Source of the DNA: Macrostomum lignano
Taxonomy: Eukaryota
Direction: 5' to 3'
Length of the DNA: 64,000 nt
NCBI GenBank assembly: GCA_002269645.1
Contig: NIVC01000169.1
Coordinates: 434,001 to 498,000 of the forward strand
Shown here: positions 1-64,000 of the stretch, piece by piece
Position numbering within the stretch: position 1 is the stretch's first letter
Layout: each line of letters starts with the position of its first letter
Made by a program: the position numbers and the translations under genes
Notes under the pieces: generated by a model
Seen by the model: only the letters and a program-made list of their open reading frames with translations
Told to the model about the DNA's origin: nothing
The model's database searches: none

Positions 1-583
1 TGCCTGTCTCAGTGCCTGTCCCAATGTCTGTCTTTGTGTCTGTCTGTCCTAGCGTTTGTCCATCCTAACTGGTAGTGCTGTCTCTCAGACCTGCTGATGG
101 CTGCTGGACACTCGCGCATCCGCCATCTGTCAGGCCGTTAGTGTTTTTCTCTAAATTTTTAAAGCTCCCCAAAATGGCCGCCCCCTCAAATGTACTTTGC
201 CGCTTTTGCAACACTTGTTACCAAAAAGACAACAACAGATAGCAGTTTCCTCAGCTGCAGTCTCCGGGGAATTGTGGAGAAGAACTGAAGCACTTCATCG
301 ATCTTCTTCTCTGGTCGTCAGTCATCGAACTTGGGCACTTTCTCTACCCTGCACCGCCTCAGAGTTCAATGAGAGACAGCTCTTCAGCCTAACAGCCCGC
401 CTGACTCTGCTCATTTGCTGTGTCCGAAAGCTCGCCTACTGAAGGCTCAAGGAGGGGCGGGTTGGGACCGAGAATGCCCAGATTGGATTATGCAGCCCCC
501 ACCAGGCAGGATCCGCAATGTCACCTTCAATTATGGCTGAGTGCTGCGAGTGGGCAGGCTGGGGAATAACTGCAGCAGTCTGT

Positions 584-624
584 CCGTCTGTCTGTCTTAG
601 TGTCTGTCTGTCTGTCTGTCTTAG

Positions 625-657
<33 letters not shown>

Positions 658-708
658 TAGTGTCTGTCTGTCTTAGTGTCTGTCTGTCTTAGTGTTTTAG
701 TGTCTTAG

Positions 709-741
<33 letters not shown>

Positions 742-744
742 TAG

Positions 745-777
<33 letters not shown>

Positions 778-968
778 TAGTGTCTTAGTGTCTGTCTGTC
801 TTAGTGTCTGTCTGTCTTAGTGTCTTAGTGTCTTAGTGTCTGTCTGTCTGTCTGTCTGTCTGTCTTAGTGTCTGTCTGTCTTAGTGTCTGTCTGTCTTAG
901 TGTCTTAGTGTCTGTCTGTCTGTCTGTCTTAGTGTCTGTCTGTCTTAGTGTCTTTGTGTCTGTCTGTC
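584..968. repeat. (TGTC)n microsatellite interrupted by TTAG
   Basis: Direct reading: tctgtctgtc runs with ttag insertions. ORF 884..1351 (SVCL repeats) is an artefact. Confidence 0.95.
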
Positions 969-1092
969 TGAGTCTGACTGGCATACCAGGCACTCCTCAT
1001 CAGTCATTTATTGCGCATAAGGAGATTAACTTACGAGTAACTCCGTCCAGCTCCTTAGATTTTTATTATTCCTGGTCTCACCACTGGGCTCC

Positions 1093-1094
<2 letters not shown>

Positions 1095-1128
<34 letters not shown>
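1095..1128. repeat. (CT)n microsatellite
   Basis: Pure ct dinucleotide run. Confidence 0.95.
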
Positions 1129-1132
<4 letters not shown>

Positions 1133-1474
1133 AGCCGAGAAGTCGGCAAAATCAATTCTGCTACCGGGCAAACAGCCAAATCGATAATTGGTCACGTACT
1201 GCAAAGCCGCTCTGCGCTCGGCTCACAGCAGCTCAGCGGTGCTCCAGTGTTTGCGCAAAGCTTAACCTGCTCACCTGTTTTGAACTTAAGAGCGCCATTT
1301 GGCTTCTGCATTTTGCGGCTACTGGTCTGCCTTGGTTTTTCATTTGGATAATTTGCGTCACTGGGAAGCATTAGAGTTGGGCTATGTAGAAGATTGATTT
1401 TTTAAAGTTTCAATCTTAGATTAACATAATTTTCCAGATTGGTTTTCCAGGTGGATAGAAGATTTCTAGATGAA

Positions 1475-2535
1475 TAGAAGGATTATCCAGAAGAATATAG
1501 GGATTATCCTAATGAATGGAGGGATTATCCAGATGGATAGGATTATCCTAATGGATAGAGGGATTATCCAAATGAATAGAGGGATTATCCAGATGAATAG
1601 AGGGATTATCCAGATGAATAGAGGGATTATCCAAATGAATAGAGGGATTATCCAGAAGGATAGAGGGATTATCCTAATGAATGGAGGGATTATCCAGATG
1701 GATAGGATTATCCTAATGAATAGAGGGATTATCCTAATGGATAGAGGGATTATCCAAATGAATAGAGGGATTATCCAGATGGATAGAGGGATTATGCTAA
1801 TGAATAGAGGGATCATCCAAATGAATAGAGGGATTATCCAGATTAATAGAGGGATTATCCAGATGAATAGAGGGATTATCCAGATGAATAGAGGGATTAT
1901 CCAGATGAATAGAGGGATTATCCAGATGGATAGAGGGATTATCCAGATTAATAGAGGGATTATCCAGATGAATAGAGGGATTATCCAGATGAATAGAGGG
2001 ATTATCCAGATGAATAGAGGGATTATCCAGATGAATAGAGGGATTATCCAGATGGATAGAGGGATTATGCTAATGAATAGAGGGATCATCCAAATGAATA
2101 GAGGGATTATCCAGATGAATAGAGGGATTATCCAGATGAATAGAGGGATTATCCAGATGGATAGAGGGATTATCCAGATTAATAGAGGGATTATCCAGAT
2201 GAATAGAGGGATTATCCAGATGAATAGAGGGATTATCCAGATGAATAGAGGGATTATCCAGATGAATAGAGGGATTATCCAGATGGATAGAGGGATTATG
2301 CTAATGAATAGAGGGATCATCCAAATGAATAGAGGGATTATCCAGATGAATAGAGGGATTATCCAGATGAATAGAGGGATTATCCAGATGAATAGAGGGA
2401 TTATCCAGATGAATAGAGGGATTATCCAGATGAATAGAGGGATTATCCAGATGGATAGAGGGATTATCAAGATGGATAGAGGGATTATCCAGATGAATAG
2501 AGGGATTATCCAGATGAATAGAGGGATTATCCAGA
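1475..2535. repeat. 21-bp minisatellite (ATCCAGATGAATAGAGGGATT)
   Basis: About 50 tandem units; both long ORFs here are translations of the repeat. Confidence 0.97.
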
Positions 2536-3204
2536 AGGCGGAGCTACTATTCAGACCAATAGATTGTAGATGAAGGCATATCAAGCCGTAGAGATCTGCA
2601 AACTACAAAAGCAGATTCAGCAAATTGGCTCACAGTCTGACATCCTGCATCACAGAAGCGATTCGCTGATAAATCCAAAAAAACTTCCAACAGCAGAATT
2701 CTGCATGCACAAACAGACCTCGCCTCTGCCCGTTCACTCTGCCCCCCCCCTGAACAGCTCGAACCGCTGTTTTGAACTTTTCCACGGCCCCTCCTCTCCC
2801 CTCTCTTTCTCGACCTCCATCAATCATTTCTCATTTCTAGTTTTTGGAGAGGGAGAAAAAATCGAGAGGCAATCAACACTGACGGCTGGTCATTGAATTG
2901 AAGTCTGCATCTTTACTGGTGGTAGCTGCTAGTAAAATCATAAATCACTTCTAATATACAGAGGTTCGGGAAGTACGCAAAATGCCAGACCCATCATTGA
3001 AAGTAGTGTGCGCCTCAGCTGTCAAAAAAGTATGGAACTCTTCGCGCAATTATGTCTATATGTAAAGTTTACTACAATACATATCGGCCTTCTGGACCCG
3101 CTGAAAAAAACTAAATCAAACTAGCACACCGCTACTGTAGTCAGTCTCAATCGAAAAGAAACGATTTCCGGACTAATGCGTCGTTAAATCCCCCCCCCCC
3201 CTAT

Positions 3205-4846
3205 CTGATCTGTCCGGTGTGGGATCTATCCGGTGTGGGATCTGTCCGGTGTGGGATCTATCTGTCCGGTGTGGGATCTATCTGTCCGGTGTGGGATCTA
3301 TCTGTCCGGTGTGGGATCTGTCCGGTGTAGAATCTGTCCGGTGTGGAATCTATCTATATGGTGTGGGATCTATCCGGTGTGGGATCTGTCCGGTGTGGGA
3401 TCTGTCCGGTGTGGGATCTATCCGGTGTGGGATCTGTCCGGTGTGGGATCTGTCCGGTGTGGGATCTGTCCGGTGTGGGATCTATCTGTCCGGTGTGGGA
3501 TCTATCTGTCCGGTGTGGGATCTGTGGTGTGGGATCTGTCCGGTGTAGAATCTGTCCGGTGTGGAATCTATCTGTTCGGTGTGGGATCTGTCCGGTGTGG
3601 GATATGTCTGGTGTGGGATCTGTCCGGTGTAGAATCTGTCCGGTGTGGAATCTATCCGTTCGGTGTGGGATCTGTCAGTCCGGTGTGGGATCTATCTGTT
3701 CGGTGTGGGATCTATCTGTTCTGTGTGGGATCTATCTGTCCGGTGTCGGATCTATCTGTCCGGTGTGGGATCTATCTGTCCGGTGTGGGATCTATCTGTC
3801 CGGTGTGGGATCTGTGGTGTGGGATCTGTCCGGTGTAGAATCTGTCCGGTGTGGAATCTATCTGTTCGGTGTGGGATCTGTCCGGTGTAGGATCTGTCCG
3901 GTGTGGGATATGTCCGGTGTGGGATATGTCCGGTGTGGGATCTGTCCGGTGTAGAATCTGTCCGGTGTGGAATCTATCCGTTCGGTGTGGGATCTGTCAG
4001 TCCGGTGTGGGATCTATCTGTTCGGTGTGGGATCTATCTGTTCTGTGTGGGATCTATCTGTCCTGTGTCGGATCTATCTGTCCGGTGTGGGATCTGTTTG
4101 TCCGGTGTGGGATCTATCTGTCCGGTGTGGGATATGTCCGGTGTGGGATCTGTCCGGTGTAGAATCTGTCCGGTGTGGAATCTATCCGTTCGGTGTGGGA
4201 TCTGTCAGTCCGGTGTGGGATCTATCTGTTCGGTGTGGGATCTATCTGTTCTGTGTGGGATCTATCTGTCCGGTGTCGGATCTATCTGTCCGGTGTGGGA
4301 TCTATCTGTCCGGTGTGGGATCTATCTGTCCGGTGTGGGATCTGTGGTGTGGGATCTGTCTGGTGTAGAATCTGTCCGGTGTGGAATCTATCTGTTCGGT
4401 GTGGGATCTGTCCGGTGTAGGATCTGTCCGGTGTGGGATATGTCCGGTGTGGGATATGTCCGGTGTGGGATCTGTCCGGTGTAGAATCTGTCCGGTGTGG
4501 AATCTATCCGTTCGGTGTGGGATCTGTCAGTCCGGTGTGGGATCTATCTGTTCGGTGTGGGATCTATCTGTTCGGTGTGGGATCTATCTGTTCGGTGTGG
4601 GATCTGTCTGTCCGGTGTGGGATCTATCTGTTCGGTGTGGGATCTGTTTGTCCGGTGTGGGATCTGTCTGTTCGGTGTGGGATCTATCTGTTCGGTGTGG
4701 GATCTATCTGTTCGGTGTGGGATCTGTTTGTCCGGTGTGGGATCTATCTGTCCGGTGTGGGATCTATCTGTTGGGTGTGGGATCTATCTGTTCGGTGTGG
4801 GATCTATCTGTTCGGTGTGGGATCTATCTATTCGGTGTGGGATCTA
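3205..4846. repeat. 16-20-bp minisatellite (CCGGTGTGGGATCT[ATCT]GT) with ~530-bp higher-order period
   Basis: Tandem units; near-identical ORFs recur 530 bp apart (3645/4175, 3851/4381, 3903/4433, 3967/4497). Confidence 0.95.
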
Positions 4847-4984
4847 ACCGAAACTAAAATAACAACGACAAAAAAATTTTTAAGTATGCAATTCAAGAAT
4901 AAATTCTCTAGAATTTTTTTCGATTACGAATATTTTAGAATTGATTTTATTTTCTGTGGAGTCCAACAGCCCTAGGCAGCTCAC

Positions 4985-5422
4985 CAATATATCTCTCCAC
5001 AGTGGAGGTGACCAGCATCCACACGGACACCATGCGAAAGGAATAGAAGAAGAACAGGGACAGCTGGCAGACTATCTGCATCTGCAGCCAGCTCTTGAAG
5101 GCGTCGGGCAGAAAGTCCTGATTCTGCAGCCAGTCGGGCACCACGTAGAACACCAGGACTAGCAGGTCGGCGCCGGACAAGAAAGCAAAGTACACGCTGG
5201 CCGTTTGATTGGCAAAGTGCCGCCTGGTGAACACGCGATGCACAGGCAGTTGCCGATGCACCCGATCAGCACGATCAGCGGAGTGACGGCCGTGTAGAAC
5301 AGGTTGCAGCCCGAGCGCGGCTTGGTGGCATTGACCGGAGCCAGAATTTCCGGGATGGAAGCGTTTCCGGCCGAGGCGTTGCACTTGAACACGCTGCAGA
5401 CCAGTAGTTTATAGTTGTCCAT
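4985..5422 (-). CDS. Rhodopsin-class peptide GPCR, first coding exon (TM1-TM3), with apparent 1-nt frameshift
   Basis: ORF 5159..5422 gives an N-terminus with NAS/NAT sequons and TM1 (LIVLIGCIGN). ORF 4947..5384 gives TM2 (FLSGADLLVL) and TM3 ending TVERYI (E/DRY-like). Donor G|GTGAGC at 4984. Frames switch near 5240. Downstream exons not identified. Confidence 0.72.
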
Positions 5423-5679
5423 GTCGACGGCTGCCGGTTCGAAGGCCTCGGCTTGGGGGTCGGCGGGCGGGAGGAGACGGGGCGGCGGAGCGCGGAAACT
5501 GGTCTGTGCCGACGATATTCATACGGGCATGGCGCGGAGTCAGGATGGATGGGGACTGGCGAGTGCGGGATTGGCCGCCTGTCCTGACCAATCTGTGGTC
5601 TCCCGGCTTGTGCAGCCTTCTGCTTGACTTTGTCTGTTGCTCTTGTGTCTCATTGCCTGCTGCTGTTGCGGGTTTGAGC

Positions 5680-6078
5680 GGTGGGGGAATGGGAATTCAC
5701 TGTGGGATGGGCGAGCAGTGGGGGAATGGGAATTCACTGTGGGATGGGCGAGCAGTCGGGGGAATGGGAATTCACTGTGGGATGGGCGAGCAGTGGGGGA
5801 ATGGGAATTCACTGTGGGATGGGCGAGCAGTGGGGGAATGGGAATTCACTGTGGGATGGGCGAGCAGTGGGGGAATGGGAATTCACTGTGGGATAAGTGA
5901 GCAGTGGGGAAATGGGAATTCACTGTGGGGATAAGTGAGCAGTGGGGGAATGGGAATTCACTGTGGGATAAGTGAGCAGTGGGGGAATGGGAATTCACTG
6001 TGGGATAAGTGAGCAGTGGGGGAATGGGAATTCACTGTGGGATAAGTGAGCAGTGGGGGAATGGGAATTCACTGTGGG
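5680..6078. repeat. 37-bp minisatellite (GTGGGGGAATGGGAATTCACTGTGGGATGGGCGAGCA)
   Basis: About 11 tandem units. Confidence 0.95.
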
Positions 6079-6479
6079 GTTGAAAAGTTGGAACATATCG
6101 AATGTCAAATTAAAAAATTCAACAATGGTTATATTTAATCCGAGCCTTCTCAGACACAGCCCTGTAAGGATTGCCAAAGCTTTTGCCATCGCAAGAAGAA
6201 ATCGAATCAAAGAAGACAGGAAACCTTTAGAATCAAAGCCAACAAGGCTTGAGTAGTGAAAACAATTTCCGGTCAAATATTTTCCTCTTTGACATTTTCT
6301 AGACGACTGAAATGTCAGAAAGAATTACAAACAAGGAAATGAACTTCTTTTTACTTCATTTAGAACCGGCCTTGCGTCCAATTAGCCGCAAACAACCTGG
6401 GTGCAAGAGGCTTGAAAATTCCAAACTAAAACTATCTCCCTTAGTTCCCGTTCTCTGTTACTCATAAACAGGCTCTTTC

Positions 6480-6569
6480 TAGTTAGTTATTTAATTAATT
6501 AGTTAGTTAGTTGGTTATTTAGTTAGTTAGCTAGTTAGTTAGTTAGTTAGTTAGCTAGCTAGTTAGTTG

Positions 6570-6616
<47 letters not shown>

Positions 6617-6617
6617 G

Positions 6618-6666
<49 letters not shown>

Positions 6667-6681
6667 CTAGTTAGTTAGTTG

Positions 6682-6716
<35 letters not shown>

Positions 6717-6717
6717 G

Positions 6718-6750
<33 letters not shown>

Positions 6751-6751
6751 C

Positions 6752-6808
<57 letters not shown>

Positions 6809-6809
6809 G

Positions 6810-6850
<41 letters not shown>

Positions 6851-6869
6851 CTAGTTAGTTAGTTAGTTG

Positions 6870-6902
<33 letters not shown>

Positions 6903-6917
6903 CTAGTTAGTTAGTTG

Positions 6918-6948
<31 letters not shown>

Positions 6949-6949
6949 G

Positions 6950-6984
<35 letters not shown>

Positions 6985-6985
6985 G

Positions 6986-7022
<37 letters not shown>

Positions 7023-7023
7023 C

Positions 7024-7062
<39 letters not shown>

Positions 7063-7265
7063 CTAGCTAGCTAGTTAGTTAGTTAGTTAGTTAGCTAGTT
7101 AGTTAGTTAGTAAGTTAGTTAGTTAGTTAGTTAGTTGGCTAGCTAGCTAGTTAGTTAGTTAGTTAGCTAGTTAGTTAGTTAGCTAGCTAGCTAGTTAGTT
7201 AGTTAGTTAGTTAGTTAGCTAGTTAGTTAGTTAGTTAGCTAGTTAGTTAGTTAGTTAATTAGTTA
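6480..7265. repeat. (TTAG)n microsatellite
   Basis: About 780 bp of ttag with ctag/ttgg variants. Confidence 0.97.
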
Positions 7266-7461
7266 GAAAGTGAACAGCCTCAGCGACTCAAACAGCTCAG
7301 CGGATTGGCTGTTCAAGACAAGGTGCGGGCCAATTTTCACAGGAAATTCTCATATTTGGCTGCCGCCCTCACGAGGCCGCAGCCTTTGTTCATGCGCACG
7401 AAATGACAAAAAAATTAATTCAATCTGGGCTGTCTTGCAGCCCCCGCAGTTGCCTCTGAAA

Positions 7462-7572
7462 ATGGCGGCTGCTTTTAGCGGAATTAAGCAGTCCGCCTCG
7501 CCCGCAGCGAGACCGCACCGCGGAGGGCCTCGTCTCCCGGGCCACATTGAATTGAGTCCGCTGAGATGGCAG
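7462..7572 (+). other. Possible first coding exon of an unidentified gene (MAAAFSGIKQ...PLRWQ)
   Basis: aaaATGGCG start context, GC-rich, 37 open codons ending at a strong CAG|GTGAGT donor. No downstream exon or homology recognised. Confidence 0.25.
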
Positions 7573-7685
7573 GTGAGTGGGCCGCGCGATTGAAAATCTG
7601 AGGCTTATTTAAACTCATCCTTGCGTCAGCAGACACACAGGGAGCTACATTCATGTACTGAGCAGATGAAGCATTGCATGAGGAC

Positions 7686-7763
7686 GGGCAGACAGACAGG
7701 CAGACAGACAGATAGATAGACAGACAGACAGAGAGACAGACAGACAGACAGACACAGACAGGC

Positions 7764-7796
<33 letters not shown>

Positions 7797-7848
7797 CAGA
7801 CAGACAGACAGAGAGACAGACAGACACAGACAGGCAGACAGACAGACT
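7686..7848. repeat. (CAGA)n microsatellite
   Basis: Direct reading. Confidence 0.93.
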
Positions 7849-8780
7849 CAGAAAAGTCAATATTGGAGAAGCTGCTCAAGAGTGGGGGGGACTTATTAGA
7901 GAACTGAGCCTACCCGGGGGGGAAATTATATACAAGTACAAACGAATTGCATTAATCCCATTAGGGAAGCTTAAAATTCAAATTTCGAATTGAAGGAAGC
8001 GCTTTCTGAAGTAGAAAACAAAATTATTTGGGCAATTAATTATTCTAAAATTAGAAGTTGAATCGAAACTACAGACGCACCCTCAGTTTCCTAAATCTAA
8101 TTTGTGAATATTTTAAATTAGCATTTCCAAAACCGATTTTAGAACCTGCTCAGTCTTACAGTAACTAGAGTGGAGACTATATCTATTTTTACTTATTTAT
8201 TTTTTATCAAAGTTTCGAAGGCCGATATTACTAGCCGATCAGTAACTCAATGCGTACTTTAATCTCTTTAGTTTCAACAAGTTGAAAAATAACTACGATT
8301 AAAGTAATTTACACAACATATCGTCATCTGTAGGCTTTCTAATATTAGATCTGTATACACAAGCTTACGTGGCGCATATGCTCTATAATGAAGTTTAGCT
8401 GTCCCGAATCCAGAGAGCCTTAATCTGCTTGTCAGAGGCTTTGCCATCAGCTTAGCTAACTCAGCTGATCAAAGTCTTAACGAGCGATTAGGGCCGGGTG
8501 GATTAGGATTATTATAAAGCCTGGGTAGTCAGAGACTTAGAGAGAAGGGATTATAAAACCCGAAGTCTTTGGGTATAAATTTCCCCCAAATAAACAAGGC
8601 GGCATAGGAGAATTCCATAGAGGAATAACTGGGGGAGGGGGGGCAGAGGGGCGAGGCTTCCACCAGGCCTCACAAAGCCAGACCCGCTCTGCAGTGTCCT
8701 TCCTAAGAGCCCCTTCGTTTTATTTGGCTATTTGGCTGCAATTTCGCCAACAGGACTGAATTAACATTTTGAAGGCCAAT

Positions 8781-8990
8781 GAATAAAGTCAGACTTTATG
8801 CTGCTCTAGATCTCACCCTGAGAATAAAGTCAGACTTCATGCTGCTCTAAATCTCACCCTGAGAATAGAGTCAAACTTTATGCTGCTCTAGATCTCACCC
8901 TGAGAATAGAGTCAGACTTCATGCTGCTCTAGATCTCACCCTAAGAATAGAGTCAGACTTCATGCTGCTCTAGATCTCACCCTGAGAATA
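8781..8990. repeat. 41-bp minisatellite, about 5 units
   Basis: GAATAGAGTCAGACTTCATGCTGCTCTAGATCTCACCCTGA repeated. Confidence 0.9.
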
Positions 8991-9644
8991 AGAGCCAGAC
9001 TCCACGCTCCAGGGTAGAAAAGGGAAGTGATAATGATAGTCCAAGATGGAGGCAAACAAAAAGGATAATATAATGAAGCAGGTATTTAATGAGATTAGTC
9101 ATCTGGGGGAACTGGATGCGGATGCATGTAAACCGAGCGCCCGCATGTTTCGTTGCTCGTAGAAAGTTCCAAGTTTCGCTTCAGCAAAAATTTATTTTAA
9201 GCACGACTCACTGGGTCTAATAATGACTATTGGTGAGTGCAGTGCAGTGGGGGGCAGAAGAGCCATTAGAGCATAGTAAAAGCCGTAGACTGAGTTTGAT
9301 AAAACATGGCATGAGCCTCGTATTAGGCATCATTCATCAGGAAGGCAGAATAATTTCCCGCATAGATGAAGTCTGTATGAGGCTTGCTACTGTAGACTCT
9401 GCCCGTATCGGAATGCGGAGTAAAACTTTTTTAGTGCAGCTCCAGCTATGCAGATCTGCCGCTCAAGGGCCATTGACAACAATTTAATTAGCTTTCGTGA
9501 ACAGCAAGCCAGTAAGTTTAGGCGCATTAGAAATGAGAGAAACCTGTGGAACTGAGCTGCGTACACGTGTGATCAGCTGCTATGCATTATTAATAAGCTT
9601 CGGTCAATTCATGGCAACTTTTCTGCAATTCACCAGGAGACTGA

Positions 9645-10226
9645 GGCAGCGGAGAGGCAGATTCAAGGACTCTGGGGCAGCGGAGAGGCAGATTCAAGGA
9701 CTCTGAGGCAGCGGAGAGGCGGATTTAAGGTCTCTGAGGCAGCGGAGAGGCAGATTCAAGGTCTCTGAGGCAGCGGAGAGGCGGATTTAAGGTCTCTGAG
9801 GCAGCGGAGAGGCAGATTCAAGGACTCTGAGGCAGCGGAGAGGCAGATTCAAGGACTCTGAGGCAGCGGAGAGGCAGATTCAAGGACTCTGAGGCAGCGG
9901 AGAGGCAGATTCAAGGTCTCTGAGGCAGCGGAGAGGCGGATTTAAGGTCTCTGAGGCAGCGGAGAGGCAGATTCAAGGACTCTGAGGCAGCGGAGAGGCA
10001 GATTCAAGGACTCTGAGGCAGCGGAGAGGCAGATTCAAGGACTCTGAGGCAGCGGAGAGGCAGATTCAAGGACTCTGAGGCAGCGGAGAGGCAGATTCAA
10101 GGACTCTGAGGCAGCGGAGAGGCAGATTCAAGGACTCTGAGGCAGCGGAGAGGCAGATTCAAGGACTCTGAGGCAGCGGAGAGGCAGATTCAAGGTCTCT
10201 GAGGCAGCGGAGAGGCAGATTTAAGG
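9645..10226. repeat. 31-bp minisatellite (ATTCAAGGACTCTGAGGCAGCGGAGAGGCAG)
   Basis: About 18 near-identical units. Confidence 0.95.
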
Positions 10227-10759
10227 ACCTACCCCAAATAAAACAATCGCTAGTAAGTATAATTATAGTTAATCAGATTAGAACATAATTACAGAATTTA
10301 CAGCATATAATTTGCCAAACGCCACAAGATGCAACGGTAAACAGACGAGTACTATAAAACAAATTCGTAGCACATATATGAAGTATCCATAATACTAATA
10401 TAAGTAACATTTTGTATATACGAGTATGTTGCCAAGCTGAGTGTAGAGACAGGATGAAATCGCACATTGAACCTGAATAGGACAAACAGAATAGAAATTA
10501 ATATTAATCTAGATTTTTTAAAAACATTGAAAATTTAAATCGAATGTCGAAATGCGCGCCCAACTCAAATATCTGATAAGCAATTGCGAAGACCCAGTGT
10601 AAAATTATCTAAATGATCGAATTCGTAGAAAAAAGAATAATTACGATACACTGTTTTGGAAGAATGCAAATTGCTGTGGCGCCACTCTGATAGGGGTCCA
10701 GGGTCACTCAGACGCGGAAAGCTTGGTACTGCTAGGGTTGGCATACTCTAATGGGTTGG

Positions 10760-11392
10760 GGTCACTCTGATGGGTATAGGGTCACTCTGATGGGTATAGG
10801 GTCACTCTCATGGGTATGGGGTCTCTCTCATGGGTATGGGGTCACTCTGATGGGTATAGGGTCACTCTGATGGGTATGGGGTCACTCTGATGGGTATAGG
10901 GTCACTCTGATGGGTATAGAGTCACTCTGATGGGTATAGGGTCACCCTGATGGGTATAGGGTCACTCTGATGGGTTTGGGTCACTCTGATGGGTATAGGA
11001 TCACTCTGATGGGTATAGGGTCACTCTGATGGGTATAGGATCACTCTGATGGGTATAGGGTCACTCTGATGGGTATAGGATCACTCTGATGGGTATAGGG
11101 TCACTCTGATGGGTAGTTGTGGTCACTCTGATGGGTAGTTGTGGTCACTCTGATGGGTAGTTGTGGTCACTCTGATGGGTAGTTGTGGTCACTCTGATGG
11201 GTATAGGGTCACTCTGATGGGTATAGGGTCACTCTGATGGGTATAGGGTCACTCTGATGGGTATAGGGTCACTCTGATGGGTATAGGGTCACTCTGATGG
11301 GTATAGGGTCACTCTGATGGGTATAGGGTCACTCTGATGGGTATAGGGTCACTCTGATGGGTATAGGGTCACTCTGATGGGTAGTTGTGGTC
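10760..11392. repeat. 20-bp minisatellite (GGGTCACTCTGATGGGTATA)
   Basis: About 30 units, with a 22-bp gtagttgtgg variant. Confidence 0.95.
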
Positions 11393-11744
11393 AAGATTAG
11401 ATATATAGACTCGCTCCATGATACAGTTTGTAGGTCACTAGACTCCCAGAAGCGACCCCAATATGAGCAGTAACGTTACAGGTTACAAAATTATTAAATT
11501 TTATAAAGCAATAACAGACTTAGATATAAGAGCACACGGAACCACAGACAGTAGTATAGCTGAACTAAATACTGAGCATAAAAACAATGTAGTTATAGCT
11601 ACAGACCTACAATAAACAGTAGCGGATCCAGAAAGGGGATCAAGGAGGTCAGCTGACCCTCTAAGTTACGAATATGGGGGCCTATGACCCCCACATACGA
11701 AAAAAATTACATAACAGGCAGTTTCGTGTGGACAGCGACAGATC

Positions 11745-12215
11745 AAAGTCAAAGAAGTCAAGGACGCCAAGGAGGTCAAAGAGGTCAGAGAGGTCAAGGA
11801 GGTCAAGGGGCTCAAGGAGGTCAAGGGGCTCAAGGAGGTCAAGGGGTCAGAGAGGTCAAAGAGATCAATGAGGTCAGAGAGGTCAAGGAGGTCAAGGGGC
11901 TCAAGGAGGTCAAGGGGCTCAAGGAGGTCAAGGGGCTCAAGGAGGTCAAGGGGATCAGAGAAGTCAAAGAGGCCAATGAGGTCAAGGTCAAGGAGGCTAA
12001 AGGGGGCAAGGAGGTCAAGGAGTTCAAAAAAGTCGAGGGAGTCAAGGTCGAGGGGTTAAGGGGGTCAAGAGGTCAAGGAGATCAATGGGGTCAGAGCGGT
12101 CAAAGAGGTCAAAGTCAAGGAGGCTAAGGGGCCAAGGAGGTCAATGGGTTCAAGGAAGTCAAGGGAGTCAAGGTTAAGGTGGTTAAGAGGGTCAGGAGGT
12201 CAAGGTGGTCAACTG
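11745..12215. repeat. Degenerate 9/18-bp GAGGTCAAG repeat just downstream of DAXX
   Basis: caaggaggtcaagggg units; the ORFs here are repeat artefacts. Confidence 0.85.
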
Positions 12216-12305
12216 ACCTCACTCCGGGAAAAATCCGGAATCGTGCTCTGGCAGTAAATATTATACTTTGGCGAAGAGTTTTTTAGACTAAAAGCCGAGC
12301 TGCTC

Positions 12306-15300
12306 TTAGTCGATGATAATCACCTCCGGCTGCGGCAGGTCGGCGACAGCTCGGCGAACTGCGTCCGCTAGATGGCGACGACGACGCTCGCTAACCAAGT
12401 GCCCCTGCCCCTGCTGCTGCGCTGAACCTGGAGTTGCTGACGAAATCGTCGGGCCAGACAGGATCGGCGGCGGTGGTGGCGGCTGCTGTTGGCGTCGCTG
12501 GCTTGGCATCGGCTGGCCGCGGTTAGAAATCGGCTGGCCCACAGTTGGCGGTTTTAGACCTCGAATTGACATTGCTTGGCTGTTAGATGACATTGCTTGA
12601 CCACTAGCTGACACTGTTGGCCTACGAAGTGACATTGCCTGTCCGAGACGGGGTCGTTTTTGACATGGCTGTTGTGGCGCGCTTCGCAACCGCTGTGCTG
12701 TGCTTGGCAACGGCTTTGTCGCGCTTAGCAATGGCTTTGTTGCACTTGTCAACGGCCGTGCTGAGCTTAAAAACGGCTGTGTAGCGCTTGGCAACGGCTT
12801 TGTCGCCATTAGCAACGGGTTTGTTGCGCTTCGCAACGGTTTTGTTGAGCTTGAAAACGTCCCTTCCGCGCTTGACAACGTCCCTTCTGAGCTTGGCAAC
12901 GGGTTTTTTGCGCTTGGAAACGGTTTTGCTGAGCTTGAAAACGGCTGTGTGGCGCTTGGCAACGGTTTTGTTGAGCTTAAAAACGGCTGTGTGGCGCTTG
13001 GCAACGGTTTTGTTGAGCTTGAAAACGTCCCTTCCGCGCTTGACAACGTCCCTTCTGAGCTTGGCAACGGGTTTGTTGCGCTTGGCAACGGTTTTGTTAA
13101 GCTTGACAACGGTTTTGTTGCGCTTGACGTCCCTTCCGCGGTTAGCAACGGCCGTTCTTCGGTTAGCAACGGCTGCAGATTCCGACGCGAATGCTCCAGA
13201 CCCGGACGCTCAGCCGATCGCTGGTCGATCGGTTGAATTCGCGCCGAATCCGGCCCAACAGTCGACTTCGGCCTGGCGGCGGCGGCGGCGAATCGGCGCA
13301 CAGCGGCAGCCAGCTGACCGGCCGTCTCGTTCAAAGCGTCGTCGCCTTCGGCTAAAGACGACGACGACGACATCGGCCAGGGCTGCTGCTGTTGTTGTTG
13401 AAATGGCGGCGACAAAGTGCCCGTGGTGGCTCCCGACGGGCCAATTTTGGCTACGGAGTCTAGCGGCGCCGTTTCCGTCTCGACTTCCGGCTCGATTTCG
13501 AGATCATCGCCGCCCGGCTCGGCTTTCGGCTCTGACGAGGCTGCGTCGGCGTCGTCGACGTTGGCGCTCTCGACCTCCTCGTCGGCGTTGCTTTTTTCGT
13601 CATCATCGTGCTGCTCGCCCTGACACTGGTCTTGGTCCTGGTCTGCTTCTAAACCAAAATTGTCCCTGTCGTCCTCCATCGCCTCTTCATCCGAAGAGGG
13701 CTCGCTGCCAGAATCCGCCACCAGGCCGCCTGGCCGTTCGGGCATCGAGGCGAAGCTGCGCATCACCTCCGCTAGGCGTGCGGCGCCGGCGGCCTGGCTG
13801 GCGTCCAGCTGGCGCCGCAGGCGGGGACTCGAATCGGCCGGGTCGGCGGCCTGGGACTGCCTGGCGGATTGGGATCAGGAGGGAAGTGCTGCGCTTTTTC
13901 GAATTGAAGCTGCTGATCAGCTGGTAGAACTAGAGACTAGTAATATTAGTGTGAATGACGTAAATGAGTGAGCGCAAATTTATGTGAATGAGGGAGTGGA
14001 CAGGATGATTGAGAGGTAAAAGGAATGGAAAAGGAGTAAATGGAGAGTGAATAAAAAAGTGAATGGAGAGGAGCAAATGGGGAGGAGTGAATGGGGAGGA
14101 GTGAATTGGAGGAGTGAATGGGGAGGAGTGAATTGGAGGAATGAATGGGGAGGAGTGAATTGGGAGGAGTGAATGGGGAGGAGTCAATTGGAGGAGTGAA
14201 TGGGGTGGAGTGAATCGGAGGAGTGAATTGGAGGAGTGAATTGGGAGGAGTGAATGGGGAGGAGTGAATGGGGAGGAGTGAACTGGGAGGAGTGAACTGG
14301 GAGGAGTGAATGGAGAGTGGAGGAGTGAATCGGAGGAGTGAATTGGAGGAGTGAATCGGAGGAGTGAATTGGAGGAGTGAATGGAGAGGAGCAAATGGGG
14401 AGGAGTGAATCGGAGGAGTGAATTGGAGGAGTGAATGACGTGAATGAGGAGCGAATTTATGTGAATGAGGAGTGAAGGATGAATTGAGAGTGGAATGGAG
14501 GAGTGAATGGAGGAGTGAATTGGAGGAGTGAATGGAGAGGAGTGAATGGGGAGGAGTGAATGGGAGGAGTGAATTGGGAGGAGTGAATGGGAGGAGTGAA
14601 TTGGGAGGAGTGAATGGGGAGGAGTGAATTGGAGGAATGAATGGGGAGGAGTGAATTGGGAGGAGTGAATGGGGAGGAGTCAATTGGAGGAGTGAATGGG
14701 GTGGAGTGAATCGGAGGAGTGAATTGGAGGAGTGAATTGGGAGGAGTGAATGGGGAGTGAGGATGAATGAGGGGAATGGAGTGAATGGAGGAGTGAATAG
14801 GAGTGAATGGAGAGGAGCAAATGGGGAGGAGTGAATGGAGGAGTGAATTGGAGGAGTGAATCGGAGGAGTGAATTGGAGGAGTGAATTGGAGAGTGAATG
14901 GGGAGGAGTGAATTGGAGGAGTGAATTGGAGGAGTGAATTGGAAGAGTGAATGGGGAGGAGTGAATTGGAGGAGTGAATTGGGAGGAGTGAATGGGGAGG
15001 AGTGAATTGGGAGGAGTGAATGGGGAGGAGTGAATTGGGAGGAGTGAATGGGGAGGAGTGAATTGGGAGGAGTGAATGGGGAGGAGTGAATTGGAGGAAT
15101 GAATGGGGAGGAGTGAATTGGGAGGAGTGAATGGGGAGGAGTCAATTGGAGGAGTGAATGGGGTGGAGTGAATCGGAGGAGTGAATTGGAGGAGTGAATT
15201 GGGAGGAGTGAATGGGGAGGAGTGAATGGGGAGGAGTGAACTGGGAGGAGTGAACTGGGAGGAGTGAATGGAGAGGAGCAAATGGGGAGGAGTGAATCGG

Positions 15301-18300
15301 AGGAGTGAATTGGAGGAGTGAATCGGAGGAGTGAATTGGAGGAGTGAATGGAGAGGAGCAAATGGGGAGGAGTGAATCGGAGGAGTGAATTGGAGGAGTG
15401 AATGAGGAGTGAATGAGGAGTGAATTTATGTGAATGAGGGAACTGGAGGAGTGATTGGGAGGTGAATGGAGAGGAGCAAATGGGGAGGAGTGAATCGGAG
15501 GAGTGAATTGGAGGAGTGAATGGGGAGGAGTGAATTGGAGGAGTGAATTGGAGGAGTGAATGGGGAGGAGTGAATTGGGAGGAGTGAATGGGGAGGAGTG
15601 AATTGGAGGAATGAATGGGAGGAGTGAATGGGAGGAGTGAATGGGGAGGAGTCAATTGGAGGAGTGAATGGGGTGAATGTGAATTGTGAGGAGTGAATGG
15701 AGGAGTGAATGGGAGGAGTGAATGGGGAGGAGTGAATGGGAGGAGTGAACTGGGAGGAGTGAATGGGAGGAGTGAATTGAGGAGTGAATCGGAGGAGTGA
15801 ATTGGAGGAGTGAATCGGAGGAGTGAATTGGAGGAGTGAATGGAGAGGAGCAAATGGGGAGGAGTGAATTGGAGGAGTGAATCGGAAGAGTGAATCGGAG
15901 GAGTGAATTGGAGGAGTGAATTGGAAGAGTGAATGGGGAGGAGTGAATTGGAGGAGTGAATTGGAGGAGTGAATGGGGAGGAGTGAATTGGGAGGAGTGA
16001 ATGGGGAGGAGTGAATTGGGAGGAGTGAATGGGGAGGAGTGAATTGGGAGGAGTGAATTGGAGGAATGAATGGGGAGGAGTGAATTGGGAGGAGTGAATG
16101 GGGAGGAGTCAATTGGAGGAGTGAATGGGGTGGAGTGAATCGGAGGAGTGAATTGGAGGAGTGAATTGGGAGGAGTGAATGGGGAGGAGTGAATGGGGGG
16201 AGTGAACTGGGAGGAGTGAACTGGGAGGAGTGAATGGAGAGGAGCAAATGGGGAGGAGTGAATCGGAGGAGTGAATTGGAGGAGTGAATCGGAGGAGTGA
16301 ATTGGAGGAGTGAATGGAGAGGAGCAAATGGGGAGGAGTGAATCGGAGGAGTGAATTGGAGGAGTGAATGGGGAGGAGTGAATGGGGAGGAGTGAATTGG
16401 AGGAGTGAATTGGAGTAGTGAATGGGGAGGAGTGAATTGGGAGGAGTGAATGGGGAGAAGTGAATGGGGAGGAGTGAATGGGGAGGAGTGAATTGGGAAA
16501 CGTGTTGATTAGGGAAATCAGTGAATAGAAAAAAGATGATCAGAATTAATACCGTGCTCCATCACAACAGTCCATCGCTACTCCACAAAATGGCGCTCAC
16601 CCGTCCATCTCGTCCAGTCCCAGATTCTGTCTCAGCTGGCGCCATCGCCGCTGCTGCAGCTGTTCGCCAACATCTCGAAATATCTGCTCGGATCTCTGCG
16701 CCACCAGAGGCTTCGACCAGCCCAGCCTGAACCGTTGGTTAACCCAGGCAACAACTTTAGACACTTTGTGCATGTCGGGGAATCGGCCACGTCGATTGAC
16801 GTAGCGACAGATTAGCAGGCCAATCTGCGGGTGATGATGGCATCTGTAGTTGAACTGGTCAACGCTGGGAGCGTTGCGCACCGGCACAGTCGCCTGTACA
16901 CATCGCAGGCCTGTCGTTGAAGTCGTTCGGCGCGTAAATAGGCGCTGTCAGAGTTATCCAGATCGTCCAGGCTGAGCTCCTGTCGCTCTAGCCGGCGAAT
17001 CTTGGCCAGCAGACGGGCCAGGCAGTCTTGCAGGGTGCGCGCCATCGACCTGGCCGGCTCAGCCAGATTGTCGTCGCCGTTGTTGGCGCCAACGTTGTTA
17101 AAGTCGCTGGCCGACACCGCTGGAGCGGCTGCTGAGGAAGTCGCTGCTGACGTCGACGTTGGCACCAGCGATGATAACCGCGATGGCACAACCCGACGAG
17201 GCTGTCGTTGCGGCGAAGGTGTCTTGGCCGGTGGCGGTGAATGGTCAGACTCACTATCGTCAGCTGCAGCTTCCAGCTCACCGCCTGAATTCAAGAAAGC
17301 AAATCAGTTTGATCTTTATATCACAGAAACAAGAGTCACTAAATGTGTCACTCACAATCAGTTGTGAAAAAGTAGAGCGTCTACTCTTTTTCAGTAGTTT
17401 GTCTGCGCAGTGTCACTTAAATTTACTATGGCAGCAAACATTTCTTTTCCTTCCTCGGGGTCGGGGTTTGCGGCCTCAGGAACATACTCGTACGGGGTTA
17501 AGAATGAACAACAAGAATTTAACGCGATGTATACAAGTGAATGTAAGACAGCCTGGGGTGGGGGGAAACACACTCAGTCTTAGGAGAGAGGTCAAAGTCA
17601 GACGGACGAAACACAGCCTAGGGGGCAGGCCCAAGCTAGCTCAGCCAATTAAAGAGCAGTAAGGAGAGAGGTCAAAGTCATACGGACGAAACTCAGCCTG
17701 GCCCTAAGCTGGCTCAGCCAATGAGAGAGCAGTAAGGAGAGAGGTCAAAGTCATACGGACGAAACTCAGCCTGGCCCCAAGCTGGCTCAGCCAATGAGAG
17801 AGCAGTAAGGAGAGAGGTCAAAGTCATACAGACGAAAACGGGCAAGAGGAAAGCCCAACTGTTTCCCGTTTTCTCTTTTGCTTGCTATGCACACGATGAT
17901 GAAGATGCTAACTTAATGGATCTGCTTGTAGAAAGCCAGAGGCGATTGTTACAACTTTAAAGACTTAAATACTTTTTAAACCTTTTAAGCCTTGGGGTTC
18001 GCCCCGATCATGTGTCACGAGATCGCACGACAAGCCCCAGGCAAATTCAAACCTAGGACCTAAAAAATCGTGCCTTGCTTAGATGCATTTCAAAGCTACC
18101 AGCAGTGACAGGGGCCAGAACAGCTCAGCGGTAAACGCGTCTGGCTCGCGCACCACAGACCCCCGATGCGATTCAGTGCACAAACACATTCATCTGCGGC
18201 TTGTGTACGAAAATTGGCCAGGCGGTTGTTGTGCGATTCATAACCCATGAGGGCCAAACCCAAGGGATTAGAAAGTCAGAACCGCTGTACACCCTGTGTG

Positions 18301-18784
18301 AGCGTGTCTGCGTACAGTATTGGCGCGCTTGTGTGTTTAGGAGTCAGCGGAATGGGCGTAACTGCTTAAGTGCGCTGGTTGTAGGACGATGTCGTCAGTG
18401 ATGCGTAACTGCATTAAACAACATATTATAAAGATTACACAGGTCTGTCGCACTGCTGCTAACGGCCTCCGCTGCCGCCAACTCTTCCAGCTTGGCATCT
18501 AAAATCGCGACCAGCCGATACAGATTGCCGCTCTGCCGGTTGGCATCAACAATCAGCTGATCGACCAGCTCTCTGGCCGATTCTGGGCAGAAAGCGGAGC
18601 CGCGCGACTTGGCCGAGGCGGCCGCGGCTGCCTGGTCGTAGTGCCGACGCAGCCGACGTAGCAGCAGGGCGTCGCCAGTCTCGCGCATCAGCGGATCCAG
18701 ATAGTTCGCCAATTGTCGCCAAACTTCGTCGAAAGCGCCGCGCATTTGCTGCTGCGCTCGTTTCAATCTGCGCTGCTGACGATC
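12306..18784 (-). CDS. DAXX: Death domain-associated protein 6 (DAXX)-like H3.3 chaperone, 3 exons
   Basis: Exons 18784..~18439 (alternative donor 18454), 17284..16601 and 13860..12306; phases 1 and 2 are consistent if 1 nt is restored near 16880. Histone-binding-domain motifs IRRLERQELSLDDLDNSDSAYL, FPDM..V, FRDVGEQLQQRR and DPADSSPRLRRQL; acidic tract; C-terminal SIM-like PEVIIID. Confidence 0.82.
12700..13160 (-). repeat. Coding 21-bp (7-aa) minisatellite in DAXX last exon
   Basis: ATKPLPS/ATNPLPS/AEGTFSS heptapeptide repeats; open in several frames. Confidence 0.85.
13965..16497. repeat. ~12-13-bp satellite (GGAGGAGTGAAT[T/G]G) filling DAXX intron 2
   Basis: About 2.5 kb of the 2740-nt intron 13861..16600. 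Confidence 0.96.
17582..17833. repeat. 73-bp tandem repeat (~3.3 units) in DAXX intron 1
   Basis: AGGAGAGAGGTCAAAGTCA recurs at 17582, 17662, 17735 and 17808. Confidence 0.9.
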
Positions 18785-18904
18785 CTGAAGGTTGGCACGT
18801 ACTTTTATTACACTTGACTATGAGCATGTACTTTTATCACTTGACTATGAGCTTTATGGGGTGGAAGGCAACAGTGGGTACCCACTGTTTGCTATATGAG
18901 CATA

Positions 18905-19250
18905 GAGTGGGTCATACAGGACTTGATTCAGTGGGTCATATAGGACTCGATTCAGTGGGTCATACAGGTCTCGATTCAGTGGGTCATATAGGACTCGATT
19001 CAGTGGGTTATACAGGTCTCGATTCAGTGGGTCATACAGGTCTCGACTCAGTGGGTTATACAGGTCTCGATTCAGTGGGTCATACAGGTCTCGATTCAGT
19101 GGGTTATACAGGTCTCGATTCAGTGGGTTATACAGGTCTCGATTCAGTGGGTTATACAGGTCTCGATTCAGTGGGTTATACAGGTCTCGATTCAGTGGGT
19201 CATACAGGTCTCGATTCAGTGGGTTATACAGGACTCGATTCAGTGGTTCA
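18905..19250. repeat. 24-bp minisatellite between IMP3 and DAXX
   Basis: CAGTGGGTTATACAGGTCTCGATT, about 14 units. Confidence 0.95.
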
Positions 19251-19643
19251 TTGATCTAGTGGGTATTGAGCCACTTTATACCCTGAATAGTAACTTTGTT
19301 TATGAAAGCTTTAATGAAATAGCCAAATCAAAAAATCCAATAGAGTATCAATAATCAATTATGGCAGATGCACAATGTTTGCCGCTGTGCCATAAAAATG
19401 TACATTACATAATTTATTACATCCAGAAAGCTTGAAAACAGCAGCATTAGTAAACAGGTACAAAAATGCCAAAGTTCAATTATATTTAGGTGAAGTTTAC
19501 AATTACGAGCATATAGTACTGACACGATTCTGATTTTAAACGTGATAAAAGTCTTTCACTGATAATTGCCAGTAGCCTAATTAGCATCAGGTATGCCTCC
19601 ACTGATAATCGGTAATTATATACCGTAAATTGTGAAACACAGC

Positions 19644-20192
19644 CTAATTCCTAAAGTCGTAATCGTCCATAGCCTCATTGTACTCGAGCACGCGCCGCCG
19701 AATCGCTGACTGATTAGTCCAGGTAACATAGTCCTCCATCGAGCGTGACACCAGAAATCCCGGATCGGTGACCACCTGCGGACCAACCCGAACGTGACCG
19801 GCCTCAACAAAAGTGACGGCAGCTTTCACAGTCTCGGCCATGTGACACCGGACCATCACGGCTGATAGGCGGCGCCGGCAGAACGTGGTGGTGGTGACTT
19901 TGTCGGCCAGAAGCAGGTTCCGCCTAGTTGGCACAATGCCAAGCGCGTGCAACCGGCCCAGCAACAGTCGGGTGGCTTCCTCTCGAAACGCATCAGATTC
20001 TGGTAAGTCACGAATTTTCCTAGCAATATCGCGAACCTCGCGCGACAATTTGTTATACAGAGTGAGCTCTTCGCGCGATTTTAAACGATATTTTCGCATC
20101 ATTTTCACTTCGCGCAAATTGTGATCGGACGACCAATTAACTAGGTCGACTTTTTTTAATAGTTTCTTCTCGTGAAAGCGTAGCTTGCGCAT
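19644..20192 (-). CDS. IMP3: U3 snoRNP protein IMP3 (S4-domain), intronless
   Basis: MRKLRFHEKKLLKKVD start, FCRRRL, A.TFVE.GHVRVGP, EDYVTW and DDYD end are typical of Imp3; 182 aa. Acceptor-like ttccag 7 nt upstream of the ATG. Confidence 0.96.
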   Translation of the reverse strand: MRKLRFHEKKLLKKVDLVNWSSDHNLREVKMMRKYRLKSREELTLYNKLSREVRDIARKIRDLPESDAFREEATRLLLGRLHALGIVPTRRNLLLADKVTTTTFCRRRLSAVMVRCHMAETVKAAVTFVEAGHVRVGPQVVTDPGFLVSRSMEDYVTWTNQSAIRRRVLEYNEAMDDYDFRN

Positions 20193-20680
20193 GGTTGGGC
20201 TGGAAGTTGCAAATAATACTACTCAAATAATACTGTGAGTAGTGCGGATGAAGCCTTGGCTTATTTATAAATACAAAAAATATTCAAATAAACAGAAAGA
20301 AGTCAATACTTAAGAAACAAACAAACATTTTATCGTGTATTTCGACCAAAATTAGTTAATGAACTTTATTGCAAGACAAAAAAGGCATAAATGAGGAAAT
20401 AAAAATATATAAAGTCCAATTACTTTTGAAAATTAAAACTCAAAACCAACTAACTGGTTTTTTTTACATTCGAATAATAGGTAAATGTTTTGTTAAGTTA
20501 CAGTTCTGAATACACACGTTTTCAAGTACTACTTACAGTAGGATAAGGACTTAGTTGACGTATTTAAATAAGTAAAATGGGTCATATTTATGCTACTAAA
20601 ATGCAAAACTTCTAACCGATATACTGAGCATAATTTGCTTATACAATTTGTTCGAACATCAGAAACAATATTTGCAACTA

Positions 20681-21737
20681 CCATAGACAAACTATCGAAT
20701 GAGAAGCCTACAATATCATCGATATCTGTACCATAGACAAACTATCGAATGAGAAGCCTACAATATCATCGATATCTGTACCATAGACAAACTATCGAAT
20801 GAGAAGCCTACAATATCATCGACATTTGTACCATAGACAAACTATCGAATGAGAAGCCTACAATATCATCGATATTTGTACCATAGACAAACTATCGAAT
20901 GAGAAGCCTACAATATCATCGATATCTGTACCATAGACAAACTATCGAATGAGAAGCCTACAATATCATCGACATTTGTACCATAGGCAAACTATCGAAT
21001 GAGAAGCCTACAATATCATCGATATCTGTACCATAGACAAACTATCGAATGAGAAGCCTACAATATCATCGACATTTGTACCATAGACAAACTATCGAAT
21101 GAGAAGCCTACAATATCATCGACATTTGTACCATAGGCAAACTATCGAATGAGAAGCCTACAATATCATCGATATCTGTACCATAGACAAACTATCGAAT
21201 GAGAAGCCTACAATATCATCGACATTTGTACCATAGACAAACTATCGAATGAGAAGCCTACAATATCATCGATATCTGTACCATAGACAAACTATCGAAT
21301 GAGAAGCCTACAATATCATCGATATCTGTACCATAGACAAACTATCGAATGAGAAGCCTACAATATCATCGATATTTGTACCATAGACAAACTATTGAAT
21401 GAGAAGCCTACAATATCGATTTTGTACCATAGACAAACTATTGAATGAGAAGCCTACAATATCGATTTTGTACCATAGACAAACTATTGAATGAGAAGCC
21501 TACAATATCGATTTTGTACCATAGACAAACTATTGAATGAGAAGCCTACAATATCATCGACATTTGTACCATAGACAAACTAACGAATGAGAAGCCTACA
21601 ATATCATCGATATTTGTACCATAGACAAACTACCGAATGAGAAGCCTACAATATCATCGATTTTGTACCATAGACAAACTACCGAATGAGAAGCCTACAA
21701 TATCATCGACATTTGTACCATAGACAAACTATCGATT
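20681..21737. repeat. 50-bp minisatellite between TRIM and IMP3
   Basis: CCATAGACAAACTATCGAATGAGAAGCCTACAATATCATCGATATCTGTA, about 21 units. Confidence 0.97.
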
Positions 21738-21861
21738 GTGAAGCCTTATTTTTAATGTGTTAATTCATTCCAACGATGAAATCGATTGCTAAAGTATGAA
21801 TAAAGTCTTGTTAGAATTAGCGCAAGTACACACACATGGATCAAAAACCGGAGTTACAAAT

Positions 21862-24800
21862 CTAGGCGGTGGCCACCCCGAGCTGTTTGAGCTGGGCGCA
21901 CAGCTGAGCGGACCGGGTCGGATCGTGCAGCTTAGCCAGCGCTAATCGAATCTCCTCGGACAGGCCGGCCAGTCCGATTGGCCGGGCGGCCTTGGCAATG
22001 CGCTGGGCGAGCTTTGTGAGGCGCGGATGCGGCCTAGCTAATAACAACCAGGCCAAGACTCGGCGCACCTTGCCGGACTCAACATCAGGTGACTCATTGT
22101 TAATGTCGCATAGAACGCAAAGTCCGCTGGAGTCTGCGCAGCTGTCGTTAAACAATGGCTGACAGGCCGCGTGCAGCGGCAGCTGGCAGGCTGAGCAAAC
22201 AAAAAGTTTGCGGCCGCTTGCGTCATCGCCCGAGGAGCCGCAGATGTCGCAGGGCTGCTGCGTGACGGGGACTGACTGAGGCACCGCGGCAGCGGCGGCG
22301 GAGTCAGTGGGGTCAGCAGATTCCGGTTGATTGGCGTTCGTGTCTGTTAAATGAGGCAAGATTGCAACCATCTAAATCTAAAAAAATATTCTAGTATCAA
22401 GATGACCCATATCTGACAAGATTCTAGCATCAAAATGACCCATATCTGACAAGATTCTATAGTATCAAAATGACACATATCTGACAAAATTCTAGCATCA
22501 AGATGACCCATATCTGACAAGATTCTAGCATCAAAATGACCCATATCTGACAAGATTCTATAGTATCAAAATGACTCATATCTGACAAGATTCTATAGTA
22601 TCAAAATGACCCATATCTGACAAGATTCTAGTATCAAAATGACCCATATCTGACAAAATTCTAGCATCAAGATGACCCATATCTGACAAGATTCCAAACA
22701 AAGTTTTGACTTAGAATATACTTTAAGATAGTAACCAACATTAATAATATTAAATAGACTGTAAAAGCAATCGATCCGACAATACAACTCACCATCATCA
22801 TCCAGATCATAAGTTGTGATAGTCGACCATTTTTTCAACTCAATCCGGCAGGCAGTCTCGTCAAATTTCAGTCTGGCACCGTCCAGAGTTGAACTGACAT
22901 CTACTACGCAATCTTCTGCATTATCATCGCTTCCGGCGGTCTCGATGGAACCTCCGGTGCCGGCGCCGCCACCCAAGCCGGTGTCGTCCAGCTCCGTCAG
23001 GCAGTAGCGCAGCGCCAAGGTGACCGCCTCGGCCGAAGCAGGCGGCGGCAATGCACCGCCGCTGCCGCTGTCACCGACAGAGGAGCCGACTGGGCGCGAA
23101 AGCGACTCGCGAGCCTCTGCTAGTACAGCTTCGAATAGGTCGGCAAGGCGACCGCAGCGTAGCGCCTGATCGCATTGGGTTTCGTCCGATTGACTCAGCT
23201 TGAGTTTCTCGTCTGTGAACTGCGGTACGCAATAGTAGGGAGAAATGAGGTGGAGTGAAAAATTGCATGCATTTGTACATTGGATGGACAAGGTTTGTTA
23301 GGCAGAACTGTGGGGGGGGGGGTTGGTCAGGCAGAACTGTGGGGGGGGTTGGTCAGGCAGAACTGTGGAGGTTGGTCAGACAGAACTGTGAGGAGGGGGT
23401 TGGCCAGACAGAACTGTGGGGGTTGGCCAGACAGAACTGTGAGGAGGGGGTTGGCCAGACAGAACTGTGAGGAGGGGGTTGGCCAGACAGAACTGTGAGG
23501 AGGGGGTTGGCCAGACAGAACTGTGGGGAGGTTGGTCAGGCAGAACTGTGAGGAGGGGGTTGGCCAGACAGAACTGTGGGGGTTGGCCAGACAGAACTGT
23601 GAGGAGGGGGTTGGCCAGACAGAACTGTGAGGAGGGGGTTGGCCAGACAGAACTGTGGGGAGGGGGTTGGTCAGGCAGAACTGTGGGGAGGGGGTTGGTC
23701 AGGCAGAACTGTGGGAGGGGGTTGGTCAGGCAGAACTGTGGGGGGGGGTTGGTCAGGCAGAACTGTGGAGGTTGGTCAGACAGAACTGTGAGGAGGGGGT
23801 TGGCCAGACAGAACTGTGGGGGTTGGCCAGACAGAACTGTGAGGAGGGGGTTGGCCAGACAGAACTGTGAGGAGGGGGTTGGCCAGACAGAACTGTGAGG
23901 GGGTTGGCCAGACAGAACTGTGGGGAGGTTGGTCAGGCAGAACTGTGAGGAGGGGGTTGGCCAGACAGAACTGTGAGGAGGGGGTTGGCCAGACAGAACT
24001 GTGGGGAGGGGGTTGGCCAGACAGAACTGTGAGGAGGGGGTTGGCCAGACAGAACTGTGGGGAGGTTGGTCAGGCAGAACTGTGGGGGGGGGGTTGGTCA
24101 GGCAGAACTGTGGAGGTTGGTCAGACAGAACTGTGAGGAGGGGGTTGGCCAGACAGAACTGTGGGGAGGTTGGTCAGGCAGAACTGTGGGGGTTGGTCAG
24201 GCAGAACTGTGAGGAGGGGGTTGGCCAGACAGAACTGTGGGGGTTGGCCAGACAGAACTGTGAGGAGGGGGTTGGCCAGACAGAACTGTGAGGAGAGGGT
24301 TGGCCAGACAGAACTGTGGGGAGGGGGTTGGTCAGGCAGAACTGTGGGGAGGGGGTTGGTCAGGCAGAACTGTGGGAGGGGGTTGGTCAGGCAGAACTGT
24401 GGGGAGGGGGTTGGCCAGACAGAACTGTGAGGAGGGGGTTGGCCAGACAGAACTGTGGGGGTTGGTCGGGCAGAAATGTTGGTCTTCAAGCGCCCTTGTG
24501 TAACTCACGGCCTTATACAGCTCCATCCTCAGCTGGTCGCTTGCCTTCAAAAAGTAATCGGAGGAAATAACCGTCTTCATATCCTGCCACTGATCCACCG
24601 CCTGTTTAAAATTGGCATCCAAGCCTCCAATAGCTGATTGCGCCTGACTACAGCCGGTTTTCAGTTCGCGAACCTGATTGGCAGTGAGATCTCCAACTGC
24701 TCTGAGCCTAGCCAGCAGCCTGGCCCAAGCGGCCGGCTCGGTCACCGGTACAATCCTGTCAGCGTGCGATCGGTCGTGCTCATAGTTGGCGCAATCCTCG

Positions 24801-25357
24801 CACAGCAGAGAATCGCAGCGCAGACAGAGCCGCTGGATTGGCCAACGCTGAGTAGCCGAATGCTGGCAGGCCGGGCCGTCCCAATCGGCTAGCGGAGGCC
24901 GATTCACTGGCAGGGTGATGTGACTATTAGCTGACAAATCCGGCATGCACAGATGCCCAGTCTGATATACGTAGCAGTTATATCTGTCGCAGCCGAGGCA
25001 GAACTCTACAGCAGGCTCAGCCTCCGCGTGCGTGTTAACCTGTATGCAGACCTCCTGGTTGCAAAACCGCTGCGCAGGCGGGCCAGCCAAAAGCAACAGG
25101 AAATTCTCACAGGCTTGACCGGCGCTAACAGGCCTCTGACAGCTGGGACACTCGATAGGCTGGTCAAGCATCAGCTGTTTGGTTAATTGTATCTTATCTA
25201 ATTCGTCAGATAAGACAAGCTGATCGAGCTGCCGATTCTTATAGTGCTGCCTGGCCACGCAGCACTGGCAGACAGAGTGCAGACAGTCAATTATCAGCCA
25301 ATCAGCGTGCGATCTGTTGCAGCCAACGCAATTAATAAAATTGGCTAATTCTTCCAT
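21862..25357 (-). CDS. TRIM protein with RING, two B-boxes, coiled coil and C-terminal PHD finger (TIF1/bonus-like), 3 exons, ~585 aa
   Basis: Exons 25357..24509, 23219..22793 and 22343..21862 join in phase (0, 1) with GTGAGT donors. RING CVGC..CLHSVCQCC..CPSC; B-boxes; PHD CDIC..CSAC..H..C..CVLC. Confidence 0.78.
22395..22695. repeat. 33-35-bp minisatellite in TRIM intron 2
   Basis: ATCAAAATGACCCATATCTGACAAGATTCTAG(C), about 9 units. Confidence 0.93.
23290..24477. repeat. ~24-29-bp minisatellite (CAGACAGAACTGTGAGGAGGGGGTTGGC) filling TRIM intron 1
   Basis: Occupies almost all of intron 23220..24508. Confidence 0.96.
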
Positions 25358-26487
25358 TTAGTCAAGGAGCGAAACATAAACGCGTTTAAAGCTACTCATT
25401 TAAAAAAGTAGTATCTAACGAAAAAAATATATAAAACTACTGTAAGTAGAAAAATGTGCCTGTAATATTGGGAATATGAGTACGTAGGGTTTAGAAAAAC
25501 GACCAAAAGCTTAGAAATTTTACACCGTAAGGTTTAGAAATGTAACCTTATGGTTGAAAAATGTGACCTGATCATAAGGTTAGAAATGTGACCTTAAGAT
25601 TAGGAATGTGACCATATGGTAAAGAAATGTGACCGAAATATGAACACACTGCTATAAGCATTTACCAATTTCATAGTGTACCCAGTGAATTGAATACTTA
25701 CAAACTCTATTGGACTATTTGAGCAATAGGGAAAAACAGCGACAGTGGCTCATAAACTCACATTATAGTGCCTACAATGAATCAGTAGCACTCTGATAAA
25801 ATTGATAAGTTTATTTATTTAAAAATATAAAATATTTTAATTGAACGATCAATAATTATATTATTACAACACAGCATAAAACTACTAAGTAGGTAATTAT
25901 TTTAGAAAGCTGGCAGCCAGAATAAAGCTATACCTTCTTTTCGGTGGCACACGAAATGGACAAAGAAATCAGTACGCGACTTTCATATTATTAATAACAT
26001 ACTTAACAATTATCTGGAATAGCTATGAAATCGAATAATCAAGACACAATGAAAGCAATTTTAATTATAAAGTTGTTTATGCAAGCTGGGGGTGAGGCTG
26101 GCGTTGCAAAAAGTCATTAAACTATGAGCATAAGCATCTGATCTGATTCTAACAAAATAAATCAAGTGTGACTTACGTTCTTCTACCTAAGCACATAGCA
26201 TGGCCGTGTTCAATTATTGTAGCCCCCACGGAATTTCCGCGACTTTCCCGCGGCAGAGTCTCGCGATCAGTGTAAACACAAGTGGCCTATGTACTTTCAC
26301 TTGGGGCCTACGGAATTTCCGCGGCTTTTCCAACGGCAGAAATGTGCTATCCTCTACTACTAATATAGGATTGTTAATCGAATTTTAGCTTTAGATTTTT
26401 CATCGACTAAAATCGGGATCTAATTAATGAAAGATATAATTTGAAGACAAAAAGTTATCTACTCGTATTTAGTTGAAGCAACACTAA

Positions 26488-29400
26488 TTACTTGTCGCTA
26501 GGCAGATTAACAATGTCCACTTCGATGCCTGAATCGGCAGGCTGAAAGCCGAACAGCTTAGCAAAGAAATAAAATTGGCCATCCAATGACTTGTTGATGT
26601 TCTCAGCCTTGCGGAATCCGTGCTGCTCTCCGGGGAACAGCAGGTAGGCGCAGGGCAGGCCTTTCTCGCGCACCTTGGCGAACATCAGCTCGGCCTGGTT
26701 GGGCGGCACTATGCGGTCCTCGTCGCCCTGAGGAAGGTGGGCGGGGATTCGATGGGATTATAGGATAGGGAATAAAACTAGAAAAGTGTGGGATTTTGGA
26801 ATAATGAAGAGATTCATCAGTAAGAACCAAACGGGGAATCCCAGGGGTTTATCACCAAGAACCAAACGGGGAATCCCAGGGGTTTATCACCAAGAACCAA
26901 ACGGGGAATCCCAGAGGTTTATCACCAAGAACCAAACGGGGAATCCCAGGGGTTTATCACCAAGAACCAAACGGGGAATCCCAGAGGTTTATCACCAAGA
27001 ACCAAACGGGGAATCCCAGAGGTTTATCACCAAGAATGAAGCGGGGAATCCCAGGGGTTTATCACCAAGAACCAAACGGGGAATCCCAGGGGTTTATCAC
27101 CAAGAACCAAACGGGGAATCCCAGAGGTTTATCACCAAGAACCAAACGGGGAATCCCAGGGGTTTATCACCAAGAACCAAACGGGGAATCCCAGGGGTTT
27201 ATCACCAAGAACCAAACGGGGAATCCCAGAGGTTTATCACCAAGAACCAAACGGGGAATCCCAGAGGTTTATCACCAAGAATGAAGCGGGGAATCCCATA
27301 TATTTATCACCAAGAACCAAACGGGGAATCCCAGAGGTTTATCACCAAGAGCCAAAAGGGGAATCCCAGAGGTTTATCACCAAGAATCAAACGGGGAATC
27401 CGCGAGATTATTAGCTCGTAAAACAAGATCCAAACGGGGATTCCCCAAAACAAAACTATTCTCACCTGAAACAATATCAGCGGGCAGGAAATCTTGTCTA
27501 CGTGGTGAATAGGCGATCGCTCAACGCAGGCTCGACTGACCTCCTCAGGAGTACGGCCAATCAGATTGTCCAAATAGCGCGACTCGAACTTGTGCGTGTC
27601 GGCCCGAAGCAGCTGCAGATCGGCGACGCCGTAGTGGCTGGCGCCGGCGCTAAAAGTATCGCGAAACGCCAGACAGGCCAGGGTTGTGTAGCCGCCGGCA
27701 CTGCCGCCGTCAATGCAGGCTCGGCGGGGATCGGCCAGGCCCTTAGGATAATTATTAGCGATGGGATCACTGAGGTTATAGAACGATTCTCAATCAAAAC
27801 CATGGATAAGAGTTAGGAATTTGGATTTGGATTTACTAGATTTAATTTAGGAAGGGTGTTTCTAGATTTAGGATGGGATTCCCAGATTTAGGATGAGGAT
27901 TCCCAGATTTTGAATAGGGAGCCCCAGATCTAAGATAGGGAGCCCCAGATCTAAGATAGGGAGCCCCAGATCTAAGATAGGGAGCCCCAGATCTAAGATA
28001 GGGAGCCCCAGATCTAAGATAGGGAGCCCCAGATCTAAGATAGGGAGCCCCAGATCTAAGATAGGGAGCCCCAGATCTAAGATAGGGAGCCCCAGATCTA
28101 AGATAGGGAGCCCCAGATCTAAGATAGGGAGCCCCAGATCTAAGATAGGGAGCCCCAGATCTAAGATAGGGAGCCCCAGATCTAAGATAGGGAGCCCCAG
28201 ATCTACGATAGGGAGCCACAGATCTAAGATAGATTCCCGTAGATCTAGGATGGATTCCCAGATCCTGAATGGGATTCCCAAACTTGGGATGGGAATTTTC
28301 AGATCTAGGAGGGGTTACAAGATTTAGGATGGGATTCCCAGATCTAGGATGGGATTTCCAGATTTAGGATGAGATTTCCAGATCTAGAATGGAATTCCCA
28401 GATCTGAAATGGGAATTTTCATATCTAGGACGGGAATTCCCAGATTTAGGATGGGGATTCCTAGATCTAGGATGGGGATTCGTAGATCTATGATGGGAAT
28501 TCCTAAATTAGGGATAAATTAGTCAATCTACACACCTTATTGGCCAGGTAGCGCACAACAGCGCAACAGTCGTCAACATCGGCAATGCCCCAGTTGTAGC
28601 GCAGCAGATTTCTATAAACGGTGCCGTAGCCCGTGCTGCCGCGATAATCAACGTCGGCCAGAGCGTAGCCGCGGCTAGTCCAGTACTGGATCTTCAGGCT
28701 AAGCGACGGCGAGGCGGCGGCTGTCGGCCCGCCGTGTGCGCGTACCAACAGCGGCGGCCGGGAGCCGGACGGGGCAACGAAATCGCGATTGCGCGGCGGA
28801 TAATAATAGGCGTGAGCGGTGGCCCCGTTGGCCGTCGGGAATTCGATCGGTTGAGCAACGGAAATATAGCCTGCGGGTCGCAGGGGATTGCGTTGGAGCG
28901 GCTGATGCTTGTGCAAGATTGGGACTAATGTTTCTACCAGATCAGGATTGAAGGTTGTACAAGACCCGTATTTATATAAAGGACGGGAAACCTAGTTTCT
29001 TGAAAACTTGTAAGTAGGCTGGTTTTTTTTAGAAAAAAAGACACTACAGAGATAGCTTTGGATGGGTAGCAGACATAAAGTTCATCTTTTGATATGCTGA
29101 TATCCTTTCTTATAGCTCTCTATTGATATTCATAAGGCTTTTCGTTTCGAAAATTAGGATTATATGCTTATTTTTTGATTCTACGTACAATTGTACATGT
29201 CCTCTGTGCCTAAAAAGCATTAAAATGGCACGGCTCGGCTCATTGATTTATGAATCTATTTTACCATTCTTAGCTGACTGTTCAGCAATATGTGTAAATG
29301 GGAATGTACGTGCAATAAAAAACTAACATAGAGTCCTAATTTTCTGAACGAAAAGCTTTTATAAATATCAATAGAGCTATAGGACGGCAAAACATGTCAA

Positions 29401-32400
29401 AGGATGAACCCTGGGTCTGCTACCTATCGAAAGCAATAACAATTTTTGTGCTGAAAAAATGAAAACTTTCTATCTCCGTAGTGTATTTTTCGAAAAAAAC
29501 CTGCCTTCTAAAATATTAAAGTCATTCTACTACTAGTATGTCTATGTACTACTACGAGTAGTATGTCTATTATGTTGCTGGACTTTACAGAGTACTGCTT
29601 GTAGTTTTTGATTTTTTTTTAAATTAGCATAACAAGCTCCAAGACCAACTATCAGGCATGAACTTCGAATTGCGTCAGTCACCCGCTACTCAACCGCCAA
29701 CCCGCCCACCTGTCTGTTGCCTTACCCACGTCAAATTTAAGCGAATTTGACAGTCGCAACACTTCAATAGAGCCGCTCTCAAGCCGATAGCGGATCACGG
29801 CGGGCGGCGACACGGCCGAACTGGCCACGGCGTAGAAGTAACCGCCCGACCATTTGGGATATTTGATGCTGTTGTAGCCAGAGACCTGCGTTTGTTGTAG
29901 AGATAGAATGCGAGAGCTGTAGAGATAGAATGCGAGAGCTGTAGAGATAGAATGCGAGAGCTGTAGAGATAGAATGCGAGAGCTGTAGAGATAGAATGCG
30001 AGAGCTGTAGAGATAGAATGCGAGAGCTGTAGAGATAGAATGCGAGAGCTGTAGAGATAGAATGCGACAGTTGTAGAGATAGAATGCGACAGTTGAAGAG
30101 ATAGAATGCGACAGTTGAAGAGATAGAATGCGAGAGTTGAAGAGATAGAATGCGACAGTTGTAGAGATAGAATGCGACAGTTGTAGAGATAGAATGCGAG
30201 AGCTGTAGAGATAGAATGCGAGAGCTGTAGAGATAGAATGCGACAGTTGTAGAGATAGAATGCGACAGTTGTAGAGATAGAATGCGACAGTTGAAGAGAT
30301 AGAATGCGACAGTTGAAGAGATAGAATGCGAGAGTTGTAGAGATAGAATGCGACAGTTGTAGAGATAGAATGCGACAGTTGAAGAGATAGAATGCGAGAG
30401 TTGAAGAGATAGAATGCGAGAGTTGAAGAGATAGAATGCGACAGTTGAAGAGATAGAATGCGAGAGCTGTAGAGATAGAATGCGAGAGTTGAAGAGATAG
30501 AATGCGACAGTTGAAGAGATAGAATGCGACAGCTGTAGAGATAGAATGCGACAGTTGAAGAGATAGAATGCGAGAGTTGAAGAGATAGAATGCGACAGTT
30601 GAAGAGATAGAATGCGAGAGTTGAAGAGATAGAATGCGACAGTTGAAGAGATACCTGGTAGAATGCGACAGTTGAAGAGATAGAATGCGACAGTTGAAGA
30701 GATAGAATGCGAGAGTTGAAGAGATAGAATGCGACAGTTGAAGAGATACCTGGTAGAATGCGACAGTTGAAGAGATAGAATGCGAGAGTTGAAGAGATAG
30801 AATGCGACAGTTGAAGAGATAGAATGCGACAGTTGAAGAGATAGAATGCGAGAGTTGAAGAGATAGAATGCGACAGTTGAAGAGATAGAATGCGACAGTT
30901 GTAGAGATAGAATGCGAGAGCTGTAGAGATAGAATGCGACAGTTGTAGAGATAGAAGCTCACCTTAAACTGGGCCAGCGGCTCAGCCGACCCGCTCTCGG
31001 CATCCAAACGGAGCACCGAGTCGCCAGAAACCAGCAGGACTCTGGTGCCGCCGCCAGCAGGCCGCTCCAAACAGTGGGGATGCTGGCCAAACATCCAGGC
31101 CGGGCTAGCCAGATCCTGCTTAGCCGGATACAGACTAGCATGCTCGCTACTAGTCCCGGCGGCGGTGTCCACCGAGTACAGATTCCAATAGCCGGATTGA
31201 TCGCCAATGTACAACAGTCGGTTGGCCGAAGCCCAGGCCGGATACTGCAGATTGAGCTCAGGCCCGCCGCCGGTCACCTGAACAGTATTGATAGCATTGG
31301 CTACTGGGAGGCCGGTTGCCGGGTCTAGCGCGGCCCAGCAGAGCTGAGTAGCGTCCCACGGCATGTTGGGATGATCCCATTGGATCCAGGCGAGCTTGGA
31401 ACAGTCGGCCGATACGCGCGGAGAAGAGTAGAAATCCCGGCCTGAGGCTACCACCTGTGGAGGCTGGGCACCAGAGGGGCTGACCAGCACTAGGCAGTTT
31501 TCAGCTTCTTTGCGCAAACCGCTGCGAACCACTTCGTGGTCTTCGCGTACGTAGTATATTCGACCGCCGGCCGAGCTGCCAGGTGGGTGCAATTTACTTT
31601 TTATTCGTTTATTTATTATGAATAATAATTCATATTCCTGGGTTAACTTAGATAGGTAAGGCTCCCTCAGATAGAAAAGGTTCTCTCAGGTAGGGAAGGT
31701 TCCCTCAGGTAGGGAAGGTTCCCTCAGATAGGGAAGGTTCCCTCAGATAAGGGAAGGCTCCCTCAGATAAGGAAGGTTCCCTCAGATAAGGAAGGCTCCT
31801 TCAGATAAGGAAGGTTCCCTCAGATAAGGAAAGCTCCTTCAGATAAGGAAGGTTTTCTCAGATAAGGAAGGCTCCCTAAGATAAAAAAAGTTCCCTCAGG
31901 TAGGGAAGGTTCCCTCAGGTAGAGAAGGTTCCCTCAGGTAGGGAAGGTTCCCTCAGGTAGGGAAGGTTCCCTCAGGTAGGGAAGGTTCCCTCAGGTAGGG
32001 AAGGTTCCCTCAGGTAGGGAAGGTTCCCTCAGGTAGGGAAGGTTCCCTCAGGTAGGGAAGGTTCCCTCAGGTAGGGAAGGTTCCCTCAGGTAGGGAAGGT
32101 TCCCTTAGGTAGGGAAGGTTCCCTCAGGTAGGGAAGGTTCCCTCAGGTAGAGAAGGTTCCCTCAGGTAGGGAAGGTTCCCTCAGGTAGGGAAGGTTCCCT
32201 CAGGTAGGGAAGGTTCCCTCAGGTAGAGAAGGTTCTCTCAGGTAGGGAAGGTTACCTCAGATAGGGAAGGTTACCTCAGGTAAGGGTAACTTAGCGCTCC
32301 CTGACTCACGCTGCCGCATAGCAACCATCGGCATAGAAGTACTCTCCCTCGGGCGTCACCGGTTCAGCCGGTCCGTCCGGCTTATCCTGCCTATAGACTC

Positions 32401-32728
32401 GCTGGTCGGCCATGTTGCTAAAGTACACTGCGCCATTGTACACTAGCAGAGCTCCGCCGCCGTATTCGTGCACCCGAGTCCGGGCGCTCAAACCGGCTGG
32501 CGTCCAGGACACGGGATCCGTGGAGCCGGTCGGACACGAGCACACAACGTAGCGGCCGGCCTCGGCTGGCCGACCTTCAATCCAGTAGACTGTGCCATCG
32601 TTGAGCTCGATATTCGAGTCGACAGTTAAGTCGAATAGATAGACACCGGCAGAAGACACCGAGCTGGCGGTGACTGGCGATTTCCAGGTTCCATATTCAG
32701 CTTCCTGTACGGCCATGTCAATGCGCAT
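26488..32728 (-). CDS. S9 (prolyl oligopeptidase family) serine peptidase, 6 exons, ~680 aa
   Basis: Exons 32728 (or 32716)..32310, 31575..30963, 29885..29726, 28870..28536, 27741..27466 and 26727..26488, all phase-consistent. Catalytic triad GGSAGG / QGDEDRIV / GEQHGFR; HGGPT and DYRGSTGYG motifs; YGTWKSP N-terminus. Confidence 0.93.
26820..27440. repeat. 35-bp minisatellite in S9 intron 5
   Basis: GGGGAATCCCAGGGGTTTATCACCAAGAACCAAAC units. Confidence 0.95.
27860..28500. repeat. 21-bp minisatellite in S9 intron 4
   Basis: CCCCAGATCTAAGATAGGGAG core with degenerate flanking units on both sides. Confidence 0.95.
29895..30956. repeat. 22-bp minisatellite filling S9 intron 2
   Basis: GAGATAGAATGCGAGAGCTGTA and variants, running from just after the donor to just before the acceptor. 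Confidence 0.97.
31660..32285. repeat. 19-bp minisatellite in S9 intron 1
   Basis: CTCAGGTAGGGAAGGTTCC units. Confidence 0.95.
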
Positions 32729-32743
32729 GCAATAAATTGCGTC
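32726..32743 (-). other. Spliced-leader-like relic (GACGCAATTTATTGCATG) containing the first ATG of the S9 peptidase
   Basis: Sequence read directly. 17/18 identity to the M. lignano SL 3' end as I recall it (GACTCAATTTATTGCATG). Preceded by acceptor-like tttctctaaatag. Confidence 0.65.
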
Positions 32744-32914
32744 AGCTATTTAGAGAAATAAGGATGCTTATCACTGTTGAGGGCTTTTGCTGAGCGCTAA
32801 TATTTAAAAAATTATGGGCATTTGGCTGCTGCGTGCGAATAGAAATGATTAACCAATGAGAGCTCTGTTAGCAATTTTTCACACAATATTGAAACTGCGG
32901 GGCAGCGGCTCTAC

Positions 32915-33550
32915 CAAGGAACAGGGGTCTCTCAGCAGTCTGCACAGGGTCTATCAATCAAAGAACAGGGGTCTCTCAGCAGTCTGCACAGGGTCTATCA
33001 ATCAAAGAACAGGGGTCTCTCAGCAGTCTGCACAGGGTCTATCAATCAAAGAACAGGGGTCTCTGCAGTCTGCACAGGGTCTATCAATCAAAGAACAGGG
33101 GTCTCTCAGCAGTCTGCACAGGGTCTATCAATCAAAGAACAGGGGTCTCTCAGCAGTCTGCACAGGGTCTATCAATCCAAAAACAGGGGTCTCTGCAGTC
33201 AGCACAGGGTCTATCTATCAAAGAACAGGGGTCTCTCAGCAGTCTGCACAGGGTCTATCAATCAAAGAACAGAGGTCTCTGCAGTCAGCACAGGGTCTAT
33301 CTATCAAAGAACAGGGGTCTCTGCAGTCTGCACAGGGTCTATCAATCCAAAAACAGGGGTATCTGCAGTCTGCACAGGGTCTATCAATCCAAAAACAGGG
33401 GTCTCTGCAGTCTGCACAGGGTCTATCAATCCAAGAACAGGGGTATCTGCAGTCTGCTCAGGGTCTATCAATCCAAGAACAGGGGTCTCTGCAGTCTGCA
33501 CAGTGTCTATCAATCTAAGAACAGGGGGTCTCTGCAGTCTGCACAGGGTC
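32915..33550. repeat. 42/44-bp minisatellite between MRPS14 and S9
   Basis: AATCAAAGAACAGGGGTCTCT(CA)GCAGTCTGCACAGGGTCTATC units. Confidence 0.95.
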
Positions 33551-34254
33551 GATAGACTAATCCTTTCAGGGCGAAAACCAAGATGATTACTCGACGGACC
33601 TCACCTGGTCTCCCGGACATCAAAGCACTGATTCCGCGACTGCAGCTGCTACTTAAAAGAAATTTTCTGATTTAAAAGAGAGCTAATCTTTTTAAAGCCT
33701 GTTTGAAGAAGTTTGAAGAGAAAATCAGAAATTCAGTTTAAGCAGATGCCGCCCCGAAAGGGCAAGATTTCGAGTCAATTATATTTCATAATTATCAAAG
33801 ATGACGCATGCCCAACTTGCACCTGAGCAAATAAGATTTTGTGCTATAGAATTTTGAATAATTTTTTCTCTAAATCCTGGCTTAGCTCGAGGCCTACGCT
33901 CGTAGCTGCAGAAATATTTATAAATCGAAGAAAATCAATAACACAATCGCTAACCGTTGTCACTGGGAAGAAATTAACAATTATGACGCTCGTATTTATA
34001 ATTTTATAACATTTTTATTCAAACCATGTTAAACTATTTAGATCTAGATCTAGATCTAGCTACAAAAACTGACATATTGTGAAAAAATCAAACAACTAAT
34101 GGTTACACTTGGACTATATAGAAGTAGAGCTTAAACAATTATACTAACCAGATTAACACATTATTCTTTTTCAAGTCGGACCGTTTTACACCAAGAGTTA
34201 AAATTGTAATAGTTCAGACAAGATCTTAACATCAGACATAGGACACAACAGACC

Positions 34255-34385
34255 ATACTATCTAGATCTAGACCAGATCTAGAGGTACACCAGACCAGAC
34301 AGGATCTAGATCTAGACCAGATCTAGAGCTACACCAGACCAGACAGGATCAGTCTAGACCAGATCTAGCTACACCAGACCAGACA
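34255..34385. repeat. Short TCTAGATCTAGACCAG-rich tandem repeat
   Basis: About 3 units of ~45 bp; also (TAGATC)n near 34040. Confidence 0.75.
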
Positions 34386-34461
34386 GCCAGATAAAACCTA
34401 TATAATAATAAAGCCGCTAGTTCAGAGAAAAACGAGTTACAAAATAGCTGAATTGTCCCGA

Positions 34462-35097
34462 TCAGGGTTTAACATATCTGGGATAAAGAGGATCCTTATC
34501 CCGCAGATACCGATAGTACCTATCCATGTACTGCTCCACAGTCAGGCCCTCCGGCGGCGGCCAATGCAGATGCTTCCGAGCGCTGAAGCACTGCGTGGAC
34601 CATTTAGCTGGCAGCACGCCGCCCAGCTGATTGTTGTCGGCAAACTTTCTAAACATAATCCGACTGATTCGCCATTCGTTTTGCACGCCCCTACGCCTGC
34701 CAGTCATGATGCAGCGCCGGTTAATCCTAGTAAAGCAAGAATCTCTAGGCAGCTGGTGCAGCTGGGCCGCCGCCTGATCCGTGATGTCGGCCGGCAATAT
34801 CCTGGTGCGCTTCAGAGCGACCAATCGGGCCCGAAGCGCATCGAAATGCTCCGTAACCCGGCGCCGTTTTTCATCTCGAATAGTTGCCCAACTGGGGAAG
34901 CCGTTTCGAATTCTACGCTGCCTATAGGGCGGATAGCCGCACAGTTCGTTAGCCAGCAGTTGCTCAACTTCCGGGCTGCTGTGATGCGGCGGCGTTACCG
35001 GCGCCATCTCCGGCTTCGAGGGCAGCATAGCGGCCGGCGGCGGCGCCGGGACGCGATAGGTGCCAGTTGAAAATAAACGCCGAATTAGTGGGAACAT
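34462..35097 (-). CDS. MRPS14: Mitochondrial ribosomal protein uS14m, intronless
   Basis: RDEKRR...LPRDSC.TRI.RRC.MTGR.RG...WR.SRI.FR.FAD..QL.GV matches uS14m. ATG at 35097 begins a presequence-like MFPLIRRLFS. Confidence 0.9.
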   Translation of the reverse strand: MFPLIRRLFSTGTYRVPAPPPAAMLPSKPEMAPVTPPHHSSPEVEQLLANELCGYPPYRQRRIRNGFPSWATIRDEKRRRVTEHFDALRARLVALKRTRILPADITDQAAAQLHQLPRDSCFTRINRRCIMTGRRRGVQNEWRISRIMFRKFADNNQLGGVLPAKWSTQCFSARKHLHWPPPEGLTVEQYMDRYYRYLRDKDPLYPRYVKP

Positions 35098-35207
35098 AAT
35101 GCCGAGTCTCTGCAATATGGTTATTAGAATTTGTGCCAAATATAGTTGCAAGAATTTGGACTTTGCTGTCGAAGTTTTTAGTTCACAATTTTTGAATTAA
35201 TTATGAA

Positions 35208-36305
35208 TCCCACACTTTGGCTTACTGATGAATCCCACACGTTAAGTTACTGAAGAATCCCACACTTTGGCTTACTGATGAATCCCACACGTTAAGTTAC
35301 TGAAGAATCCCACACCTTGGGTTACTGATGAATCCCACACGTTAAGTTACTGAAGAATCCCACACTTTGGCTTACTGATGAATCCCACACGTTAAATTAC
35401 TGAAGAATCCCACACCTTGGGTTACTGATGAATCCCACACGTTAAGTTACTGAAGAATCCCACACCTTGGGTTACTGATGAATCTCACACGTTAAGTTAC
35501 TGATGAATCCCACACCTTGGGTTACTGATGAATCCCACACGTTAAGTTACTGATGAATCCCACACCATAGCTTACTGAAGAATCCCACACCTTGGCTTAC
35601 TGATGAATCCCACACGTTAAGTTACTGATGAATCCCACACCATAGCTTACTGAAGAATCCCACACCTTGGCTTACTGATGAATCCCACACGTTAAGTTAC
35701 TGAAGAATCCCACACCTTGGCTTACTGAAGAATCCCACACCTTGGCTTACTGATGAATCCCACACGTTAAGTTACTGACGAATCCCACACGTTAAGTTAC
35801 TGATGAATCCCACACCATAGCTTACTGAAGAATCCCACACCTTGGCTTACTGATGAATCCCACACGTTAAGTTACTGATGAATCCCACACCATAGCTTAC
35901 TGAAGAATCCCACACCTTGGCTTACTGATGAATCCCACACGTTAAGTTACTGATGAATCCCACACGTTAAGTTACTGATGAATCCCATACGTTAAGTTAC
36001 TGAAGAATCCCATACGTTAAGTTACTGAAGAATCCCACACCATAGCTTACTGAAGAATCCCACACCTTGGCTTACTGAAGAATCCCACACCTTGGCTTAC
36101 TGAAGAATCCCACACCTTGGCTTACTGAAGAATCCCACACCTTGGCTTACTGAAGAATCCCACACCATGGCTCACTAAAATCCCCACACCATGGCTCACT
36201 AAAATCCCCACACCATGGCTCACTAAAATCCCCACACCATGGCTCACTAAAATCCCCACACCATGGCTCACTAAAATCCCCACACCAGGGCTCACTAAAA
36301 TCCCA
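35208..36305. repeat. 25-bp minisatellite with alternating variants between ATXN3 and MRPS14
   Basis: TTACTGATGAATCCCACACGTTAAG / TTACTGAAGAATCCCACACCTTGGC units, changing to CTCACTAAAATCCCCACACCATGG at the right end. Confidence 0.96.
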
Positions 36306-36856
36306 CATCTTGCTCCAAAAAAGCAAAAATAGTTAGAACGCAGTTTAAGCATTTATCTAATGCAATAGTTAAATTAAAAAACCGGTTATTATAGGCTCAT
36401 ACTTGAATAATCAGGTACTTACATTATTTAGAAATGAGCAATAATATTATAATGATGCATATGTATTAAGCAACGAAATTGGTAGGAGGCTGAGTTTATA
36501 AAACATGACTGCAGTAAGGAATAATAAAATAGCAATATTTTTCTGACGAAGAAATCGCCATCAATCTAAGTGAGGGGAGACAATGGTTTAAAAAGCGAAA
36601 CAGCTAATAGAGCTTAGAATCCTGAATGATATCCGTAGAAATGATTCAATTCTCACTCTGAAAAGTGCTAATTCCTAGTATATAAGCATGTAGGCAATAA
36701 TTAAAAAGGCACAGACAAGGTCACAACAAATTAGTAAGATCTGAATGAATATAAACACACGGCGCACGCACACATTTTAATCAGTATAAAAGTAAAGGAC
36801 AAACAATGGCACCGTTACAGCAACCTGTGGGTGTAAATTTGTATATATTCCTATAG

Positions 36857-39800
36857 CTAATCATTTCCGCCGCCGCCGCCGCCTTCGGCCGTCTTCTTCT
36901 CCAGTTGGTCGAGAAATTTTGCACGCCGTTGACGCAAATCTTCGACAGGGGCGACAGTTGTCGCTTCAGTCCCCGTAGACCCCGTCGTTGTCGTCGTCGT
37001 CGGAGGCCTTCGCTGATCATCCGCCTGACCGAATGCTTCATCCTCGGACAATAGGCTGAGCGCCAGAGCCTGCTGAAGGCTAGCGTCATCTTCGGCAGTC
37101 TGCCGGCTGAGCTCCAGTGCCCGTTGAAGATCCTGGTCGCTGATGGCGGCCGCCTGCGCTCCGGGCGGTCGAGTCTCAGCCAAGGCGCGCTGCAACGAGA
37201 CGTCGCCGCTGTCGTGCAGTTGGCGGCTGATCTCCAGAGCTCGGCGTAGCTCGTCGTCTTCGGCTTCGTCAGCTTGTGCGGCGGCGTAGGGCGGGGCGGC
37301 GGAGGAGGAGCCGGCGCCTTGCCTGGACCGGTTGCGACCTGAAGTTAAGGGGGGCATTTTAAAGGCGTTGTAATGGCTAAGGATCAGGTTCAAGAACTAA
37401 GCTCGGGCTGTTAGATCAGGTTCAAGAACTAAGCTCGGGCTGTTAGATCAGGTTCAAGAACTAAGCTCAGGCTGTTAGATCAGGTTCAAGAACTAAGCTC
37501 AGGCTGTTAGATCAGGTTCAAGAACTAAGCTCAGGCTGTTAGATCAGGTTCAAGAACTAAGCTCAGGCTGTTAGATCAGGTTCAAGAACTAAGCTCAGGC
37601 TGTTAGATCAGGTTCAAGAACTAAGCTCAGGCTGTTAGATCAGGTTCAAGAACTAAGCTCGGGCTGTTAGTTCAGGTTTAGGGACTAAGCTCGGGCTGTT
37701 AGTTCAGGTTCAGGGACTAAGCTCGGGCTGTTAGTTCAGGTTCAGGGACTAAGCTCAGGCTGTTGGTTCAGGAAAAGCGACAGTTTAGAAATCAGGAACG
37801 ATTCTCAGATCTAAGAAGTTGCGGTATCTCACCAGGAGCTCTGAGAAGTTTTGGTCGCTCCCGCTGGACAGCAGGTGTCACCGACAGCACCTGGTCGGCT
37901 TCGCAAAGCGGTAGACTGCCAACTACAATAAATATAGTGTAGCCTTCCTGGCGCAACTGAGCCAAAAACAATGTCAAATAGGACTCGGAGATGAGCTCCG
38001 GCCCGCTGAGCAGGCTATTTAAATTAAACCACTGAGAGCCTAGACGACGAATAGTGAACCAGTGCTCGCGAAAGTTGCAAATGTAAGCCGACACCGCTGT
38101 TGGATCATCTCGGGCCCGCTGGGCTGTTGGGTGGTCGCGTTTGCTTAACGGCACCAGCTCCAGGTCCCACACGGCTAGAGCGCTGGCCAGCACCTGTAGA
38201 TAATCAATGGTTAGAGATAGTCACGGGTGGGATTTTGAGATTTACTTTAAAATAGTGTGACAGACTTGCATTGTCCTGCCTCAATTTAAGATACAGTCAA
38301 GCTCGGGCTTTATTGTATCTATCAGACAGGCTTTGAGACACAGGGACAGGCTTTGAGAGTCAGGGACAGGCTCGGAGACAGACAGGGACAGGCTTTGAGA
38401 CAGACAGGGACAGGCTTTGAGACAGACAGGGACAGGCTTTGAGACACAGGGACAGGCTTTGAGAGTCAGGGACAGGCTCGGAGACAGACAGCGACAGGTT
38501 TTGAGACAGACATGGACAGGCTTTGAGACAGACAGGGACAGGTTTTTAGACAGACAGGGACAGGTTTTGAGACAGACATTCAGGGAAAGGCTTTGAGACA
38601 GACAGGGACAGGCTTTGAGACAGTCAGGGACAGGCTTTGAGACAGTCAGCGACAAGCTTTGAGAGTCAGGGACAGGCTCGGAGACAGACAGGGACAGGCT
38701 TTTAGACAGACAGGGACAGGCTCGGAGACAGACAAGGACAGGCTCGGAGACAGACAGGGACAGGTTTTTAGACAGACAGGGACAGGCTCGGAGACAGTCA
38801 GCGACAAGCTTTGAGAGACAGGGACAGGCTCGGAGACAGACAGGGACAGGCTTTGAGACAGACAGGGACAGGCTTTAAGACAGAGTCAGGGACAGGCTTT
38901 AAGACAGACAGTCAGCGACAAGCTTTGAGAGTCAGGGACAGGCTTTGAGACAGATAAGAGTTGGGCAGTAATTACAGTGTATAAGCCGACTAAAAGCCCA
39001 CCTGCACAGAGAAGAAGCCGCTATCATCCATATTAGACGAGCCCTGTTGAACAAATTGTTGATATTCTTCTGTCTCAACGCCTCGCGCGGCCATATGCTC
39101 CCGCTCGGCCTGGTCCATCTCGTTGGCGATAGCGCCCAGATCCACAGCGGTGAAGTAGGAGCTCTGCAGCAGGGCGTTCAGGCAGTGCTGGGCGCACAGC
39201 GAGCCGTCTTGCTGTTTAATGGGTGGATGAAGAAAATAAAATAAGTAGGTAGATTAGCGAAGTCCATGTCCAATTCTGACTACTGATAGAATTTAATTCA
39301 ACCAGTAGTCATAACTGTCCCAGGCACAAGACAAAAAATCTATCGAAATGCAAGAATTCTAAGAGCACTGATTTATTAACATTTTCTACTGATTTCGTGG
39401 TTGACAAAAGTACACTGAGTTATTAGATTTTCATTGCAACTATAATAATAAAGCAGTAAAACTACTCGCTACTGAACTTCATGTATTTTTTATTCAGCTT
39501 TACTAAAAGTTAGCTCAAATTTCTTTTTTAGACTAAACTTGTTGAAAAATCGACTACATTATGTTGGAATTTGACTCGAGTTGGATAGCCTATTGTATCA
39601 AGAAGTGTACTACATACTATGCAAGTAGATGACAAACAGTTATTCAAAATTGCAAAAAGCCAGGTAAATTTGTTTTTTACCAATAGTGCATTTTCACATA
39701 GGTAATTTTTTACAATTATTTTTTTGCATTTAATAATAAAAAGGTTTATACAAAGCAACATATACACTTTTTAAGCATGAATTATTAAATGATTCCTGCC

Positions 39801-42800
39801 TTACTGTGAGTCAAAATAGCTTGTCATTTATTTACCTAGCTATATAGTTTTTTTATTTAAGATATTTATACTTTATATAATATAGAAATATTCACTATAA
39901 ATAAAAATCATTATATATTGATTAACTCAACACCTTTGGCCCTAAAACATGTATATAAATCTGATATTAGAAGCTTTGTGATAAACCTATTTATCAAGCA
40001 GAAGGATTGCTAGCTAAATAATAATAAGTTTATTTGATTAGCAGTTGGGCGGGACTGTAAGCTAAGATAAATAGCAACATGATAATTTATATGTCAATGC
40101 TTTTTCAGCCTCTCAAAATAAGAAAAAATAAGGAGATTCTAGAACCACTTTTAGACACTAGTGATTATCTTGGAAAACTTTCCTGTGCTATCCCATTACT
40201 ACTATTCTTGCTAGGACCTAACTGCTTCAATGGCCAATATGATAAACAGACCAAAATTTTTGCAATGCTGCTTAGTAATAGTAACAGTTATTGTTGTTTT
40301 AACTAATTAATAAAAATAAGAATACGAGCTATTAAATAATAAAAATAAGGATATAGTCCTTAAAAATAGGGAGAATAAGGAGACAAAGTCCAAAATAAAA
40401 AGAAATAAGGAGAATAAAAAGACAAAGTTCAAAATAAGGAAAAAAAATAAAGAGAATTTAAAGAGACTGGTGACACCCTATATTTAATTTAACTATGTTA
40501 GTGTCAGACTCCCAGCTTAAAGTTTGAAGGTTTAATTCTTAATCACATTGCTATTGGAACAATTTGTGTCTTTGAACAAGATACTTAATTCTATATTACT
40601 TTAGTTTACCTAGTTATAAAATAGGTACTAGAATTAGCTAGGATAATTAAGAGAGTAGCCATTCCTTAGTCTTTAAGGAAATCTTTGAGATGATCTTAGG
40701 TTAGGTAAAATAATCTTGAACTTATAAATGCTAAATTATACTTTTGTTTAACAAAACTATAACTGCAAATATTGCATAATATTAATATGCCTAGTAATTG
40801 ATGAGTATAGTAATGGTAATCTTAGCCTAACAAGAAAGAAAAAAGCAAAGTAACTTGTCATTAAAATGAATGGCCCTAAAATGGCTGTCACCAAGCTTAC
40901 TGTCATTGAAATAAGTAAAGTAATCCTAGAAATATAATTTTTGAAGTTTAGGATAAGCTTACCTTTAACATACATGTGCAACCTTGGGAATCACTTAGCC
41001 ATTTCTATTGGCAACATACACTTGTAAGTCGCTATTGGCTGAGAGCAGTCATATGACTACCATTCTGTCCAATAGCAACTTAAATGTGTGTGTGTTGCCA
41101 ATAGAAATGGCCAGGTGAATCCCTATATTGCACCCAAGCATGACCTTTTAAAGCTTAGTAATATAATTTTTAGTACAAAACTATAAACAAAAAATATTTC
41201 ATATTTAGCAATATTCAAAATTGCCATCCTAGAGGCTTGGCAAAGCAATTGACTAGCTTATTAATATTGCAATGGTAATAGTCCATATTAATATCAACCA
41301 TTTCAGTAATAGCTACTTTGGATTTGGTAACAAGTGAGAATAATAGTGGGCCTATATGAGGTACATAGTCAAGTTTAGTTATATAGATTGATTGATATGC
41401 TCCAAAAAAATATGCAATTAACCAAATAAAAAGAAAGACAAAAAATTATTTGAGATACTTTCTTGTACACTTTGAGAGATTTTAATTGATGCAGAAAACT
41501 ACTTGTTTAAAAGTGTTTGAACCATTTTTCTAGGTGTACCAAAAGTATATATACCAAAGATTTCCTATATTTTTTTTATAATATACATTATTAAGACCAA
41601 AAATATACATTAGAATCTTTGAGTTAGCAACTTGAAATTACAGAATCCAATTATAGTATTATAGTACAGTAATTACAATATATATTACTAATAGTATTAA
41701 TTATAGTACTATTAAGTAATAACATAATATTTTAAAATTTCACTTTTCAAGAGGTACATTGCTTAATTTTCTTTGTTTTCAAATTTTTTACAAAATTAGG
41801 CCTAACATACAAGTTTAAACAAATTATAATACAGTTTAACTAGAAAATTTAACACATGTAACAATAAAATATTTAATGCCAATTATTAAACTTATTGTTG
41901 TTAAAGTTAACTACCATAAAGATATAGTGTTGACCTAATAGTGCTTTATCCCCCCATAGTCAGGAAGGTGGCCTCTAAGGGGGAAAATTCCTGCACACAC
42001 AAAGGGTCTTGGCGCACATTGGCGCACAAGCGTGGTACACACAAGGGGTCCTTGGCGAAATTGGCGCACAATCATGGCGTACACTGAGGTCCCTAGCGCA
42101 TGCGGCGCATAATTGCAACGCATAAAGTCCCTGACATGCATGAAAATTGTAATGCAAATTAACAATTTTACATAAAATAAAGGAGATTTATATAGTCTAG
42201 AAAGTCAGTGATAAACCTTTTGCTTCTTTAAAATTTAACAGTAAATAAAATTAGTATAAATTATCGCTATAAACTTCAATTTTGCATTACTCTATTTGTA
42301 GGTAGGCTATAATTTAAGTTTGGTTAAGGCTCATTCCATATAAGCATGGTCGTAACATGACAGGCTATTTTTACTTATAAAATGAAATATAATAATAGAA
42401 TATACTAAACCAATATTTTAAATGAAAGATAATTTTGTCAAAAATATTTTTATAGAGTTTCATGTAGATATCATCATTAGTATAGATGCTATTAAACCTT
42501 GAATGGCACTTATGGTCGTAACAACAGGATTTTTGACATATAGAAACTAAAAGGTAAAAGTCTTATAACATTTTTATTTTTGATATTTTGCAATACATTT
42601 TTTAAAATTTGACTCAGAACATCTTTAGTAATCATACTCTTTTTGTAGAATATATAAACTCAAAAAGGCAACAAAGATACAAAAGAAAAGGCAGCCTTAT
42701 GGTCGTAACATTATGGTCGTAACATATTTTTTTCTGTCAATTCAGTAACTTTGAGGTACCAATATATTAAAAATATAATAGATTATTTGGTCACCAATAC

Positions 42801-43572
42801 TTTTATCTGATGATGCAAGTACTATACTTTTATCTATAGTTTGTTTCAACCTTCCAAAGCTTTCTATTTGTTTTTAAAAGGTACACAAACTTAATGATGT
42901 CTTTTGCTTAGAAAAATGTCTAAATTTTTACAAAAATGACTTTTTGCCACTTGATAGCATACTAATCTAACATTTTATCATTCATTTATTCTTAGATTGT
43001 AGATATTACACATAAAAAACATTTGGTAAAAAAATTGGCTGATAAGGCAATGGCAAGCAAAAATATTGACTTTTTTCTATTTTCCAAAAATGTCCATCTT
43101 ATATGGAATGAGCCTTAAAATGAAAATCTGTGTAACATTTTAAAAAGGCTTTTTGTACGAAGGCCTTTCTTAGAAAACTCTACTCGTGAAGAATGGCGCA
43201 CAGACGGTGCACAGACAGCACAAAAATGGCACATAGACGGCGCATAGATGGCGCACAAATTGTCCCAACAAATTTTTCTGGCACACACTGTGCCACCTTC
43301 CTGACTATGGTTATTACCTAAATGGCAATTACCAAAGTGGTTGTTATTGAAACCAAAGCCAGAAGGGTCATTTTTTGTTATTCATGCAATATCTCATTAT
43401 AACAATAGCTTTATATGTTATTTATAGCTATAGGCCTATTTTACTTTTTCTTTTTAAAAACTCATTTTGTCTACTGATGACAAAAAGTGGCAAACAAAAT
43501 GACCCTATACCATTATAAATAAACACCAAGAAAGACTCACATCCTTACCTGCTCATGAAATATACTCTCCAT
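36857..43572 (-). CDS. ATXN3: Ataxin-3 (Josephin deubiquitinase with UIMs), 4 exons
   Basis: Exons 43572..43549 (MESIFHEQ), 39211..39002 (QDGSLCAQHCLN..MDDSGFFSVQ), 38193..37833 (EHWFTIR, WFNLNS) and 37338..36857 (UIMs, LRQRRAKFL); phases 0, 0, 1. Confidence 0.95.
37380..37770. repeat. 32-bp minisatellite in ATXN3 intron 3
   Basis: GTTAGATCAGGTTCAAGAACTAAGCTCAGGCT, about 12 units. Confidence 0.95.
38325..38955. repeat. ~22-bp minisatellite in ATXN3 intron 2
   Basis: GAGACAGACAGGGACAGGCTTT variants. Confidence 0.93.
40976..41133. mobile_element. Foldback/hairpin element (MITE-like)
   Basis: GTGCAACCTTGGGAATCACTTAGCCATTTCTATTGGCAAC.. is inversely repeated as ..GTTGCCAATAGAAATGGCCAGGTGAATCCCTATATTGCAC. 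Confidence 0.6.
41954..43310. mobile_element. Non-autonomous TIR element (19-bp TIR CCATAGTCAGGAAGGTGGC)
   Basis: Perfect inverted repeats at 41954..41972 and 43292..43310; TGGCGCACA subterminal motifs at both ends; no TSD seen. Confidence 0.7.
42328..43114. mobile_element. TTAA-targeting MITE (Kolobok-like, GG termini) nested in the previous element
   Basis: TTAA|GGCTCATTCCATATAAG(C)ATGG ... CCATCTTATATGGAATGAGCC|TTAA; internal ATGGTCGTAAC motif four times. Confidence 0.8.
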
Positions 43573-44532
43573 TTGAAAATATATTATAGGATTGTAGTCT
43601 ATTGGGTTTTAAAACAATTTTAAAAGGGAGCTTTACTTTAGCCTTAGGGCCTACTCTTGAGATTAGCCTAAAACAGACCTAGATCAAACTTATACTGATG
43701 GATTTTTAATAAATAAATAATATAATATTAGTCTAGTTGATGAAGCCTACTGATTTGAAAAATCAATGCTAGAACTCTAAGACAATATTTTAGATCAAAG
43801 ATCATTTAGCATTAGTAGTACTATTAGTAGGGCTACAATTATTTGAAGTAAATTTTGAAATAGGCCAATGCCAATGGCAATGAACTTAGAACGTAGAACA
43901 TAGACTAAAAACGATACACAGGCAATAAAAGCTGAAGAAATAATTTTTCCTGTTGACTTAAAAAATCTCGATACCAATGGAAAAAACTGTATATTTTAAT
44001 GATGGTCTCGATGAAAGATTTAACGTTTAAAGATGAGCTTGGATCTAAATCTAACCGTAACCTATTTCACAGAAAAGCCCGTACGTAATATTTAAAACAA
44101 CATGTAAAAGATTAAGTAAATAAAACAAATAGAATGATTTTGATCTTTTTGCTAATTATATAGGTAAACAATTTTAGAGCCACGAAAAGTTTTTATTATG
44201 CATTGCATCAAACATTTTTTGTTCTATTTACTAAATAATTCGTATTTCAATATGTCAAGTTTCGTCCATTTTTTGTAGTTTTTCGGGCTTAGCTCTTTAA
44301 TAGTTAAGTTTAAAACTGTTAAAACACTACAAATTTCACTTTACCAGCCAGCTGCCGACTACGAAGGGATACTTTAACATTGTATAACAAAAAATTGCAC
44401 TTAAAACTGTATTTCTTAAAATTATCCAGTTCTACTAGTATTTTTTCTAGAATTATACATCGTTCTTCATTAAATTTCAAATCATCAGTTCTATTAAACA
44501 ATTTTAACTTACAAAAGAAACTATCGAGAACA

Positions 44533-47227
44533 ATGAGCCACAACATACAGAAAGATAGTGGCTTTGAGCCATTTAAAGGTATCGATACTTTAGCTACTCA
44601 TGCTGGTTACAATCCCAGAGAGCACGAGTCATTAAGTTGCCCTGCCATTCCACCAATCTCGCTTTCAACAACATTCTATCAGAAGGCACCTGGAGAACAT
44701 TTTGTGAGTTTTTCATAAAATCAATGCATTTAGTTCTACCTGAATGAAAATGTACTCGTGGTAGCACAGAAATAGATAGCCCAAAGTATAGATGTATGTA
44801 TAATTGTTATAATGTATATTAATTGAAGTTATACTAGGCTATAATTGTATTATTAAATAATAAATAACAATGCAATCATAAAGAAAATATTTCTTATATG
44901 CATTTCTTTTCTAAGAGAAAAAATTATAGGCAGAAGTCCAACAGTTTATATTATGTTAGCAATTAGTAATAAAGAGACTAAATATGTATTATCTTGTTCT
45001 CTAAAACTAATCCCATGGGGCTAAAAGATTCATCCTTAGTCTTTACCTATCCACTTTGTAGTAACTAGGATAACCAATAGTAGTAACATTCAATTTATTT
45101 AGAGTAGCTAAAAAGAAACATTTGATAAACTGTTTTCCATATCAGGGATTTGACTACTCTCGGGCTGGTAATCCAACGCGTGATTTCTTAGAAAAAGCCC
45201 TCGCCACCTTGGAAGGTGCCAGATTTGCTGCTGCATTTAGTAGCGGTCTGGCTGTCCAATCAGCGCTTGTTCAGCAACTCAAGTCTGGAGACAGTGTCAT
45301 CTGCAATGATGATGTGTATGGTGGTGAGTTAATTCAGCTAATAAGATGGCTTTACAGTTACCTCTACTGTTTACCCATTATGCATACATGCGCAACCCCC
45401 CTCCCCTATGGTTTACACTGGCTGTGCGTGTGCGACGTACTTTTTGACCAAAATGCAACTTACCTATGAAAAAAGCTCAAGCAAAATTAACGTAATTTTG
45501 GGTAAACGGCAGGAGTAACTATAACCGTATTAATAAGGCGTAATGCATCGTCATCTAGTTAGTACTACCTCTTTCGGGTGGACATTTTTGCGACTTTTCT
45601 TGGCTGGTTTTTTTGACGGGCGAATATAATATTAAGCTTGACTAAATTAAGCTCTTAACAAAATTTATTGCCTTTAAATAAATAGTCGATACTCTGGCTG
45701 AATTACAGGTACCAACCGGTATTTCCGCACCATATCATCCAATGCTGGCATCAAAACACACTTCGTTAACCTGGCCACCGACTTGCCGGGCCTAGCCAAA
45801 TGCTTGCAAAGCGACTCGGCTGTTCGCATGGTTTGGATTGAGACGCCAACTAATCCGTTGATGAAGCTGATTGATGTTCGAGCAGTTTCCGAAGCAGTTA
45901 AAAAAGTAAACAAGGATATTCTAGTGGTGTGCGACAACACATTCTTATCGCCAGTGTTTCAGGTAGAAATAATTACTTGAATGTTTTCGATTTCTGTACC
46001 TTCAGCGATTCTATAGATTTAATAAATATTTACTATTTAAGCGTCCATTGGAACTCGGCGCAGACGTTGTCATGCACTCGATGACCAAGTACATTAATGG
46101 TGAGCATAGTAGCAATATAAATTATTGCATATGACTCCTACGCGTGATAGGCCCTAGTGTCAGTGAAGATTCCCAGGTTCGATTCCGTACATGTAGGTTT
46201 GAAACTCGTTCCCGTTAATCCTAGCCCTAGCTGTATTCTCGTTAATCCTAGCTGTATTCCCGCTAATCCTTGCTGTATTCCCGCTAATCCTTGCTGTATT
46301 CCCGTTAATCCCAGCTGTATTCCCGTTAATCCCAGCTGTATTCCCGCTAATCCTTGCTGTATTCCCGTTAATCCCAGCTGTATTCCTGTTAATCCCAGCT
46401 GTGTTCCCGTTAATCCCAGCTGTATTCCCGTCAATCCGAGCTGTATTCCCGTTAATCCCAGCTGTATTCCTGTCAATCCCAGCTGTGTTCCCGTTAATCC
46501 CAGCTGTATTCTCGTTAATCCTTGCTGTATTCCCGTTAATCACAGCTGCATTCCCGTTAATCCCAGCTGTATTCTCGTTAATCCCAGCTGTATTCCCGAC
46601 AATCCCAACTCAGGCCACAGTGATGTAGTGATGGGCTGCTGCATGACCAACAGCGCCCAGCTGCACGAGTGGCTCACCTACAACCAGAAGTCTGCGGGCG
46701 CCACGCCGTCGCCATTCGACTGCTGGCTGGCGCATCGCGGCCTGCGCACTTTGCCGCTGCGAATGCGACAGCACATGGCCAACGGGCTGGCCGTGGCCCG
46801 CCATCTGGAGGCCAGTCGGCACGTTGACCGGGTGCTGCACCCCGGCCTGGAGTCGCATCCGCAGCACCAGCTGGCCAAGCGTCAGCAGCGCGGCTACTCC
46901 GGCATGGTGTCCGCTTATCTACGCGTCGACGCGTCCGCTTTCGTCTCCGCTCTGCGCCTGTTCACCCTGGCCGAGTCGCTTGGCGGCTTCGAATCTCTGG
47001 CCGAAGTGCCGTCAATAATGACTCACGCCTCCGTGCCGCCCGACCAGCGGGCCGAGCTGGGCATCACGGACTCGTTTGTCCGGCTGTCTGTCGGCCTGGA
47101 AGACATTGACGATTTGCTGGCCGATTTGGACCAGGCGTTGGAGAAGGCCGCTAAACCGGCGACTGGCGACGACGGCGGAGCTGCGTCCGATGCAAAGCGG
47201 CGCAGGACGTCGAAGAATGGCCAGTGA
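44533..47227 (+). CDS. CTH: Cystathionine gamma-lyase, 5 exons, 424 aa
   Basis: Exons 44533..44703, 45146..45323, 45709..45962, 46042..46099 and 46614..47227, phase-consistent. YSRAGNPT, DDVYGGT, WIETPTNP, DNTFLSP, PLP-lysine HSMTKYINGHSD, LAESLGGFESL. Confidence 0.96.
46212..46605. repeat. 21-bp minisatellite in CTH intron 4
   Basis: GTTAATCCCAGCTGTATTCCC units ending about 10 nt before the acceptor. Confidence 0.96.
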
Positions 47228-48244
47228 AAAACTTGTAGGAATGACGTTTCAATTTGGTGCCAAATTTGGTACGTCTCAATAAAACAAACAAAAAAATTAT
47301 ATTGCTCGTTGATAGATGGGATAATATTTGGTTAGTTTTAAATTCTCCAATTTATTGCACCCTTTTCCTCCCTGATGTAGTTTTATCCTCATTATTTACC
47401 TTTCATTATAGGCGTTATTAAAAGAATTATCCGGCGAAATATATAGACTGGTGCTCTTGTCAAAAAACTGCTTTGATAAACAGTCTCATACACCGCCGCC
47501 TGGAAGGGGGTCACGGACGAGGTGCCGGTGGCAGAGGTCTAGAGAGAAAGCTGGAGACTTATGTCGAAAATTATAGCACCAGTCGTGGTATATTTCGCAG
47601 GACACCACCATCGTATATCTGCAGTATATTGTAGTTTTTACTCTGTTCAACCCCCAATATCGGTGGCTTTTTGTCTGTTTTACTTGTTTTGCAGGAGTGT
47701 GCTTCGATTTTATTTCTCGCTTATCCATCGGCAGCCAGCGTCTCTGTTAGCTGCAGGCAATCTGATATCGGTGATTTTTTCTCTCATTAGGTTACTTCTT
47801 TTAAGCTTTTTTTGCTGACTAAAGCTCGCGTAGGACAATTCATATAAAAGTAAAATGCATATTTAATCTTCAATATAGGACTTTGCTGCATAGTGCTGCA
47901 AAAGGTTGAAGGCTTGTATTTTGATAATTGTTCATTTACTTAAAGCAGCAATTTCTAAACAGTACAATTAAAAGGTAAATGAAGAAAATTATTAGAAAAT
48001 GCAGGCACAGTGAACGACAACTAAGATTTTAAATACCATGTATGAATAGTTATGATTGAAATGAATATGCGAGCTCTATTCTTGGAAAATACCAAGTATT
48101 TGATTCACGCGGGCCTCCTGTGACAGTGAATTATGAAGGGAAATTGGATTTCGACTGTCTGGGCAGAAGATTGACAAGGCCTAGAACTTCCCAAAGCCTT
48201 AAAAAGCATTAAATTTCTAAATTTAAACAAAAATTTTTACAAAC

Positions 48245-48715
48245 CCTAAACTTCACAATCCCCAAGCTTTACAATCCCTAAACTTCACAATCCCCAAGCT
48301 TTACAATCCCTAAACTTCACAATCCCCAAGCTTCACAATCCCCAAGCTCCACAATCCCCAAGCTTCACAGTCCTCAAGCTTCACAATCCCCCCCCAAGTT
48401 TCACAATCCCTACACCACAATCCCCAAGCTTCACAATCCCAAGCTTCACAATCCCAAGCTTCACAATCCCTAAGCTTCACAATCCCCAAGCTTCACAATC
48501 CCCCCCCAAGTTTCACAATCCCTACACCACAATCCCCAAGCTTCACAATCCCAAGCTTTACAATCCCTAAGCTTCACAATCCCCAAGCTTCACAATCCCC
48601 AAGCTTCACAATCCCTAAGCTTCACAATCCCCAAGCTTCACAATCCCCAAGCTTCACAATCCCCAATCTTCACAATCCCCAAGCTTCACAATCCCTAAGC
48701 TTCACAATCTCTAAT
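48245..48715. repeat. ~16-bp minisatellite (AAGCTTCACAATCCCC) between the convergent CTH and PAAF1 3' ends
   Basis: Direct reading. Confidence 0.93.
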
Positions 48716-48880
48716 CTTAAAAACTCATAAGGCTCAATTACGCTCGTATTATAAAAACTCAATTACATGTATATTAGGTCTTAAAGAAACGCCTATCGTT
48801 TATCGTCGTTACCATTAACCTTTGGTATTCCTAGCTAGCGGCAACCAAGACACTTAAAAGCAGAAAATTCGTCCAGTTAG

Positions 48881-50200
48881 CTAGCAGCGGTACTTCCTCA
48901 CTCGCCCGTCCCTGCACCCGGTGTAGAGATGGTAAGCGTCCCAGGCCAGGCAGTAGACCGGATCGCAGTCCGGCCCAGTCAGCTGCATCAAAATCTCCGG
49001 CTGCTGGCTAGGCGCCAGGCTAAGTAGCGCGCAGGCGCCATTCTGGGCGCCAACGGCCAACCGGTCGGGTCGGCGCAGGAAGACGCCGCACAGCAGGGGG
49101 CCCAGCATCAGCAGCCGCTGCTCCTCGCCCACATGATCAACGTCGGCGACTTCTTCGAGAGACTCTGACGTCGTCTGTAGCCGGTCGAATCGCAGCGCCA
49201 GCAGGCGGCCGTCGGCGCATCCAACGGCGGCCAGCGCGGCGTCAGGCGTCGGCGCCGAGCAGACAAAATTCACAGCCGACGGCTGGCGACTCCGCCAGAC
49301 GGCGCGCCGCTGGCCAGCCAGGCCGTAGCAGACCAGCCAACCGGACTCGTGCCCGGCCAGGGCCGCTTTGCCAGCCGTGCCGATCTCCCGGTCGGACGCC
49401 GGCGCCGCCTCTGCCGGCAACAGCTGCGGCCCAGGCGTCACAAGGCACAGGCTGTTGACGGGATCTGGCGGGCTGGCCGCCTCCCCGTAGCTGGCGAGGC
49501 ACCGCTGCTGGCCGACATCCCAGAGTCGTACGACGCCGTCTCGACCAGCCGACACCAGATTTCGGCCGCGTTCGATTGGCGCCAGGCCGACTACGCCGCC
49601 GACGTGCCCGACAATGACGGCGGCGCAGGCGCCGGTGTCGCAGGCCCAAACGCGGATGCGGCAGTCGGCGCCGCCGCTCATAGCAACAATGCCCGAAGGG
49701 AAGAACCGGCAGGTGTACACGTCACCTGTGTGACCCTCCAGCCGGCGCCGCGGCTCGCCGGTGGCCGAGTCCCACACGAGGAGCCGGCCGGCTGCGTCTG
49801 AGGAGACGCCGATGCCGCCAGGCGTAACATCGATGCTGTTGACGGCCTTGCCCTGATGGAGCCCGTCTAGAGTAGTTTGCGGCGATTGGAACGTTGCCAA
49901 GTGGACGGCCTCACCGAAGGCGTAGCGCACGCACAGGCGACCCGGCTCCAGCAGGCTGAGTGTCAGCTTCACCGTAGCCGTCTCCCCATCTCCATCCTGC
50001 TGGTCCGCGACTTCGGCCGTCACCTGCTGCGCCGAGGCGGGCGGTCGGAGCGGAGAAATTCGAGCTCGGAAGGTCCGGCTGCTGCCGCTGCCGCCGCCAC
50101 CGCTGTCTGCGGGCCGCCGACGCTGGCGAACGTTGATCCAAATTGGCGCATCGTCAGCCAGCGACAAAGGCCAGTCGGGCTGCACGCTGATCTGCACGTC
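48881..50200 (-). CDS. PAAF1: Proteasomal ATPase-associated factor 1 (Rpn14-like WD40), single exon lacking its own ATG
   Basis: ISVQPDW resembles the PAAF1 N-terminal IQSDW; LEGHTGDVYTCRFFPSGIVAMSGGAD; IERGRNLVSAGRDG; YTGCRDGRVRKY end. Phase-0 acceptor ccccttgcag at 50201. Confidence 0.82.
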   Translation of the reverse strand, partial: DVQISVQPDWPLSLADDAPIWINVRQRRRPADSGGGGSGSSRTFRARISPLRPPASAQQVTAEVADQQDGDGETATVKLTLSLLEPGRLCVRYAFGEAVHLATFQSPQTTLDGLHQGKAVNSIDVTPGGIGVSSDAAGRLLVWDSATGEPRRRLEGHTGDVYTCRFFPSGIVAMSGGADCRIRVWACDTGACAAVIVGHVGGVVGLAPIERGRNLVSAGRDGVVRLWDVGQQRCLASYGEAASPPDPVNSLCLVTPGPQLLPAEAAPASDREIGTAGKAALAGHESGWLVCYGLAGQRRAVWRSRQPSAVNFVCSAPTPDAALAAVGCADGRLLALRFDRLQTTSESLEEVADVDHVGEEQRLLMLGPLLCGVFLRRPDRLAVGAQNGACALLSLAPSQQPEILMQLTGPDCDPVYCLAWDAYHLYTGCRDGRVRKYRC

Positions 50201-50286
50201 CTGCAAGGGGATTGGGATGCCTCTTGTATGCGATCCCGAATATTTCGTCTGCTCGCGACCTGCTCTCAATGCACTACTGCTAGTTC

Positions 50287-50580
50287 AGTAGTAATAATAC
50301 AATATTATGTGCAGATGTGCAACCGACAGCTCAGCCGCAGCTATTGCGCGGCGCATCTGAAGGCTGCGTACGGCTGTTCAGTCCAAGGACTGGGGGGTCG
50401 CCACGCGCATCCTCAATTACCCCAGCTAATGCTGGCACCCATTTAACAGCGGGGTGAACTGAAGCAATGCAGAGTTAAGTGTCTTGCTCAGGGACAAAAA
50501 CTGTTCCGAGTGGGATCGGGAATTGAACCCCCGACCTTTCAGTCGTGAGTTCGACGCTCTAACCCCCTTAGCAGCTTTCC
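50287..50580 (-). mobile_element. tRNA-derived SINE with CORE-like central domain
   Basis: Minus strand: A-box-like GGTTAGAGCG, B-box GGTTCAATTCC, then CCCTGAGCAAGACACTTAACTCT..CAGTTCACCCCGCTGTTAAATGGG (resembles the CORE/MIR core), ending in an (ATT/ACT)-type tail. Confidence 0.75.
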
Positions 50581-51172
50581 AAGCCTAAATTAGATAATGA
50601 CACATACCTTATAAAAAACTGAACAGAGAACAAAACTGTTTAGCCAAATCAATCACTAAACCGGTAATGATATGAGTAATTAATGATCAACTCGTATGTC
50701 AGATGGAAAACTGAGAGATGGAACGTTTAGTTAATGGTTGTCTAACTCTTATACCCCGTCCCGTGTATTAATTAGGAAGATTTTAATGAATTGGTGAATT
50801 CTATAATGGAACACAATTCGGTGTGTGCAGAGTCAGAGTAGGCTAAATTACAATATGAAGAAAAATAAAACAGCTAATAGTCACAGAATTTTTCACAAAG
50901 TTAAAATGATAAACCTACCTTGTGCGTACTATAAATTAGACAAAAGAAACAGAATGCAATTTATTATAATTTTTGAAGAGCTGGCGCGCGCATACAGGTG
51001 TCAGAATAAAACTGAATTTTCTCTCAAAATAATCAAGCATGCCACGAGAGTAGGGAAAAAACTAACAAAGTGCGTGGGTAGAAGGCCTAAATTTAAATGA
51101 AGTTTCGAATATTTCTCAAGTCAAGCTGAACTGACACCATAGCTTGTACAGTAGCTAGTACAATTTGAAGAA

Positions 51173-54100
51173 TCACAGGATAATTTGGTTTCTGTAGCTG
51201 CGATCCAACTCTTTGTGCGGCAGGACAATGGAATTGCGAACTATTGTCTCCGGTGCCACGGACACGTGCGAGCCTGAAGTGAAAATTCATATTGATAAAA
51301 TTAATGTGATATTCTCATAAAATATCAGCAGCGATACACTGAAGGGCCGGATAGGATAGGTTGGAGAGGGGGTGGCCGGGGAGGTGGTTGGAGAGGGGGT
51401 GGCCGGGGAGGTGGTTGGAGAGGATGGCCGGGGAGGTGGTTGGAGGGGATGGCCGGAGAGGTGGTTGGAGGGGATGGCCAGAGAGGTGGTTGGAGGGGAT
51501 GGCCGGGGAGGTGGTTGGAGGGGATGGCCAGAGAGGTGGTTGGAGGGGATGGCCAGAGAGGTGGTTGGAGGGGATGGCCAGAGAGGTGGTTGGAGGGGAT
51601 GGCCGGGGAGGTGGTTGGAGGGGATGGCCAGAGAGGTGGTTGGAGGGGATGGCCGGGGAAGTGGTTGGAGGGGATGGCCAGGGAGGTGGTTGGAGGGGAT
51701 GGCCGGGGAGGTGGCCGGAGAGGGGATTTATTACGAATCACGTATTACAGATTTTTTAGCGAAGCAACTTTTCGAAGTAAATTAGGAAGGAATGCTTTAT
51801 CTACTTAATGAGCAGTATTACCACATATATAAAAAACGTACTTTCGATTTCAAAAACCTTCCCTCCTCTACTCACCAATGACAGTGCATGACGGATTCAG
51901 CTGGCCCTTCTCATTAAACAAATCTTTCGTTTCAATTTTAGCAAACGGCTTGTTGGGATTCGGATCGGTTGGCGTGCCTTCAACCCGGGTCCATTCGCCA
52001 ATCGTAGCACTGGAGCCCAGCACGGCGAATAACACGCAGGCGTGGTCGCGCACTACGGCGCCTTGAAGCAGAATCGATTCGCGAACCCGAGCCCCGTTGC
52101 CAATGGTTACGAATCGTTCGACGGACACGTTGGGACCGAGCACGGCTGTGGGGCTCACAGTAGCGGTCGGATGAATGTACACGTTACCAATGATCTTGGG
52201 ACCGTCCGGGATTGACTGGGCGGTCGCCAACCGGTCTGGGTGGCTGGTGCGGTACAGCTCCAGCATGTGGCGGTTGGCATAAATGGCGGCTCTGGAGTTT
52301 GAGGCATGAAAAACCCTTGAATGCTTTAATAATTTAATCAATGACTGAAACACGTCAATCATATCGTTATCGTGTGTCGTGTGTCACGAAGCATTAAAAA
52401 ACTTTTTAATATTTCACTATCAATCACTGTTCCACGGACCCTCAGGTTATTTTAACACTGCTAAATACTGCGTTAGCTACATGTTCACAAAGTGCAAGCG
52501 AATGTTGCCCACTGCAAGGAGCGGAGAATATTGACTAGATTCACGGAGATTGAGTATTCTCCGCTCCCTGTATTAGCGGGACACGTTTTGTCTATGGTAG
52601 AAGAAGAAAGTGTTCAATCAACCCATGGATGAAGGAATAGAAAGGATTGCTCATCTGAAAGTGAGTCTATGGCCAAGACTTCCTTAAAATTGGGATATTC
52701 CCCCCCCATGAATTCCATTGGCTGCTTGAATTTAATAATAGTCCCCCTAATTTCTTACTTGCTGCAGTTTGTACGGGGGGAATTCCAAAGTCACGATTAA
52801 CGTTAGACATCTATAACTGCTTTCTTCCTTTGGGCTACGACGTTTAAGGGAAAGAAATTAGCATTTGAAACAAGAGAAAAGGTTATCTATGTTAATACTA
52901 CAGCTTAGCATGCGCGTTGAATTTCCCCCGCGTACAAGCTTCAGCCATTAAAAAATTGGGGGGGGGACTTATTAAATTCAAGCAGCCAATGGAATTCATA
53001 GGTGGGAATATCCCAATTTTAAGGAAGTCTTGGCCATAGACTCACTTTCAGATGAGCAATCCTTTCTATTCCTTCATCCATGAATCAACTCACTCTGGCT
53101 CACGGCGTTAATTTTATTGTCTAATGGCAGCGGAGGTTACTTAGTGAGAATCTCCGCTAGCAAAGCACTAGCGACATAGACAAGGCGTACAGGCAAAGTG
53201 GGATGCATAAAATTAATCTTTTTATTCGCGTGCTCTGCGACTGCTACAGCGGCACTTTGTCTTGAAATGTGTTTGTTTGTTGCTTTTACGTTCTTTCTTG
53301 TTTCTAATTTGCCTTTAACTCGATTTACTAAATGCATTTCGTGAGTTCAAATACGAATTCACCCGTTTCTTTTCTTTGAATGTTTTAGAGGGCCTGGGAT
53401 GCCAAATGGCACTATGATTCTGAAAAAACCCCAAGAACCTCTAGAGAAGGCATTAAGAAATGATATTATTGTATATTATTGTATTGAAGCTCTAGAACCT
53501 TTAGAACCTCAAGAACCTCTAGAGTAGGCATTAAGAAATGATATTATTGTATATTATTGTATTGAAGCTCTAGAACCTCCAGAACCTTAAGAACCTCTAG
53601 AGTAGGCATTAAGAAATGATATTATTGTATTGAAGCTCTAGAACCTCCAGAACCTTAAGAACCTCTAGAGTAGGCATTAAGAAATGATATTATTGTATAT
53701 TATTGCATTGAAGCTCTAGAACCTCCAGAACCTCAAGAACCTCTAGAGTAGGCATTAAGAAATGATATTATTGTATATTATTGTATTGAAGCTCTAGAAC
53801 CTCCAGAACCTCAAGAACCTCTAGAGTAGGCATTAAGAAATGATATTATTGTATATTATTGTATTGAAGCTCTAGAACCTCCAGAACCTTAAGAACCTCT
53901 AGAGTAGGCATTAAGAAATGATATTATTGTATATTATTGTATTGAAGCTCTAGAACCTCCAGAACCTCAAGAACCTCTAGAGTAGGCATTAAGAAATGAT
54001 ATTATTGTATATTATTGTATTGAAGCTCTAGAACCTCCAGAACCTCAAGAACCTCTAGAGTAGGCATTAAGAAATGATATTATTGTATATTATTGTATTG

Positions 54101-57100
54101 AAGCTCTAGAACCTTTAGAACCTCAAGAACCTCTAGAGTAGGCATTAAGAAATGATATTATTGTATATTATTGTATTGAAGCTCTAGAACCTCCAGAACC
54201 TCAAGAACCTCTAGAGTAGGCATTAAGAAATGATATTATTGTATATTATTGTATTGAAGCTCTAGAACCTTTAGAACCTCAAGAACCTCTAGAGTAGGCA
54301 TTAAGAAATGATATTATTGTATATTATTGTATTGAAGCTCTAGAACCTCCAGAACCTCAAGAACCTCTAGAGTAGGCATTAAGAAATGATATTATTGTAT
54401 ATTATTGTATTGAAGCTCTAGAACCTCCAGAACCTCAAGAACCTCTAGAGTAGGCATTAAGAAATGATATTATTGTATATTATTGTATTGATTATGCACT
54501 ATTCAAAGTACAAGGAGAAGACAAGGATGCTTCCGTGCCGCTGGCACAATTTGTTATTCGAGCGGCTGGCAATTAGACAGCTTAGCATGGTCCACATCAT
54601 TCAACGTACAGAGCCGAGAAACTATGAAGACTATGAAGTTCCTGAAACCGTAAATCACTCGCACTATCGCATCGTAAAACAGTGATTTTTGGCTCCATCC
54701 AGAACTGCAGAATGAACATAAGGTCTATAAGGCAAAGCCAGTAAACCTATATTTTCCAGCCAGCTTCATGCGCCGGTTACGATACTGTTAAATGTGAAAC
54801 TTCGAACAGTCAAGTAATGACGGCAGAGACTGTCTCCGGTTCAGATGTGGTTTCGTAAGTTTTCTTTTAAAAAGAAGCAAGAATGTTCAAGTGTGTGTGC
54901 ACTTCTGTTTTTGTAAACTTATTTCACTACCCTGCATTACTTTAGCTCCCGGGCAATTACTTTTGGCCATAGATATAAATTTATTGATCTGCCTGTTGTT
55001 GTATTTGTTAAATTTGACGCCTTCTTAACAAGAAATCAGTTGTCTAGACTTTGCTACGATCGCCTTGAAGTTAGGAGGCTCAGCCTGACTTCTAACCACA
55101 AATTAAGCGGTTAGTATTGTAATTTCTTGTAGATAAAAATGTCTGATGACGTTAATAAACTTGCGGACTCTAATAGTCAGAACTGCGCTAGCGGTGGCGG
55201 AGAAGGCGGCGAGGACGGTAAAAATTCAAACAGCAGCCACTGCTTGCCTACTGAGATTGAAATGATGCGGCCGAATCTTTTGGTGAGTTGCTGGGCTGCT
55301 TAGTGTTGAATTAGTGGATCCAGATCTGCTTTATGTGATATACGGATGTCTTAGCATCCATCACGATGTTTTCGATGAAAGCCAAAATGTAGTGGCAGCT
55401 GTATTTTGAGAAACACTGAGAAACAACCTAGATCTAGATACAGAAGGTGTTGAATGGTGTTTTTTAACAGGTTTAAACCCACTTATACCTTTAAGCTGCA
55501 CAAATATGCAGTATTAGCATGCTACCGCGTACAAGCAACCTTCATTTTTTAGACCATGGAAGATACAGAAACCGGATCGAAGAGTGATGAACACCTTACG
55601 AAGGTATTATGACAGTTTTTTGTTAGATTTTAGTTGGACATTTTAGGTTGGTTTAGGGGCAGGGTTAGGGCAAGGTTAGTGTTTAACCATAAAAGACTGG
55701 TGGTCGAATTGCTAAGATGTCAAGGCTCATGGAGGGGGTGAACTGCTGGGTTGTCAGGGTTCATGGGGGTATCTGAAATGCTGTGGCTGAAGGCTCATGG
55801 GGAATTGCTGAGATACCAAAACTTATGGGGGGATTGCTGAAATTCTGTGGCTCATGGGGGGATGGCCGATATGCTGTGACTCTAGGCACAGTTAGGGTTA
55901 GGGAGGATTAAACCATAAAATAACCACCCTGTCGAACATAAAAGATTATTTGTGGAAGCGCCAAGACTTCAAGGCTCATTTCGGAAATTGCTTTGATGCC
56001 AAGGCTCGGGGGGGATTACTATAATGCTGTGACTCTTGGGGGAGAATCACTGTGATGTCAACTCTTATGGGGAAAATTGTTGAGATGTCAAGACTCATGG
56101 GTGAATTTTAGGATATCAAAGCTCATGGGTGAGTTTTAAAATGTCAAAGCTCATGGGTGAGTTTTGAAATGTCAAGACTCATGGGTGAGTTCTAAAATGT
56201 CAAAGCTCATGGGTGAGTTTTGAGATGTCGAGGCTCATGCGTGAATTTTGAGATGTCAAGACTCATGGGTGAGTTTTGAGGATTCAAGGCTCATGGGGAT
56301 TTGTTGAGATGTCAAGGCTATAATGGGGAGTTGCTGAGATGTCAAGGCTTATGGGGGGGGGTTGCTGAGATGTCAAGGCTCGGGGAGGGAATTTCTGAAA
56401 TGCTGTGGCTCTTGGGGAGAATTGCTGAGATGCTAAGACCCACGGGGTAATCGATGAGATGCCAACACTTATGAGGGGGTTGCTGAAATGCCAAGAGTCA
56501 ACTGTAAGTGGTTGGTAGGTCAAGCCAAAGGTAGATCAAAGGAAGAGTTAAGGTTAAAGGGAGGCTTTGATACCAAGGCTTACAGGGGATGCTGATATCT
56601 TGGGAGCTAAATAGCTGGCTTTCAGGGCTGATGCTTTTGTGCTTTAAACATCATTTTCCTTAGAATATACTAACAATACAGGGTGAAAACAGTTTTCGTT
56701 TCTTTGTTGCCTCTCCAACAGGGGGGGGCGCTGATTGCTACATAGTAGCTCGTAAGAACGTTTAATCATATCGACTCTAAAGAGCTATGTTATTATTATT
56801 CGAATAATTCAACGTCTTTTGCTGCATTTTCAGTTGTCGAACCCGCCAACTGAATCGGCGGCAACGATGGACGTGGCTCCCGACAGGGCTGACTGGAACA
56901 TCGAGATGGAGCTGGACAGGTGAGTTTACTTATTTACTCTAAACAGTTTGTGACAGAAATCAACTGCATAGATTTCATAGTTTCCAGTGATTTTTTATTA
57001 TCAAACGCAAGAAAACGGGACTATTAAAGATCAATTAAATGCAGTTCCTTCTCAGATCAATGGGTTGGCATCCATGGAGCTTTTATTCCTATTAGAGTCG

Positions 57101-60100
57101 CAAGAGTAGGTTTCCTTGACATTCGTAATTTTGTACTATTAAGTTATTCTTTTTAAAATGTTGGCATGAACCATGATATGCTCAATTAAAAAAATCGTTG
57201 ACAAGAGCACAGTACCCTATCATCACAACAAAGCAGTTTGTCTCCCAGACCTGATGAAGCCGCGAAGCGAACCCGACTGACCAGCGCAGCCGGCGAGTCC
57301 GAGACGTCCAGCGCCTGCCAGGACGCGACGATTTTCGCTCACCTGACCGACGAGTCGGCCCGGCAAGACGGAGTTGACCGCTGCTCTCCAATGACAACAG
57401 AGGCGACGAGCAGCGACGAGAAGTCGGAGTTGGCATCTACCAGTCCGAGGATGAATTTAGGTGTTTCCGATAGGCGTCAGGGTGTCGAACCTGAAGCTTT
57501 GATTGGCCTGCAGCAGAAGCTGGAGCACAATGAAGAGGCTCTTCATCGCTTGATTGCTAGAGCAAGTGAAAGCGAAGGCCAGCAGACAGGCAACTTTTCT
57601 GATGATTCAGTGGAAAAGCGAGAGCAAATGTTGCAAGACGAGCGAGCTAGACTCAGAAAAGTTCTGAGCGAACTAGGACAAATGAGCCAAGAGATGAGAG
57701 AGTTGAATAGGCAACTGCAAGATGCAGAGGACAAGTTTGGCAATAAGATAAACGTCAGCACTCAAGATGATACTACGCCAATAAGCGACTCGCAGATCGC
57801 TGAGCTGCGACAGGAGCTCGCCGATGAGAGGCAGCGACTCATTCGGGCTCTGGCTGAGCTGGAGGACAGAAATAGTGAAATCGAGCGGTACAGGCAAGAG
57901 CTCGATGCGCTCACTCAGAGGCAGGAGAGCGAGACGGGCGTAATACGACTACAAGAACAGTTGGACTCTGAGAAACAATCTGCAAGCTCTCTTACCTCGG
58001 AGCTCAACTTGAAAATTGGACTTAATGAAGAGTTACAGGAGCAGCTGCGGAGCCTTCTGGAGTCAAGAAAGACTGATCACGAATATATCAAGACTCTTAA
58101 ACAGAGACTTACTGATAAAACACAGCATCTGATCGAAATGCAACAAGGACTGTCTAAAAAAGATGACCATATTGGTGAGCTGCAAGAGCAGCTGCGTAGT
58201 CTGTCCGAGACTAGGCGATGCGAGATTGAGCATCATAGCAAACAGATTAAGATCCTCAACACTCAAATCGATGATGCGACTGAACAAGTTTCAAAACTGA
58301 ATGAGACAAGACAGTTTAATATTGACCAACACAGTGAAACGACTGAGACCATGCAGGCTCAGCTTAAGGATGCAGCTGAAAAGATTGCTAGTCTGACCGA
58401 GTCCAAGCAGTTTGATGCTGATCAGTTCCATCAGCAAATAGAAAGAATGGAAGCTCAGCTGAAAGACGCAGGCCAACAGATTGCTAGTTTGACCAAATCG
58501 AAGCAGCTCGATACTGATCAATACCAGCAACAGATTGAAACATTGAAGGCTCAGCTCAAGGATGCAGTTGAACAGAGTAATACTGCCAAACAGATGACTA
58601 GCTTGACTGAGTCCAAGACGATCGATAATGATCAGTACAATCAACAGATTGAAAGAATGAATGCTGTGCTCAAGGATGCAGCTGAACAGATTTCTAGCCT
58701 TACTGAGTCCAAGAAGTTTGATGCTGACCGATCTCATCTACAGATAGAAGCAATGACGACTGAGCTCAAAGATGCAGCTGAGCAGATTGCTAATCTGACC
58801 CAGGCTAAGCAGCTCGATGCGGAGCAGTACAACCAACAGCTGGAAGCAATGAAGGCCCAGCTCAAAGATGCAGCCGAACAGATTGCCAGTTTGACAGAGT
58901 CAAAGCAGCTGGATGCTGACCAGTTTCATCAACAACTGGAAGCAATGAAGGCTGAGCTGACGGATGCAAATGGAAAGATTGCTAGCTTGACTGAGACCAT
59001 CAAGCTCGATACTGACCAACATCAGCAACAGATAGAGGCAATGACGACTGAGCTTAAAAATGCAGACCAGTACAATCAGCAGCTGGAAAGAATGAAGTCC
59101 GAGCTCAAGAATGCATCTGAAGAGATTTATAACCTGACTGAGTCGAAAAAGTTTGATGCTAATCAATACAATCAAGACATAGAAAGAATGAAAGCCGAAC
59201 TCAAGGATGCAGCTAAACAGATTGCTTGTCTGACCGAGTCTAAGCACCTTGATGCTCAACAGTTAGAAACACTGAAGGCTGATCTTAAGGATGCATTGGA
59301 ACAGATTGCTAGCCTGACTCAGTCCAAAAAGCATGATGCTGATCAGTACAATCAACAGATAGAAACTGTGAAGACTGAGCTCAAGGATGCAGTTGAACAG
59401 ATTTCCATCCTGACTGACTCCAGGCAGCTTGATGCGGAGCAGTACAACCAACAGCTGGAAGCAATGAAGACTAAGCTCAAGGATGCAGCTGAACAGATGG
59501 CCAGTTTGACAAAGTCAAAGCAGCTGGATGCTGACCAGTTCCATCAACAACTGGAAGCAATGAAGGCTGACCTGACGGATGCAAATGGAAAGATTGCTAG
59601 CTTGACTGAGACCATCAAGCTCGATACTGACCAACATCAGCAACAGATAGAGGCAATGAAGGCTGAGCTTAAGAATGCATCTGAAAAGACTGCGCATCTA
59701 ACCGAGTCCAAGCAGCTTGATGCGGACCAGTACAATCAACAGCTGGAAGCAATGAAGGCTGAGCTCAAAGATGCAGTTGAACAGATTGCCAGTTTGACAG
59801 AGTCAAAGCAGCTGGATGCTGATCAGTTCCATCAACAACTGGAAACAATGAAGGCTCAGGTCAAGGATGCAACTGAAAAGATCGCTAGCCTTACTGAGTC
59901 TAAGCAGCTTGATGCGGAGCAGTACAATCAACAGCTCGAAACAATGAAGTCTGAGCTTAAGAGTGCATCTGAACAGATAGCTACACTGATTGAGTCTAAG
60001 AAGCATGATGCTGATCAATACAATCAACAGCTGGAAACAATGAAAGCTGAGCTCAAGGATGCAGCTGAACAGATTGCTAGTCTGACCGCGTCCAAGCAGC

Positions 60101-63100
60101 CTGATGCTCAACAACTGGAAACAATGAAGGATCGACTCAAGGATGCAACTGAAGAGATTTCGAGCTTGACAGAATCCAAGCAGCTCGATGCTGATCAGTA
60201 CCAGCAACAGATAGAAAGAATGAAGGCTGAGCTCAAAGATTCAGCCGAGCAGATTGCTAGTCTGACAGAGTCAAAACAGTGTGATGCTCAACAGATACAT
60301 ACAATGAAGGCTGAGCTCAAGGATGCAGCCGAACAGATTGCTAGCCTTACTGACTCCAAGCAGCTGGATGCGGAACAGTACAATCAACACCTGGAAACAA
60401 TACAAGCGCAGCTCAAGGAATCAGTTGAAGAGGCTCGAGTGCTGAGTGCTGCTCATATGCAAGAGCAGAAAAACCGACAGATGCTGGAGAATCAAGCAAA
60501 GACTCGTGAGAGAGACTTAATTAATGAAATTGATAAAAAGTCCAGCGAGATAGTGAGGCTGAAAGTGCAAATTCGAGAGAAAAATTTTGCTATTCAGAGT
60601 GCGACTCAACGATGCGACGGATTTTTAAAACAGGTAAAAATTTTGGAATCGAAATGTCTTGAACTGAAATCTCTGATTGATGCTCAGTTAGAATTCAGCA
60701 AAGAGTTCAAGGACATCATTGACGAACATAGGACAGCTAAAGATCGGATGCAAGGCGATCTCGAGTCAGAACTTAAAGCTTGCGGCGTTGAAATAGACTT
60801 CCTTCGTGCTGAGAATCTGTCGCTGACTGACAAGATCGATCAAGAGACGGTACAGCGAATCGCTGTAGAAAAACAGCTTCAAGCCGAAAAGCTTTCAACA
60901 AGTGATCTGACAAAGGAGCTGAATGCGAGTGCTATTCAAGTTGCTGAGCTATCAAAGCAACTGAGCAGTGTTATGCAGCTGAAAGCTACCGAAATCGATT
61001 GTCGAAAGGCTGCTGAAGAACAGTTGGAAGCTGAGCGATGCAAACTGGCAGAAGCGATGACAAAATTAAAGAAATTCAATGAAACTGCCGAATCTCTGAG
61101 TGCTCAAGTCGATCGACAAAAGTCGGTGGAGCCTCGGGTTACTGCAGAAACGCACACACAGACTAGCTTCGTCGGGACAGCAGCCGATGTAGAGCAAAAT
61201 CCCGCGGCTGATACTGCTCATCAATTAAAGACGCTATTGTTGCATCTGGAAGAAAAAAGCTGCCAAATTCGGTCTTTGAAGAGCCAAGTTGAGCTAATGA
61301 ATTCAGAGAAGCTCAATATCCTGCAGGCATTTGAAAGTATCGCGAAGGAATTAAAGGACAAAAGACTAGAAGTTGAAGTTCTCTTAGCCAAAGTGGACAA
61401 TCTGAAGGCTAGGAGTGCGTACTGCTGTCACCAGGTTTATGCACGGCAAGCAAATGCAGATCAATTGAACGCAAGCCTGCGTCGCATTCGAGGGCCATTT
61501 CGGCCAGCTTGCAGCAGCGCATTCTTGCCAGATGTACCGGGCGATAATTCGCCTCTGCTAGATGCCGCAACCAGGCATACAATTGAACGACGCATTACCT
61601 ACTTAGAAGCCACAAGCGAACAGCTGGGCCAACCTTCGAGATTAACTCAACTGCTCGGCTCCTCCAACTCCGGCCAAGTCAGCATCGGAGAGAGTCACGA
61701 CAATGGAAGGCAATGAGGCCTCGTTGAATGCATCCGAAATCGGATTTTTTGTGCAACTCGATGATTGATGGCGAGGACACACGGTTTGTGCAAAACGAAC
61801 AGCTGCCTACTATGAAGACCTTTTCATGTATAACGCACAGTGTCGCTTCGTACGTATTCTTCTTTCCTCTATTGTCTTCTAATTTCCTCTATTGTACAGT
61901 AAAATAGCCACTACCTTTTCATATATATTGCAATCAGCTACTAAGCAGATGAAGAGAACCGGTCAAACCTCAGTTTTGTGGTCTGGATTGATTTTCGACT
62001 TTCTACGAGTATTTATAGCTAAGCGAAATTTTTCACTGATTGACTAAACGCTCTACAAAATTTTAAATCTTTAGCTCTAACAAACAAATCTGTTCAAAAT
62101 AGATATCTTTCAGAAATGCAAATTTATATTTTTTGTTTGCTTTTTTATCAAAAAGAGGGTAAAGTTCGGGAAGACAACTGAATTGGGGTAAAATTCGGGA
62201 AGAGAACTGAGTAGGTGGTAAAGTTCGGGAAGAGAACTGAGTAGGTGGTAAATCCGGGAAGAGAACTGAGTAGGTGGTAAAGTTCGGGAAGAGAACTGAG
62301 TAGGTGGTAAATCCGGGAAGAGAACTGAGTAGGTGGTAAAGTTCGGGAAGAGAACTGAGTAGGTGGTAAAGTTCGGGAAGAGAACTGAGTAGGTGGTAAA
62401 GTTCGGGAAGAGAACTGAGTAGGTGGTAAACTTCGGGAAGAGAACTGAGTAGGTGGTAAATCCGGGAAGAGAACTGAGTAGGTGGTAAACTTCGGGAAGA
62501 GAACTGAGTAGGTGGTAAACTTCGGGAAGAGAACTGAGTAGGTGGTAAATCCGGGAAGAGAACTGAGTAGGTGGTAAATCCGGGAAGAGAACTGAGTAGG
62601 TGGTAAACTTCGGGAAGAGAACTGAGTAGGTGGTAAAGTTCGGGAAGAGAACTGAGTAGGTGGTAAAGTTCGGGAAGAGAACTGAGTAGGTGGTAAAGTT
62701 CGGGAAGAGAACTGAGTAGGTGGTAAACTTCGGGAAGAGAACTGAGTAGGTGGTAAACTTCGGGAAGAGAACTGAGTAGGTGGTAAACTTCGGGAAGAGA
62801 ACTGAGTAGGTGGTAAATCCGGGAAGAGAACTGAGTAGGTGGTAAATCCGGGAAGAGAACTGAGTAGGTGGTAAACTTCGGGAAGAGAACTGAGTAGGTG
62901 GTAAACTACGGGAAGAGAACTGAGTAGGTGGTAAAGTTCGGGAAGAGAACTGAGTAGGTGGTAAAGTTCGGGAAGAGAACTGAGTAGGTGGTAAAGTTCG
63001 GGAAGAGAACTGAGTAGGTAGTAAAATTCGGGAAGAGCGGCAGAGAAGAGCTTGAGAATGTTACACAGTCGAGAATTACAACTACGCAGCATCTCGCTAT

Positions 63101-63515
63101 CCTGCAATATTGTCAACAGTGAAAAGAATCTATATATATACGGAAGCCTCACCCAGCGGTTTTGACCTGACTCCAGAAGCGGGTCGTGACGTAAGCAAAT
63201 AGGCAGTTACGACTAGCCAATGGCTGGAATACCTCTTGTTCCATCTGAACGCACTCGTTGCACTGAGAGGACAGATCGAAGCTGCAAGGAATAGATTTAT
63301 AGATTATTAATGCATGCATAAGGCGCAGTTGTTAATATTTTGTAAAAACTCAAAACTTAGAACGTATGGAGCAGAGTTTCTCACGTGAAATGTGCATCTT
63401 TGTGCACTTTAACGGCCGATTTTAAGTATTGAAAAATGCTGGGGCTGAGTATGTACACGCCGCAATTGATCATTGTGCTGACAAATGTGGCCGGCTTCTC
63501 TACATAGTGCATTAT
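51173..63515 (-). CDS. GMPPA: Mannose-1-phosphate guanyltransferase alpha, 3' part (5' exons outside the window)
   Basis: Exons 63515..63385 ([17 protein letters not shown]), 63281..63153 (FWSQVKTAG), 52291..51876 ([31 protein letters not shown]) and 51273..51173 ([20 protein letters not shown]); phases 2, 2, 1. Confidence 0.93.
51362..51722. repeat. 25-bp minisatellite in the last GMPPA intron
   Basis: GAGGTGGTTGGAGGGGATGGCCGGG units. Confidence 0.95.
52624..53082. mobile_element. MITE with >130-bp TIRs and 8-bp TSD (P-element-like CATGG termini)
   Basis: Long near-perfect inverted repeats CATGGATGAAGGAATAG...; flanks AATCAACC / AATCAACT. Confidence 0.85.
53437..54490. repeat. 78-bp minisatellite in the large GMPPA intron
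   Basis: AGAACCTCTAGAGTAGGCATTAAGAAATGATATTATTGTATATTATTGTATTGAAGCTCT... about 13 units. Confidence 0.96.
55139..61716 (+). CDS. Uncharacterised ~1565-aa coiled-coil protein with ~32-aa tandem repeats, nested antisense in a GMPPA intron
   Basis: Exons 55139..55282, 56834..56919 and 57249..61716 join in phase (0, 2) with GTGAGT donors. The 1492-codon ORF is E/Q/K/L rich and has long non-repetitive flanks. Confidence 0.78.
55700..56600. repeat. Highly degenerate ~31-bp minisatellite (TGAGATGTCAAGGCTCATGGG..)
   Basis: Recurring gatgtcaag(g/a)ctcatggg motif in intron 1 of the nested gene. Confidence 0.75.
62170..63045. repeat. 29/30-bp minisatellite near the 5' end of the large GMPPA intron
   Basis: CGGGAAGAGAACTGAGTAGGTGGTAAAGTT units. 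Confidence 0.96.
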
Positions 63516-63704
63516 CTGAATAGGAGTTTCATTGTTAGATATATGGTATATAGACACCTGACTTGAATTCAAATCAAGGTGAAAATGTTGATGAGGATCA
63601 GTGCTGTATTGTTGAGCTTTTCAAAAGTACCCAAGCCTATGGGTTTCTCCTTAATGGTTATTCTGACGGATCTACGGGATCTTATAAGAACGGGGTACAG
63701 AAGA

Positions 63705-64000
63705 GAGTAGGGGAGAGCGGTAGAGAAGAGAGCAGGGGAGAGCGGTAGAGAAGAGAGCAGGGGAGAGCGGTAGAGAAGAGAGCATGGGAGAGCGGTAGAG
63801 AAGAGAGCAGGGAAGAGCGGTAGAGAAGAGAGCAGAGGAGAGCGGTAGAGAAGAGAGCAGGGAAGAGCGGTAGAGAAGAGAGCAGAGGAGAGCGGTAGAA
63901 AAGAGAGCAGGGGAGAGCGGTAGAGAAGAGAGCAGGGGAGAGCGGTAGAAAAGAGAGCAGGGGAGAGCGGTAGAGAAGAGAGCATGGAGAGCGGTAGAGA
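63705..64000. repeat. 24-bp minisatellite (GAGAGCGGTAGAGAAGAGAGCAGG), runs off the window
   Basis: Direct reading; lies in an upstream GMPPA intron. Confidence 0.95.

What the first reader, a model, noticed from the sequence alone, without database searches (positions are those of the whole stretch)
50190..50270. PAAF1 has no ATG of its own; a phase-0 acceptor sits exactly where an SL-donated AUG would restore the N-terminus
Seen: the conserved N-terminus begins right after cccaatccccttgCAG|GAC GTG CAG ATC AGC GTG CAG CCC GAC TGG, and the first in-frame Met is about 170 codons later, inside the WD40 region. I found no ATG-bearing phase-0 exon between here and the GMPPA stop. Adding AUG gives MDVQISVQPDW, the same length as human MAAPLRIQSDW as recalled. 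Knowledge: the terminal AUG of flatworm SLs can act as the initiator codon. Inference: translation of this gene depends on trans-splicing. More speculatively, the acceptor CAATCCCCTTGCAG also resembles a decayed SL end (CAATTTATTGCATG).
Basis: partly seen in the sequence, partly recalled or inferred. Interest (0 to 1): 0.75.

Follow-up and report, generated by a model that had tools for sequence, protein, structure and literature searches.

The report
Flatworm PAAF1 gene borrowing its start codon
In the flatworm Macrostomum lignano the PAAF1 gene has no start codon of its own and most likely gets it from the AUG at the end of the spliced leader RNA, a mechanism known in parasitic flatworms for 20 years, so this is an ordinary new example that could not be confirmed at the RNA level here.

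Summary
The window is Macrostomum lignano scaffold NIVC01000169.1. On the minus strand a single 1,320-nt exon (50200..48881) encodes a full PAAF1 orthologue. Its conserved N-terminus (ISVQPDW) starts four codons after ccccTTGCAG|GAC. There is no in-frame ATG between the upstream stop (50287-50285) and codon 174.

The acceptor fits the published M. lignano trans-splice motif YTNCAG and is in phase 0. The 35-nt spliced leader carries one ATG, at its 3' end. Joining it gives MDVQISVQPDW, the same length as vertebrate and oyster N-termini. The next four AUGs are all out of frame.

The paralogous copy keeps the acceptor but has 5 nt of indels just upstream, so nothing upstream is coding. The 972-nt spacer to the GMPPA stop has no consensus donor. 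NCBI lists both copies as 5'-partial.

I found no RNA evidence, so SL addition at 50200 remains inferred (confidence about 0.78). A control lowers the weight of the NCBI label: the neighbouring ATXN3-like model also starts at an AG, yet it has a real, unannotated ATG exon 4.3 kb upstream.

The "decayed SL" resemblance is chance. The GMPPA-PAAF1 fusion is out of frame in the paralogue. SL-AUG initiation is established in flatworms, so this is a new member of a known kind.

The parts
50201..50220 (-). Pyrimidine-rich tract and 3' splice acceptor, gcatcccaatccccTTGCAG| (AG = 50202-50201). Proposed SL trans-splice site, phase 0 relative to the PAAF1 frame.
   Evidence: Sequence. TTGCAG fits the published M. 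lignano trans-splice motif [T/C]TNCAG (PMC8629364). 12 of 17 pyrimidines at -20..-4. Conserved in paralogue L001.
48881..50200 (-). Single coding exon of the PAAF1 orthologue (439 codons plus TAG) with no initiator ATG of its own.
   Evidence: ORF list. Pfam WD40 hits. Best hits are named PAAF1. 100% identical to NIVC01000169.1; NCBI protein P0090 and paralogue PAA68593.1 are labelled 'partial'.
50171..50191 (-). Codons 4-10, ISVQPDW: the conserved PAAF1 N-terminal motif ([IL]x[IL]QxDW).
   Evidence: Alignment A1: Q8, D10 and W11 are invariant in 13 orthologues.
50285..50287 (-). First in-frame stop (TGA) upstream of the exon. The 28 codons between it and the exon hold no ATG.
   Evidence: In paralogue L001 the same stretch reads in another frame because of +4 and +1 nt indels.
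50149..50151 (-). First ATG downstream of the acceptor. It is out of frame (+1) and opens a 43-codon ORF. The next three ATGs are also in frame +1.
   Evidence: Model mRNA of SL plus exon.
49679..49681 (-). First in-frame ATG (codon 174). Starting here would give a 266-aa product lacking the N-domain and the first WD40 blade(s).
50201..51172 (-). Spacer/outron between the GMPPA stop and the PAAF1 acceptor (972 nt). It has no GT[AG]AG donor and holds the GMPPA 3'UTR with AATAAA at 50965-50960.
   Evidence: GC falls from 0.69 (CDS; GC3 0.79) to 0.51 and then 0.35 going upstream.
51173..51273 (-). Last exon of the upstream same-strand gene GMPPA (..[19 protein letters not shown]; TGA at 51175-51173).
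   Evidence: Sequence. Pfam NTP_transferase/GMPPB_C on the annotated 430-aa product.
51874..51876 (-). End of the penultimate GMPPA exon (51876) and its donor GT (51875-51874), phase 1. Splicing it directly to the phase-0 PAAF1 acceptor would be out of frame.
   Evidence: Sequence and ORF 51868-52362.
50180..50194 (-). Two further in-frame AGs, GTGCAG|ATC (exon start 50191) and GTGCAG|CCC (exon start 50179). These are possible minor SL acceptors giving MISVQPDW or MPDW.
   Evidence: Both lack the Y at -6 and have weaker pyrimidine tracts.
50262..50264 (-).
   Evidence: Frame worked out. The 5-nt indels in L001 break the frame.

Best explanation
PAAF1 of Macrostomum lignano is made from an mRNA whose 5' end is created by spliced-leader trans-splicing at TTGCAG|GAC (exon start 50200, minus strand). 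The primary transcript either reads through from GMPPA, 972 nt upstream on the same strand (an operon by the published M. lignano criterion), or starts in the spacer. Its first splice signal is an acceptor with no cis donor in front of it, so the SL RNA supplies the donor. The 35-nt SL (CGGTCTCTTACTGCGAAGACTCAATTTATTGCATG) ends in the only AUG it contains. After joining, that AUG is the first AUG of the mRNA, in frame and directly abutting codon GAC, and the ribosome starts there: M-DVQISVQPDW... (440 aa). Without the SL there is no usable start, because the next four AUGs are out of frame. Shown here: the gene structure, the missing ATG, the phase and motif of the acceptor, the non-coding nature of the upstream stretch, the absence of a consensus cis donor, and the match of the N-terminal length to orthologues. 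Inferred: that the SL is actually joined at 50200 and that its AUG is actually used.
For: Window = M. lignano NIVC01000169.1. PAAF1 identity. No in-frame ATG from the TGA at 50287 to codon 174. The conserved motif starts at codon 4, and M+DVQ aligns with the Met of oyster PAAF1 and matches the vertebrate length. The acceptor fits [T/C]TNCAG, the top motif at 21,754 M. lignano SL sites (PMC8629364), with about a 2% chance of an in-frame copy in the needed zone. The SL has one ATG, at its 3' end, and SL+exon gives a 440-aa ORF from the first AUG, while AUGs 2-5 are in frame +1. Paralogue L001 keeps the acceptor and the CDS (7 substitutions, 0 indels in 1,317 nt) but has +4 and +1 nt indels within 60 nt upstream and a different upstream reading, again without ATG. 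There is no GT[AG]AG in the 972-nt spacer of either copy. Only one short ATG..|GTRAG phase-0 candidate exists in 13.8 kb upstream, against 3.1+/-2.1 in shuffles. The same type of scan, run as a motif search for the conserved N-terminus, did recover the true exon 1 of the ATXN3-like neighbour. NCBI models of both copies are 5'-partial and begin one codon after the AG, and they come from a pipeline that cuts transcripts at SL-read peaks (PMC5730564). 30-39% of M. lignano genes are SL trans-spliced, enriched for conserved genes. The SL AUG serves as initiator in schistosomes and Echinococcus (Cheng et al. 2006, as cited in PMC9851317, PMC3510090 and PMC12582326).
Against: No transcript, read or peptide evidence was obtainable. 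The exact product MDVQ... is not in the protein collection, the SL-exon junction 24-mer is absent from the metagenome contigs, and no paper or held supplement mentions the gene. The NCBI CDS starts at V (50197), not D (50200), which is unexplained. The ATXN3-like neighbour shows that a model starting right at an AG can simply have missed an upstream ATG exon. The AUG context is only half favourable (U at -3, G at +4). The paralogues are too similar (about 99% in this region) to give deep evolutionary support.
Confidence: 0.78

Rival explanations
1. A small cis-spliced upstream exon carrying ATG, missed by the annotation, is joined to the acceptor at 50200. The gene then has its own start codon.
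For: This is exactly what is true of the ATXN3-like gene in the same window. Its NCBI model starts at the AG of exon 2 (39211), but exon 1 ATGGAGAGTATATTTCATGAGCAG|gtaagg (MESIFHEQ) lies at 43572-43549. About 35% of M. lignano donors do not match GT[AG]AG. Seven formal ATG..|GT phase-0 combinations exist in the spacer.
Against: None of the seven has a consensus donor. One is disrupted by a 20-nt indel in the paralogue, and three lie in the GMPPA 3'UTR before its AATAAA. The only consensus candidate in 13.8 kb (53081-53046) sits inside a GMPPA intron upstream of two GMPPA acceptors and is within chance expectation. The same-strand GMPPA gene occupies everything beyond 972 nt. Orthologues need only M plus 0-9 residues here, so no conserved sequence is missing.
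Confidence: 0.08
2. The SL is added mainly at one of the two downstream in-frame AGs (exon start 50191 or 50179), giving MISVQPDW... or MPDW.... The gene is still SL-AUG dependent but has a shorter N-terminus.
For: Both are CAG| sites in phase 0 within 21 nt.
Against: Both read GTGCAG and lack the Y at -6 of the published motif. Their pyrimidine tracts are weaker (10/17 and 7/17, against 12/17). The NCBI model starts upstream of both, at 50197.
Confidence: 0.05
3. The mRNA is not trans-spliced and translation starts at a non-AUG codon in the 28 in-frame codons upstream (TTG, ACG or ATC are present).
For: The upstream frame is open for 28 codons and contains near-cognate codons.
Against: In the paralogue the same stretch is frame-shifted by 5 nt and reads as a different peptide. 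GC3 drops from 0.79 to 0.50 at the boundary. The orthologue N-termini end here.
Confidence: 0.03
4. Only a truncated protein is made, from the in-frame ATG at codon 174, or the locus is a decaying copy that is no longer translated.
For: ATG 49681 is the first genomic in-frame ATG. Five of the 7 paralogue differences are non-synonymous, though this is too few to test.
Against: Four out-of-frame AUGs precede it. The 173 upstream codons are open, have coding GC3, and align with the orthologues' N-domain including invariant residues. Both copies keep 439 intact codons with no indel.
Confidence: 0.03
5. A GMPPA-PAAF1 fusion protein is made by skipping the last GMPPA exon (donor at 51875 to acceptor gagag|CA at 50262).
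For: Phase 1 donor plus phase 1 acceptor is in frame in this copy.
Against: The acceptor has a purine-rich, poor tract. In the paralogue 5 nt of indels between 50262 and 50200 break the frame. The fusion would delete the conserved GMPPA C-terminus. Joining the donor to the strong acceptor at 50200 is out of frame.
Confidence: 0.02
6. Origin hypothesis: PAAF1 is a retrocopy of an SL-bearing mRNA, and the acceptor is a decayed SL 3' end.
For: The CDS is intronless. CAAT..TTGCA.G occurs in the same order as in the SL. A true genomic SL copy exists elsewhere in the window.
Against: The alignment score is 2, reached by 41% of TTGCAG-ending, 14% of YTNCAG-ending and 5.5% of CAG-ending 40-mers. The true relic scores 14 against a background maximum of 8. 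There is no A-rich tail after the 3'UTR.
Confidence: 0.02

Closest known systems
SL-AUG-initiated trans-spliced mRNAs of Schistosoma mansoni and S. japonicum (Cheng, Cohen, Ndegwa & Davis 2006, J Biol Chem 281:733; read here only through PMC9851317, PMC3510090 and PMC12582326)
   Same: The flatworm SL ends in AUG. The acceptor is in phase 0 with the ORF. There is no own AUG at the conserved N-terminus, so the SL AUG is required to reproduce the orthologous N-terminus.
   Different: The organism is different: a free-living macrostomid rather than a member of Neodermata. It has a single 35-nt SL. In the schistosome work the SL-mRNA junctions were sequenced and SL-AUG use was tested experimentally; here both are inferred.
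Echinococcus granulosus SL-bearing cDNAs that need the SL AUG (PMC3510090)
   Same: The argument is the same: the N-terminus matches orthologues only if the SL AUG is the initiator. That paper also reports that this usage is conserved within Neodermata.
   Different: Those cases rest on cDNA clones that contain the SL. PAAF1 is not among the examples I could read.
slORFs, i.e. ORFs created by SL-borne start codons in nematodes, Oikopleura and trypanosomes (PMC9851317)
   Same: The start codon is supplied in trans by the leader.
   Different: Those are mostly alternative or overlapping ORFs using near-cognate NUG codons. Here the SL AUG would be the sole start of the main, conserved ORF.
Downstream gene of an SL-resolved operon in M. 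lignano (PMC8629364) or C. elegans
   Same: An upstream gene lies on the same strand, the spacer is under 1 kb, and an orphan acceptor sits at the 5' end of the downstream gene.
   Different: Co-transcription with GMPPA is not shown. M. lignano uses one SL for both operonic and monocistronic genes, with no SL2 class.

Membership tests
Flatworm mRNA that uses the SL 3'-terminal AUG as initiator (Cheng et al. 2006 class) | The organism's SL ends in AUG immediately before the donor site. | tested here: met
   The published M. lignano SL, CGGTCTCTTACTGCGAAGACTCAATTTATTGCATG|GTAAG (PMC8629364), has a single ATG at positions 33-35. The window is M. lignano.
Flatworm mRNA that uses the SL 3'-terminal AUG as initiator (Cheng et al. 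2006 class) | The mRNA is SL trans-spliced at an acceptor at the 5' end of the coding exon. | not testable with these tools
   No RNA data were reachable. Indirect support: a YTNCAG acceptor, no cis donor in the spacer, and a 5'-partial NCBI model from an SL-peak-cutting pipeline.
Flatworm mRNA that uses the SL 3'-terminal AUG as initiator (Cheng et al. 2006 class) | The SL AUG is in frame with the main ORF with no intervening stop. | tested here: met
   SL+exon gives a 440-codon ORF from the SL AUG.
Flatworm mRNA that uses the SL 3'-terminal AUG as initiator (Cheng et al. 2006 class) | There is no alternative in-frame AUG near the N-terminus, and the SL AUG is needed to match orthologous N-termini. 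| tested here: met
   The next in-frame AUG is codon 174, and four out-of-frame AUGs lie between. N-terminal alignment.
Flatworm mRNA that uses the SL 3'-terminal AUG as initiator (Cheng et al. 2006 class) | Translation actually initiates at the SL AUG. | not testable with these tools
   This needs ribosome profiling, N-terminal proteomics or a reporter.
PAAF1 / Rpn14 orthologue | Full-length similarity to named PAAF1 proteins, the N-terminal [IL]QxDW domain, a WD40 propeller and the C-terminal LTGxDCDP...CRD motif. | tested here: met
   36-40% identity over 71-99% of the length to named PAAF1. The invariant columns include Q8, D10, W11 and the CRFFPSG block. The C-terminal LTGPDCDPVY...CRDGRVRKY is present. 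Pfam WD40 E=3.6e-23.
M. lignano operon pair (operational definition of PMC8629364) | Adjacent genes on the same strand, repeat-adjusted spacer under 1 kb, and an SL trans-spliced downstream gene. | tested here: inconclusive
   Same strand, 972 nt from stop to acceptor, about 760 nt from AATAAA: met. The SL status of PAAF1 and co-transcription were not testable.
Retrocopy carrying a genomic SL relic | The upstream sequence is significantly similar to the SL, there is a poly(A) remnant, and introns are absent. | tested here: not met
   SL similarity is at chance. There is no A-run after the 3'UTR. Only the lack of introns fits.

The most novel reading that the evidence does not exclude
PAAF1 output is gated purely by trans-splicing. 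Because no transcript of the locus is translatable until the SL is added, the amount of this proteasome-assembly chaperone would be set by how efficiently a GMPPA-PAAF1 polycistronic precursor is processed. In addition, loss of genomic start codons in favour of the SL AUG would be an ancestral, widespread feature reaching back to the base of Rhabditophora, so that many '5'-partial' M. lignano models are in fact complete.
Probability: 0.15. Interest if true: 0.5.

Novelty: new member of a known kind. Interest (0 to 1): 0.3.

Why it matters
If confirmed, this is a clean, easily tested case of obligatory SL-AUG initiation in the one flatworm where transgenesis works. The mechanism could therefore be tested in vivo with reporters.

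It also has a practical annotation consequence. Proteins such as PAA68593.1 that GenBank lists as 'partial' may be complete apart from a Met that is not encoded at the locus. Transgenes or knock-ins for such genes must supply their own ATG.

The ATXN3-like control shows the opposite trap: some 'partial' models in this assembly have simply lost a real first exon. The two cases have to be separated gene by gene.

In the papers I could search I found no statement that the SL AUG is used as an initiator in M. lignano. A macrostomid example would extend the phenomenon beyond Neodermata. This is an incremental advance, not a surprise.

Tried and rejected
1. Decayed SL relic at the acceptor: tested with an alignment against window-wide backgrounds and found at chance.
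2. Direct transcript evidence. An exact look-up of the predicted product MDVQ...KYRC in the 153-billion-gene index found nothing on record. An exact search of the SL|exon junction 24-mer in the JGI metagenome contigs gave 0 hits, as expected. The cluster of the NCBI protein has only the two genomic copies.
3. Literature. No paper contains 'Mlig022838'. The held supplements of PMC5730564 and PMC5816591 contain neither it nor PAAF1, and PMC8629364 has no held supplements. Cheng et al. 2006 is not held.
4. SL RNA gene or other RNA in the window: Rfam at gathering threshold found none and ARAGORN found none. Only a T-arm-like 13-mer turned up in the spacer.
5. PDB sequence search, done to obtain a human PAAF1 N-terminus, returned only generic WD40 chains. 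Vertebrate sequences were used instead.
6. A second PAAF1 search with a profile, meant to find other flatworm orthologues and see whether they also lack an ATG, returned no named flatworm among the best 120, and the unnamed transcript-derived hits all begin with their own Met plus several residues.
7. A survey of the annotation for the rest of the window, using exact look-ups of two single-ORF proteins (IMP3-like and a 341-aa ORF), found neither on record.
8. I first counted the ATXN3-like gene as a second SL-AUG case, then rejected this when its exon 1 was found.
9. The spacer is not repeated elsewhere in the window, so I could not repeat-adjust the spacer length.
Full report
**Where the window comes from.** The PAAF1-like product is 99% identical to 'hypothetical protein BOX15_Mlig022838g1, partial [Macrostomum lignano]' (PAA68593.1). 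A second member of that cluster is encoded on NIVC01000169.1 of assembly GCA_002269645.1. The 13.3 kb fetched around it is 100% identical to the window. The other copy (L001, NIVC01001383.1) is a paralogue or homeologue. It is about 96% identical over the whole locus and about 99% identical in the region studied.

**The observation.** The gene lies on the minus strand. The sequence reads ...gcatcccaatccccttgcag|GAC GTG CAG ATC AGC GTG CAG CCC GAC TGG, with the exon starting at 50200.
- One uninterrupted frame of 439 codons runs to the TAG at 48883-48881.
- It has WD40 repeats. Its best named hits are all proteasomal ATPase-associated factor 1, at 36-40% identity over up to 99% of the length.
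- In an alignment with 12 orthologues, Q8, D10 and W11 of the M-prefixed protein are invariant. The conserved motif [IL]x[IL]QxDW begins at the fourth codon of the exon.
- Upstream in frame there are 28 codons to a TGA (50287-50285) with no ATG.
- Downstream, the first in-frame ATG is codon 174 (49681), inside the WD40 region. The four ATGs before it are all in frame +1.

**Is the upstream stretch coding?** No.
- The paralogue keeps CCCCTTGCAG|GACGTGCAG and the whole CDS: 7 substitutions and no indel in 1,317 nt.
- It carries a 4-nt and a 1-nt insertion within the 60 nt before the acceptor. The in-frame upstream reading there is a completely different peptide, again without ATG.
- GC3 is 0.79 in the CDS and 0.50 in the 28 upstream codons.
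- The spacer as a whole has 13 substitutions and 5 indel events in about 1 kb.

**Could a cis exon supply the ATG?**
- The same-strand gene upstream is GMPPA. Its last exon (51273-51173) ends ..[20 protein letters not shown], and an AATAAA follows at 50965.
- The 972-nt spacer has 7 ATGs and 7 formal phase-0 ATG..|GT combinations. None has the M. lignano donor consensus GT[A/G]AG, which PMC8629364 reports at about 65% of donor regions (122,399 of 187,627). The pentamer is absent from the spacer in both copies.
- Over the 13.8 kb up to the window edge there is one short ATG..|GTRAG phase-0 candidate (53081-53046, inside the 10.8-kb GMPPA intron). Composition-preserving shuffles give 3.1+/-2.1.
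- As a control, I searched upstream of the ATXN3-like gene for its conserved N-terminal motif. This found a real first exon at 43572-43549, ATGGAGAGTATATTTCATGAGCAG|gtaagg (MESIFHEQ, next to QDGSLCAQHC of exon 2; from memory the human ATXN3 protein starts MESIFHEKQEGSLCAQHC). The NCBI model starts only at exon 2, right after an AG at 39211.

This control cuts both ways. Real first exons in this genome carry consensus donors and can be found. It also shows that a 'partial' model starting at an AG is not proof of SL-AUG use.

**The trans-splicing reading.**
- The M. lignano SL is CGGTCTCTTACTGCGAAGACTCAATTTATTGCATG. The top motif at 21,754 SL acceptor sites is [T/C]TNCAG (PMC8629364).
- TTGCAG at 50206-50201 fits this motif. 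The two other in-frame AGs just downstream (GTGCAG|ATC and GTGCAG|CCC) do not, and they have weaker pyrimidine tracts.
- YTNCAG occurs at 0.22% of positions in the window. An in-frame copy within the roughly 10-codon zone where a start is needed has about a 2% chance.
- The SL has a single ATG, its last three bases. SL+exon gives a 440-codon ORF from the first AUG of the mRNA, in the context uauugcAUGg.
- The product starts MDVQISVQPDW. It has 11 residues up to the invariant W, like Sphenodon MVATVRIQTDW and Pyxicephalus MAARIYIQSDW. The added M falls in the same alignment column as the Met of Crassostrea MERLILQSDW.
- If the SL AUG were skipped, scanning ribosomes would meet four out-of-frame AUGs (ORFs of 43, 8, 6 and 50 codons) before the in-frame one.

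**Context from the literature.**
- Adjacent same-strand genes less than 1 kb apart with an SL-spliced downstream partner are classed as operons (PMC5730564, PMC8629364).
- The annotation pipeline cuts transcripts at peaks of SL-containing reads and then runs TransDecoder. This would yield exactly a 5'-partial ORF beginning at the acceptor.
[quoted passage not shown] The same holds in Echinococcus, where the usage is conserved across Neodermata (PMC9851317, PMC3510090, PMC12582326).
- I found no paper stating this for M. lignano.

**What is not shown.** I could not reach any RNA data. The predicted product is not in the protein index. The junction 24-mer is not in the metagenome contigs. No paper or held supplement names the gene. 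SL addition at 50200 and use of its AUG are therefore inferences.

One detail is unexplained. The NCBI CDS of both copies starts at V (50197), one codon after the AG, whereas the ATXN3-like model starts exactly at its AG. A possible reason is that the first exon base here is G, the same as the first intron base of the SL RNA (ATG|GTAAG). SL trimming could then remove one extra base, which would move the first complete codon to GTG. This is untested.

- Decayed SL. A semi-global alignment of the SL to the 40 nt before the exon scores 2. That value is reached by 41% of TTGCAG-ending, 14% of YTNCAG-ending and 5.5% of CAG-ending 40-mers in the window. The true genomic SL copy at 32760-32726 scores 14, against a background maximum of 8. 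The resemblance comes from the acceptor consensus itself, so the idea is rejected.
- GMPPA-PAAF1 fusion. The donor at 51875 is phase 1, so joining it to the phase-0 acceptor at 50200 is out of frame. Joining it to gagag|CA at 50262 is in frame in this copy but is broken by the 5 nt of indels in the paralogue. The idea is unlikely.

**Verdict.** The main interpretation is the best-supported explanation (about 0.78) but is unproven at the RNA and protein level. The speculative part is rejected. This is a new example, in a free-living macrostomid, of a mechanism described in 2006, so its interest is modest.

Noticed in passing
window 32726-32760 (minus strand): A genome-encoded copy of the spliced leader (last 14 nt exact, CAATTTATTGCATG; the whole 35 nt aligns with score 14 against a background maximum of 8). 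It sits directly in front of a multi-exon S9-peptidase-like gene. Its ATG (32728-32726) is in frame with [20 protein letters not shown], and a second ATG follows 4 codons later. PMC8629364 describes the same kind of thing for Mlig013257.g1. How an SL copy came to be at the 5' end of an intron-containing gene is unexplained.
   Followed up: partly
window 43549-43572 and 39211 (minus strand): The NCBI model of the ATXN3/Josephin-like gene starts at exon 2 (39211, right after ttaaacag|). It misses exon 1, ATGGAGAGTATATTTCATGAGCAG|gtaagg (MESIFHEQ), 4.3 kb upstream. So 5'-partial models in this assembly are a mixture of possible SL-AUG cases and lost first exons.
   Followed up: yes
window 50197 vs 50200: The NCBI CDS of both PAAF1 copies begins at V, one codon after the acceptor, whereas the ATXN3-like model begins exactly at its AG. 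A possible cause is over-trimming of SL reads when the first exon base is G, the same as the first intron base of the SL RNA. Untested.
   Followed up: no
window 20192-20205 (minus strand): The IMP3-like gene has its own ATG 7 nt after an acceptor (cttccag|CCCAACCATG). If the SL is added there, the SL AUG is out of frame and would open a short overlapping upstream ORF. This is the opposite situation to PAAF1.
   Followed up: no
window 57238-61716 (plus strand): A 1,492-codon open frame encoding a repetitive coiled-coil protein lies antisense inside the roughly 10.8-kb GMPPA intron (between the GMPPA exons at about 63149 and 52300). It is listed as a called gene (1,682 aa) in the paralogous locus but not in the listing for this one.
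   Followed up: no
window 50518-50530 (minus strand): A tRNA T-arm-like GGGTTCAATTCCC lies within a tRNA-looking stretch (about 50440-50590) in the GMPPA-PAAF1 spacer. ARAGORN calls no tRNA and there is no other copy in the window. It may be a SINE-like remnant.
   Followed up: partly
window 48239-48709, 51366-51714, 46229-46607: Minisatellites flank the gene: a 16-nt unit x29 just after the PAAF1 3' end, a 25-nt unit x14 in the last GMPPA intron, and a 21-nt unit x18 in an intron of the convergent cystathionine-gamma-lyase-like gene. Similar arrays fill much of the window, for example 1466-2584, 3233-4975 and 13946-16247.
   Followed up: no
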